Of a DNA stretch of 48,820 nucleotides, positions 1 through 48,820 are shown one piece after another; the first letter of the stretch is position 1, and every line of letters starts with the position of its first letter. The notes beneath the pieces were generated by a model that saw only the letters and a list, made by a program, of their open reading frames with translations, ran no database searches and was not told where the DNA came from. The stretch is from a virus. Its lineage: Duplodnaviria > Caudoviricetes. The DNA lies in the IMG/VR virus record IMGVR_UViG_3300006736_000008, positions 1 to 48,820 of that record, one strand, 5' to 3'. Position numbers and translations under genes: made by a program.

Positions 1-904
1 CTGAGAATCTTCGCCATAACTGGGGCAGACCGTGAATATGTAATATCATGGCTCTACCGCTGTCTGCTCTCAGGGCTGCTAAATCGGCCCTCACAGTCGT
101 CTGTACGGCACTTTTGCCTACACCTACCCCTTTGTCCTTGTTGTGTACGAAAATGAGCGTCCTGCATGGTACTTCGTCCATACCATGATATAATGGGTCA
201 TCCCTCTCAACCCTCCGTGTACCGCCGGAATCCTGAAATACTCTTGCTACCAGAATCACCTCTTTGGTTATAATCCTATGGACTGTGTAGGACTTCTTCT
301 CCTCAAAGAACGATGATTGTTTGGTTTCACTATCACGTAAGTGTATCCAATCTAAGTCTTTATCGTCATACCGCCAATTCAGGATATTGCGTGGGTCATA
401 AGTGCTGAGTATCACCCTCGCACCTACCTGCTGTGCCTCTAATTTACTCCTCACATTCATTTCAGGTCGCATGGTGGTATCGACAAAAACTACCATCTTG
501 CCACAGACCAAAGCCTTGCTGAATAAATCGAACATAATCTGTACGTGGGTCAGGTTTCGACGGTCGGCGTTTACCAGATATTCCTTCATGTCATCGGGTA
601 CTTCGTGTGTCGGGTCTGGCTCAAATACCGCACCTGCCGTCTTACCTACCAGTTTCGGTGTTTCAGGAATAGCCTCTGTTAATTCAAGGCGTTTCTCATA
701 ATCGCTGTTATCTTCAGCGTTACCCTTTGGCAGATATGTACTTGTGACCAATCGCTCTCTTTCAGCGGAATATACGTCAAGGCAATAGGTCGTTCTCTTA
801 CACTCACTGGCATAATCGTCATGCCTCTGGTCAAGAAATTTGAGCAAATCGGTTTCCTTGAGCGTCGTCCATTTGGCTACTATGTCGGGGGCAGTTTCAG
901 CCAT
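1..904 (-). CDS. Portal protein, N-terminal part (DUF4055-like); runs off window start
   Basis: Manual translation from ATG at 904 (MAETAPDIVAKW...YLPKGNAEDNSDYEKRLELT...GAVFEPDP...LHIHGLPQLW); lies directly after TerL; not in ORF track because it has no stop in the window. Confidence 0.8.
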   Translation of the reverse strand, partial: MAETAPDIVAKWTTLKETDLLKFLDQRHDDYASECKRTTYCLDVYSAERERLVTSTYLPKGNAEDNSDYEKRLELTEAIPETPKLVGKTAGAVFEPDPTHEVPDDMKEYLVNADRRNLTHVQIMFDLFSKALVCGKMVVFVDTTMRPEMNVRSKLEAQQVGARVILSTYDPRNILNWRYDDKDLDWIHLRDSETKQSSFFEEKKSYTVHRIITKEVILVARVFQDSGGTRRVERDDPLYHGMDEVPCRTLIFVHNKDKGVGVGKSAVQTTVRADLAALRADSGRAMILHIHGLPQLWRRFS

Positions 905-909
905 GATAC

Positions 910-2295
910 TTAACCCTTACTATATATGAAATTTTCAACTCTAGTCCTGTTTACCGGCCTCACTTCATGCACCCAGTAACTAGCAGCGTCGGAAATATGT
1001 ACCATCCCAAGACCTTCTTGGGTCTTGTCGAGCCGTCCACGTTCATCCCTCTGGACGTTCTTCAGGTCACGAATCAGCTTTTTACATCGTGGGTGTATCT
1101 TGATATGAATCTGGCCTTTATGAGTCTTGAAGGCAGAATTCATACTGATAAACCTGTCCTCTCTCAGCGGATTGGCGTTCGGTGTCATGTCGGCAAAGGG
1201 CATATCGTTATCTTGCATACATCTTGCGACCCAATCCCATCCAGTTTCGCCAAGGGCTTCATCACGCCGATGTGCGGTTGAATCACCGTACAGTTGTGTC
1301 ACTATGTTCTTTTCTTTGTAGCGGTTAGCGTATTCGACCACCAGCCAAGGAACATTCATGCCAAGCTCATGTATTTCATCCAAAAACCATAACTCGTCAA
1401 GTTCAGGATGATATTGACCGATTGTTCCGTGCATACCCGGCGCTGCATTGAAGTCCAGACTCAGGGCTACCGGCATCCTTGCATTAAGCCCTATCGTATC
1501 GTCGATGTTACCTGTAGGCCAAGGGTCATCTTCAAAAGCATAATAAACCAATACGCCAGCAATAGTTACGGCTTCACCATATACATACTGGCGCACAAGT
1601 TTCTTGTCGTATTGAGTCAATAAGCCTTCGGCGTAATGCCTCATATATCTGTTGTCGAACGTTGAACTTACGTAATACTTGTGGTTTGGTTTTGGCTTTT
1701 CGACCCAATCCGCATTGGGCCAAGTTATTTCACCTTCGTGGGTACTGGTAATGAATAGTTGTCTGTTCTTCAGACCCTTACCCCTCATACGTCCGATGGA
1801 CTGTGTTTTTACGTCCTGTGTCGGAGTCTTGCCTTTCGGGATACGACAGGCTTCATCAATCCAGACCCAAGCGACCTCAAACCCTGCTATGCTTTCAGGA
1901 TGCGCCGCCGAACGTAGGTGCAGTTTAATCATTACGTTTTCATATCTATTCACCGGCAACCAAAACCAGATATAAGGCGGTGAACTTTTCTTATGAGTTG
2001 CCTTGATACCGAATTGTTCAAATCGAGCCAATAGCTCTGGAATGACATAAGACTCCAAGTCACCGAAACTTGGAGCAATCACAAGACCGTTGTATCCTCT
2101 ATATCTTACAAGTGAATTATAGACCGCCTTTGAAGCACCGGCCCAAGTTTTGCCCCCACCAAATCCGCTGAAGAACGCCAGAAAATCCATCGGGTCTTTT
2201 ATGAAATCGAGCTGCGCCCCCGGCTCAGCCAGTATTTTTATTTGTTTAGTTCTGCCGCCGTCAGGACGCAGCATATATTTTGTGCTAACTCCCAT
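910..2295 (-). CDS. terL: Terminase large subunit
   Basis: Walker A GFGGGKT, Walker B WVWIDEA, RNase H-like nuclease motifs LDFN...YGDST...HISDAASY; likely start MGVST at 2295 overlapping the TerS end (ORF track extends to 2364). Confidence 0.93.
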   Translation of the reverse strand: MGVSTKYMLRPDGGRTKQIKILAEPGAQLDFIKDPMDFLAFFSGFGGGKTWAGASKAVYNSLVRYRGYNGLVIAPSFGDLESYVIPELLARFEQFGIKATHKKSSPPYIWFWLPVNRYENVMIKLHLRSAAHPESIAGFEVAWVWIDEACRIPKGKTPTQDVKTQSIGRMRGKGLKNRQLFITSTHEGEITWPNADWVEKPKPNHKYYVSSTFDNRYMRHYAEGLLTQYDKKLVRQYVYGEAVTIAGVLVYYAFEDDPWPTGNIDDTIGLNARMPVALSLDFNAAPGMHGTIGQYHPELDELWFLDEIHELGMNVPWLVVEYANRYKEKNIVTQLYGDSTAHRRDEALGETGWDWVARCMQDNDMPFADMTPNANPLREDRFISMNSAFKTHKGQIHIKIHPRCKKLIRDLKNVQRDERGRLDKTQEGLGMVHISDAASYWVHEVRPVNRTRVENFIYSKG

Positions 2296-2893
2296 CAGCT
2301 GACTCCTCAGACTCATCATCAAGAGCAATGCCAAACTTATCCACATTTTCGGTGTTCGGGCCAATTCCTATCTCCATTATGTCGAACGAATCTGTCTGGT
2401 CTGCAAATAACTCAGGATGCTCCAATCCTTCCAGTTTCATCAGCCGTTCGTGGCATTTACCTATTTCAGCATATATCCCTATCCTACCCTTGTAGCGTTT
2501 AGTTTCAACCTCACGGTTGATTTGTTCAGTTTCAAGGGGCGTGGTGTAATCATTCGCTGAATCCTTAATCCTGCCTTCCTTACGAGTTACCTTGGTTTTA
2601 CGTTCTGTCTGATTGACTTCGTTATGAAGTTTGCGAAGATGTCTGAACTCCCTTGCCCTTGCTGTTGCGAGTGCTTTCTTGAAGTCCGTTTCATAAGACT
2701 CGACTAACCTTCTTTCTGCTTCGGCGTATAGCTTAGTGAAAGATTCCAACTTGACTCTCCAACGTGCTAAATACTTGTTGCGTAAAGAACTTCTGGCATA
2801 TCCGTACATGATATCTTTCATCAATGCCGTTGTTAATCGTTCCCTACGTCGTTTTGTAGCTCCGTTGGGTCTGCCTTTTGATTTTCTTGCCAT
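2285..2893 (-). CDS. Probable terminase small subunit
   Basis: Basic helical protein immediately upstream of TerL, with RLMKLEGLE and an acidic tail; start is MARKSKG (2893) or 2968. Confidence 0.65.
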   Translation of the reverse strand: MARKSKGRPNGATKRRRERLTTALMKDIMYGYARSSLRNKYLARWRVKLESFTKLYAEAERRLVESYETDFKKALATARAREFRHLRKLHNEVNQTERKTKVTRKEGRIKDSANDYTTPLETEQINREVETKRYKGRIGIYAEIGKCHERLMKLEGLEHPELFADQTDSFDIMEIGIGPNTENVDKFGIALDDESEESADGS

Positions 2894-2983
2894 ACACAAG
2901 CACCGAGAATTGATGTCTGGCCCTCGCCATACCAGCAACCGAAAGAATCGGTCAACGTGCCTGTGCATCCTTCAGGCGCATAT

Positions 2984-3012
2984 ATATTACCACAAATTAG
3001 AATAATACGCAA
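2984..3012 (-). promoter_or_regulatory. Putative promoter of terminase/late operon
   Basis: TTGCGT-17bp-TAATAT with TG extended -10. Confidence 0.5.
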
Positions 3013-3056
3013 CTACTTAATTTTTTTTGAGAATTGGTAACATTCAGGCTGTTGAT

Positions 3057-3103
3057 AAAAAAAACCGACACTGGCTAAGGAGTAACTTAGTTACCAGTGT
3101 CGG
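3057..3103 (-). terminator. Rho-independent terminator with anti-RBS apical region
   Basis: Stem CCGACACTGG/CCAGTGTCGG followed by T8; apical region contains GTTACTCCTTA. Confidence 0.85.
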
Positions 3104-3133
3104 CACGGTGCTTTCGCACCAACCCAAATTTCG

Positions 3134-3748
3134 TTATTCGCTCTCTACCTTTGGCATCACCTTGAAGGTTCGTCTGGCCCTGATTTCGTAGGCTTCCTCT
3201 CCATCGACATCACCCATATTCTCTAGATGACCGCCGACATCAAAGAAGTGCTGAAAGCCTCGACCCATCTTTTTACCTCTCCGTGTGTGTCGGTCGATGG
3301 CGTAATCGGGTATTTCCATATGAGGCTTATCTTTATCATGGAAGAAATATATTGCTGCGTTATCGACTACTCTACTTTTCTGTACTCGGCTCATAAGCAC
3401 GACTGCATGGACAAAGAATAAATCGTTTTCGTCACCGTCACGGTCTTTATATCTCTTGGCAAAATCCTGCCATAATTGATACAGGCCGTTGATGTCAGCG
3501 ACGAATCCTCTGTCGGCTGCAATCCCTACATCTTCAGAAAGCATTATCAGTAATCGCTTCCATGCGTACTGACCATAGTTGGAAGAATAAAGTTCGCATC
3601 CCCAGTACAATGCTTCCTTTTCAATTCCTCTCCTGATTGATTTCTGGAATGCACTGGCTACTTCAAAAAAGTCATAGCCCTGCTTGGTTTTCATTTCATG
3701 CTTTTGTTTTTTTTCCACTACATCTTCTCCAAATAAATCTGTTCCCAT
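3134..3748 (-). CDS. MgsA/RarA C-terminal-like domain protein (no AAA+ module)
   Basis: SAFQKSIRRG, SEDVGIAAD and IPDYAIDRHT motifs; AAGGAGTAAC RBS. Confidence 0.7.
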   Translation of the reverse strand: MGTDLFGEDVVEKKQKHEMKTKQGYDFFEVASAFQKSIRRGIEKEALYWGCELYSSNYGQYAWKRLLIMLSEDVGIAADRGFVADINGLYQLWQDFAKRYKDRDGDENDLFFVHAVVLMSRVQKSRVVDNAAIYFFHDKDKPHMEIPDYAIDRHTRRGKKMGRGFQHFFDVGGHLENMGDVDGEEAYEIRARRTFKVMPKVESE

Positions 3749-3780
3749 GTTACGTTACTCCTTATAGGTTTGTCTGGTAA

Positions 3781-3808
3781 AGTGTAACCCATTACCTGCG
3801 GTTGTCAA
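3781..3808 (-). promoter_or_regulatory. Sigma70-type promoter
   Basis: TTGACA-16bp-TACACT upstream of the 3748 start. Confidence 0.7.
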
Positions 3809-3810
3809 AT

Positions 3811-4014
3811 CTAATTTCTGCGTAGGGCTTCAAGCTCACCATCGTCAAAATACAGAAGTTTGCCGTCATCGAAAATAACCTCATACGGCATAGGCCATTT
3901 TTCATGGTGTATTCTGGTTATCGTGCCGACAAGATTCCTGTACCCAAGCAATGAGGCTTTCAGAATCTCAGTTACTTTGCTTTGCTTTATTCTTACCTTA
4001 TCACCAATTTTCAT
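3811..4014 (-). CDS. Small SH3-fold-like hypothetical protein
   Basis: MKIGDKVRIK...VGTITRI...YEVIFD; ATGA overlap with upstream gene. Confidence 0.55.
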   Translation of the reverse strand: MKIGDKVRIKQSKVTEILKASLLGYRNLVGTITRIHHEKWPMPYEVIFDDGKLLYFDDGELEALRRN

Positions 4015-4211
4015 AATACCGTCACCCACTTCGCTGTTACTGAAAGAAGGTTGTTATAGTCACCATGCGTCGCTTCTTCCATATACTGATTAGTTACTTC
4101 CCTTGAAACGCCATTGGTTCTCATTGCTCTTTGAACCCTGCCGAGAATCGCAAATGCGTTTCCGTCCTCACCAACCAACTTGACTTTAATGTTCGGAAAT
4201 TTAGGCTCCAT
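4011..4211 (-). CDS. Conserved phage hypothetical protein
   Basis: LVGEDGNAFAILGRV...GDYNNLL motif; AAGGAGTAAC RBS at 4215-4224 points to start 4211. Confidence 0.7.
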   Translation of the reverse strand: MEPKFPNIKVKLVGEDGNAFAILGRVQRAMRTNGVSREVTNQYMEEATHGDYNNLLSVTAKWVTVL

Positions 4212-4233
4212 AATGTTACTCCTTATGTTCGGG

Positions 4234-4890
4234 TCATTCAGTTCCATGCCGACGTTCTTTTGCCGCCCTTATCCTGTTTAATACCTTCTCACGTGTTTCA
4301 GTTTCTACGCCTTTCCGTTTGAATTTGGAGGGATAGCGTTTACGGTTCACTTTGTCAAATTCAGGTGCTACCAGTGCTATAATGTCATCGAAGCGTTTCT
4401 GCATTTTCTTATCACGTGACATCATAAACTTGCACGTTTCGATTCTGCGTTCGGCCCTTTGTTCATGTGGTCTGTCCTTCCATCGGGTCTTTACATACTT
4501 ACCTTTTTTGTCATAGTGACCATGCTTAAATTCACGGCGAAGCTGAAAGTCTTTTACGTGGGTGTATTCGTGGACTGCCACCCAAAAATTGTATGTGGCT
4601 ATTTTAATCTGGTCAACTGAATCAAGGTAACATGGCCTCCATTCAACCCTGCCTTTGTCAGTCCTAATCCATCCTTCCAACTTCTTGCCGTTTTTGGTTC
4701 GGGCTTCTGGATAAAGATACCATTTTGCTACAAAGGTACATTCGTTTGCTTCGCTCCCTACTCGCTCTCCACCCATAGTCACCTTAGTCACGACATCGCC
4801 CCAACAACCGGCGAATTCCTTCGCCAGTTGCAGGAACCTTTTGATGATTTTATCATCCATGCCTGAATAGTTAAAAAGTTTGATAGCCAT
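4234..4890 (-). CDS. Hypothetical protein with HExxH zincin-like motif
   Basis: VAVHEYTHVKDFQ with downstream PHEQRAE. Confidence 0.55.
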   Translation of the reverse strand: MAIKLFNYSGMDDKIIKRFLQLAKEFAGCWGDVVTKVTMGGERVGSEANECTFVAKWYLYPEARTKNGKKLEGWIRTDKGRVEWRPCYLDSVDQIKIATYNFWVAVHEYTHVKDFQLRREFKHGHYDKKGKYVKTRWKDRPHEQRAERRIETCKFMMSRDKKMQKRFDDIIALVAPEFDKVNRKRYPSKFKRKGVETETREKVLNRIRAAKERRHGTE

Positions 4891-5285
4891 TATATCCCCT
4901 CCATCATATCTTTTATTTCTGCGATTCTGGCATTATTCTGGTAAATGTTATCCTGTAAATCTGAATTATGATTTACCAACTCCATTTTTTCCTTGACCAG
5001 TTCACGGATGTCGTACTTCTGGCAGTCTTTTACTTTTGTTTCTAAAAAGTCAATTCTTTCCTTCATGGTTGTGACCACATCTTCCCATTTGGCGTTAGTG
5101 GCGTGAAGTGCATCTTCTTTGATAAATAAACCAATCGCCCAAGGAAAATCATTTTTGATGTTCTGCTCCACCTTCGGGAAAGTGAAAAGTAAATCATCAA
5201 AATAGGTTCCGTGACCCTTGGCTGTGATTTTTTGGATTTTATCCAAGAATTCTGAGTAGGCTTTGATTTCTTCTGACTTGCTCAT
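4890..5285 (-). CDS. Hypothetical coiled-coil protein
   Basis: ORF with AAGGAGTAAC RBS, first gene after promoter. Confidence 0.7.
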   Translation of the reverse strand: MSKSEEIKAYSEFLDKIQKITAKGHGTYFDDLLFTFPKVEQNIKNDFPWAIGLFIKEDALHATNAKWEDVVTTMKERIDFLETKVKDCQKYDIRELVKEKMELVNHNSDLQDNIYQNNARIAEIKDMMEGI

Positions 5286-5287
5286 TT

Positions 5288-5358
5288 GTTACTCCTTAAT
5301 TTTGGGTTTTGGGTTTTTCATTCTAATATATTATAACCTACTACGGAGCATACGTCAA
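5288..5358 (-). promoter_or_regulatory. Early promoter-leader module
   Basis: TTGACG-17-TATAAT-ATATTAGAATG...AACCCAAA...AAGGAGTAAC. Confidence 0.8.
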
Positions 5359-5652
5359 ATTATTTCTTTGTTTTTTTTTAATTTTATTTGCTTCCTCGAT
5401 AGCTTCATCCCAAGCTAACTTTTCCAACGTCCTGTCACAGACATCTGTTTTCAGTTGGGTGTTTTTCCAAAGCCATTTGGGTATAGTGTTCAGGCTTCCG
5501 CAATCGGTACATTTGAACTCAGTGGCAGGATGTCGTGCTACCACATGGATTCTGGTATCATTGTCGATTGCCAATATCTGCCCATACTCAAAACAATTTC
5601 CCATCACCGTCAATACTTGAATGTTCCTCATGTTTTTTCGTTTCGGTTTCAT
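5341..5652 (-). CDS. Hypothetical protein (CxxC)
   Basis: ORF with AGGAGAACTGTT RBS. Confidence 0.6.
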   Translation of the reverse strand: MKPKRKNMRNIQVLTVMGNCFEYGQILAIDNDTRIHVVARHPATEFKCTDCGSLNTIPKWLWKNTQLKTDVCDRTLEKLAWDEAIEEANKIKKKQRNNLTYAP

Positions 5653-5663
5653 AACAGTTCTCC

Positions 5664-6185
5664 TTATTCTCCGAAAATTTGGGTGAAGATTTCATGCAAC
5701 TGTTTAACATCGACCTTCATAGGCCGAGTAGTCATTTCACGTTTAAGCCCACAATGTTCGCATCCTAGTATCAGAAGGTTAATTTTACCCTTTTCGTCCT
5801 CAGCGATGGTTCTACTTTGCTCTTTGAACTTGTGTAGGCCATTATGCTTATCTTTGCCTTCGCATCGTGGTGGTTTTTTGAAGGCTCGATGCTCTCCCCA
5901 GTACCAATCATGGATGGTTTTCAGATTACCATAATGCTGCTTACGGTTAATCTGTCCATAGCCCCTGATACCGTAAATCTCTCCTGTAAGATATTCCACC
6001 ATGTACTTTCCACTGTTGCCGACATCGACCTTCCAGTATTTATTACCTCTCTTGATTCTGGTCTTGACACCAATGATGTTGGCTTCGCAATCGAGCTTGC
6101 GTTTGCGTAGGCTTTCAATCTGCTGTCGCTCAACCAGTTTGGAGAAACCTAAGATACGATTTTCAAAATCAACCATATTATCCAC
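5664..6185 (-). CDS. Conserved phage hypothetical protein
   Basis: KYWKVDVGNSGKYMVE..TGEIY motif; C-terminal CEHC; AAGGAGTAAC RBS. Confidence 0.65.
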   Translation of the reverse strand: MDNMVDFENRILGFSKLVERQQIESLRKRKLDCEANIIGVKTRIKRGNKYWKVDVGNSGKYMVEYLTGEIYGIRGYGQINRKQHYGNLKTIHDWYWGEHRAFKKPPRCEGKDKHNGLHKFKEQSRTIAEDEKGKINLLILGCEHCGLKREMTTRPMKVDVKQLHEIFTQIFGE

Positions 6186-6432
6186 AACTGTTACTCCTTC
6201 TATTCAGGGTCACATTCAGGCAGATGTTCAGGTTTTCAGCCCTGCGATTACCGACCAAAGAAAACCACTGTCCGTCGATGTCGGCATAGGCTTCAAAACA
6301 CACACGCTTGATACCGATTTGTCGCACCAGAGTCCATGCTTCCTTCCAGATATTTCGGAGGCTTGCCGACTCCAGATAGCAAATCGGCTCTCCTGTTTCG
6401 TTTTTCTCTACTAGTAATAGGTGAATCATCAC
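6178..6432 (-). CDS. Hypothetical protein
   Basis: ORF with AAGGAGTAAC RBS; exact start uncertain. Confidence 0.6.
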   Translation of the reverse strand: MMIHLLLVEKNETGEPICYLESASLRNIWKEAWTLVRQIGIKRVCFEAYADIDGQWFSLVGNRRAENLNICLNVTLNRRSNSCG

Positions 6433-6440
6433 GTTACTCC

Positions 6441-6695
6441 TTATTCGTCGTACAAAAAATTGTAAGCAAACAACACTTGATTATCAGCCAGCAGGTGTAT
6501 CCTTTTCTTCTGTATCAGGTCGGTCAATATCGGGCCTAATTTTTGGCTTACCTCTTTGACTGTCAATACTACAAAGGGGCCGGTTGAAAGACGTAGCATT
6601 CGACATACTCTCTCACGTATTTCATCCATCGAAGAATCACGATTTTTTACGGTTTTCAATACTTGCGGTATAATCATTTTGCTAAATTTATCCAT
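6441..6695 (-). CDS. Hypothetical protein (possible winged helix)
   Basis: ORF with AAGGAGTAAC RBS. Confidence 0.6.
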   Translation of the reverse strand: MDKFSKMIIPQVLKTVKNRDSSMDEIRERVCRMLRLSTGPFVVLTVKEVSQKLGPILTDLIQKKRIHLLADNQVLFAYNFLYDE

Positions 6696-6708
6696 TTTTC
6701 GTTACTCC

Positions 6709-7101
6709 TTAATATAATGGGAACACCAATTCATCTTCTTTGTCCAAGAAAAGATACTTGCTAACTTTCTTGGCTACCGATTCACACGCTCTTTGAATTG
6801 CGTTTAATTTCTGAACTGTGATTTCCCCACCGTCGTATGCACTCATAGCACAAGCATAATAAGTAGAGCCTTCGACTGCTTCCTTGAGAAGTTCTATTGT
6901 TAATCGCTCTGACATATCCATTGCTTTTTTCAATTCGTCCTTTACCAATAATTCGGCTATGTCATGTATGTCATCCTCTTGCCAGCGAAGGTCTTTTCCG
7001 TCGTCGTTGAGTACGGTACAAAGACAATCAGGAACGGTAAGGCGATGTTCCAGCACCTCCATTTCAAGTTTTGTCAGTTTCAAAATTTCTGTAAGTGTCA
7101 T
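6709..7101 (-). CDS. Hypothetical protein
   Basis: ORF with AAGGAGTAAC RBS directly after promoter. Confidence 0.7.
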   Translation of the reverse strand: MTLTEILKLTKLEMEVLEHRLTVPDCLCTVLNDDGKDLRWQEDDIHDIAELLVKDELKKAMDMSERLTIELLKEAVEGSTYYACAMSAYDGGEITVQKLNAIQRACESVAKKVSKYLFLDKEDELVFPLY

Positions 7102-7104
7102 TTC

Positions 7105-7174
7105 GTTACTCCTTAATTTATTTGGGTTCGTTTCTCATTCTAATATATTATAATACATACATCGGCAAAAGCAA
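7105..7174 (-). promoter_or_regulatory. Early promoter-leader module
   Basis: TTGCTT-16-TATAAT-ATATTAGAATG...AACCCAAAT...AAGGAGTAAC; A/T-rich upstream region. Confidence 0.8.
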
Positions 7175-7203
7175 ATAGAAAATGAATAAAAAAAAGAAAA
7201 TTT

Positions 7204-8193
7204 TTAATTTTGAGGTGCTGGTCTGTTTCCGGCTAGTTCAGGCTTGATTTTCTTTTCTGTCTCAACAATCACATCGGACAGGATATAATTCAGCGTTCGC
7301 TGTGCTTCCCATCCGATTGCATTGTGAATCTTCTGGATATCAGGTACACGTATGAACATATCATCGAATGTCGGCTTGCAGTATTTTATTTCAGACAGAC
7401 TGTTTGTTCGTTCTTTTATCTCTTTGGCAAGGCCAAGGATACTGGTTTCCTCTCGGCTACCTACGTTGAAAACAGGATAGTCATACTGGCCTTCAGAATA
7501 CATCAGGGAATGGAGTGCTTCAACTACATCGTAAACGTGGCAGAAACATCTGATTTGTTCTCCAGTACCATAGATTACTATATCTTCCCCTTTCAGTGCT
7601 GCTTCCACGAATGACGGTATCACCATTCCATAATCAGATACTTGTCTTGGGCCTACAGTATTAAATAGTCTGGCGACTATTATGTCCAAGCCCTTGCTCT
7701 TGTGATAATCCATAGCCAGAAATTCATCAATAGCCTTACTGCAAGCGTAAGACCATCGGGCATTGTCGGTGTTCCCCAGTACGATACCGGCTTCTTCCCG
7801 AAACGGTACGTCATTACTCTTACCGTAAACCTCACTGGTCGATGCTAGTAGTATCTTCTTTTTGAATACCGAACATAGTTCAAGTACAACCTCAGTACCT
7901 TTGATGTTGTTCTCAATCGCTCTGGCAGGGTCACTCATCACCTTCATCACCCCCACTGTCGCTGCCAAGTGGAAAACAGCGTCACAGTTATATACCAGAT
8001 TGACCATCACGCTTCTATCGGCTACATCGGCCTTGAAGCAATCAAATTTCGGGTAGTCTGTTAAATGTTTTATGTTCTCCATGTTGCCGGTGCTGAAGTC
8101 ATCGACAACAATGCACTCATGGCCTTTAGCACATAGTAAATCACATAGCCAAGAACCGATAAAACCTGCTCCACCTGTTACCAGATACTTCAT
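7204..8193 (-). CDS. NAD-dependent nucleotide-sugar epimerase/dehydratase (extended SDR)
   Basis: TGGAGFIG, STSEVYG, YACSK, RLFNTVGPRQ. Confidence 0.93.
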   Translation of the reverse strand: MKYLVTGGAGFIGSWLCDLLCAKGHECIVVDDFSTGNMENIKHLTDYPKFDCFKADVADRSVMVNLVYNCDAVFHLAATVGVMKVMSDPARAIENNIKGTEVVLELCSVFKKKILLASTSEVYGKSNDVPFREEAGIVLGNTDNARWSYACSKAIDEFLAMDYHKSKGLDIIVARLFNTVGPRQVSDYGMVIPSFVEAALKGEDIVIYGTGEQIRCFCHVYDVVEALHSLMYSEGQYDYPVFNVGSREETSILGLAKEIKERTNSLSEIKYCKPTFDDMFIRVPDIQKIHNAIGWEAQRTLNYILSDVIVETEKKIKPELAGNRPAPQN

Positions 8194-8197
8194 GTTA

Positions 8198-8860
8198 TTA
8201 CCTCAGATTAAAAATATGGGTTTTACAGTTTGGTTTCGGGTACGTGGGTGGTTCTTGTATCAGCCAAGTCCACGCATTGTACTCCTCGTATATATGTTTG
8301 TTCCTGATATAAAAGTCTGCATCCAGTGTTTCGGGTACTATTAAGTCTGAGTTACCATAAATTGTTTTATTATAGAAAGCAGGCATATTGTCAAGTTCAA
8401 TATGTCTGCCAGTGCCTTTATCACGAACGTCGGTGAAGGATACTTTGCTCACATGCTCATGCGTAGTCACCAGATAATGAACAAGTTGGTGGTCGCCGTG
8501 ACCGTACTCACCGAACGGATTATGAGTGAATACCATGTCGGGTTTGATTTCACATATCGCCTTCAGGATAGCAGCACGTATCATTTTGACTGCTTGCTTA
8601 AAGGCATAAGTCTTGTTGTTGTAGCGGTTCGTCGGAGTCAATCGGTAGAAGAAATCGGGCAGGGGCAAAGCATCCAAAAGCGTTATGTTCTCTTTACGGC
8701 ATACCTCAGTAAGTGCTTTCATCCTTCGGAGCCTGTCCATCTTCACCCCCGATGAACACATCAATAGGTATCGGTCAAATTCAGCGTGCTGTAATACAGG
8801 CCAACCATATATGATTTCATCGTCTGGATGCGACATTACTGCTAAGATTTTATTGCTCAT
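8198..8860 (-). CDS. PIG-L/LmbE family N-acetylhexosamine deacetylase
   Basis: SHPDDE, THNPFGEYGHGDH; start MSNK overlaps upstream stop (TAATG). Confidence 0.88.
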   Translation of the reverse strand: MSNKILAVMSHPDDEIIYGWPVLQHAEFDRYLLMCSSGVKMDRLRRMKALTEVCRKENITLLDALPLPDFFYRLTPTNRYNNKTYAFKQAVKMIRAAILKAICEIKPDMVFTHNPFGEYGHGDHQLVHYLVTTHEHVSKVSFTDVRDKGTGRHIELDNMPAFYNKTIYGNSDLIVPETLDADFYIRNKHIYEEYNAWTWLIQEPPTYPKPNCKTHIFNLR

Positions 8861-9612
8861 TAAAATGGAACCGCCATTATTCTGTGCCAATCGGCACTCA
8901 CCCCCTGTTTCAGACCTTTGGTTTTATCTGGTCGGTGTGTCACCACATCACCGAAATACTCTTTCAATAACTGGGTCGCTGCCCTCTCATTCTCAAAGGT
9001 TCGGTATTCAGCCAGACCGCCGGGATTCTGCCAAGTCAGATTGAATGTCAGCCCCACTCGCAAATCGACAAAACAGAATCGGTTATCGTGGGCATTCATA
9101 GCAGAAAAGAAAAAATCCTCAGCTAAATCGGCTTCAGGCGGTACGTCCACTTCCCACCCTTTCAGTAATCCGATTGTACTACCCCTTACGAATCCTGATA
9201 GACGGAATGGCCTCAGTGGACTGTAGATACGGTTATCAGGTGTCGGGTTGAACCCAAACAGATGACAACCCATTTCCTTAGCAGCATTACCTGTGGACTG
9301 AACCAAGTCATAAGCGTCCTTGGGTGACAGTTTATGTGGTGTGAATGATTCTGGTGCTACCCAAAGCCTTCTGAAAGCCGATACATCATCGTCGGGCAGG
9401 AATACATCACCGAACTTCTTGTATATCCAGATGCGTTTCCTGCCAAGACCCTTCAGGCTGTCTGGATGAATCACAAGCTCTGCGTCGGGATTATATTCTT
9501 TATAAAGCGCGGCCTGAGATTTAGGAACACAGATTTTGGCGTTGGCAATACACTTATGAGTCAATACGTGGTCATGGCGTTTGTGCGAAGGAATTACGAC
9601 TTTGATTTCCAT
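8860..9612 (-). CDS. GT-A glycosyltransferase, TAGT/GREB1-like family
   Basis: VVIPSHKR, DDDV, EDFFFS and NPGG motifs; adjacent to ParB-like gene. Confidence 0.75.
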   Translation of the reverse strand: MEIKVVIPSHKRHDHVLTHKCIANAKICVPKSQAALYKEYNPDAELVIHPDSLKGLGRKRIWIYKKFGDVFLPDDDVSAFRRLWVAPESFTPHKLSPKDAYDLVQSTGNAAKEMGCHLFGFNPTPDNRIYSPLRPFRLSGFVRGSTIGLLKGWEVDVPPEADLAEDFFFSAMNAHDNRFCFVDLRVGLTFNLTWQNPGGLAEYRTFENERAATQLLKEYFGDVVTHRPDKTKGLKQGVSADWHRIMAVPF

Positions 9613-10316
9613 AGTTCAATAAACTCCTCAAAGGGCATTACCCTTCCAATACCTACATTACTGTTCTTGTACGACTGCTGTTTTTTCAGAGCAAAGATTT
9701 CCTGCAAATGAATAAAATCCATCTGGTTCTTGCAGAATATCAGGACGTAATCGTACTTTTCGTTATAACGTGGAACAATCGGGAATTTACACTTGGTCTT
9801 GCCTGTGTCCTCGTCGATTTCGGGTACTACCTCGCCTTCTTCACCTCCCATCAACTCAGCTTCGGTCAGTTCGCCCCTAAAGCCAGACATATCGAGTTCT
9901 TCCAGAACAACATTGTTTTCCAGAAAATCAAGCTCAATGCCCTGCTCAAGCATGAATCTCTGTAATCCTTCGATTGTCGGGATAGCATACTGGCTGCTAT
10001 AGACCAGAACGTATTTACAGGCTTCCTTTTCGTCTTTACAGTCGATAAACTCAGCAGGGAATTTTTCGGGTACGGTATAGCCTTCAGATTCCAGTTCGGT
10101 CATGCACTTGATACGGTGAACTCCATCGAGTACAAGTATCTCATTTTCGTTCTTCTGCCAGACCTTAAAACTGGCTGCAAAGCCGGAGTTGATTAAGGAT
10201 TCTTTCATCTTCTGCTCACGGTGTGTGGGCATTTGCTTAAAACCTTCGGGCTGAAGGATAATAAGTTTCTTCCATGCCACCTTTATCGTTTTCAGGATAC
10301 GGTTTTTAATCTCCAT
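9594..10316 (-). CDS. ParB/Srx-like N-terminal domain protein
   Basis: VLDGVHRI motif; acidic linker and small C-terminal domain typical of phage DNA-modification-linked ParB proteins. Confidence 0.78.
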   Translation of the reverse strand: MEIKNRILKTIKVAWKKLIILQPEGFKQMPTHREQKMKESLINSGFAASFKVWQKNENEILVLDGVHRIKCMTELESEGYTVPEKFPAEFIDCKDEKEACKYVLVYSSQYAIPTIEGLQRFMLEQGIELDFLENNVVLEELDMSGFRGELTEAELMGGEEGEVVPEIDEDTGKTKCKFPIVPRYNEKYDYVLIFCKNQMDFIHLQEIFALKKQQSYKNSNVGIGRVMPFEEFIELWKSKS

Positions 10317-10318
10317 AC

Positions 10319-10453
10319 TTACCTCACTTTTTGGGCTTTCTGAAAAGCCAACATACGCTTCAGTCTTTCAAGTCGCCTATGCCATTTCGGTTTTGCTTTC
10401 GGTTTCCAGACCCTGATTTTCCGCTGACTATTCGGGCTTCCCATCGCCAGCAT
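10319..10453 (-). CDS. Possible short basic protein
   Basis: 3' part of the 10319..10594 ORF fills the gap between neighbours; start uncertain. Confidence 0.3.
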   Translation of the reverse strand: MLAMGSPNSQRKIRVWKPKAKPKWHRRLERLKRMLAFQKAQKVR

Positions 10454-10763
10454 CCGATTCGCTATCGCCGTCGGACAGGTTGAGATTTCCGGCTTCAGCT
10501 TCATCTGTTTCCTGAGTATCCGATTCTGTATTTGCGTTCTCCTCCGCTTCAAGCGGTGTTTCGGCAGGGTACGTGTGTGCTTCCAGTTTCGCAACCCTTT
10601 GCTCCATCTTGACGTTGTTTTCGGTCAGTTTGAAGAACTCCTCGCCCAGTACCTTCAAAATCGCCTTGGATTCCTGTTTCAAATCATAATGGACGTTCTC
10701 GTCCTCAACGATTTCAGTCTTTACCGCTGCTGTTATTGCGTTCAGATAACCTTCAAAACTCAT
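10428..10763 (-). CDS. Hypothetical protein with acidic C-terminus
   Basis: ATGA-coupled to upstream gene. Confidence 0.6.
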   Translation of the reverse strand: MSFEGYLNAITAAVKTEIVEDENVHYDLKQESKAILKVLGEEFFKLTENNVKMEQRVAKLEAHTYPAETPLEAEENANTESDTQETDEAEAGNLNLSDGDSESDAGDGKPE

Positions 10764-11257
10764 AATTTATCCCTTTCTATAAAATATGTTTGTTTTGCCA
10801 TTCCTTCCAGTTCGGACAATGGCACTAATATACCTTCGCTATGGTAGTCTTTGTTCTGGCTCTCTGCAATACCGAATTTGGGTATCCATTCGTGTAGCTT
10901 GCGTTTAACGTCGAGCATATCGACCACGATGATTTTACCTGTAGGTGGAATGAAGTATATCAGTAGTTGTGCTATCGACTTTCTGGCCCAACCGATTATT
11001 GATTTGCTTACCCCCTCTTTTACCACACTCTCGACTTCTATGAAGGCGTTCCCTGTTTCCGCTGCCCTGCTGTCGGCCTTGTATTCCACAGAGGCCCAAA
11101 CCGCAAATTCGTCGCACCAGATACGGTCAATGCCAAGTTTCTGTAAATCAGAACTGGCCTTGATTGTCTTGTATCGCTCAAAAAAAAAGTCGTCGAGAAT
11201 CTTTTCGTACTTTTCCCCCTCAGCTAATTTGGTCGCAAAATCATGGACTTGGTTCAT
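10760..11257 (-). CDS. PD-(D/E)XK-like nuclease-fold protein
   Basis: GID...VEYKAD...TGNAFIE motif. Confidence 0.65.
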   Translation of the reverse strand: MNQVHDFATKLAEGEKYEKILDDFFFERYKTIKASSDLQKLGIDRIWCDEFAVWASVEYKADSRAAETGNAFIEVESVVKEGVSKSIIGWARKSIAQLLIYFIPPTGKIIVVDMLDVKRKLHEWIPKFGIAESQNKDYHSEGILVPLSELEGMAKQTYFIERDKL

Positions 11258-11272
11258 TTGTTTCCTCGATAT

Positions 11273-11485
11273 AAAAAGGGCAAAGGGCGGTTGCAGGTTA
11301 CACCCTGCAGTAGTGTTCTTATGGTTTATAAGGTTCTGACATCAGGACTGTATCAATAATCGAACAAATAACCAGACACTCCTATGCTACGGGATTCAAG
11401 TTTCACGGCTTACCGCCTTTGCCATGCCGTGACGTTAAAATAATATGTCAGCCGGACTCAGCAAGCATAGCCTAGTCCGGCTGAC
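11273..11485 (-). ncRNA. Candidate structured ncRNA
   Basis: ORF-free gap; hairpin GTCAGCCGGACT/AGTCCGGCTGAC (11447-11485) and a ~145-nt unit closed by GGCAAAGGCGGT/ACCGCCCTTTGCC plus T5. Confidence 0.5.
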
Positions 11486-11498
11486 TTCTCAGGGATTA

Positions 11499-11993
11499 TT
11501 AAGAGGTATCGGTGTCGCCGTTTTTCAGGCGTTTGATTGTCAGATTTTTGCGTCTGGTATCAATCACACCGCCTACAAAACCGCCCACTCCAATCAGGCC
11601 GATAGCAGATGCTAATATCACACCCAAATCCACAGCACCGCCGGTGACTAGCGTTGTCGCCAGACCACCGGCAAGTTCAATCGCCTGTTTTCTGAACTCC
11701 AGTTTTTCCGTAAACACGCCTTCTATTGCTTCGATTCTGGCATTGTGTGAATCTATCTGCTCCTGTAATCTGACTCCGGCGGTTTCGTATTCTGCTATCT
11801 TCACCGCCAACGCTTCATCTTCTTCGATGACCTCAAGACGGAATTCAGTAGGTGTTACCTTTTCAGCCTTCAAGCCCGGCGCGGTAACTTCACAACTGGT
11901 CATGCCGATTACCACGACAAGTGCCAGAAGCACACCCACAATTTTCCATCTTTCATGGTCAACGAAATTCAGTAACCGATGCAGTACGTCCAT
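11499..11993 (-). CDS. Lipoprotein with C-terminal hydrophobic segment (unimolecular-spanin-like architecture)
   Basis: Hydrophobic signal ending GMTS-C, coiled coil, C-terminal hydrophobic helix then basic tail. Confidence 0.5.
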   Translation of the reverse strand: MDVLHRLLNFVDHERWKIVGVLLALVVVIGMTSCEVTAPGLKAEKVTPTEFRLEVIEEDEALAVKIAEYETAGVRLQEQIDSHNARIEAIEGVFTEKLEFRKQAIELAGGLATTLVTGGAVDLGVILASAIGLIGVGGFVGGVIDTRRKNLTIKRLKNGDTDTS

Positions 11994-12019
11994 AGCTATT
12001 CTCCTTTCTTAAATATGGA

Positions 12020-12430
12020 CTATCCGTAATAGCCTTTCGGCTCCTTCTTTTTATTTTTAATCTTATGTTTCTCGTAATAACTCGTAACCTCAGCGTTGTC
12101 GGTTGTCAGGAAATAAAGTCCCTGTTTTCCCGATACTGGAAATGGTTTCTTCAGGGCTTTCACGTTCGTTAAAACCCATGAATACGCCCCATGATATACT
12201 TCACATTTAGTGTCTGTTACATCTGCCTGTTTCATCTTGCGACAGGTACTTACCTTCGCCATAGCCAAAGCCATACCTGTTGGCCCTTGTCCTTCCGGTT
12301 TCTTGGTCGAACATATCAATATCGGCCCTCTGAAACGTGTAGGCCACCGGCGTGTTTCAATCTTCTTTTTGCCTTCGGCTATCATGCTGGCCCAAGGTTG
12401 ATGTAATGATATGGCTCTTACAGTCGGCAT
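12020..12430 (-). CDS. ASCH domain protein
   Basis: ISLHQPWASMIAEGKKKIETRRW...RGPILI...PVSGKQGL. Confidence 0.9.
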   Translation of the reverse strand: MPTVRAISLHQPWASMIAEGKKKIETRRWPTRFRGPILICSTKKPEGQGPTGMALAMAKVSTCRKMKQADVTDTKCEVYHGAYSWVLTNVKALKKPFPVSGKQGLYFLTTDNAEVTSYYEKHKIKNKKKEPKGYYG

Positions 12431-12431
12431 A

Positions 12432-12530
12432 TTAGCTCGCTATCGGCCTGGTTACTAAGGCATAAAACAATAAGCCTAAAAGAGTTAAGACGAAAAACCA
12501 CATGAAGAATTCAGTTAAATTGAACTTCAT
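12432..12530 (-). CDS. 32-aa single-TM peptide
   Basis: MKFNLTEFFMWFFVLTLLGLLFYALVTRPIAS with AGGAG RBS; below ORF-track cutoff. Confidence 0.6.
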   Translation of the reverse strand: MKFNLTEFFMWFFVLTLLGLLFYALVTRPIAS

Positions 12531-12571
12531 GGCCTTTCTCCTGATATATTTGGTATTCAGTTCATGCTGAC

Positions 12572-12580
12572 ATTATACCA
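12572..12580 (-). promoter_or_regulatory. Extended -10 promoter
   Basis: TGGTATAAT in intergenic gap; weak -35. Confidence 0.5.
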
Positions 12581-12609
12581 CATTTCAGGCTGTATCGCCA
12601 GTTTCCTTT

Positions 12610-12996
12610 TTAAGCTACTCGCCGGACTTCCTCCGGCATGGTCATACAATCTATTCTGGTTTCGTACACACGTTCAACCTCTATAAATGTTCTGTCTATG
12701 TCCTGATACCCACAATCACGCAAAACACACTGACCGCAAAAATGGTCAATCTCAACCATAATATGTTCAGGCATGACCGTACAGTAATGTCTTATTTCCT
12801 TATCAGGCTTCTTTTTTTTCTTCAAAAACTCCTGATACCTAGCCCACTTTACCTGATACCAAGCATAAGAGTATTTGTCAGGTTTTCCACGTATCGGGAT
12901 ACAGTCGGGGCTTGCTAAAACAGGAATGTACTTAACCGACACAATCCTTAATGACTCGCAATTCTTACAACACTGTTTCTTTTTGGTCATTTTCAA
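12610..12996 (-). CDS. Cys-rich hypothetical protein
   Basis: CCKNC...HYC...HFCGQC. Confidence 0.55.
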   Translation of the reverse strand: MKMTKKKQCCKNCESLRIVSVKYIPVLASPDCIPIRGKPDKYSYAWYQVKWARYQEFLKKKKKPDKEIRHYCTVMPEHIMVEIDHFCGQCVLRDCGYQDIDRTFIEVERVYETRIDCMTMPEEVRRVA

Positions 12997-13324
12997 ATCC
13001 CATCTTCAGCTGACCGTCTAAATCTGCAATCGCCTTCCGGTCGAAAAAGAAATTGCACTCGTCGGCAAAATTATCCTCCCTAGTCGGTATTAGCATCTCC
13101 AATATCCATTTAAGTTCACCTGCTCTTTTCCTCTTACCTTTGTCTTTGCTATGTGTTATCTGGTCGTAATTATGAACCTGATGGATATCCCAAATCGGAC
13201 AATCATCGTCCTCAGGACAATAATCGTCCTCAGGACAATAATCGTGTTTTTTCCAGTTTCGACATTCCATGCAATACTTTTCCTGATACCGCATACCTTC
13301 TGTGCCGTTGCTGAAGTAGGCCAT
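12965..13324 (-). CDS. Cys-rich conserved phage hypothetical protein
   Basis: MAYFSNGTEG..Y..KYC..C motif; GGAGGTG RBS. Confidence 0.7.
   Translation of the reverse strand: MAYFSNGTEGMRYQEKYCMECRNWKKHDYCPEDDYCPEDDDCPIWDIHQVHNYDQITHSKDKGKRKRAGELKWILEMLIPTREDNFADECNFFFDRKAIADLDGQLKMGFENDQKETVL
13205..13245. repeat. In-frame 18-bp tandem duplication
   Basis: atcgtcctcaggacaata x2 encoding DYCPED DYCPED. Confidence 0.85.
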
Positions 13325-13335
13325 AACTCACCTCC

Positions 13336-13872
13336 TTAATTCCAACTCATCGTTTTATCCATTCGCATCCAATACCGAGCTATTCCGATAGCATCGGCAG
13401 CATCACCGCCACTATCGTTGTCATAATCATAGTTCGGGTAAATCAGGCGTATCTCCTCCTGACGTTTCTTTTTGGGCCTACCCCTTGTCCAGATGTTTTC
13501 TTTGATACAGTGAATATCGCACTCGATACCTTCTGCACTCCATTTCTCGACTATGCAGTCGGCTGTCATCCAGACTATCGCTATCCCCATCCCATAGGTC
13601 GCCAGATTGGACATATTTCTTTTCTTGGCAATCCTTCCGGCGGTATGGCCCGATGTCCATTCGATTATGATATGTCTTGGCTGTGAACCACAGATGACTT
13701 CATGTATTCCAACCGACATCATCTTCAGTCGTTTTCTGATATCTTTGGCCTGTGGGATTACCCTACCTGCTGTCACCAAGCGGTTATCTCCCTGCAATAA
13801 AGCATAGCCGGTACTGGTACTAGATGGGTCAATTCCCAAGATTAACGGTGGTTTTGGTGGTCGTATAGCCAT
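13336..13872 (-). CDS. ruvC: RuvC-like Holliday junction resolvase
   Basis: ILGIDPSSTSTGYA, IIIE, DAADAIGIA. Confidence 0.85.
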   Translation of the reverse strand: MAIRPPKPPLILGIDPSSTSTGYALLQGDNRLVTAGRVIPQAKDIRKRLKMMSVGIHEVICGSQPRHIIIEWTSGHTAGRIAKKRNMSNLATYGMGIAIVWMTADCIVEKWSAEGIECDIHCIKENIWTRGRPKKKRQEEIRLIYPNYDYDNDSGGDAADAIGIARYWMRMDKTMSWN

Positions 13873-14460
13873 TTATTTTGTCGTTTCGTCTTTTTTCAGG
13901 AACATTTCTTTTTTCACCATTCGCTTGATATTGCTGTCCAAAAGCGATAAATGTGGTTCAAATCGGGCAGGATTCGCTTTAACAGCCCTGCATCCGATGA
14001 TAATACCGGCATGGTTCTTGCGGTAAATCATACCTATTTGTGGGTAGGATAATGATGTCCATTTCCTCAGCATGAAAAACAGCAGGTATCTCGCTCTGGT
14101 AATCGGTTTGGTTTTTGCTGCACTTCTTATCTTCCGTTCGGATATTCCAAGCCCTTCAATCACAGCGTTATGTATCACTTTCGCTCTCTCCAGATTATCT
14201 ATCATTGATTCTGCGTTTTTCGGTAACATAAATGGTATCAACTGGTTAAACAATTCTGACGTACTGGAAATGTAGTTGTTCTGGCGTAACCATTCCTGTA
14301 AAAGACAGGCTGAATCTCTTGGTAGTAGGACTGAAAGTTCTTCCTTTTCGCTCTTAATGTTCAACATCAGGTGCTTATTGCGGTGATTTGTGACGGTTAG
14401 TCGGCATGAGTTCTGGTAAATAAACGGTTTATTTTTGTCCTTCTGGAGTTTTTCGTCCAT
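13873..14460 (-). CDS. Protein with DnaA C-terminal (domain IV)-like HTH
   Basis: ITRARYLLFFMLRKWTSLSYPQIGMIYRKNHAGII matches the DnaA domain IV pattern. Confidence 0.75.
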   Translation of the reverse strand: MDEKLQKDKNKPFIYQNSCRLTVTNHRNKHLMLNIKSEKEELSVLLPRDSACLLQEWLRQNNYISSTSELFNQLIPFMLPKNAESMIDNLERAKVIHNAVIEGLGISERKIRSAAKTKPITRARYLLFFMLRKWTSLSYPQIGMIYRKNHAGIIIGCRAVKANPARFEPHLSLLDSNIKRMVKKEMFLKKDETTK

Positions 14461-14558
14461 GTATTTTCACCCTGTTAATAATCGTCAAGGCCCACTCTCT
14501 GATAGCCTGAAAGTGCTTATTTGCCCTTTTTTTTCTTTACTGAATCTCCTTAGATATT

Positions 14559-14616
14559 GCTTGTGTCGGGCAGTCGAGGAGAACCGTTGAGAACTTCCAA
14601 CCGCCCGAACACAAGC
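14559..14616 (-). other. Operon 3' hairpin with anti-RBS loop
   Basis: ~18-bp stem with G-U pairs that work only on the minus strand; loop GAAGTTCTCAACGGTTCTCCT. Confidence 0.75.
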
Positions 14617-14632
14617 GCAGGTGAAAATAAAC

Positions 14633-16420
14633 TTATGATGTCAACGGTTCCACCTTACCATTATCAACCCAATAATACTTTAACCATGCTTCGTCAAGTA
14701 TATTCGTCGGCTTATCCAGAACGGTGCTAATCAAAATGATGTTGTCGAAGTTGCTCGACCAAGCTGGTAAACGTTGGAACAAGTGGGTTTTGTAAAAGCT
14801 GTCCAGTATCTCGATTCCGTCCAATACCAGAATACCTATTCCCAAATTCCGGCTAAGTAGTTCTGACAAAAGGACTCCGGCCCGATATTTCTCACTGTCG
14901 CTTGCCGACTCTATTGGACTGCCCAAGTAAGTTATCTCTCCTTCGGACGAAAGCATCAGTCCTTCCATATCCCAAACCTTCAATAATACTTCATCGAATG
15001 GTATTGTCGCCAGTGCTTCGTTCGCTATCCGGCGCAAATCACCATCGGGCTTGAGTAGTTTGTCGAGCCTGTCCATTTCGGCTGACTTCTTGTCGTAGTT
15101 CTCGATGCTGGCTTCAATGCTCTTTTTTTCGCTTATGACCGCATCAAACCGTGATTTCTCCAAACGTAGTTTCTCATTGAATGCAATCATCTGGTTCACT
15201 TCGTTCAGGTCAGCGGTCAGTACAGGTATCCTTGCTCCTGCGTGGAACATATCGTCAAATGATTTGACATCTTCCTTGCTGTCTTTGATGGCCTTTTTGT
15301 AGGTTTCCTGTATTTCTTCGGCACTTTTCAACTCACCATGTTTGGTTTCCATTTTATTATCCAGAGTAGCTACCGCTTTATCATAGCTGTTGAAGTCTTT
15401 TTTGCATAATGTCACCTGCTGCTTGACCGCATCAATTAAGTTGTTCTTTTTTTCGGTCGCTATCTCACTGTTACAATGTGGGCAGAAGTCACCCATATCC
15501 TCCCATTTCTTCAAATCAGCCTCAAGCCGTTTCATGTGACCGTGTGCTTCAGCACCCTTCTTGTACAATTCCTGTGCCTGTTTCTGTTGGGTCTTTATCA
15601 GGTCTTTGAGGTTGGCGATATCACGCTTGTTTTCCTCAAGAGCCTTTTCCTGCTTAACGATGAATTTTTCGATTGCCTTTTTTTGCTCTAAAAGGCCATC
15701 GGTAGCAGGTGGATTATCTGGCAGAGTACCCAGTTCTTTCATATAGCTGTCACGTTCGTTTTGCCTGAGCCTGATTTTGTCGTCGATGTCGCTCATGGTT
15801 AGTTTGGTCAGGTCGAATGTTCGGGCATTATCACCTTCACCGATATCGACCACGCTGCTTGGTGCTGACATCTTCTTAGTGTTTAGTTCTTTGATAAGCC
15901 GACCATATTGCTGACGTTGTTCGATAGCCCAATCCTGTGCCGTATCCAGATTATCCCGACATTTATCATAAACCTCAGTGCCGAAACCGTTCATCTTGGA
16001 CAGGTATTCTTCAATCTTATCCGCTTGTGACGAGTGCGATAACAATGCACCGAAAACACGTTGTCGGTTCTTCGCATCCATCCCCAAGACATCTTGTGGA
16101 TTTATCGCCAACATCGCCGTTTCAGGGTCGATAGTCACCTTAGTGCCTTTCTTCTCAGTTCTGGCTATAACGCTTTCAGGTGTTTCCAAGGTGACGGAGA
16201 GAGTACCATCACCTGCGCGGCAAGCCAGTTGCGGTGCTTGGTTTTTACGATTAAAACCCCGATTCGGTACAGTACCACAAAGGCCAAAGGTGATGGCATC
16301 CCTCACGGAAGATTTACCCTGAGCGTTCGTACCGAGGAACACTGACACAGGGCTTGATAGGTCGATATCTGCATCCGGCAGACCAAGGAAATTTTTGACT
16401 TGCAACTTATTCAGTTTCAT
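14633..16420 (-). CDS. SMC/Rad50(SbcC)-like ATPase
   Basis: Walker A GTNAQGKS, long coiled coils, central CPHC zinc hook, degenerate signature SASDSE, Walker B ILVLDG. Confidence 0.85.
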   Translation of the reverse strand: MKLNKLQVKNFLGLPDADIDLSSPVSVFLGTNAQGKSSVRDAITFGLCGTVPNRGFNRKNQAPQLACRAGDGTLSVTLETPESVIARTEKKGTKVTIDPETAMLAINPQDVLGMDAKNRQRVFGALLSHSSQADKIEEYLSKMNGFGTEVYDKCRDNLDTAQDWAIEQRQQYGRLIKELNTKKMSAPSSVVDIGEGDNARTFDLTKLTMSDIDDKIRLRQNERDSYMKELGTLPDNPPATDGLLEQKKAIEKFIVKQEKALEENKRDIANLKDLIKTQQKQAQELYKKGAEAHGHMKRLEADLKKWEDMGDFCPHCNSEIATEKKNNLIDAVKQQVTLCKKDFNSYDKAVATLDNKMETKHGELKSAEEIQETYKKAIKDSKEDVKSFDDMFHAGARIPVLTADLNEVNQMIAFNEKLRLEKSRFDAVISEKKSIEASIENYDKKSAEMDRLDKLLKPDGDLRRIANEALATIPFDEVLLKVWDMEGLMLSSEGEITYLGSPIESASDSEKYRAGVLLSELLSRNLGIGILVLDGIEILDSFYKTHLFQRLPAWSSNFDNIILISTVLDKPTNILDEAWLKYYWVDNGKVEPLTS

Positions 16421-16438
16421 AACGGTTCTCCTGTATAA

Positions 16439-17407
16439 TTACCATAACTGATTCAACTTACCATTTTGGGGGGAAGCAGGGGGCTGCGCTTGATTGCCTT
16501 CCTCGCTCTTTACATCGGGGAGAGGTTCGGAAGTGCGGTTTGTTAGTGGTTCAGGCGCAGCCGCACCTGCTTGGGGGGCTTGTTCTTCTTCTGAAGTTAC
16601 CTTGCCGTCTATTATGTTTTCCGGCTCTGGTGCATCAGGAACGTCCAGTAAGTTCGACAGTTGGTCATCCATCTTATCTTCATGGTCTAATGCTCTGGCT
16701 AACGGTGACTCCACCGACATAGGCAGATATTTCGTGCCTCTGCGTACCAGTGTTTTCCGACACATTTCACCAAAATAGTTTGTCCAAGGGCCAACTATAG
16801 TACCGTCTTTGGTTTTACTTGGACTCGACTGCATAACCGACAGTAGTTGGCTTCTGGTCATAAAGTCAGAGTGTACCGAATCGTCACCACGTAACTTACC
16901 GACAAAGTAAGCACCGACGATTTTGTCGTCGTCAGGCTCCACTTTCAGGTTGCGAACGTGCCTTATCATCGGCTGATGGCCCAAAATGTATTCAAAGTGG
17001 TCAGCTTCACACTCATAGACAACCTCAGCCCTGATGAAGCCGATTTCGCCGGTGTTCCTTGCCAGTGTTATCAGTCCCCGATACCCGACAATCAGTATCG
17101 CTTCCAGACATCTGTTTTTGCCGTTCCAGAATGGTACTAGATAAGCCTGACCAAGTGTTCCGTCCGGCATAAGGCCCAGTGTCGCCGATTCGACAATCGA
17201 CTTGGCTATGCTGGTTGCGGTGCATTCCAAGAGTTTCGGGTTTCGACTTGCTGCCCTCTCAGCCACACCAATCATTTTTTCAGCGGTCAGATGTTTGGGC
17301 AGAAGTTTAGCCAGTTCGCCCTTCATGTAATCGCTGTAAAGTAGGTCACGAAGGTTCTTCCTTGTGACCAGTTTCGCTTCAACATTTTCAACTAATTGAT
17401 TTGCCAT
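16439..17407 (-). CDS. recT: RecT-family ssDNA annealing protein
   Basis: LGLMPDGTLGQAYLVPF, GYRGLITLARNTG, PWTNYFGEMCRKT, KYLPMS. Confidence 0.93.
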   Translation of the reverse strand: MANQLVENVEAKLVTRKNLRDLLYSDYMKGELAKLLPKHLTAEKMIGVAERAASRNPKLLECTATSIAKSIVESATLGLMPDGTLGQAYLVPFWNGKNRCLEAILIVGYRGLITLARNTGEIGFIRAEVVYECEADHFEYILGHQPMIRHVRNLKVEPDDDKIVGAYFVGKLRGDDSVHSDFMTRSQLLSVMQSSPSKTKDGTIVGPWTNYFGEMCRKTLVRRGTKYLPMSVESPLARALDHEDKMDDQLSNLLDVPDAPEPENIIDGKVTSEEEQAPQAGAAAPEPLTNRTSEPLPDVKSEEGNQAQPPASPQNGKLNQLW

Positions 17408-17440
17408 AACGGTTCTCCTTATATATGGTTACTTTTGTAA

Positions 17441-17468
17441 AGTATAACATAATATATACTTACGTCAA
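17441..17468 (-). promoter_or_regulatory. Sigma70-type promoter for recT-SMC operon
   Basis: TTGACG-16-TATACT with TG extension. Confidence 0.7.
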
Positions 17469-17546
17469 ATCGGATATCATAAAAAAAAAGGATATCCCTA
17501 ATCCTGTCATTATAATTGCTATGCTAATCAGTTGGAATAGTTTCAT
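17460..17546 (-). CDS. 28-aa hydrophobic peptide
   Basis: MKLFQLISIAIIMTGLGISFFFMISDLT; ATGA-coupled to upstream small ORF. Confidence 0.45.
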   Translation of the reverse strand: MKLFQLISIAIIMTGLGISFFFMISDLT

Positions 17547-17641
17547 TTTTTCTTCACCCATAATGCTGTTAAAAAACCCAGTACGTAACCTAGACCTGTG
17601 GCACAACCAATACCTGTAAGCACTCTATAATAGAAATCCAT
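17543..17641 (-). CDS. 32-aa single-TM peptide
   Basis: MDFYYRVLTGIGCATGLGYVLGFLTALWVKKK; GGAG upstream. Confidence 0.5.
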   Translation of the reverse strand: MDFYYRVLTGIGCATGLGYVLGFLTALWVKKK

Positions 17642-17644
17642 GCT

Positions 17645-17833
17645 TCAACTCCCTTCGGGCCACTTTATTCTTGGCTTGCTAAATTCATGTAAATAAACGT
17701 CACCGTTGGTATAGCTGATTTTACAATCTTCCTTTTTATCTCTGTGCATGGCTCGATGTCGGGCAATACCAAGGTAATGAAAGTCTTTTTTGCAAGTATA
17801 ACAGTAGCATTCTTTTAGTAGGTCATCAGTCAT
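17645..17833 (-). CDS. Small C2H2-like zinc-finger protein
   Basis: CYTC...GIARHRAMH. Confidence 0.6.
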   Translation of the reverse strand: MTDDLLKECYCYTCKKDFHYLGIARHRAMHRDKKEDCKISYTNGDVYLHEFSKPRIKWPEGS

Positions 17834-18629
17834 TTTTCATCAGTCCATTCACATATTTACAGGTCGGATAGAATTCGCACCATTTTGGACTGCATTTCCA
17901 GAATCCCACAGGTGGCGGTAGAAATACTCCTGCTTCCATCGCCCTCTGTGCCATAGCGAATTTCTGCATCGTCACCCTCAAATCTGCTTCCGTCCTCATG
18001 GTTCTTTGCTCTATCGGTTTGATGCCCGATTTCTGGAAAACCAACCAGTCGAGTGTCATTTTCTTAGGTGCTACCCCATACTTGGCCTTGTGAAATATAT
18101 GATATAATGACAGTTGGTCTGAACACGCTGCTGCAAAAGCCGGTGGCGTTCTCTTGGTCTGTTTCAGGTCACGTAAAGTGTAATCCTTCTCGATTACGTC
18201 GATACGGCCCTTCAGATTAAAAGGCCAATCAGGAAGTTCGACCTCAACCGATAGCTCAACCGCCATTGGTTTTATCCTTTGTTGATAAAACTTAAAGTCG
18301 GCCTTCACCAGTTGGATGGTTTCGTCTATGAGTTGGTCACGAACCGCTGCTTTTGGTAAACCCTCAAAATCACAAAGGTTTATGTTATCGTTCAGGAAAT
18401 AGCCCACCACTTCGTCACGCGCTGCATCGGTAATGTCCGATAACTCACGGTTATAGCCTTTTTCCTTCTTGTAAAGTAGGTTGACTTGTCGGCCCTTATG
18501 AGTGCCACACCCCCTGACTGCATAATATCCTGACGGCTCACGTTCTTTATTAAGCTCACGCCTTCGGAACGCCTCACCGCAATCCAACATCAGGTTAAGT
18601 TTGGATTGATGCCACGTAAATTTTTCCAC
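17826..18629 (-). CDS. RecB/Cas4-like PD-(D/E)XK exonuclease
   Basis: GTH, GRIDVI, DLK and QLSLY motifs; N-terminal Cys plus C-terminal CSPKWCEFYPTC (Fe-S pattern); near RecT. Confidence 0.85.
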   Translation of the reverse strand: MEKFTWHQSKLNLMLDCGEAFRRRELNKEREPSGYYAVRGCGTHKGRQVNLLYKKEKGYNRELSDITDAARDEVVGYFLNDNINLCDFEGLPKAAVRDQLIDETIQLVKADFKFYQQRIKPMAVELSVEVELPDWPFNLKGRIDVIEKDYTLRDLKQTKRTPPAFAAACSDQLSLYHIFHKAKYGVAPKKMTLDWLVFQKSGIKPIEQRTMRTEADLRVTMQKFAMAQRAMEAGVFLPPPVGFWKCSPKWCEFYPTCKYVNGLMKND

Positions 18630-18650
18630 AACGGTTCTCCATAATCAGTT

Positions 18651-18824
18651 TCACTTTTTTTCCATCGACCTGAGCCACTTGATATGTTCCATGCCATATT
18701 TCACCAGATTCTCCAAGGCATTGATTCCAGACTTGATGTTTTCTTTATCCCTATACTCATTAAGCATTTGCAGGACTTCAGGGGTTCTTTGCTCGTTCAC
18801 TACTATGGCTTTTATAGGTTTCAT
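18651..18824 (-). CDS. 57-aa ribbon-helix-helix-like regulator, probably leaderless
   Basis: MKPIKAIVVNEQRTPEVLQMLNEYRDKENIKSGINALENLVKYGMEHIKWLRSMEKK; ATG 7 nt after a TACAAT box. Confidence 0.6.
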   Translation of the reverse strand: MKPIKAIVVNEQRTPEVLQMLNEYRDKENIKSGINALENLVKYGMEHIKWLRSMEKK

Positions 18825-18831
18825 GTTATCT

Positions 18832-18859
18832 ATTGTAAACTACATCGGCTGAAAGTCAA
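18832..18859 (-). promoter_or_regulatory. Sigma70-type promoter
   Basis: TTGACT-16-TACAAT. Confidence 0.7.
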
Positions 18860-18970
18860 ATTAAAAGTTAATAACTGTTATCATCTATGTCAGGTCAGTT
18901 GTCACCTGACTTTTATGACTATAACTAAAAGCCATAAAATCGCCTGTACTGGTTTCAGGGGTATTGGGAG

Positions 18971-19813
18971 TCATATCTTCACCTTGCTTCCCTTCACGGT
19001 CGCTCTGAGTGCCTTAATCGCTGCTTGAGCCTGTGCGGGCGTGGCTTGTTCCTTGCGCCACTTAGCTAATCTCTGTTTCATAGCGATATGACCGTATTTC
19101 TTCCGTGCCTCTGACTCTGCCTTTTGTTCTTTGGTTCGATAAGTATTGCTTAAATAATGCCTTATCAGCCCCCAACTATCTGCTTTGCTGGCGTACTGGT
19201 GAATACACTCTGTTATATCTACATCGTCGTACTCTTGGCAACTCTCTATGATGTTTTTACTTAGGTACTCTTTATTGAGTTTTGCATACTCAGGACAAAA
19301 TTGAACAAATAACCTCTGGTGCTTCATGGCTCTTTCAATCATATCACGAATTTTCGGGTCTTTAGCGAGTACATTGTTCGTTAGTAGTTTGTCTGTATCT
19401 GACTCTGTATCTGTATCTGTATCTGGGCGTGTCACCGTGACGTCACCGTGACTATTATCATCAGATAACGGTATGTCACCGTGACCAGACGCAAGGTTTT
19501 GGTCAGTTTTCTTGCGTTCTCTATATTGTCGGGTTCGCTCTGCGCTGGTATCAGATTTGTATTGACGTTTATCCCAGTTCAGTATCTTCCAATCGCCGTC
19601 GATAAACCCCTTGCTGGTAAACAATTTCTTGGTTTCGGTCAGTTCTTCATCAGTGATATGCAGGGCGAATGCCCTCTCAGAATCGCTTAAAGTTTGTAAG
19701 TCACCCCGATTATGAAGGCAAAGTACCATAACCCACCGGCGTTGCATAGCTTCGGGCATGGATTGTATTTTGGGGTCAGTTGAAAACTCATTCCAGAGCC
19801 TAAACCAGTGCAT
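18971..19813 (-). CDS. Phage replication initiator / replisome organizer
   Basis: WFRLWNEFSTDPKIQ, NWDKRQ..SD..AERTRQYRERKK, DTDTDTE linker. Confidence 0.85.
   Translation of the reverse strand: MHWFRLWNEFSTDPKIQSMPEAMQRRWVMVLCLHNRGDLQTLSDSERAFALHITDEELTETKKLFTSKGFIDGDWKILNWDKRQYKSDTSAERTRQYRERKKTDQNLASGHGDIPLSDDNSHGDVTVTRPDTDTDTESDTDKLLTNNVLAKDPKIRDMIERAMKHQRLFVQFCPEYAKLNKEYLSKNIIESCQEYDDVDITECIHQYASKADSWGLIRHYLSNTYRTKEQKAESEARKKYGHIAMKQRLAKWRKEQATPAQAQAAIKALRATVKGSKVKI
19431..19485. repeat. Putative origin iterons
   Basis: Palindrome GTCAC-C-GTGAC at 19431, 19442 and 19475 inside the initiator gene, next to TCTGTA repeats (19392-19425). Confidence 0.7.
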
Positions 19814-19815
19814 CC

Positions 19816-20013
19816 TTATCTCGTTTTAACTATATCTAAGTCCAACCTGTCCATTACCTGAATTGCTCTGTCTTCAGACAGTCTGTTCTCACCGTTAAGC
19901 CATTTGTAAAACATGGACTGACACATGATGTCAGTACACGCATCGGCTAAGTCTTTGATTGACCAACCCCTCTCCTCGATTTCCTTCAATACTATTCCTG
20001 CAAATGTTTCCAT
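19816..20013 (-). CDS. XRE/Cro-type HTH regulator, probably leaderless
   Basis: RGWSIKDLADAC...QSMFYKWLNGE; no SD, ATG 6 nt after TATAAT. Confidence 0.82.
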   Translation of the reverse strand: METFAGIVLKEIEERGWSIKDLADACTDIMCQSMFYKWLNGENRLSEDRAIQVMDRLDLDIVKTR

Positions 20014-20019
20014 AATGTC

Positions 20020-20047
20020 ATTATAATATATTAAAACCGGCTGTCAA
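20020..20047 (-). promoter_or_regulatory. Consensus sigma70 promoter
   Basis: TTGACA-16-TATAAT. Confidence 0.8.
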
Positions 20048-20357
20048 TGGTAGAAGCGAATAATAATTCAAATTTTCTTCTTAGCTGTTTCAACTCCTCC
20101 GAAAGCTCATCAAGTTTATTCATGTCTTCTCCGTGACACATCGGGCAGAAACGCACTTCGTCGGGAAACTCCTGTCCTCCGTTCTCAAAATAGCGGATTG
20201 CATCAACTTGGTGGGGTTCGGCAGGTTTCACATTCATGGCCGGTGCTGATACACCTGCGCCGTCATCGACTAAACTCTCTAAGAGATAGTCACCGTTACT
20301 TTTTGTCAAACCCCACCATCGCCAATACTTACCGTTATATTTCACGTAGGATTCCAT
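20031..20357 (-). CDS. Hypothetical protein (CxxC)
   Basis: Coupled ORF (TGATG). Confidence 0.6.
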   Translation of the reverse strand: MESYVKYNGKYWRWWGLTKSNGDYLLESLVDDGAGVSAPAMNVKPAEPHQVDAIRYFENGGQEFPDEVRFCPMCHGEDMNKLDELSEELKQLRRKFELLFASTIDSRF

Positions 20358-20977
20358 CAGTTTACGCTTTGCTCCTCTACATTATCAAAATTGAATTGGT
20401 CTTTTTTAATTACCTTCACCAACGTAATACCACGTTTTTCAAGCCGTTCAAGTTTCTCAGTATCGTCATCGTCCTTGACCACATATTCGACCGCTTTCGG
20501 CTGATAAACCACAAATACACCGGCTGAAAATGTACCATCAGGGCAGGGGATGGCTTTCTTGTGGGCCAACCAAACCCACGTTTCACCAATCTTAAAATCA
20601 CGTGGCAAAGTATTTATTACCCTGCTCACTCCCATTTTTAACGTTTCGGCTGTGAATTGTGAAGTGGTCTTGTAATGCTGCTCCCCAACCCACAGTAAAC
20701 CGACACGCCCCGGCTCTTGGTCGAGAGGGCAGGTGGCACAAGAGTTCTTAGCGACTCCCATACGGTCACAGATAGTACCTTCCAGAAGTGTCGTGCCGTT
20801 CAGCCACGTAAAACCTCTCGCCGGTTTGATACCATTGTTACAGGTCGGGCAGATATGAAGCGGTATCGGTAGCTTACCGCATGGCTTTCCCAAGAACTTA
20901 GCTACCAGATACATATTGCCCTGTTTTCTGTACCCACATCCCCTTTTACCTTCGACTCTGGTTTGTATTGACGGCAT
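20357..20977 (-). CDS. Cys-containing phage hypothetical protein
   Basis: RGCGYRK, CPTC, LLWVGEQHY; AAGGAGTAAC RBS. Confidence 0.7.
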   Translation of the reverse strand: MPSIQTRVEGKRGCGYRKQGNMYLVAKFLGKPCGKLPIPLHICPTCNNGIKPARGFTWLNGTTLLEGTICDRMGVAKNSCATCPLDQEPGRVGLLWVGEQHYKTTSQFTAETLKMGVSRVINTLPRDFKIGETWVWLAHKKAIPCPDGTFSAGVFVVYQPKAVEYVVKDDDDTEKLERLEKRGITLVKVIKKDQFNFDNVEEQSVN

Positions 20978-21321
20978 TAGACCGTTACTCCTTCCGCTTT
21001 CAATTCCCCCAAGGTTATCGGTTTCCAGTATAGGTCACGTTCGATTTTCAATCCGACCGGCCCACGTAATCCTTCAAGTTCTGATAAGCTGAAGTAGCCA
21101 AGTTCATGTTCCAGACCGTGAACCATACCAAAAAACAGGTAATCGGTCTGCTCTCCAGTATCTTCGTCAAAGACCGGCCCACCTTCTAACACGTACCAAG
21201 TCCAGTTTGTCCAAGGTGTGAAAAACTTACATACAATCTTCGCATCGTCACCATCACCACATTTGTCACCTGAACCGATTTCAGGCATATCCTCAATCAG
21301 TTTTTTTGTCAGTAGTTTCAT
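20977..21321 (-). CDS. DUF2958-like protein
   Basis: KFFTPWTNWTWY...FFGMV.G.E.ELGYFSLSEL...IERDLYW. Confidence 0.85.
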   Translation of the reverse strand: MKLLTKKLIEDMPEIGSGDKCGDGDDAKIVCKFFTPWTNWTWYVLEGGPVFDEDTGEQTDYLFFGMVHGLEHELGYFSLSELEGLRGPVGLKIERDLYWKPITLGELKAEGVTV

Positions 21322-21336
21322 GCTTTGTTTCCTTAA

Positions 21337-21543
21337 TTAAGAGGCCAACCATTCGCCATAAGTTTTGACCGTCCAACCCAGTTGGGTCGCACAATCGACA
21401 TAGATTAGATACTCATCTTTTTTACGAGATTGATAATTGATACAATCATCACAATGCTGGTTTATCGGGTCAGTTTTCACGCCGATAACACCACAGAATT
21501 TACAAATGTCAGTTCGTTCGATTTGATTTACGTCGTTTGCCAT
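21337..21543 (-). CDS. Small Cys-rich hypothetical protein
   Basis: CKFC...CDDC; AAGGAGTAAC RBS. Confidence 0.65.
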   Translation of the reverse strand: MANDVNQIERTDICKFCGVIGVKTDPINQHCDDCINYQSRKKDEYLIYVDCATQLGWTVKTYGEWLAS

Positions 21544-21548
21544 AATTC

Positions 21549-21611
21549 GTTACTCCTTATTAAGTGGGTTTATGTTCTAATATATTATAACACGTACCCA
21601 ACAAGAAGCAA
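21549..21611 (-). promoter_or_regulatory. Early promoter-leader module
   Basis: TTGCTT-16-TATAAT-ATATTAGAA...AACCCA...AAGGAGTAAC. Confidence 0.8.
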
Positions 21612-21633
21612 TTACAAAATAATAAAAATTACC

Positions 21634-22005
21634 TCACTCGATAAAATCTTCGATAGCTTCACTCATACTAGCAAAACCATCTTCATCACCGTCAAGCATT
21701 TCAGCCAGTGTAGTTGTCAACTCTGCACGTTGTTCTGCCTTCGGGTCTTTGCCGTTGTGTTCCTCATTATCCTCACAAGCAGGACAACGAAGGATAGCAC
21801 AGACATTATGGTGTGCGAACTTCCACCCACGTTCTTCAAACGCTTTCTCAAAGATAGTTTTCTGGTTCTCGATATTTGAGCTTTTATTGAAGTTGCCTTC
21901 CCACATCTTAATTAGTTCTTCGTCCAAAACGCACTCATGCACTTCATCCCACATTAAATGATAAGTATCCCAAGGTTCTCGACAATTTGCACAACTAACA
22001 TCCAT
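21634..22005 (-). CDS. Zn-binding phage hypothetical protein
   Basis: CANCREPWD...CPAC...DGDEDG. Confidence 0.7.
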   Translation of the reverse strand: MDVSCANCREPWDTYHLMWDEVHECVLDEELIKMWEGNFNKSSNIENQKTIFEKAFEERGWKFAHHNVCAILRCPACEDNEEHNGKDPKAEQRAELTTTLAEMLDGDEDGFASMSEAIEDFIE

Positions 22006-22007
22006 AG

Positions 22008-22334
22008 TTAAAGCACTCCTTGTTTTTGAAGTCTTTTTTGCATCAGGATTGCAAAGAGTTTGGTCAATGCGATTTTGACAGCCAACGTTTGACTATTGAA
22101 TTTATCTACAGAATGGCTCAGGTAGCGATAAATGCTCTGAGCTTCTTCAGAGTTCAAAGTACCTTCCGATACCGCTATCGACTTGACTTCCTGATACTTG
22201 GCGTGTTCCTGAAAATCCATATCCAGTTTTTTACTAAGCTGTGCCAGTGCTTCGGGTGTTTTTTCGCCAGATGTCACCAAATCTGCCAGTTCAACCTGAA
22301 CCAATTCAATCATGTCCTCTATTCGATTCGCCAC
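22008..22334 (-). CDS. Hypothetical protein
   Basis: GTG start with AGGAGAATCGTT RBS. Confidence 0.65.
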   Translation of the reverse strand: MANRIEDMIELVQVELADLVTSGEKTPEALAQLSKKLDMDFQEHAKYQEVKSIAVSEGTLNSEEAQSIYRYLSHSVDKFNSQTLAVKIALTKLFAILMQKRLQKQGVL

Positions 22335-22350
22335 AACGATTCTCCTTATT

Positions 22351-22746
22351 CTAGTTTTCCAATACCATTATGTAATCTGCCATTACTGACATTACCATTC
22401 CCTTAACTTCCTCAATGTTGGATATGTCTTGGTAGTCTGGATTTTTGGGATACACACTTACTTGAAGTTCGCCACCGTCAGGACATACCAGTAAGTCGAG
22501 TTTCATGTAAGTCCTGTTGCCGTCGAATAGTTCTGCCAACGGTGTAGCCTTCTCTGCGTCCTGAATACGAATCAGCGGAATTATTACCATTTCCTCAAGC
22601 TCGATATCGTTTGGGCTTCTCCAACCGTTCGACGGATTGTCACTTTCATCAATCAGGTCATCAGGGTCAAGGCCCTGCTTAATCCTAAGATATTCCTCAT
22701 GCTCTTTCTTGTGCTGATTTCTGATTTTTTGTAAATTACGGTTCAT
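22351..22746 (-). CDS. Hypothetical protein
   Basis: AAGGAGTAAC RBS. Confidence 0.7.
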   Translation of the reverse strand: MNRNLQKIRNQHKKEHEEYLRIKQGLDPDDLIDESDNPSNGWRSPNDIELEEMVIIPLIRIQDAEKATPLAELFDGNRTYMKLDLLVCPDGGELQVSVYPKNPDYQDISNIEEVKGMVMSVMADYIMVLEN

Positions 22747-22757
22747 TTTGTTACTCC

Positions 22758-23270
22758 TTAAAGTTCGGGCTTCTGTACTATATCAAACCGATAGTTGTTG
22801 CTGCCTTCCTCATCAATAGGAACGCTGACTTGAATCCTCGGCTTACCATTGCAAACCTTGTTAATTGAAATGAACTCCCCTTTGGTTCCCATGAACTCCA
22901 CCTTTTCCTCGTCCACGTAATCGACTTTGACTCCAAGTGCCGTTTCCAACGCCAAAGCCAAATTCTCCATTTTGTCCGCTGCATCCTTCCACTGTTTCTC
23001 TATTTCTGCCTTGCTCCTGATATCGTCCTCATCATGAACAATAACTCTGCTGGTAAGCCTCACCTCCACCGTTTTGCCGTCATAGTAGCGAAGCACTCTT
23101 GACGGAGGACTTGCACAGCGGGCTTGAGTATAGATACGCTGAAGTTGCGGAATACTCTTTTGCTTAAAACCATCGGTCAATTCGCTCACTTTTTTAATAT
23201 CCCACTCTAAACGCTTCAACATTTTTGTCCGAATTTTGTCCAGCAATTCTGGTTTTGTTGACCTTGCCAT
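22758..23270 (-). CDS. Hypothetical protein (first early gene)
   Basis: Start MARSTK after AAGGAGTAAC; in-frame leaderless ATG at 23309 also possible. Confidence 0.7.
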   Translation of the reverse strand: MARSTKPELLDKIRTKMLKRLEWDIKKVSELTDGFKQKSIPQLQRIYTQARCASPPSRVLRYYDGKTVEVRLTSRVIVHDEDDIRSKAEIEKQWKDAADKMENLALALETALGVKVDYVDEEKVEFMGTKGEFISINKVCNGKPRIQVSVPIDEEGSNNYRFDIVQKPEL

Positions 23271-23274
23271 TTTT

Positions 23275-23346
23275 GTTACTCCTTGTTTCATTTGGGTTTT
23301 ATTAATCATTCTAATATATTATAACACACTTCGGCAATGTTGTCAA
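23275..23346 (-). promoter_or_regulatory. Early promoter-leader module (perfect consensus)
   Basis: TTGACA-17-TATAAT-ATATTAGAATG...AACCCAAAT...AAGGAGTAAC. Confidence 0.88.
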
Positions 23347-23376
23347 ATCTACCGCATAAAAAAATAATTATTTTTC

Positions 23377-23421
23377 AAAAAAAAGTGACCGCAACAGTTG
23401 GATGCAAACTATCACGGTCAC
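23377..23421 (-). terminator. Rho-independent terminator ending the structural operon
   Basis: 15-bp stem (with G-U) GTGACCGTGATAGTT/AACTGTTGCGGTCAC, loop TGCATCC, then T8. Confidence 0.85.
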
Positions 23422-23477
23422 AGGAAACAAATGCATTTCTTCCGACGTGCCTTCGTACTTTCTAGACATTCAATATA

Positions 23478-24167
23478 TTAGTACAATTTCTTATAGGAAC
23501 ACTGACCCATCAATAGCATAGGCTGAAAATTACTATCCTCAGTTTCGGATTTTATCTGACCGGCACTCGCTATCAGTTCGGTCTTGGTCGCACCGCCAAC
23601 GTCATCCGTGCAGCCGTCGCCAATATGCAACTTGGCCGCTGTATTCTGTGTGCTTTGAGGTACGGTAATTATCTGGTTCACAAATGTACCTGCGTCCATC
23701 GTCGGAGTCGGGGCTGTTGGAGGATTGTCACCGCAAATATACAGTTCACCTGATATATGCACCACCAACTTAAACGACGACTGATACGTGTCGTTCTTCT
23801 CACTCATAAGCTGAACGTAAGTCGAAGCAGGAACCTTGACCACCGTTACCGGAATTTCTGAATTGGATGCACCCTCTCCACACATCAAATAGATATCACC
23901 AGAACCTTCCAATACCACAAATTCGTCCACACCACAACAAAGCGGATTCGCCGCTGTACCGATTTTCCCGCTGTGACCGGAATGAATCCATATCTGGTCA
24001 AAGTGTTTCGCACTCTGGTCAACGTTGTCAGTTAAATCCTGATTCGTCCGACCGTCAAATACCAGAATATCGTCACTTGCCGGAACACCACTCGGAACCC
24101 AGTTGGCAGCAGTCGCAAAATCACCGTCGTTTCCTGAGTCTGTACCGTCCCAATACTTAATCGCCAT
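23478..24167 (-). CDS. Putative virion/tail accessory beta-rich protein
   Basis: N-terminal YWDG...GDFATAANWVPSGVP...DILVFD motif. Confidence 0.6.
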   Translation of the reverse strand: MAIKYWDGTDSGNDGDFATAANWVPSGVPASDDILVFDGRTNQDLTDNVDQSAKHFDQIWIHSGHSGKIGTAANPLCCGVDEFVVLEGSGDIYLMCGEGASNSEIPVTVVKVPASTYVQLMSEKNDTYQSSFKLVVHISGELYICGDNPPTAPTPTMDAGTFVNQIITVPQSTQNTAAKLHIGDGCTDDVGGATKTELIASAGQIKSETEDSNFQPMLLMGQCSYKKLY

Positions 24168-24576
24168 AATCTATTCCTTTCCAGTTGCCTATACAGCAAT
24201 CTTCTTTGCGTACTTTTATTTTTGCTTCCAAACAGCATTTGCATATCGAACACCACAACACATCGTAAGAACCCGGCGTATGATTTATCGGCAAGTCGTG
24301 CGTTTCTTTCGGTTGCAGCCTGTCCTTTATCGCTGCTTCTAACGTCCTTATACCCCATTCCATTATTGGCAAAAAGGTTCGGTGTTCACACTCATTACAA
24401 ATAGCCGAACGCTCAAGTATCCATTCCCTTCCATCCCACCAGCCTTCAGGTAATATACGAAACGCAAGTGCAGCAGTAAAACCTTTTACGATGTTCGACC
24501 ACTTATCAGAAATTTTATGACAGTCTTCTATTTTTTCTTTACAACCCATAATCAACCTGCAAATACTAAATCCCAC
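24157..24576 (-). CDS. Cys-rich protein (DUF6171-like)
   Basis: R..IC..CEH...C.IC.C.LEAK......C.IG.W. Confidence 0.6.
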   Translation of the reverse strand: MGFSICRLIMGCKEKIEDCHKISDKWSNIVKGFTAALAFRILPEGWWDGREWILERSAICNECEHRTFLPIMEWGIRTLEAAIKDRLQPKETHDLPINHTPGSYDVLWCSICKCCLEAKIKVRKEDCCIGNWKGIDYGD

Positions 24577-26438
24577 CGCATACCATAGCCCGCACCAACA
24601 AGACCAAATCTTATCCTTGAATCATTTGGAGTTGTAACGCCGGGACAATCAGCTTGTGCGCCTATTTTTGATTTCCAAAATGTAAACGGATAATTCTGCC
24701 AACTGCTACCACTTTTAGGTTCGTTTTCCATACCCAAATCCCAATAGCCAGTTCGTACCGGTTCAGGGTCAACCGGTCTATTACCATAAGAGCATCCATC
24801 TTCATTTGCCGATATCGGAAAGTACGGATATGAATCTCCCATTATAGAGCCGTTTTCATAGTCATCACCAGAATCCCCGCAACGAGAATACCCATCCCAA
24901 ATAATGGCTACAGAAAAAGTAATAACACCACCTGATTCTATCGGGCTAATCGGCGCACGTTCAACATCAATAATCCAATCTTCAGTCACTTCATCCCAAA
25001 CATAATCGTCAGACGTTAATGCTTCATATACTCTTATTCTGCCAAAAGACGATGTAAGTTGTAACGCCCAGTTCGGTACCACTTTTAAGTAATCCCTCCA
25101 ATACGAACCACCCCACGCATCCCACGGTGGACTTTCGCTAGGCATCGGGGTTGAATTGTAAACCCAATAAAAATCATTTTCAGTACAACCGGACGGGTTG
25201 ACTATAGAGTCACAAACAGCCTCACAACTAAACCCACTGTTTGCCCCCCTTGCTTCTTCACGACCTACGGCATTTTTGAAATCAGCGTAAGCATCTTCAT
25301 AACAGGTCGTAACTGTGCATTCATCAGACCGTTTCAACTGACTTATCGTATTACACATATCGAATTGCTCGATTTCCGTAGGTGCTTGAATATATTGCAT
25401 ACACAGCAGAACATACATCAAATCGTTAATGGAATGAAAGTCAAGTTCGTATTGTCCACAGGATTCAGAATGTTCCTTCCACATCGGACGTACTACAGGG
25501 CCGGAATATATCCCATCGCCGACAGGATAAGTGTCAAGCCAAGTGTCGAGTTCTATTCCATATCGTTCCTGTGCTAACCACAGAAAATAATCACCACCGT
25601 TTTGTAGATAGTCATTGTTCCAGCTATCTTCTTCTGGGCAAGTGGGCATCATTACAGTTTCGTGCATTCTGGTCGGCCAGCGGGTTGTTACGATTTCGCC
25701 AATACGTTTAAAGTACCAAACTGGTTGCGGCCCATAAAAAGCACTGATAGTAGCATCAAATTTCCACTTATCAACCCACCTTACCTTTTCCATCAAGTAT
25801 TCAATGCACCCTCTATAGCTTTGGAACTTCGGTTGAAACAAAGCGAACCAGTCTTTATCATCAGCACAAGGGTCAGGCGATTTCTTTACACCTGCCACCC
25901 CTGCAAAGTCTCTGCCGTCCATGTCACCTTGCATTAGAGTCGCCCAAGGAAAACCGCTGTACGCTTTGAACCAATTCAGTTCCGTTCGTGCGTCATTGGT
26001 CGGGTCAACGTTATCTTCCATGTGCTTTGTCTGCATGGGTAAATAAACCCAAAGCGGAGTATAGACATGCTCTTTGCCGGTCGGCTTGCTGCCCCCGCAA
26101 GTGTATCCATAATTCTGTTCCAACCAAACTCCAAGTCCGTCGAAATACGTTTGTCGTTCCTCGTATTCAGATTGCCACATCCAATGCTTGCCTGAAAAAT
26201 AGTCACCTCTAATCCCATGATAATTTGACCAATCACCATCCGTCGGCCCACCGCCTACCATGAAATAATCGAACTGAGAATACGAATAATTGTAAAAAGG
26301 CCAGATGCCCCCACCCTTGAATCGTCGGTAAATCGCTTTCCTTAAATCCTCAAAGTGTTCGTGTGTAATTTCCATTTCCGCTGTCACAGGCCAGCGAGTC
26401 GGGGGAAATTCAACATCAGCCCACTCTTGCGGATACAT
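24552..26438 (-). CDS. Putative tail/receptor-binding protein
   Basis: 628 aa, rich in W/Y/C/D, at distal end of tail module. Confidence 0.5.
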   Translation of the reverse strand: MYPQEWADVEFPPTRWPVTAEMEITHEHFEDLRKAIYRRFKGGGIWPFYNYSYSQFDYFMVGGGPTDGDWSNYHGIRGDYFSGKHWMWQSEYEERQTYFDGLGVWLEQNYGYTCGGSKPTGKEHVYTPLWVYLPMQTKHMEDNVDPTNDARTELNWFKAYSGFPWATLMQGDMDGRDFAGVAGVKKSPDPCADDKDWFALFQPKFQSYRGCIEYLMEKVRWVDKWKFDATISAFYGPQPVWYFKRIGEIVTTRWPTRMHETVMMPTCPEEDSWNNDYLQNGGDYFLWLAQERYGIELDTWLDTYPVGDGIYSGPVVRPMWKEHSESCGQYELDFHSINDLMYVLLCMQYIQAPTEIEQFDMCNTISQLKRSDECTVTTCYEDAYADFKNAVGREEARGANSGFSCEAVCDSIVNPSGCTENDFYWVYNSTPMPSESPPWDAWGGSYWRDYLKVVPNWALQLTSSFGRIRVYEALTSDDYVWDEVTEDWIIDVERAPISPIESGGVITFSVAIIWDGYSRCGDSGDDYENGSIMGDSYPYFPISANEDGCSYGNRPVDPEPVRTGYWDLGMENEPKSGSSWQNYPFTFWKSKIGAQADCPGVTTPNDSRIRFGLVGAGYGMRWDLVFAG

Positions 26439-26439
26439 A

Positions 26440-27150
26440 TCACTCCCTGAAAAAACCTGCTGCTCTCAGTGGTTCATCCATACCTGAATCTTGCGATGCC
26501 CATCTGATAGACTTATCTTCGCCAACGTGCGTAAGCGTTTGCATAAGATACCAGACACTAGCAACCTGTACCACAGGCACAATATAAGGTGCTTCGATGC
26601 GTGGGATTGTCTTGTGCGACAAGTAGTTATCTACACTGTATAAACCGTGCATGAACACATAGACCGACACGTTCTCCTGTTTCACCGTCAAGTCGTCATT
26701 AAGCAGGTTACAGGTGAAGTGCATATCGTGTACCGATTGAACCATAGCCCACGATACCGAACCGCCACCACCACTTGCCGCAACACCTAATCTCCTGAGC
26801 GTTCCTTCAGTGTCGGCCTGTTTCCATGTATATAGATACGTTCCTACCGACAGGACATGACCGGTTGTACCTGCCTCACTTATATTCAAAACGACTTCCG
26901 TTTCACCTTTATCGGCAAACGGATTGTTATTGGTGTTCCATATTTCAGTGCCTTCGTCGTCCTTAGCCTTCAACTCCTGTAGATGACAATTATAATGACC
27001 GCCACCATCAGCATTACTTTCAACCTGACACACACCCCGGCTAAAAGACACCCTCGGTAAATCAGCATGGCTTCTGTTGATATCGACCATAGCCCTTTCA
27101 GCGTCGGCTGCTTCTCTGGCAAGTCTTTCAGTTTTTAATTTTATACTCAT
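26440..27150 (-). CDS. Putative tail protein
   Basis: Position in tail module; two domains joined by SGGGGS linker. Confidence 0.5.
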   Translation of the reverse strand: MSIKLKTERLAREAADAERAMVDINRSHADLPRVSFSRGVCQVESNADGGGHYNCHLQELKAKDDEGTEIWNTNNNPFADKGETEVVLNISEAGTTGHVLSVGTYLYTWKQADTEGTLRRLGVAASGGGGSVSWAMVQSVHDMHFTCNLLNDDLTVKQENVSVYVFMHGLYSVDNYLSHKTIPRIEAPYIVPVVQVASVWYLMQTLTHVGEDKSIRWASQDSGMDEPLRAAGFFRE

Positions 27151-29378
27151 CCTCTGTAAACATCCAAATCTAGGTTGGTTAAATGGCGTTTGTCACCAAA
27201 CATATAATCAATGCCCACCACCTGCGGATACTTAGCTCCTGTTCCTTCTCTTGAACCCAAACTTATCTCTCTGCCCTCCACTTTCTTAATCAAATCACCT
27301 ATCATCATGCCTAAATTTATTCCACTCAACGTCAACTTAGTATCGGAAACACCGTCCTGCAAGACCGCCAACGTTGATATAGCCCTTATGTACGCTTTAG
27401 GTAAATCGGATTTCTTGTCAAAATTAGCACTGTCCACTATAGCGTTGATGCCCCTTTTTAACAGTAACCCTTTCTGATTCTCTATAAGCCTTTTATTGTT
27501 AAACCTCGTCGCTCCGGCGGCGTTGGCGTAGGATGACCCCAGAATTCTTTCATCGGAACGTACACAGGCAGTCAATTTCAACCGCAACTTCTTAGTTTTC
27601 AAGCCGTACAGATAATTTTCTTCGACCACATCTTCGTTATTTTCTATTTTACAAAAGTCAACCAGCCGGTTTACCGTTATCCTGACCTTGCATTCATCGT
27701 CTGCCAGTTCGAAGGCACTCGGTTTCACAGGCTGATAATTATCTCCTCCGTCAAAACTGATTTCCAGTGTCGGGGGATAATACTCTCTGTGAACCGTGCT
27801 GTCCTTAAATTCGATGTTTTTATAAAACTTGCGCCGGCGAACCATGTAACGGTTACGCCCAAACACATCATCGAAACTATAAATCCTCGGCCTCCAATTC
27901 CGGTTGTAGGTGTAATTGTAATCACCTGCTTCGTTCAGAGCAAATACCCTGAAATAATCACTATACTCGCTGAAGTCCTTACCGTCCATATTATACCGAT
28001 TGTTCCACTGTTCCTCTCTTTCAGTAATAAAATCACTTCCGTCATAGTATTCTTCTATTCTCTTGAAAGTTGACCACGCCCTTATAAAATCGGTTCCCTC
28101 CGCACGGTCATTCGCACTCGCATCAAATACAAAAGTCTTTTGTATATATTCAAAATCACCCATAACCTCAACAGTCCTGACTGCTGCCGATGTGTTTTTC
28201 TGAACACTCAACTGTTCTACATTAGACAACGAGTCCGGCAAAGCAGTTCCCGGCGGGTCAAGATACACCGGCATACTTGGCCCCTGCCCTCTCTTAAAGA
28301 AAACCAAACCGCAACGCTTCAGGTAGCCACTTTCGGGAACACTAACGTCCTCATCCTGACTCACCCCAAACGGCACAGGGTCGATATAAAACGAGAACGG
28401 CGTGCCGACCAGCATTTGCTTTATAGCGTCAAACAGATTGTCCATACCCCTTAAATCCACATGACTTATTTTTATTGCGTCCATCATGTTTTCGATGGTA
28501 TCTGCATCAGGATTCAAGACATACCTCTCGTCATTGTACGAAAATAACAGGTACTTCATAGCGTCTGCAAGTGTCCAACTTTTTGCAGTTGCGTTCATTA
28601 TCTTTCTCTCGGAATCCTCAAATATAGGATACTCAACGGTAGGCCCATCTTCCTCCTCGTCGTCTTCTTCTTCCTCATCTTCAACTTCATCTTCGTCGTC
28701 TTCTTCTTCAAGTTGTTTCACGATAGGTAACTGCCCGCGAGTTTTTTTGTAATTATATTGCGTAGCGTTCGGTTTTGCGTCCTCATTGAAAATAAGAGGT
28801 AAATCAACTATAGTCCAATCTGCTGTTCTGATTTCCGTGTCAAGGCTGAAGGTAGGTGCTTCGGCCTCCAAAACTTGTTGGTCATGGTTTTTTGTCTTGA
28901 CGATTCTACCTCTGACCTGTACGTCCTTCAGCCTTTGTCCAAACCCTAGCACCTCAAACGTGACCGTTTCCCTGCCCTTGCCCTGTATATTGATTCTCGG
29001 ATTCGCCAGAAACCCGACAAATAACGGAATGAATATCGGCGTGATTGTCGCTTGCCATCCATAGAAGCCGATTTCTGCCATATCGTCCACCCACACATAA
29101 TCATTGTAATGCTCCGGCCTTACCTGTAACGGATTTTGTCCGGTCATACTGAGCCAATCGGACAGCAGGAACTCAACCACCGCCATGTTCACATCACCTG
29201 CCCGCTGTTTCAGCATCTTGGCTTGCAATAAAGGTTCCTGATAGCCTTCGCTGTAACAAGGTGCGTCGGTCGTGCTGTCGTCCTGCGGATACAACTTAAC
29301 CACCACCGGCAAAGCACCTTCAATCAAATTATAATAATTACTACCTGAACCCATTTTATCACCCATAAGGAACGGCAA
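27147..29378 (-). CDS. Putative baseplate hub/tail-tip protein
   Basis: 743 aa in tail module; C-terminal GDLIKKVEGR...VVGIDY; internal acidic tract. Confidence 0.55.
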   Translation of the reverse strand: MPFLMGDKMGSGSNYYNLIEGALPVVVKLYPQDDSTTDAPCYSEGYQEPLLQAKMLKQRAGDVNMAVVEFLLSDWLSMTGQNPLQVRPEHYNDYVWVDDMAEIGFYGWQATITPIFIPLFVGFLANPRINIQGKGRETVTFEVLGFGQRLKDVQVRGRIVKTKNHDQQVLEAEAPTFSLDTEIRTADWTIVDLPLIFNEDAKPNATQYNYKKTRGQLPIVKQLEEEDDEDEVEDEEEEDDEEEDGPTVEYPIFEDSERKIMNATAKSWTLADAMKYLLFSYNDERYVLNPDADTIENMMDAIKISHVDLRGMDNLFDAIKQMLVGTPFSFYIDPVPFGVSQDEDVSVPESGYLKRCGLVFFKRGQGPSMPVYLDPPGTALPDSLSNVEQLSVQKNTSAAVRTVEVMGDFEYIQKTFVFDASANDRAEGTDFIRAWSTFKRIEEYYDGSDFITEREEQWNNRYNMDGKDFSEYSDYFRVFALNEAGDYNYTYNRNWRPRIYSFDDVFGRNRYMVRRRKFYKNIEFKDSTVHREYYPPTLEISFDGGDNYQPVKPSAFELADDECKVRITVNRLVDFCKIENNEDVVEENYLYGLKTKKLRLKLTACVRSDERILGSSYANAAGATRFNNKRLIENQKGLLLKRGINAIVDSANFDKKSDLPKAYIRAISTLAVLQDGVSDTKLTLSGINLGMMIGDLIKKVEGREISLGSREGTGAKYPQVVGIDYMFGDKRHLTNLDLDVYRG

Positions 29379-30120
29379 AAGTACCAGCCGTAACCGTCAA
29401 AGTCAAAACGTCCGTTGCGTCGTCATAACTCGCTATCTCCAGCAACGGAGCCGGAGGCAGACAGTCCACAAATTGAGTAAGAACATCGGACGTACCGTCG
29501 TCTATATTGCCCGACCTGTCGTATGCTCTCGGATGGAATTTGTAGAATCCCGGCGGGTGCGGTAGCGATATCCACTCCACATAGTCGCAGTCGAACCCGA
29601 AACCACCAAGACCAAACGAACCCAACCCGAAGCCTATTCCTTCACCGTCATATCCAAACGGTTCGTTACCAAAACCACTCAATCCGAAGCCCCACCTCGG
29701 CATATTGCCACCGAATATCTTTATCGGTGTTCTATTGAAAGCACTCGCATAGCTTACTGTTCCACTACCCCTGTCACCAAACATATTAACGTAACTACCA
29801 ATCTCAAATAGCTCGGCAGACCTCGGCCATTTCACCTTGACCTTGTTCCCCTGACTGTCGGTCATATCCAAATCGCTACTATAATCCGTTCCTGAACTTG
29901 CTGGGTCGATAGCGACTATCTGCCACACAAAATGGTTCGGTGTGTGCGAAAGCAACTTCTTGGCAGCACCTACATAATTCGTTTCAGCTACCAGTTCGCC
30001 GTTGATATAAAGCTGGTACAACTTTCCTGTGTAAGCGTCCGACCATGGAAACAATAAAGCACCATGCGTTCCCGGCGCTTGAATCGGCGGCAGTTCAGTT
30101 ATGTCAGTATAAACACTCAA
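29359..30120 (-). CDS. Virion protein with FN3-like segments and Gly-Phe repeat loop
   Basis: WGFGLSGFGNEPFGYDGEGIGFGLGSFGLGGFGFD; YKFHPRAYDRSGN. Confidence 0.55.
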   Translation of the reverse strand: MSVYTDITELPPIQAPGTHGALLFPWSDAYTGKLYQLYINGELVAETNYVGAAKKLLSHTPNHFVWQIVAIDPASSGTDYSSDLDMTDSQGNKVKVKWPRSAELFEIGSYVNMFGDRGSGTVSYASAFNRTPIKIFGGNMPRWGFGLSGFGNEPFGYDGEGIGFGLGSFGLGGFGFDCDYVEWISLPHPPGFYKFHPRAYDRSGNIDDGTSDVLTQFVDCLPPAPLLEIASYDDATDVLTLTVTAGTFAVPYG

Positions 30121-31466
30121 ATCATCACCGTTTCGGATTCGTGGTCAGTCACTACATCATGCCCTGTTCCGTCAGCTATGCCAAGCACAGGAATAACATA
30201 CCTGTCCTCGTTTCCGTCCGTATCCTCCGCTTGAACTGCTATCCAATACTGACCATCAGGTAAAACAGGTGTATCAAAGGAATAGACTCCATCGCCCCTG
30301 TAAAGTGTTACCTCACCAAGTTTGCAACCGTGCGCCAAAGTCGGTACGGTATAATCGTCTGTATATTTTGCCACCCCTTTCAATACCCTGAAATCGTCAA
30401 TCCACATATCATGGTCAGGGCCGTTCAGGAGATTCCCACCTGCCCCTAAAGGAGGAAAACTTGGCAGTCTTTCCGTCTGCGTTGCCGTCTTGATTAGTGT
30501 TCCGTTCCAGAATAGTTTGAATACGTTTCCGCTTCTAGTTACCGCCAAATGATACCATGTATCAGCACCAACCTGCACCGTTCCGGCATTAGATTGAATT
30601 GTCACAAAGGAACCTTCATGCGAGAACTTAAAAGTCATCGTGCCGAATTGTACGTTACCGTCAATTTCCCATAAGATGTAATCATTAGCACCAAGCGATA
30701 GCTTCATCATAATAAAATCGGTACTGGTTGACTCACTTCTTACCCACCCCTCAAGCGTGAAGTCATCCTTCCCGAAATTAGCCCAATCACTCATAGAGTA
30801 GAGGTATGCGCCCGGCCCATAAGGGCCGTAAACAGACAAAGAACCACCGCCCCACTTATAAACCGAATTGGTAACCAAGCACCCTGTTCCAGCACCACAC
30901 GATATTTGCGCCAATGATTTATCATTCGTATCAGAGTCATAAGGTAGATACAAAGCGCACTGTGGGTCAGGATTCAGACCGTCCGTGCGGATTAGATTCT
31001 TGCCGAGTCCTTGGTCATAATACAGGTTAAACTTGACCGGCGTTGTTCCTTTATTGACGTAATGGCTGAACGTCACCTGAATAATGCCATCAGCCTTTGT
31101 CATCGCTCTCAAATTAGTAACATGGTCTGGAATATCGGACTCCTGCGTTCCATCAGACAAGCGACGGAACCGAAGGATGTTCTGCATATTCAACTCCATG
31201 CGACCAAACTTACTAATCTGCCTTGCACCATAGAAATACGCTTTCTCCAGTTCGTGTGGCGGTGAATCGAGGGCGATGTTACCAGAACCTACCCGACCGT
31301 CGATAATGGTATTCCAATCAATGTTCTCAGGCTTTTCCGCACCCCTGAAAATGACTATGCACTCGTCCTGACCGGCCCAAAAATCACCCAAATACTGTGA
31401 CAGGCCGAACGTCTTGGCGTGTCCGAAATCGCCAAAATGCAGCGGGTCTAAAGCTAATCCATCCAT
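30117..31466 (-). CDS. Tail protein with LamG/concanavalin-A-like lectin domain
   Basis: DFTLEGWV, WYHLAVTRSGNVFKLFWNG, IDDFRVLKGVAKY; flanking FN3-like segments. Confidence 0.82.
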   Translation of the reverse strand: MDGLALDPLHFGDFGHAKTFGLSQYLGDFWAGQDECIVIFRGAEKPENIDWNTIIDGRVGSGNIALDSPPHELEKAYFYGARQISKFGRMELNMQNILRFRRLSDGTQESDIPDHVTNLRAMTKADGIIQVTFSHYVNKGTTPVKFNLYYDQGLGKNLIRTDGLNPDPQCALYLPYDSDTNDKSLAQISCGAGTGCLVTNSVYKWGGGSLSVYGPYGPGAYLYSMSDWANFGKDDFTLEGWVRSESTSTDFIMMKLSLGANDYILWEIDGNVQFGTMTFKFSHEGSFVTIQSNAGTVQVGADTWYHLAVTRSGNVFKLFWNGTLIKTATQTERLPSFPPLGAGGNLLNGPDHDMWIDDFRVLKGVAKYTDDYTVPTLAHGCKLGEVTLYRGDGVYSFDTPVLPDGQYWIAVQAEDTDGNEDRYVIPVLGIADGTGHDVVTDHESETVMI

Positions 31467-31470
31467 ACTA

Positions 31471-31911
31471 TCAACTCGGTGCTATTGGTGTAATCGTTTC
31501 AACTCCTGCCGCCTCACTGTGGTCAAGGTCTAACTCAGCGGTAGCGTTATCGTCGCCATAAATCGTTTCGTCCTTGGTACTTTGGTCAAAGTCACGTTTG
31601 TTGACCAGCCGCTGTAAGCCGAAAGTACCAGCTTTGTTAATCAGGAATGGCTGGTATCTCTCAACGTCAGACAGGCCCAACGCTGCATCACTGTCCAAAT
31701 CCAATACTCCACAAAGAGCTTCAGCCACAGTCTGCCACGGTGCTGTTCCGTGAATTATCGCAAACGTGTACCAGCCACCGCCGACTTCCGTAAAACTAGG
31801 AGCGTCACCACTCCTGTCTGTACCGTTCGGGAAAGTTTTCAGATTCTCAAATGCCAACACAGCACCAGTTTGCAGAACGCCAGCTTTTGACACATATACG
31901 CCAAAATCCAT
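31471..31911 (-). CDS. Virion structural protein
   Basis: EVGGGWY motif, tail context. Confidence 0.5.
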   Translation of the reverse strand: MDFGVYVSKAGVLQTGAVLAFENLKTFPNGTDRSGDAPSFTEVGGGWYTFAIIHGTAPWQTVAEALCGVLDLDSDAALGLSDVERYQPFLINKAGTFGLQRLVNKRDFDQSTKDETIYGDDNATAELDLDHSEAAGVETITPIAPS

Positions 31912-33071
31912 TATAAAACTCCTAACATATTCCCCTGCGTCATCATTCTGTGACTACCTTTCGACCTGCGTATCGCTGCAATCGCTCCAATACTTCTTGG
32001 ATTCAATAGGTAATCAGGTGAACCCGCTTCCCTCAAGGTATCCGACACCATCGTGAAATCTTTGTTGTCGGCATCAGCGAATGTAATTGTTACAGAATCT
32101 TGCGAATTGTTGCCAGCAGCATTACCGGGAACAAGCGGATTACCACCAGCTGCCGTGAAATTCTCGGAATCAGTTATACAATAATCACAATACAGGCAAC
32201 TTCCGTCACCGGTCACTATTCTTACAAAGGCATCCGAGGCCGGAACTGCTACCGTACCCACACAATTTATTATAGCACAAGCGGCGGCGATGCTACTTCC
32301 CACTTGCACGATATTGCTTACAGTATGATTGATAAAGGTGCATCCGTACATTAAATCTGGATAAGCTGACGAATGATAATTGCCATAATACCCACCTTCA
32401 AAAATACAATTTACGAAAATGGCACTGTATGTGTGTAGCACACCGCCATTCGTTCCTGAACCCTTAAAATAACAATCAACATAAAGACTGCCTATAAAAC
32501 TCGCATCAACAACCGAGTAATAGGTGTTGTCATGTGACGAACACCGGAAAAGCATAATGCATTTTGTATCGGATGTATCACTAAATTTGAATCCGTCATA
32601 ACAGCCAGATGCTTCGCAATCAATAAACACAAAATTATATTTTGCCGCCGTGTTTTTTACTTCAATTCCGTGGTCTGTATTATCAGCACCATTATGATTG
32701 TCCTTGGCGTGGCAATGCCATACCCGTACATTTTCAATGCCGTTAATCCAAAGTATTGCCTTCCCTAAATCGTTATCCTCTGCGTCCAGTTCCTCCCTCG
32801 TTCCCATCGGATGTTCGTTGCCTTCGCTATCGCAAAAGATTAAATCCAGCCACGTATTACCTGCTATACTGCCGCCTCCGGCATCCACCTCTATAGCAGC
32901 CGTCACCGTTTGGCTGGTCATGTTACGGATATACATATTGGTCTGGTTGCCATCTACTACAGCATCCAAAGCGTCTTGTAATCCAGCCAAGCCTTCATGA
33001 GCGTTATCCCAATCAACTCCGGTATCACCGCTGCCGCTTAGTTCGCCATCCACATATACATCATCAGCCAT
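31911..33071 (-). CDS. Parallel beta-helix (pectate-lyase-like) tail spike, possible depolymerase
   Basis: VYVDG...GxDWDNA...LQDALD start, NCIF/DCYF/GCTF repeats, C-terminal FADADNKDF...SIGA. Confidence 0.7.
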   Translation of the reverse strand: MADDVYVDGELSGSGDTGVDWDNAHEGLAGLQDALDAVVDGNQTNMYIRNMTSQTVTAAIEVDAGGGSIAGNTWLDLIFCDSEGNEHPMGTREELDAEDNDLGKAILWINGIENVRVWHCHAKDNHNGADNTDHGIEVKNTAAKYNFVFIDCEASGCYDGFKFSDTSDTKCIMLFRCSSHDNTYYSVVDASFIGSLYVDCYFKGSGTNGGVLHTYSAIFVNCIFEGGYYGNYHSSAYPDLMYGCTFINHTVSNIVQVGSSIAAACAIINCVGTVAVPASDAFVRIVTGDGSCLYCDYCITDSENFTAAGGNPLVPGNAAGNNSQDSVTITFADADNKDFTMVSDTLREAGSPDYLLNPRSIGAIAAIRRSKGSHRMMTQGNMLGVL

Positions 33072-33077
33072 GATTCT

Positions 33078-33359
33078 CTAATCCTTTACTTCAAAATTCT
33101 GCTTCAGGAATTGAATCTCCGAAGCGGTCAGCTTCGCTTTTATAGCAGCCAAAGTTTGGTTGTATTCAATCTTCTCTAGGTACATGATGATTCTTCTTTT
33201 TATTCCCGGCCAGAACTTAATCAACTCAGCTTCCTGCGAAGGTGTCGGATTCAAGGCGTTCTTTATCTGTGTTTTGGTAGCGTTCTCGACCTGCTCAATC
33301 GTCAGGCTGTTGTTCTTCACATACGTTTTGACCATCTGATAAATAAGCCGTTGTTCCAT
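33078..33359 (-). CDS. Hypothetical protein
   Basis: Coupled ORF. Confidence 0.55.
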   Translation of the reverse strand: MEQRLIYQMVKTYVKNNSLTIEQVENATKTQIKNALNPTPSQEAELIKFWPGIKRRIIMYLEKIEYNQTLAAIKAKLTASEIQFLKQNFEVKD

Positions 33360-33460
33360 TATTTCAACCCCAACTCATGCATTAAATGATTCGTTAGTAA
33401 CGGATATTCCCAAGCAACCACATAAGCAGCGATAGAACCAAGAATTAAAAGAATGTACAT
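33359..33460 (-). CDS. 33-aa membrane peptide
   Basis: MYILLILGSIAAYVVAWEYPLLTNHLMHELGLK; TAATG overlaps at both ends. Confidence 0.6.
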   Translation of the reverse strand: MYILLILGSIAAYVVAWEYPLLTNHLMHELGLK

Positions 33461-33903
33461 TACTTACACACTCCTACCTTTCGCTCTAAATTGATAATTC
33501 TCTGCTCTCTGCCAGCATCACATTTTATGTGGGAACGTTCCCTATTTTCATAATCATTTTGCTTGATTTCCAGTTTTCCAAGTCGAGCTTGGTCACGTTC
33601 TTGCTCTTTTTTTACCAAAGCACTCAACGCCTTGAACTGAGTTTCAACCTCTGAGAAACGTCCCTGCATCGACGAAAACATGCCTTGATTTTCAACCTCT
33701 GTCAAATCATCTTGGTCAAGTTTATACTCTAATTTATGGAGTATTCTCTCCATGAAATCTATCCTCTGGCTGAAATGGTTATCGACTCTATCAACCATTC
33801 CATAAACGCCGCCGAGTACCGCCAATACCACAAATATCATACTAGCCACTTTCGGGCCTCCGTTTCCACTTGCCGGTTTTACGGATTCTTTATCTTCACT
33901 CAT
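33460..33903 (-). CDS. Single-TM coiled-coil protein (possible lysis accessory)
   Basis: TM MIFVVLAVLGGVYGMV followed by coiled coil. Confidence 0.5.
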   Translation of the reverse strand: MSEDKESVKPASGNGGPKVASMIFVVLAVLGGVYGMVDRVDNHFSQRIDFMERILHKLEYKLDQDDLTEVENQGMFSSMQGRFSEVETQFKALSALVKKEQERDQARLGKLEIKQNDYENRERSHIKCDAGREQRIINLERKVGVCK

Positions 33904-33939
33904 GGGTCGCCCTTTCCAGTTGATAAATTTTCTTTTCTC

Positions 33940-34335
33940 TTATTCGTCTGAAAGCGTACCGTAAACATCGACGGTGCAAGTACAAGCCCCACCAGCACCA
34001 GTGGTCACATCAATGCAGAATATCTCCGCTTCGGTATATTCCACGATAACCACAGTGGTTGCGTTCGGTATCGGTTGAAGGATACCGGCTTTACCTGCCG
34101 CACTCAGATTACTCAATGTCTGGCTTCCAAGGAAATCGGTCTTGGCCCCTGTCTGACCAAAGGTGCAGACCGTACTTGCCGCATCAGCCGACAAATCTCG
34201 GATAATAACGTGTGAAGGCACAAAAACCTTGTCCGCTGGAACAGTAAACAGGTTGGTTGTCGCTACACTGTTCAGATTTACACTGGCGACACTTGCCACC
34301 AATGCCATAGATTTCTCTTTCAAATCCGGCATCAC
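33940..34335 (-). CDS. Beta-rich virion structural protein
   Basis: LFTVPADK...VDVYG pattern, structural module context. Confidence 0.55.
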   Translation of the reverse strand: MMPDLKEKSMALVASVASVNLNSVATTNLFTVPADKVFVPSHVIIRDLSADAASTVCTFGQTGAKTDFLGSQTLSNLSAAGKAGILQPIPNATTVVIVEYTEAEIFCIDVTTGAGGACTCTVDVYGTLSDE

Positions 34336-34342
34336 ATTTCTC

Positions 34343-34882
34343 CTATATCATTACTGGACTGTTCTCGTAACATACCACTTCATTGTCTATACATACGATT
34401 GCGTCGCAAGCCGATTTCGCTGATGCGCCCGGCGGTGTAAATATATTCTGGCCCCTGCAATCGGTTATACTGGTAATGTCACCACCACTGGTTACTATCT
34501 GAGCGAGTCTGACATGAGGTACATTCCAATCAGGGAATGATATGTATTCAGTGATTACCAGACCGCCTGACTGTGATAAGTACACATATATAGCTGCTTT
34601 ATCGTCGGCAAGGGTATTGCCGGTGCTTCCGGCATAGGTGCGCAGATTTTCTCCGTCAAAGAAGTAGCCGGACTTCACACCAATGTCCAGACTGCCTTCA
34701 TCATAAGCCCTCAAATCACTTGCCGGTGCTGTAGCCAACAATAATCGGGATACCAGTTTCCGAAAATGCAGGTAATACGGTGCTTGCCCTGTGCTGATGT
34801 ACTCAAGCCCAGTATGCAAATCTTCTGTTAATGCGTTCAGGGTTGCATCACTTGGATATGCTTCATTATTTGAATCTGCCAT
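34343..34882 (-). CDS. Tail structural protein
   Basis: VRLAQIVTSGGDITSITDCR tail-fibre-like motif. Confidence 0.6.
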   Translation of the reverse strand: MADSNNEAYPSDATLNALTEDLHTGLEYISTGQAPYYLHFRKLVSRLLLATAPASDLRAYDEGSLDIGVKSGYFFDGENLRTYAGSTGNTLADDKAAIYVYLSQSGGLVITEYISFPDWNVPHVRLAQIVTSGGDITSITDCRGQNIFTPPGASAKSACDAIVCIDNEVVCYENSPVMI

Positions 34883-34893
34883 GATTAATTACC

Positions 34894-35286
34894 TCACCAG
34901 TATAACTGTTTGAAAGTCGCTCTGAATCTTACAATAATCTCATTCACATTAAAACCCCAAGGGCCATAACGATAATACTCCAACATCTGACAATAATTAT
35001 ATATCTGAAAAGTGTCGGCGACATAATGAACCAATGGGGCCACTGAATTTATGTAGTTCTGGATTGAGCCAACGTCAGTCAGCAAAGCCAGATACGCACC
35101 AATTTCATTGGGTTTGTTGAGTACACCATCGAACTCAAGAACCCGTCCTTTAACACCGTGATACAAGGCACTTTCGCCGTCGATTCCGCTAAAATGCTGC
35201 TCCTGCAATCTTTGTGGTGTCGAGTCTGGACGTATCAACGTCATATATCCGATATTGTTACCGTTGAACGTGCTTTCTGTAGCCAT
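34894..35286 (-). CDS. Distal tail (Dit)-like protein
   Basis: Directly after tape measure; FSGIDG...GRVLEFDG. Confidence 0.55.
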   Translation of the reverse strand: MATESTFNGNNIGYMTLIRPDSTPQRLQEQHFSGIDGESALYHGVKGRVLEFDGVLNKPNEIGAYLALLTDVGSIQNYINSVAPLVHYVADTFQIYNYCQMLEYYRYGPWGFNVNEIIVRFRATFKQLYW

Positions 35287-35296
35287 ATCGTACCTG

Positions 35297-37012
35297 CTAT
35301 TCTACCGCATGAGGCGATTTTGCACCTTGCTTTGTGTTATCGTCAACGCTTTTCATGTTTTCTGCCATATTCTCAAGGGCTGTTATTTGTTCTTCAACCA
35401 CGCCGAACTCTTTCGGGTCTGTCTGTAAGAATCCCGGCTTTGCCCTTCTTAAATTCTCCAGCATTTCAGCCGTTCCCACGCCGAACTCTCCCTGACCTGT
35501 CCACGTTGGTCGGGATGGAGCGTAGGATACTGGGCCTCCCGGCCCCGGCCCACCTGTTATACCTCTTTGAAGTACACCTGTTGCCATAGCCTTTTGTTCT
35601 AAAGCTCTTGCTCTTGCTTTAAGTAGATACTGGGCAGTAAGTTGTGCTGCTTTATCTTTGTTCATGTGGATGTAAGCTCTACGAAGTGTGTCTTGTTCTT
35701 CCTGTGTCAATTCAGGCACATCTTCACCGGCCCTGATTCTGGTCATCAGTGATTCACCTGTGCTGACTAATGCTGCACCCATCTTCAGTTGTTGGGATGC
35801 AAGCAATTTGCCTTTGGCTGCTGTTGTCCTGACTTCTTCAAGCCTTCTGAGGTTCGGGTCATATTCTGTTTTGCCTTTATCCCACGCTTCCGCACCTACT
35901 CCACCGAATTCGGCTTTGTATCCCATCATGCTTTTCATGCCTTCGGGCGAGAACATAGCTCCAACTCTACCAACCATTTCGGGCGGTAAAATCTCCCCCA
36001 TCTTCATAATGCCCTTGGGTGTCTTACCCATCTCAGCTACCCAGTTGCCGAACCTCATAATTTGTTCATCGTATGACAGTCCTAAGAATCCTTCCTCTCT
36101 CATTCCTCCCCTCTTGGCTAAGGCTTTCCTGACATCGGGCCTACCTAATGCCATCCCCATCTGTTTCATCAGTTCGCCGGTCTGCATGGTGGTTGATTTG
36201 ACTTCTCGACCTCTGGTCATCATGGCAAGGAGCATTTCGGGCGTTGCACCTCTTTCCTTCAGTTCAGGCGCACCTGCCGATAAACCCATCACGTATGGAC
36301 TGAATTCAGCCATAGAAGATTTAGAACCGGCCCAAATCTTTGCCATTTGTGCCTTTGCGGAAGTGACATCTTTAGCACCGAACTTCTTCAACATTTCGAT
36401 AAGTAAGCCGGATTCTGCCGTTCCCAGTTGCCTTCTACCTACAAAATCAGCTATGACATTCGCCATAGCGTCCTGATTTTCAGGCCCAAGTTTCGCAAAA
36501 GCGGCATTGGCCTTATTTATGACTTCCCTTGCCTGTTGTGGACCCTCAAATCTGCCTCTGGTCATTATCTCTAAAACTCTGGCCTGTGACTTCTTGTATG
36601 TCCATCCTGTCTGATTCATCACCGCTTTAGCAGAATCTTCCAAAGCCCTGCTGCCTTGTGCCAGTTTCTTCTGAGCGTCGATGACAGCCTGTATTTCCTC
36701 TTTAACTAGTCGCCATGCTTTCTTGATACCCTCAATGCCAACCCAAGCCCCTATGAAGCCCTGAACCGCACTCATTTGAGTTCTGAGCATACGACCCAAA
36801 GCACCTACTTCAGTCGTGGCACCTTTGGTTGAACGACCATGTTTTTTCTGTGAATCACTGGCTTTATCAGTGGATTTCGCTTGGTCTTCAAATGCCTTCT
36901 TGCCCTTCTTGGTATATTCAATCAGGGTTCTTTCGGCATTAACCGCTGCTGTACATGATGTTACGAAATCTTGTGAATCGCCACCGAGTTTTAGATTTAT
37001 CGAATCTGCCAT
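35297..37012 (-). CDS. Tape measure protein
   Basis: 571 aa, helical and A/G/M-rich, N-terminal INLKLGGDS, follows tail chaperones. Confidence 0.8.
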   Translation of the reverse strand: MADSINLKLGGDSQDFVTSCTAAVNAERTLIEYTKKGKKAFEDQAKSTDKASDSQKKHGRSTKGATTEVGALGRMLRTQMSAVQGFIGAWVGIEGIKKAWRLVKEEIQAVIDAQKKLAQGSRALEDSAKAVMNQTGWTYKKSQARVLEIMTRGRFEGPQQAREVINKANAAFAKLGPENQDAMANVIADFVGRRQLGTAESGLLIEMLKKFGAKDVTSAKAQMAKIWAGSKSSMAEFSPYVMGLSAGAPELKERGATPEMLLAMMTRGREVKSTTMQTGELMKQMGMALGRPDVRKALAKRGGMREEGFLGLSYDEQIMRFGNWVAEMGKTPKGIMKMGEILPPEMVGRVGAMFSPEGMKSMMGYKAEFGGVGAEAWDKGKTEYDPNLRRLEEVRTTAAKGKLLASQQLKMGAALVSTGESLMTRIRAGEDVPELTQEEQDTLRRAYIHMNKDKAAQLTAQYLLKARARALEQKAMATGVLQRGITGGPGPGGPVSYAPSRPTWTGQGEFGVGTAEMLENLRRAKPGFLQTDPKEFGVVEEQITALENMAENMKSVDDNTKQGAKSPHAVE

Positions 37013-37223
37013 TGGTTATTCTCTATATGCTCAAACTCGTCGGTTTTCCAATCAGGCTCAAAGCCTTTCCCATACATTTCATCCCACATTTGTTCAGTCG
37101 GGGCTTTTCCCTGTATCTCAAGGTGCGTGGTAATCGCCAAAGCCTCAGCTATCGACATACCGGCATAATCTACGGCATTTGCGGTAAGGGCGTATTTAAC
37201 TCTTGTCCAGTTTGTTTTTTTTT
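36997..37223 (-). CDS. -1 frameshift extension of tail assembly chaperone (lambda gpGT-like)
   Basis: A9 run at 37215-37223; -1 frame open to TAA at 36997, filling the gap to the tape measure gene. Confidence 0.75.
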
Positions 37224-37841
37224 ATACCCACACAAAGCCGACAGTATAGGCCAGAAAAACTCCTCTCTCAGCAATCCAAGGTTGTTAATAACTTCATCAG
37301 GTAGAATGTAGTTGACTCGTAAAGCCAGTACCATAATGCAATAAGCGTCCTCCCAAGGAACGTTTATTTCCAAGCCTTCTTCGTTCTTGTCACCAGATTC
37401 CAACATAGCCAGAACCTTAGCGGTCAGTTCTCTCAGTTGTTTGTGGCGTTGGTATTTCGACTGAAAACTCATCTGCATCTTGCACTCGATTTTTTTGGGC
37501 AGGAATGGAATCATTCGCCTAAGCAGCATCACCATCCAACCATCTTTGACTGTCGGGTCGGGAACCCATTCTGTCCTGACATGGATATCTTTACCGAGTG
37601 CTTCCAGTTCGGGAATAAGCCATTCCTCACCGTTGCCCAGTGTCACAAACTTACACATTTCGTGGTGTATAGGACACTTACGTCGATATTCGTTCTCTAT
37701 TTTAGGTCTGGACTCATCAGGCCATTCAGCCACCGCTACAAAGTCGTACCGAAGCGGTGTATCTGTCTGGCCTTCCACTTCCCACTGTTTTTTAAGTAGG
37801 TCATCTACCGTATTAAGTTGCTGTTTGGATTCGTCGCTCAT
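37170..37841 (-). CDS. Tail assembly chaperone (gpG-like)
   Basis: Position between tail tube and TMP; slippery site near C-terminus. Confidence 0.7.
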   Translation of the reverse strand: MSDESKQQLNTVDDLLKKQWEVEGQTDTPLRYDFVAVAEWPDESRPKIENEYRRKCPIHHEMCKFVTLGNGEEWLIPELEALGKDIHVRTEWVPDPTVKDGWMVMLLRRMIPFLPKKIECKMQMSFQSKYQRHKQLRELTAKVLAMLESGDKNEEGLEINVPWEDAYCIMVLALRVNYILPDEVINNLGLLREEFFWPILSALCGYKKKQTGQELNTPLPQMP

Positions 37842-38199
37842 GGACTGCCTTCATATTTGGAACATTGATTTTTACCTTTTCCACCATAGCCTTGTGGAAA
37901 CCAAACCATGCACAACCATTCGCTTTGCCGACACCTTCGATAGCCAGAGTGAATGGTTTCCAATCCCACTGAAGCTCACCTTTCATCGGGTGTGCCTTGG
38001 GAAACAGAAACGTATCAAACGGAGTATCAGATACCAAAGTGCCATGACCGCCATATAACGGACTGGCGTTTTTGACCCATCGGAAATAAAGTTGTGTATG
38101 ACCCATCTGCCAGAACTCATACAAGTTACAGCGTGGGTTCATAAACAAAGCCTTCATTACCGGGCCGGGCTTTTTGTCTTTGATAAACCATGCGTACAT
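37813..38199 (-). CDS. Hypothetical tail-region protein
   Basis: ORF fills gap between tube and chaperone genes. Confidence 0.5.
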   Translation of the reverse strand: MYAWFIKDKKPGPVMKALFMNPRCNLYEFWQMGHTQLYFRWVKNASPLYGGHGTLVSDTPFDTFLFPKAHPMKGELQWDWKPFTLAIEGVGKANGCAWFGFHKAMVEKVKINVPNMKAVHERRIQTAT

Positions 38200-38205
38200 A
38201 ATTAT

Positions 38206-38655
38206 TTATGCTGCTGTACCTAAAGCGATTGATACAGGGCAAGTCGTACCATCGGCACTTATGCCGATAAAAGGTAGAGCCAATGAATTCTCACCGGCCT
38301 GTGAAGCCGAAGGATTTATCGGGCCTAACATCGTGCCGGCTACCCACGTTGCGATAAGTGCCGTCGAACTAGCTGCTTTACCGCCGACACCTTCCGCACG
38401 TTGGGGGAAATTCTGGACGACCGCACCAGTATCGCCCGGCGAGAAATTACCGGCACTGATAATGATGCTGAAGTCGGTGGTGTTCACCGTGCAACGTTCG
38501 ACGATGTTCTCCATCCATGCGAATTCTGAATAAATCGCACCGTCACAAAAGAAATTGTTCGGGTCTGCACCATGCGAGAAATCCATCGACAAAATATCGG
38601 GAATCGTATTTGCCGCAAAAGTCGCTGTACCTACTGTGTAAACTTTATTAGCCAT
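38206..38655 (-). CDS. Tail tube protein, paralog 2
   Basis: Position, size and similarity to 38671..39162. Confidence 0.65.
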   Translation of the reverse strand: MANKVYTVGTATFAANTIPDILSMDFSHGADPNNFFCDGAIYSEFAWMENIVERCTVNTTDFSIIISAGNFSPGDTGAVVQNFPQRAEGVGGKAASSTALIATWVAGTMLGPINPSASQAGENSLALPFIGISADGTTCPVSIALGTAA

Positions 38656-38670
38656 TTCATAAACTCCTAA

Positions 38671-39162
38671 TTACTGGGCGTTTACCAACGTCAGAGCTAT
38701 CGGCTCTGTCGTACCATCTTCACTTGTCAGTTGAAAATCAATATCCATCGCATTCGCTCCGGCCTGTTGCGCAGCAGGGGATATCTGGTTAATCATGCAG
38801 CCATCAGTCTGAACCGGCCCACCACAAATAGCCTGAAGCCAACTTGATGCTACAGCACTTTTTCCACCCACACCTTCTGCTCTTTGGGGGAACCATATCT
38901 TCAAAATGCCGGTATCGCCAATCTCAAGGGCTGAACTTACGGAATCCTGAAACAGACTCAAATTACTGGATTGGATACGCACCGTTTCGCTTACGTTCTC
39001 CAACCAAGCAAATTCAGGATAGATGTTACCATCAGCAAACCAAGTCTGCGCATCACCACCGATTACAGGTGCTATCGTGACGATGTTGTCGATTGTGACA
39101 TCATCCTTATCCTCATCGGTTTCCCACGTGGCTGTGTGTATCGTATATACTTTATTAGCCAT
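38671..39162 (-). CDS. Tail tube protein, paralog 1
   Basis: Follows neck genes; shares MANKVYT and FPQRAEGVGGK with downstream gene. Confidence 0.65.
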   Translation of the reverse strand: MANKVYTIHTATWETDEDKDDVTIDNIVTIAPVIGGDAQTWFADGNIYPEFAWLENVSETVRIQSSNLSLFQDSVSSALEIGDTGILKIWFPQRAEGVGGKSAVASSWLQAICGGPVQTDGCMINQISPAAQQAGANAMDIDFQLTSEDGTTEPIALTLVNAQ

Positions 39163-39695
39163 TATACCACCTTCTTCATGTCTTGACCGGCGATTCTAGC
39201 CAGTTTACCATATTCGTCATCGACTACCTTCTGAGCGAATTTCATAACTTCCTGCTCGTCACGGTCATTCACGGTGAATGCAGGTCGGGCAGGCATTTTA
39301 TCTGAACCTTTTTCCAGATACTTAGCGTATTTAGGCGGTTTCTGAGGGGTAACTTCCCATCGCCTACCGCTTCTCTTTCGTACCGTGCTTTGTAATGCCG
39401 CTTTATTCCATGCACCAGTTAATACCAGTATAGGTTTTTTACCAACTTTTTTCAGCTTCCATAGCCGATACTTCTCTGTCAAAGGTTCGTACTCATACTC
39501 GACCGCATTTGATTGAAGGAAATGCCTTCCGATTATGCTGTATTGTTTGGACATACCTTCGATGTCGCCAAAGATAAACCGACCGACAGACTTCATCAGT
39601 TTATCCAAAAAAGCCTTGATAGCCGTTTCAGTAAGTGCCTTCTGTAAAGCACTACTGATTTCCAGTTCCATTGTAAATTTTGCTTTAGGGGCCAT
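39162..39695 (-). CDS. Virion morphogenesis/neck protein (HK97 gp10 / tail-completion-like)
   Basis: ILVLTG, KYAKYLEKGSDKMPARP. Confidence 0.8.
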   Translation of the reverse strand: MAPKAKFTMELEISSALQKALTETAIKAFLDKLMKSVGRFIFGDIEGMSKQYSIIGRHFLQSNAVEYEYEPLTEKYRLWKLKKVGKKPILVLTGAWNKAALQSTVRKRSGRRWEVTPQKPPKYAKYLEKGSDKMPARPAFTVNDRDEQEVMKFAQKVVDDEYGKLARIAGQDMKKVV

Positions 39696-40204
39696 TATCT
39701 AAGCGTTGCCTCTGAATAAGTCGCTTTCACAAATACAGTTATTTCACCCCAACAGCATCCTCGATGTCGGTCAATCGTCGGGCCGTCAAACGAAGCGTCC
39801 TGATATATTCTCTGGTCATAATTACCACTGGATTGATAGTCATTGGATGAATCGAAGTATGCGTTCCTTATAGCCAGTATGCAGTTCATCAGGAGCGTCC
39901 TACAAGGCTGAACACCGTCATCGTTCGGGCCGTTGGAATACCATGCCCTGATTGTTGCTCTCAGGTTGAGTGTTCCACCGCCGGTGCTGTAATCCTCTGC
40001 GTCAAGTGGGTCAACCGCCAACTCCAAGAATGGCATCCGGCCCCGATTGCGTCCACGATGAAGTTCACCAGTGATACCCTGAAATACATGACCGCCGGAA
40101 GCCGGTGCAGAACCCCAGTTACTTGCTACTGCTGCCAATGTGGTATCTTCTCTCAAAGCCTGCAGCAGATTGTTTTCAAAGATTTTTAAGGCATCATCAG
40201 CCAT
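39695..40204 (-). CDS. Tail terminator-like protein
   Basis: Position and size in neck module. Confidence 0.5.
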   Translation of the reverse strand: MADDALKIFENNLLQALREDTTLAAVASNWGSAPASGGHVFQGITGELHRGRNRGRMPFLELAVDPLDAEDYSTGGGTLNLRATIRAWYSNGPNDDGVQPCRTLLMNCILAIRNAYFDSSNDYQSSGNYDQRIYQDASFDGPTIDRHRGCCWGEITVFVKATYSEATLR

Positions 40205-40356
40205 TACGATTCCTTCTTGTTTTCCTTGGCTTCTTCTTCATCGAAAAAATCACGCATGAATTTACCACCTAGCGTATGTTTGTTGGTATCTTCATCGCCC
40301 ACCGAAAACTCTATCGGCTCTGACCATCTTTTTGTTATTGATTTTTGTTCGGGCAT
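40204..40356 (-). CDS. 50-aa ORF, candidate immunity protein for MuF-ART
   Basis: MPEQKSITKRWSEPIEFSVGDEDTNKHTLGGKFMRDFFDEEEAKENKKES; TAATG overlaps with both neighbours. Confidence 0.55.
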   Translation of the reverse strand: MPEQKSITKRWSEPIEFSVGDEDTNKHTLGGKFMRDFFDEEEAKENKKES

Positions 40357-42044
40357 TATGGAACCTCGTAAATAGTTATATAATCAACGTCGTGACCGTA
40401 TAGTTCAACAAATTTCTTTTCTACAGAATGTACTTTATATTTTCCATCACTCCTGAACAACACCTCTTGTTCTTCTGGATAATTGCTCAATCTCGATATG
40501 TCCGCTGCCGTCTTTGAACCACCTCTCACTTCTACTATAACATGATTATCGCCTGACGACGAGAATCTTTCAGCAAGCCGCTTTTCTTTGGAAAAACTAC
40601 TCATAGTGTCAAGAGATATAGGTTCATTTTTTACGTTTGCCTTATTTATTTTATTGATAAATGTTTTATATTTTCTCTGGGCTTCCCTATAACCACCAAA
40701 CGACATTCCTCTGAAGGCATTATCTTCAAACACAGGCGCACGTTCTATAGCTTTCTCGATTGCATTCACCTTCTTCATCACAGACTTATTGTATGGGTCG
40801 CTTAAAAAAGCCCTCCTTTGTGCGTCTGTTTTCAGGTCTAAATATCTCCCTTGGAAATCTAGCATCTCAGAATATGACCTTGTGTACTCGTTTATAGAGG
40901 CTTTTTCAACGCTATTTAATGACAGTTCCCAATCGTCGATAGTTTTCAGCTTATTCTCTGTTTTTCTCAGTTGTTTCCTAATGTTCTCTGCATACTCATC
41001 GGTATATTTTATTTGCACCTTTGTTCTGGTTACATTTACCTTACCTATCAGATTTCCAGAATCGTCAATTACGTTTATGTCTTTGAAATTCTTAATGCCG
41101 TACTTCTGCTGTATGTTGTGAATCTGTACGTTGTCGTATTTGCCCTCTACCCAACCATCAAAATACTTTTTCAGTTTTTTTACATCTTGCGGTTTCACAC
41201 CTTTAACCTGAGTTTTCGGCATTGTCGGTTTTGCGGTATATTCCAACTCAGCCTTTTTGCCCAAAGATAAATCTATTTTGCCCACCTTCTTGCCTGTGCT
41301 ATCAACAACGTCGGTTTTCATCTTTGTTAAGCCGATTTTCTTCGATTTTGCAGCCAGTTCTGTACTTGTAATTTTACCTGCTTTCCAATCGTCAACTATT
41401 TCCTTGGCTTTACCTACGTCTTTTTCCTGAATCGCACCTTTGGCCTTAGCTTCGGTTGCTGTTGGTTTCGGTGGTTTCGGTTTCGGCTTTGCTGGTACAG
41501 CCGGTGGCGATGCTTCGGGCGGTGGCGGTGGTTTACCGATTTTCGCTGCATTCAAGTCGATAAGTTGCCTGTCTGTCAACTTGGATATCTGTTTGGGCTT
41601 AATGCCCAGTTTGCTCTTGGACAGGTCATCCAGTGAAACAATGCCCTTGGTCTTACTTACCAAATCTTCAGTTCTGACTATGCCGGTCTTGTGAAGTCGG
41701 GCTACATTTTTACCCATCAATAACTCACGCTGCTTTAACGACATCTTGCTAATTTCTTTTTTCAAAAACTGACCTTTATCATATACCCTCAACGATGATT
41801 GGTCATTATGAGGCACAACCCGGCAATAACAATTTGGATGTAAAAGTGGGCGTGGTCTATTCGGGTCACTTCGTTTCCATATTGTAAGGTGATACATCAG
41901 GCATCTTATACAGGGGCCGGGCGATTCGGGGCCGTTAATGAACATGACCATCTGAGTTTTCAGATTAGTCAAATACTCTTTGACATTATCAGCACCAATG
42001 TCGGCTTCAAACGTACTCACATTTATTTTCATCTGTAAAGCCAT
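40356..42044 (-). CDS. MuF-like minor head protein fused to R-S-E ADP-ribosyltransferase
   Basis: N-terminal CIRC...LHPNCYC; Pro-rich linker; C-terminal INEYT, FRG, SSFS, EQEVLF. Confidence 0.82.
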   Translation of the reverse strand: MALQMKINVSTFEADIGADNVKEYLTNLKTQMVMFINGPESPGPCIRCLMYHLTIWKRSDPNRPRPLLHPNCYCRVVPHNDQSSLRVYDKGQFLKKEISKMSLKQRELLMGKNVARLHKTGIVRTEDLVSKTKGIVSLDDLSKSKLGIKPKQISKLTDRQLIDLNAAKIGKPPPPPEASPPAVPAKPKPKPPKPTATEAKAKGAIQEKDVGKAKEIVDDWKAGKITSTELAAKSKKIGLTKMKTDVVDSTGKKVGKIDLSLGKKAELEYTAKPTMPKTQVKGVKPQDVKKLKKYFDGWVEGKYDNVQIHNIQQKYGIKNFKDINVIDDSGNLIGKVNVTRTKVQIKYTDEYAENIRKQLRKTENKLKTIDDWELSLNSVEKASINEYTRSYSEMLDFQGRYLDLKTDAQRRAFLSDPYNKSVMKKVNAIEKAIERAPVFEDNAFRGMSFGGYREAQRKYKTFINKINKANVKNEPISLDTMSSFSKEKRLAERFSSSGDNHVIVEVRGGSKTAADISRLSNYPEEQEVLFRSDGKYKVHSVEKKFVELYGHDVDYITIYEVP

Positions 42045-42694
42045 TTGCTCTCGTCCGAAAATAGTTCTATCGCATCTTCATACGCTACCGAGTTCGCCAC
42101 GTTAATCGCTTGACTAGCAATACCTTTCGACTCTCTTGTGAAGGAATCTAAGCCTCTGCGAATCTTCCTGTTTAATAATACCTTCCCATCTTCATCGCCT
42201 GTAGGTTCGATTACATAAGTACCTGCTGCCGATAACAACTTGCGTCGTAATTTAGCCAGAGAATCATCAAGCCAATCCTCAAGCGTCAAACCGCCTATCA
42301 ATCGTTCGTAAATAGCCTTCAGTTCAGCCTTACTCACTGTTACATCAAACAAAATGCCGTTCGGGGTATTCTGATTCCATGCCGAAGCGATAGACCGTAA
42401 GCCCTCTTTGTACGACCTCAGTTGCATACGTTTAATCTTCTTGGTCACACGCTCTTTGAGGTTATCGAGAATCCGGCTGACCATAGCCTTGTAGTCTTTA
42501 TCTCGCCTCAGACTCCTGACATCACCCTTCATTTTCTTCTTCTCCAGCAATGCTGCCAGAGAACCAAGTATGGTTAATTGCACCGAGTCTGTTATGTTCA
42601 CCAATTCCATAGACATCTCATGGCTTCGTTCTGGTAAGACAGCCAACGAGTCGGATATCTGTCGGTTAATGGCATTTAGCGATAAAGTTGTCAA
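42029..42694 (-). CDS. Helical minor head protein (MuF N-terminal-like half)
   Basis: Helical, IGGLTLEDWL motif, overlaps MuF-ART start. Confidence 0.5.
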   Translation of the reverse strand: MTTLSLNAINRQISDSLAVLPERSHEMSMELVNITDSVQLTILGSLAALLEKKKMKGDVRSLRRDKDYKAMVSRILDNLKERVTKKIKRMQLRSYKEGLRSIASAWNQNTPNGILFDVTVSKAELKAIYERLIGGLTLEDWLDDSLAKLRRKLLSAAGTYVIEPTGDEDGKVLLNRKIRRGLDSFTRESKGIASQAINVANSVAYEDAIELFSDESKWLYR

Positions 42695-43413
42695 CGTGAG
42701 ATATCTCCTGTAAGCATATTGGCATGGAAGCCGTCGTATATTACCTGCTTCCTTCGTTTCAGTTCGGGTGTATTTTCAAGGCCGTTCGCTATCTTGGACA
42801 TTTTATCCAAGCCTTCCTTATACTTTTTCCTATACATATCAATCAAAGGGCTTTCATCAGGAGTGTAAATTTGTGGGCCTATCAGGGCTGCTGTGCCGAT
42901 GTTCAGTAGTTTCTTCAGGCTGTCAACGCTGAAGTTGGCACTGGTCGGGTCAATCGTACAACTAAAGAAAGCCCTGTCACCTAATGACAAAGCGTTCGCT
43001 GCTGTCAGAGTACACCGGATAGCATTGGAATTGTCGGATACTGTCATCCCATCGCCATGCGTAAGCCCTTCACCTCTCGACGGTGGTTCGGGTGTCAGGG
43101 AATAATTGGCTATTATCTCCCAGTTGGACGTACAGCGGTAGTCAAGACCGCCCTCATTGGTGATATCAATTACAGTCTGGTCTGCTGTGGCGTAGAATAA
43201 TACCAATGCACCGTTACAGTGCCATAGCGATTCACGAATCCAAGGGTTGAGGTTCTTGTATATATCGTCCTCGACGATATCCATTTGGACTTCTATTGAA
43301 GTTTGGTCTGTGAAGTCGGCTACTACCGCTTCAGGATACAAAGCCACAGGCTCAGTATAAACCGCACCAAATCTGTTATAATTAGCCATGATTATCACCT
43401 TCCCAGTAGGCAA
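42691..43413 (-). CDS. Head-tail adaptor-like protein
   Basis: Position; C-terminal YRKKYKEGLDKMSKIANG typical of gp36/gp6-like adaptors; likely start MANYNRF at 43389. Confidence 0.55.
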   Translation of the reverse strand: MPTGKVIIMANYNRFGAVYTEPVALYPEAVVADFTDQTSIEVQMDIVEDDIYKNLNPWIRESLWHCNGALVLFYATADQTVIDITNEGGLDYRCTSNWEIIANYSLTPEPPSRGEGLTHGDGMTVSDNSNAIRCTLTAANALSLGDRAFFSCTIDPTSANFSVDSLKKLLNIGTAALIGPQIYTPDESPLIDMYRKKYKEGLDKMSKIANGLENTPELKRRKQVIYDGFHANMLTGDISR

Positions 43414-43738
43414 ATGGTTCTTCTCTGATTACTGTGCCTTCTTTTATGCTGTCAACATATTTGACAATAGAACCCCGATACATCGGATTCTCATAATCGT
43501 GAAATAATACCCTGCCACATTTCTTTACTGCCTCAAAATTGGCCTTCACATCTTTGTAGGTATGCGCTCCATCTATAAAAGCGAAGTCGAATTCCATGCG
43601 ACTCAGGCTGTTAGCCAAATCCTCATTCGATTCCACTTTCTGAAATTTAATCTTTTCGGAAACGCCAAATTTCCTCCATACATCAAACATTATATTTCTT
43701 CGCTCGATACCGTGTTTTTCTATTTCGTCAAGTAACAT
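43382..43738 (-). CDS. Class I SAM methyltransferase (Methyltransf_24-like), N-terminally short
   Basis: FDFAFIDGAHTY, VLFHDY; SAM motif I not evident. Confidence 0.7.
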   Translation of the reverse strand: MLLDEIEKHGIERRNIMFDVWRKFGVSEKIKFQKVESNEDLANSLSRMEFDFAFIDGAHTYKDVKANFEAVKKCGRVLFHDYENPMYRGSIVKYVDSIKEGTVIREEPFAYWEGDNHG

Positions 43739-44316
43739 TATTTACCCATACTCAAAAACAGGCTTGCCCTGCAATCCGGCCTTCTCTCGATTTCGTGTAT
43801 CTTCTTCCATACCTCACCATTGAACGAACCCAAGAACGTCATCCACCATTCTGACGGTTTAATGGTCAGGTGTGTATATGCGTCGATAGCATCATAATGC
43901 GCCACCGATATAATCCTGTTGACTCCGACCCGATTCATTTCACCCAACACAAATGGAATGTCAGGTTTCCTTAAATGTTCCATCACATCAAAACACAGGA
44001 GCGTCTTGAAAGATTTATCTTCAAAGGGCCAAGGTTCTGTTATATCGTGCTTTACGTACTCATACCCTTCTCTCTCATAAATATCGTCGATAATATCAAG
44101 CCCTGTAACCGTAATGTCTTTACGGACAAGGTAGTCACAAAGCAATCCATTACCACAACCAACGTCAAGAACCGGCGACTCTATTTTCAAATGAGTATTC
44201 CAGTTATCCATCAGGTCAAGACCCTGATTATTCTGCTTATAATACCACTTGGTCTTGTGGTGGTTTTCATAAAACTTTTTAGTGCCGTAGTTCATTTGAA
44301 AAAAACCTTCAGGCAA
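43738..44316 (-). CDS. Class I SAM-dependent methyltransferase
   Basis: VLDVGCGNG, GLDI, CFDVMEHL. Confidence 0.9.
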   Translation of the reverse strand: MPEGFFQMNYGTKKFYENHHKTKWYYKQNNQGLDLMDNWNTHLKIESPVLDVGCGNGLLCDYLVRKDITVTGLDIIDDIYEREGYEYVKHDITEPWPFEDKSFKTLLCFDVMEHLRKPDIPFVLGEMNRVGVNRIISVAHYDAIDAYTHLTIKPSEWWMTFLGSFNGEVWKKIHEIERRPDCRASLFLSMGK

Positions 44317-45533
44317 TCGCCGGTTGATATTTCTTCAAGCGTAAGCTGAAAACTGCATAATCTCGACAGGTAATCTCTGATAACCTGTGGCTCAGGATTC
44401 CAGTTATCTTCTATGTTTATTATGGCATCTATGATATCTGGTCTGTCCATCGAAGCCTGTTGGCATACACCTTCAGCGTTGTTCATCAGGTGGTTTCCAC
44501 AGGTGATACAGGGCAGACCGATAATAACCGCCTCATTAAATGAATTGCTGTTATAGCCAATCATGTACTTAGCTTCAGCGAAATCATCAGCCAAGCTGAC
44601 CGCTTTTCCACCATGCACCTCTACTAATCCGGCCTGACTGTCTGGAATTGTATAGGCGTGTTCTTCTATGGTGTGACCCATCGGGTGAGTTCTTACGATT
44701 ACCTTTCTGTTGTTACCGACTTCATCCAGTGCTTTCAGTATTTCGTTCGTCCAGTTCACAGGGCTGTATTCATATTCACCGTGAACCTGAGCGTCACCGG
44801 CTACCTGATGAATCAGCAATACATTACCGTCACTGGGCTGTATTTGTTCTTCTCTGTTTGGATGTTGTTTTTCCCAATGTGCCTGAGCCATACTTATTAG
44901 CTGGTCTTTTAGTTTGGGCTTGAGAAAACGTAGGGTCATAACGGAGTTGACCTTATTGATGTATTCTACCAGCTCCGCTTTTTTCATTTTCTTAAAATTG
45001 GGTATTTCTTCGGGTTTGTGTTTCGGCTGTGGTGCTGGTTCGTTCGTCCATAACTCCCTGTTTTCATCAGTTATCGTTTTAATGGTTTTCGATGCTTCTC
45101 TTGTGCCGATTAAGTCATAATTCACCCCCACCAGTTTCGCCATGCGTTTGTTCATGGCAGATGTTACCTTCTTTGTTCCCAACTCCTTATGAAAATGAGC
45201 GAAAGGGCCGAAGCTGCCACTCGATGAAAAGTGGTAATGCTCCATCCGCTTAATCCACCCACGTTCCACACAGATAGCTACCTTCCCCATCTTCTCGATA
45301 AATAGACGGCATAGATACCTGTTGCCTTTCTGCCCGTTCCAAAATATGTACCCATCGGCATCAGTAGGCAGTTCGTTCGGACTCATGGACTCCATAGCGA
45401 TAAATTCAATCTCATGTCCGATGTTCTGAAGCCCTTTTACCACGTGCGTCCAGAACCTCTGCTTCCAACTCCTTGCGGTATCGCCGATTGGGATAGCCTT
45501 GTTATAATCGACAACAGTTATCTTCATGCTCAA
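44292..45533 (-). CDS. KpsS/KpsC-like (Capsule_synth) glycosyltransferase
   Basis: FWNG, ERGW, HQVAGDAQ, VRTHP, YNSNSFNEAVIIGLPCITCG. Confidence 0.78.
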   Translation of the reverse strand: MSMKITVVDYNKAIPIGDTARSWKQRFWTHVVKGLQNIGHEIEFIAMESMSPNELPTDADGYIFWNGQKGNRYLCRLFIEKMGKVAICVERGWIKRMEHYHFSSSGSFGPFAHFHKELGTKKVTSAMNKRMAKLVGVNYDLIGTREASKTIKTITDENRELWTNEPAPQPKHKPEEIPNFKKMKKAELVEYINKVNSVMTLRFLKPKLKDQLISMAQAHWEKQHPNREEQIQPSDGNVLLIHQVAGDAQVHGEYEYSPVNWTNEILKALDEVGNNRKVIVRTHPMGHTIEEHAYTIPDSQAGLVEVHGGKAVSLADDFAEAKYMIGYNSNSFNEAVIIGLPCITCGNHLMNNAEGVCQQASMDRPDIIDAIINIEDNWNPEPQVIRDYLSRLCSFQLTLEEISTGDCLKVFFK

Positions 45534-46206
45534 ATACCTCTTGCCATTCCATCCTCTTAATTGACCTTACTCTGGTCAGCGGTGAACAATTCACCAAATC
45601 AACATTGAACTCTTTCAGGTTCTCTACCAAGTCACCAAAAAACTTATCGAACCGCTTACTGTATCTGTGTCTTGGTTCGGTATAATCCAAACCAAATAAT
45701 GCTATTCGTTTCGGGGCCGTTTCATTCACAAGCCAGTTGACTGCTGCTTGCATACTGGTCAAGCCGTATTTGATGACTCCACGTTCCCTCACCCATTCTG
45801 TCGTATGGTCAAAATACAAATCGGAATCGGTGGAAACCCGATTCACAGTTGCCATCAGTCGTAACGGTTTCAGGTCAGGCTCTTTGTTGTTCCAAATCTC
45901 CCTGACTCCCGGATAGTTACTTGACTTGTCCTGATTGCGTATATCATCTATGGCAAGCCAGATGTCGGTTGTGAAGTTGTTGCGTTTCACTGGTACAAAT
46001 GTAGGAAAACCATTTACGCAAATAGACAGGAAATCCCTAGCCCTGTTCCAGAACTCGTCAGGGTATTCAAATATACTTGGGCCGCATCCAAACACAAGTG
46101 CAAGCGATGTACCGAAATAGCATTTCAACCATGTCGGTACATCGCTAACCAAACTACATAATTCTTCAGGATACGGCTCAGTGGGCATCTCTAATTGAGT
46201 CGCCAT
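45502..46206 (-). CDS. Maf/CstII-like (sialyltransferase-fold) glycosyltransferase
   Basis: GCGPSI, CVN, IALFGLD, LVNCSP. Confidence 0.72.
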   Translation of the reverse strand: MATQLEMPTEPYPEELCSLVSDVPTWLKCYFGTSLALVFGCGPSIFEYPDEFWNRARDFLSICVNGFPTFVPVKRNNFTTDIWLAIDDIRNQDKSSNYPGVREIWNNKEPDLKPLRLMATVNRVSTDSDLYFDHTTEWVRERGVIKYGLTSMQAAVNWLVNETAPKRIALFGLDYTEPRHRYSKRFDKFFGDLVENLKEFNVDLVNCSPLTRVRSIKRMEWQEVFEHEDNCCRL

Positions 46207-46209
46207 ACC

Positions 46210-47256
46210 TTATCCATTAGTAATCAGTTTGACACATTTGCACTCTTTGTGGTCGCTGTAAACTTCATCCCAGTTGGACTTCGTGCCGAGTTGAGCGTCA
46301 GTCGGATTCGCTGTCGTAACGTTCCACTTGATACTATTCAGGTGGCAACAGTAATCCACTTCGGCCCTCATTTTACGAACCACGCCACGTGCGTCGTCGA
46401 TGTCATCCTGCTCAAAGAGCGTTAAGGCTCTCTGGTATCCGACATATAACGCCTCCGGCCCCAGCAACAGGGTTTCGTACTTGGTCTTATAGGTGTACGT
46501 CGAACCTGTCATGGAAATCGAGCTTATGTCATCGTCGGCAATTATAATCATGCCCAGTGCGTCAAAGCTGATAATGCCGAAATTGACAATCTTCTTGATT
46601 GCCGAAGCGTCCATTCCACCGACACCGACCAGTTTTCCGGCAAGGCTGTCAATCTTGTAGTTACTTATGCCGTCTTTAACCAGATTGTTAAAAGGCGTAC
46701 TGTGCATAACCGCTACAGTCAAGTCACCGGCCCTGTCACCCATTTTTGCTTTAGCGTCCTGCAATCGAGTGAACGTCATGGTGTTATTGGACGAAGCACT
46801 ATAATCGTCCTTGATGTGGATGTCGGCACTGGCAGTTGACCCATCAGTCGTATCAGCTACCTCAACCGCTGTTTTGGCGACACGGTAAAGTTGCTGTTTC
46901 AGACGACGGAACCACTTCAGTCCGACTCTCGCTGCCCAGTAGTTACGGAAATTAGTACCGACACGCTCGATGTTGCCGTAAGGGAATGAATCAGCAATAT
47001 CATCGTGCAGAATAACTCCTGATTCGACGATATTGCCCATATCAGTGAATGAACGTGTCGCTCCAGTTGTCGTGACATTACGCCTCGCAAAAGAGCTTAT
47101 GTCGTTCACCTTCGGTATCTGGATGAAATTACCTTCTCTGGTAATGTCATCGTTATTGCCGACTACCGCTATTCCCAAATCTTCCAGAATCTTGACCGCC
47201 TTGAGAAACGGAACCATCACCCAAGGGGCATAATGTTGAACAGGTGTATATGCCAT
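46210..47256 (-). CDS. Major capsid protein
   Basis: After scaffold; EGNFIQIP, KMGD..GDL.VAVMHS, NPTDAQLGTKSNW motifs; AAGGAG RBS favours ATG at 47256. Confidence 0.88.
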   Translation of the reverse strand: MAYTPVQHYAPWVMVPFLKAVKILEDLGIAVVGNNDDITREGNFIQIPKVNDISSFARRNVTTTGATRSFTDMGNIVESGVILHDDIADSFPYGNIERVGTNFRNYWAARVGLKWFRRLKQQLYRVAKTAVEVADTTDGSTASADIHIKDDYSASSNNTMTFTRLQDAKAKMGDRAGDLTVAVMHSTPFNNLVKDGISNYKIDSLAGKLVGVGGMDASAIKKIVNFGIISFDALGMIIIADDDISSISMTGSTYTYKTKYETLLLGPEALYVGYQRALTLFEQDDIDDARGVVRKMRAEVDYCCHLNSIKWNVTTANPTDAQLGTKSNWDEVYSDHKECKCVKLITNG

Positions 47257-47301
47257 TGCTAGCACTCCTTGTTCTGCGATAACTCAGGTTGTCGATTTAC
47301 G

Positions 47302-48192
47302 TTAGGACGTAGGGGCCATGATGGAATCTTCGTAGGCTTTCATAGCCTTCTGGCATCCAACTGCGTCTTGTTCCATCCATTTCTCGTAAAGTACAGGGTC
47401 ATTCATGGCCTTCTCAGCCGTGAATTCGCCTTCATCACCACTGGCTCCACCACCTTCACCGCCACCAGAACCTTGACGCATTTGAGTTTCGACAATAGCA
47501 GGATTATTCTTGACCACATAGTCAAGGAATTCCTCTACCGGCATATCTTTTTTAAGCGTCTTTGGTTCAACATTTTGTAGCGGATTCGGAAATTCGACTT
47601 CCTTCGCTATCATGTTGCCATTGTCATCAAAAACCACTTTGGCTGCTACTCCGGCAGCAACCAAATCCATTGTTTCAGGTAAGACCTTTCTGGACTGCAA
47701 TCCTGTCTTGATTGTTAGAAGTTTCTCGCTGTCCTGTCTTACCTTCTCACGTTGTGCCATTTGCTCCTGATTCTTCTGGTTTTCGACGAAGTTCTTTGCC
47801 AAGTCTGCTACTGTCAGGCTGAGACCTCCCGGCATTTCGACTGACTGACCAAGTAATTCCCCTTTGTCAATAGGTTTACCTGAACCTGCGTTACCTCTGT
47901 CAGTCTGGTCTTTAGTACCGAGCTTTTTGAAAGCCTCATCCACCTGTCGCTTAGTGGCGCCGGTTATTTCGGTCGAGATACCCTGTTTCATGTCACCGAC
48001 TGACGTTTTAATCATATCGGATATCGGGTCTTTGAGATTCGCCAAAACCGTCGCCGTGATAGCTTCAACATCTTTGGTTTTCAAACTCCTGTCACCATCG
48101 CCACCGCTGTTAGCAGTATCACCGGCATTTTGATTCTGGTTGCCGCCATCACCAGCACCAGCACCAGTATTTGTGCTGTCATTATCAGCCAT
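47302..48192 (-). CDS. Capsid scaffolding protein
   Basis: G/N/D-rich N-terminus, coiled coil, GSGGG near C-terminus, between portal and MCP. Confidence 0.75.
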   Translation of the reverse strand: MADNDSTNTGAGAGDGGNQNQNAGDTANSGGDGDRSLKTKDVEAITATVLANLKDPISDMIKTSVGDMKQGISTEITGATKRQVDEAFKKLGTKDQTDRGNAGSGKPIDKGELLGQSVEMPGGLSLTVADLAKNFVENQKNQEQMAQREKVRQDSEKLLTIKTGLQSRKVLPETMDLVAAGVAAKVVFDDNGNMIAKEVEFPNPLQNVEPKTLKKDMPVEEFLDYVVKNNPAIVETQMRQGSGGGEGGGASGDEGEFTAEKAMNDPVLYEKWMEQDAVGCQKAMKAYEDSIMAPTS

Positions 48193-48247
48193 CTTTAGTC
48201 TCCTAAATAGCTACTGTATAGTTCTTTACGGTAAACCAACTCTACCG

Positions 48248-48820
48248 TTATGTTTCCTGTGCCACTGGTTCTTCTTCCTCAAAACCTGTCAATTCCTGAC
48301 TCAGTTGTTCCTTCTCATGTTCATCCTCAATCAGTTTGGCAAAGGTGTTCTTCTCCTCCGGCTCCAAACCGTCAAAGGCAATCATGCGGTTGAATATCGT
48401 GGCCTTCAGCTTCGCTATAATCTCAGGTGGAAAGTTCGATTCTACCGCAAAATCATACTCCTCCTGAAGAGCGTTAAACGGTGCAACTATACGTGGTTGA
48501 GGATAAGAAGCCTTAGCCGTTGAATCGTTCGCTCCTGCTGTCCGGCATACCAATTTGAGCAAATCAGTATCGAACAATGACATAACCATACTTAAATACT
48601 CTAGTTGCGGAGCCAAGTCCATCATATAACTCAGGGCTTTGTGGATTCCGCTTTGTTCTCCCAACCTATGTTGTTCACCCCAGATATCCGCTGCCTCAAA
48701 CCCTGCTTGGTCAACCGCTATCTTTCGGTAATCTGCCGATGCTTCCTTGAGCTTATCTATCGGCCCTACATCAAGTGTCGAATAGCCGATTTCGGAGTTG
48801 TCACCCTTCAGCAAATGATA
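48248..48820 (-). CDS. Portal protein, C-terminal part; enters from window end
   Basis: Frame open to position 48820 (YHLLKGDNSEIGY...SGIHKAL); acidic tail; precedes scaffold. Confidence 0.75.
   Translation of the reverse strand, partial: YHLLKGDNSEIGYSTLDVGPIDKLKEASADYRKIAVDQAGFEAADIWGEQHRLGEQSGIHKALSYMMDLAPQLEYLSMVMSLFDTDLLKLVCRTAGANDSTAKASYPQPRIVAPFNALQEEYDFAVESNFPPEIIAKLKATIFNRMIAFDGLEPEEKNTFAKLIEDEHEKEQLSQELTGFEEEEPVAQET

What the first reader, a model, noticed from the sequence alone, without database searches (positions are those of the whole stretch)
3057..3133. Terminator apex is the exact antisense of an RBS motif shared by 11 early genes
Seen: AAGGAGTAAC lies just upstream of start codons at 3754, 4215, 5288, 6190, 6433, 6701, 7105, 20984, 21549, 22750 and 23275 (plus-strand GTTACTCCTT; 8 of the 11 extend to TAAGGAGTAAC). 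The only opposite-orientation copy I found (3076-3086) is at the apex of the terminator closing the early block. The RNA therefore carries GUUACUCCUUA, with UUACUC exposed in a 6-nt loop. Just 5' are a GAAA-tetraloop hairpin (3107-3120) and AUUUGGGUU (3121-3129), which is complementary to the AACCCAAA(U) element in the early leaders. Inference: a 3'-end RNA element that silences a whole gene class through a shared RBS barcode, either in trans as an sRNA or by 5'-3' fold-back as in hok/aapA mRNAs.
Basis: partly seen in the sequence, partly recalled or inferred. Interest (0 to 1): 0.88.

Follow-up and report, generated by a model that had tools for sequence, protein, structure and literature searches.

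The report
Phage hairpins mirroring two RBS barcodes
This uncultured phage puts one of two short shared tags at the ribosome-landing sites of 16 non-structural genes and carries, for each tag, one non-coding hairpin whose tip is its mirror image, so these RNAs likely switch each gene group off together, although no transcript or effect has been seen.

Summary
Observation confirmed. AAGGAGTAAC occurs 11 times at start sites and once reversed, at the tip of a terminator-like hairpin (E1); shuffles give a mean of 0.10. New here: a second start-site tag, AGGAGAAYYGTT, precedes five genes including exonuclease, RecT and an SbcC-like gene. It too has exactly one reversed copy, at the tip of another non-coding hairpin (E2, 14559-14616). 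E1 and E2 are the two best-folding of 12 intergenic regions scored, and 0 of 3000 shuffles recreate both. Each tip is predicted to bind its own gene class first. Best reading (0.58): two trans-acting antisense RNAs that repress gene classes. No homolog, variant or RNA data exist, so covariation and expression are untested. In mycobacteriophage Adephagia, the published, unexplained reversed SAS copy also lies in a hairpin loop, where late transcription reportedly starts. Against: only 6 of 18 Cluster K phages keep that loop, and two tagged phages show no anti-tag. The scan's notes report this design on other phage DNA; my literature searches found no paper describing it.

The parts
3057..3133 (-). 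E1: non-coding 3' element directly after the stop of the MgsA-like gene (5' tail, GNRA hairpin, bulged terminator-like hairpin, U8)
   Evidence: no Rfam match at gathering score, only 2 chance-level hits at E 2-4.3
3076..3086 (-). Anti-tag I (GUUACUCCUUA); UUACUC (3080-3085) is the exposed loop, CUUA pairs in the apical stem
   Evidence: predicted opening cost 3.1 kcal/mol
3121..3130 (-). Single-stranded 5' tail complementary to AACCCAAA(U) in promoter-proximal leaders
   Evidence: (best partners 7101, 23270, 5652, 27150, 5285)
3107..3120 (-). 5-bp GAAA tetraloop hairpin
3134..3748 (-). Stand-alone MgsA/RarA C-terminal-like gene, tagged (class I); its 3' UTR is E1
   Evidence: (PF12002, E 1.4e-5, below the curated cut-off)
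3781..3808 (-). Sigma-70-like promoter (TTGACA-16-TACACT), the nearest likely source of E1 RNA
   Evidence: consensus match only
2984..3012 (-). Weak promoter-like site between E1 and the probable small-terminase ORF (candidate late promoter)
   Evidence: read from the sequence; not listed by the scan; inference
3754..7114 (-). Tag I block B: AAGGAGTAAC at 3754, 4215, 5288, 6190, 6433, 6701, 7105; class II tag before 5652; shared promoter motif TATAATATATTAGAA at about 7150 and 5333
20984..23284 (-). Tag I block A: AAGGAGTAAC at 20984, 21549, 22750, 23275; class II tag before 22334; promoters at 23346 and about 21580
14559..14616 (-). E2: long non-coding hairpin after the stop of the SbcC-like gene, with no U-tract
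   Evidence: z -3.8; z -6.9 for the best 60-nt window; no Rfam match
14577..14589 (-). Anti-tag II (CAACGGUUCUCCU) at the weakly paired apex of E2
16420..18640 (-). Exact class II tags GGAGAACCGTT before the SbcC-like (16420), RecT (17407) and exonuclease (18629) starts
14620..14629 (-). Stretch complementary to the RBS (14462-14471) of the next gene, a DnaA-type HTH protein; predicted to close a helix around E2

Best explanation
E1 and E2 are non-coding hairpins whose tips are complementary to two different start-site tags, and they likely act as trans-acting antisense RNAs that block translation of each tagged gene class. Shown: two tags confined to non-structural genes, and one reversed copy of each at a hairpin apex just after the stop codon of a member gene. 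Inferred: E1 is made as the 3' end of the early-block or MgsA-like transcript and survives as a stable fragment. Its UUACUC loop would seed on GAGUAA, the bulge-weakened 5-bp apical stem would open, and a 10-11-bp duplex would cover the Shine-Dalgarno sequence and spacer, excluding the 30S subunit. The 5' tail may add a second contact on promoter-proximal leaders. E2 would do the same for the recombination-gene class with a 11-15-nt contact. Because each RNA derives from a transcript of its own class, the circuit would be delayed negative feedback that closes the early and recombination phases and frees ribosomes for the untagged late genes.
For: Tag I: 11 sense copies and 1 reversed, against a shuffle mean of 0.10. 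Unbiased 8-10-mer counting over start regions yields two extended tag families, each with one opposite-strand copy. Those copies lie in the two best-folding of 12 intergenic regions scored (z -7.4 and -6.9; the best window per region was chosen first, so z is inflated). In 3000 shuffles of 1984 non-coding bases, anti-tag I arose 11 times, anti-tag II 0 times and both 0 times. Accessibility-corrected pairing over 68 start regions: the E1 apex ranks ten class I genes first (-7.2 to -11.6 kcal/mol; the 11th is rank 12), and the E2 apex ranks all five class II genes first (-11.2 to -16.4; next -7.9). 0 of 31 late genes carry a tag. Tag conservation ends where pairing ends, and both class II substitutions are C-to-T opposite G, which G-U pairs tolerate (n=2, weak). 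Background: in 171 IMG/VR loci (2.0 Mb) holding either tag there was 1 reversed copy, in coding sequence. Analog: Adephagia's single reversed SAS is in the loop of a long intergenic hairpin between genes 92 and 93, the interval where late transcription reportedly starts (PMC11373665, section read).
Against: No homolog of E1 or E2 was found, so loop-tag covariation is untested. I saw no promoter of its own for E1 or E2, so a separate small RNA would need processing. Five of the 11 anti-tag I bases are predicted paired in the ground state. Tags exist without an anti-tag hairpin: complete virus record G001 has 7 copies of tag I, all before ORFs, and none of its 10 one-mismatch sites is a loop-displayed reverse copy; Pixie has 18 SAS and no reverse copy within 2 mismatches in bases 28,000-61,147. 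Among 18 Cluster K phages, the anti-SAS loop is within 2 mismatches in 6, degenerate but C/U-rich in 5, and lost or replaced in 7, while the neighbouring SAS is unchanged in 16. Stem covariation there is weak, 3 of 19 pairs in 10 chosen sequences. The ranking is partly circular, since shared tags must rank together.
Confidence: 0.58

Rival explanations
1. Cis-only action: each hairpin pairs back to tagged start sites on its own transcript (hok/aapA-like fold-back) once the message is complete, limiting its translation.
For: Each hairpin ends, or lies within, a transcript of its own class. The nested-structure model gives about 19% pairing of the MgsA-like RBS with the apex in a 718-nt mRNA.
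Against: Four class I genes lie 17-20 kb from E1, and the class II gene at 5652 lies downstream of E2 behind other promoters, yet they keep the tags. Pseudoknotted fold-back could not be modelled.
Confidence: 0.12
2. The hairpins are sensors, not repressors: tagged mRNAs bind the tip and alter termination, processing or translation of what follows (the packaging operon after E1, the DnaA-type HTH gene after E2).
For: E1 precedes the terminase genes. The E2 region is predicted to hide the next gene's RBS. The Adephagia hairpin is in the interval where late transcription reportedly starts.
Against: Tip binding is predicted to open only the apical 5 bp of E1, leaving the 11-bp GC-rich stem before U8. 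Binding would in any case still cover the partner's RBS.
Confidence: 0.1
3. The tags are simply strong or recombination-spread ribosome-binding sites, and the reversed copies are chance or by-products, or the start sites of tiny plus-strand ORFs (22 aa after the E1 copy, 47 aa after the E2 copy).
For: Tags without anti-tags exist in G001 and in Pixie's right arm. The phage encodes RecT and an exonuclease. Plus-strand start codons exist at 3097 and 14587.
Against: Two of two tags have a reversed copy at a hairpin apex; 0 of 3000 shuffles give both. The background is 1 reversed copy in 2.0 Mb. No plus-strand promoter was listed just upstream of either copy.
Confidence: 0.1
4. The tags are sites for a protein (a RegB-like nuclease, a translational repressor or a DNA-binding protein), and the reversed copies are further DNA sites or incidental.
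For: T4 RegB inactivates early mRNAs by cutting GGAG in start regions (PMC3014915, passages). E1 contains the inverted repeat GTAAC-N3-GTTAC.
Against: An RNA-binding protein would not explain complements displayed in hairpin tips. E2 lacks such a palindrome. No RegB-like family was hit among the 50 proteins scanned, though most have no family at all.
Confidence: 0.1

Closest known systems
Start-associated sequences (SAS) of Cluster K mycobacteriophages (PMC3203893, passages read; PMC11373665, passages and one section)
   Same: A repeated asymmetric motif at the RBS of non-structural genes, conserved beyond the 16S-pairing part, in one orientation except for a single reversed copy; function stated as unknown. 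I find Adephagia's reversed copy in a hairpin loop.
   Different: Unrelated sequence. This phage has two tags with two matching hairpins, and E1 ends in a U-tract. The passages I read do not place the reversed SAS in a hairpin or propose it as the regulator.
c4 antisense RNA of phages P1/P7 (PMC12197685 and PMC8201110, passages)
   Same: A phage RNA with complementary stretches in loops that pairs at a ribosome-binding site and blocks translation.
   Different: c4 controls one antirepressor message. E1 and E2 would address 11 and 5 dispersed genes through shared tags. No Rfam match.
T4 RegB shut-off of early mRNAs (PMC3014915, passages)
   Same: Class-wide inactivation of early messages through a motif in the Shine-Dalgarno region.
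   Different: RegB is a protein nuclease; here the candidate reader is a base-pairing RNA.
3'UTR-derived, multi-target bacterial sRNAs; PAK_P3 ncRNA1/2 (PMC10914365, passages); RNAIII/RsaE-type anti-SD loops (recalled, also named in scan notes)
   Same: Stable RNAs from processed 3' ends, some abundant late in infection; loop-displayed anti-SD seeds.
   Different: The passages read give no phage-internal targets. Here the targets share an exact 10-12-nt tag extending past the SD.
hok/sok and aapA fold-back inhibition (recalled)
   Same: A 3'-end sequence complementary to a 5' translation-initiation region.
   Different: The upstream gene encodes a 204-aa MgsA-like protein, not a small toxic peptide, and most targets are on other transcripts or far away.

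Membership tests
c4 antisense RNA | Match to the Rfam covariance model | tested here: not met
   No match at gathering score in the whole window; only two chance-level hits to other families near E1 and none near E2
c4 antisense RNA | Loop-displayed complement to an RBS region | tested here: met
   Predicted folds and duplexes; prediction only
c4 antisense RNA | Target is an antirepressor operon | tested here: inconclusive
   No antirepressor hit among the 50 ORFs scanned, which include all 16 tagged genes, but most have no family
SAS-type start tags | Repeated asymmetric motif at the RBS, beyond the SD, in non-structural genes only | tested here: met
   11 + 5 tagged starts; 0 of 31 late genes
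SAS-type start tags | One orientation except a single reversed copy not tied to a gene start | tested here: met
   One reversed copy per tag; short plus-strand ORFs of 22 and 47 aa follow but out of the usual register
SAS-type start tags | The Cluster K 13-mer sequence | tested here: not met
   The enriched start-site words of this genome are different sequences
SAS-type start tags | Upstream extended element with inverted repeats (ESAS) | not tested
   A shared promoter motif precedes four leaders; inverted repeats were not analysed
Intrinsic terminator | GC-rich hairpin followed by a U-tract | tested here: met
   E1: (not listed by the stricter scan). E2 has no U-tract
Intrinsic terminator | Transcripts end at the U-tract | not testable with these tools
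   No RNA holder listed
3'UTR-derived trans-acting sRNA | A distinct stable RNA species that represses targets by base pairing | not testable with these tools
   No RNA data and no cultured host
3'UTR-derived trans-acting sRNA | Conserved seed covarying with its targets | tested here: inconclusive
   No homologs found. The Cluster K analog keeps the loop in 6 of 18 and loses it in 7 with the tag largely unchanged
hok/aapA fold-back mRNAs | The gene encodes a small toxic membrane peptide | tested here: not met
   The upstream gene is a 204-aa MgsA C-terminal-like protein
hok/aapA fold-back mRNAs | 5'-3' pairing dominates in the full-length mRNA | tested here: inconclusive
   About 19% in a nested-only model

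The most novel reading that the evidence does not exclude
Many unrelated phages address temporal gene classes by writing short barcodes into ribosome-binding sites and reading them with matching hairpin RNAs. This genome runs two orthogonal barcode/anti-barcode channels at once, and the unexplained SAS of Cluster K mycobacteriophages is in part the same system, read by a hairpin in the late leader.
Probability: 0.38. Interest if true: 0.9.

Novelty: new variant of a known kind. Interest (0 to 1): 0.74.

Why it matters
If true, a phage times whole gene classes with protein-free RNA switches addressed by RBS barcodes, an RNA counterpart of T4 RegB shut-off, here with two channels predicted to have little cross-talk. 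It would also give a concrete hypothesis for the SAS motifs of Cluster K mycobacteriophages, called ill-defined as late as 2024 (PMC11373665), that can be tested in a cultured phage. Compact orthogonal RBS/anti-RBS pairs would be useful as synthetic-biology parts.

Tried and rejected
Relatives. Large terminase relatives are 48-63% identical; their loci lack the element and the tag. L033 is identical to the window over its 12,295 bases and L034 nearly so, so neither is independent. The MgsA-like query alone found nothing. 80 MgsA-like and 80 RecT loci showed no tag with a loop-displayed non-coding reverse copy. The best full-length SbcC-like relatives are 41% identical or less, with no context. 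Genome contigs gave nothing. Pattern scans gave 17 copies of one unrelated coding match and 16 ordinary RBS or unrelated hits. blastn of E1 and E2 against phage records gave only chance hits.

Runs. No RNA holder was listed. Contigs of six marine DNA runs showed no variant in E1, E2 or the tags where they covered them, and coverage was patchy.

Own errors and weak leads. The accessibility part was flawed (only long duplexes) and was replaced; the large-terminase start region, which ranked high's uncorrected duplexes, is absent's top lists. The forced fold-back energy equalled the unconstrained value and is not used. A third candidate pair (23422-23433 against starts 11257 and 21321) is weak: two-gene hits arise in 151 of 3000 shuffles. 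The strong hairpin near 11440-11490 has no start-site target among its ten best partners. Gene starts were chosen by script and by eye (68 start regions), not by a gene caller.

Full report
Context. The window is a whole 48,820-base virus record with its main genes on the minus strand. It has a large terminase, major capsid, RecT, exonuclease, SbcC-like ATPase, replication initiator, RuvC-like resolvase and a DNA-modification-like cluster (50 ORFs scanned). Public runs holding it are labelled marine metagenome, and long near-identical pieces were laid from several. The host is unknown.

The observation. AAGGAGTAAC occurs 12 times: 11 on the mRNA strand before start codons and once reversed at 3077-3086, against a shuffle mean of 0.10. 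Eight extend to TAAGGAGTAAC. The region after the stop of the MgsA-like gene folds into an open 5' tail, a GAAA hairpin and a bulged hairpin with a UUACUC loop followed by U8 (z -5.8; coordinates). Rfam has no match. The tail complements AACCCAAA(U), found in three promoter-proximal leaders. TTTGGGTT occurs 4 times on the mRNA strand genome-wide, so its place within 50 bases of the anti-tag is unlikely by chance (about 0.004 by density; my estimate). Tail and apex are in the same order as their targets, so simultaneous binding would need a non-nested geometry, which I could not model.

A second pair. While listing start regions I noted a second tag, GGAGAAYYGTT, before five genes: 22334, exonuclease, RecT, the SbcC-like gene and 5652. 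It has exactly one reversed copy, at 14578. That copy sits at the weakly paired apex of a long hairpin just after the SbcC-like stop. An unbiased word count over start regions recovers these two extended tag families, each with one opposite-strand copy; one further 8-mer, ATTAAGGA, has an opposite-strand copy at 10192. E1 and E2 are the two best-folding of 12 intergenic regions scored. In 3000 dinucleotide shuffles of the 1984 non-coding bases, anti-tag I appeared 11 times, anti-tag II never, and both never; none of 31 late genes is tagged. With opening costs included, the E1 apex ranks ten class I starts first of 68 and the E2 apex ranks the five class II starts first; this is partly circular. 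The two class II deviations are both C-to-T opposite G and tolerated as G-U pairs, and my pattern allowing them was written before I saw E2; n=2 is weak. E2 has no U-tract. Its flanks are predicted to pair and hide the RBS of the next gene, a DnaA-type HTH protein.

Relatives. None is close enough. Terminase relatives are at most 63% identical and their loci differ in layout. 160 loci found through the MgsA-like and RecT genes show no such pair. No variants fall in the elements.

An analog in cultured phages. Pope et al. 2011 (PMC3203893, passages) describe 11-19 SAS copies per Cluster K genome at start sites of non-structural genes, of unknown function, and note a single reversed copy in Anaya, Adephagia, Angelica and CrimD. 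In Adephagia that copy (one mismatch) forms the 10-nt loop of a long hairpin between genes 92 and 93. RNA-seq places the start of late transcription in that interval (PMC11373665, section read; figures and supplements not seen). The region is shared by 193 records, of which I examined 18, chosen for diversity. The loop is within two mismatches of anti-SAS in 6 (duplex -20 to -22 kcal/mol), degenerate but C/U-rich in 5 (-13 to -16), and lost or replaced in 7, while the neighbouring SAS is unchanged in 16. In 10 of the 18 (8 left out, 7 of them for lacking the loop), 3 of 19 stem pairs show compensatory change and 93.7% of cells pair, which is weak support by the tool's own controls. Pixie has 18 SAS and no reverse copy within two mismatches in its right arm. 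Record G001 has seven copies of tag I, all before ORFs, and no anti-tag hairpin. So tags do not always come with an anti-tag, and the hairpin may be an added control on a tag that has another primary use.

Mechanism. The most likely reading (0.58) is two trans-acting antisense RNAs, each released from a transcript of its own class, seeding through the loop and zipping over the SD and spacer to block initiation. This would give delayed shut-off of early and recombination genes while untagged late genes continue. Shown: tags, reversed copies, their positions and their rarity. Predicted: folds and duplexes. Inferred: expression, processing, repression and timing. The rivals are cis fold-back (0.12), hairpins as sensors (0.10), chance, by-product or tiny plus-strand ORFs (0.10) and protein-read tags (0.10).

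Known systems and novelty. It would work like c4 RNA (loop-to-RBS antisense; PMC12197685 and PMC8201110, passages) and reach the outcome of T4 RegB (PMC3014915, passages), but it is a member of neither, and its tags are SAS-like. Nine literature searches and passages of two phage transcriptome papers showed no description of tag-matched hairpin RNAs; most subscription papers are outside the library. The scan's own unchecked notes report the same design in at least eight other phage genomes and nothing on this genome or look-alikes. I treat those notes as leads, not support. What this case adds is two orthogonal pairs in one genome and a direct look at the Cluster K hairpin, with both support and exceptions.

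Verdict. A real, non-random feature and a new variant of phage antisense control with an unproven function. Interest 0.74.

Noticed in passing
window 14461-14632 (-): The bases just after the SbcC-like stop are complementary to the RBS of the next gene (DnaA-type HTH protein), closing a helix around E2; possible translational coupling of a regulator.
   Followed up: partly
window 23384-23433 (-): Terminator-like hairpin after the last late gene. The 12 bases 5' of it complement start region 11257 (10 of them also 21321), and its 7-nt loop complements GGATGCA at the possible starts 2968 and 19813. Statistically weak (151 of 3000 shuffles give a two-gene hit).
   Followed up: partly
window 11440-11490 (-): Strong 12-bp intergenic hairpin (z -6.2) with no start-site target among its best partners; possible terminator or processing site.
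   Followed up: partly
window 3134-3748 and 7204-10316: In many other phage loci the stand-alone MgsA-like gene co-occurs with homologs of ORFs 8860-9612 (TET-associated glycosyltransferase-like) and 9594-10316. Here the tagged early block B lies between them, as if inserted.
   Followed up: partly
window 40356-42044 (-): A 562-aa gene in the head/tail region has a C-terminal ADP-ribosyltransferase domain (PF03496, E 3e-10).
   Followed up: no
window ~23321, ~21580, 7150, 5333 (-): Four leaders share the promoter motif TATAATATATTAGAA followed by an A/C-rich tract and tag I, forming a repeated promoter-leader cassette.
   Followed up: partly
window 19380-19460: Short direct repeats inside the replication-initiator gene, possibly origin iterons.
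   Followed up: no
L139:30560-30830 and L220-L236: The Cluster K interval before the last genes is a conserved multi-hairpin non-coding region preceded by a shared promoter-like motif; several records annotate a hypothetical ORF across it.
   Followed up: partly
window 22717-22759 (runs X2, X3): A more abundant unrelated contig in two runs aligns to the 22746 start region including tag I, hinting that other marine viruses use the same tag.
   Followed up: no
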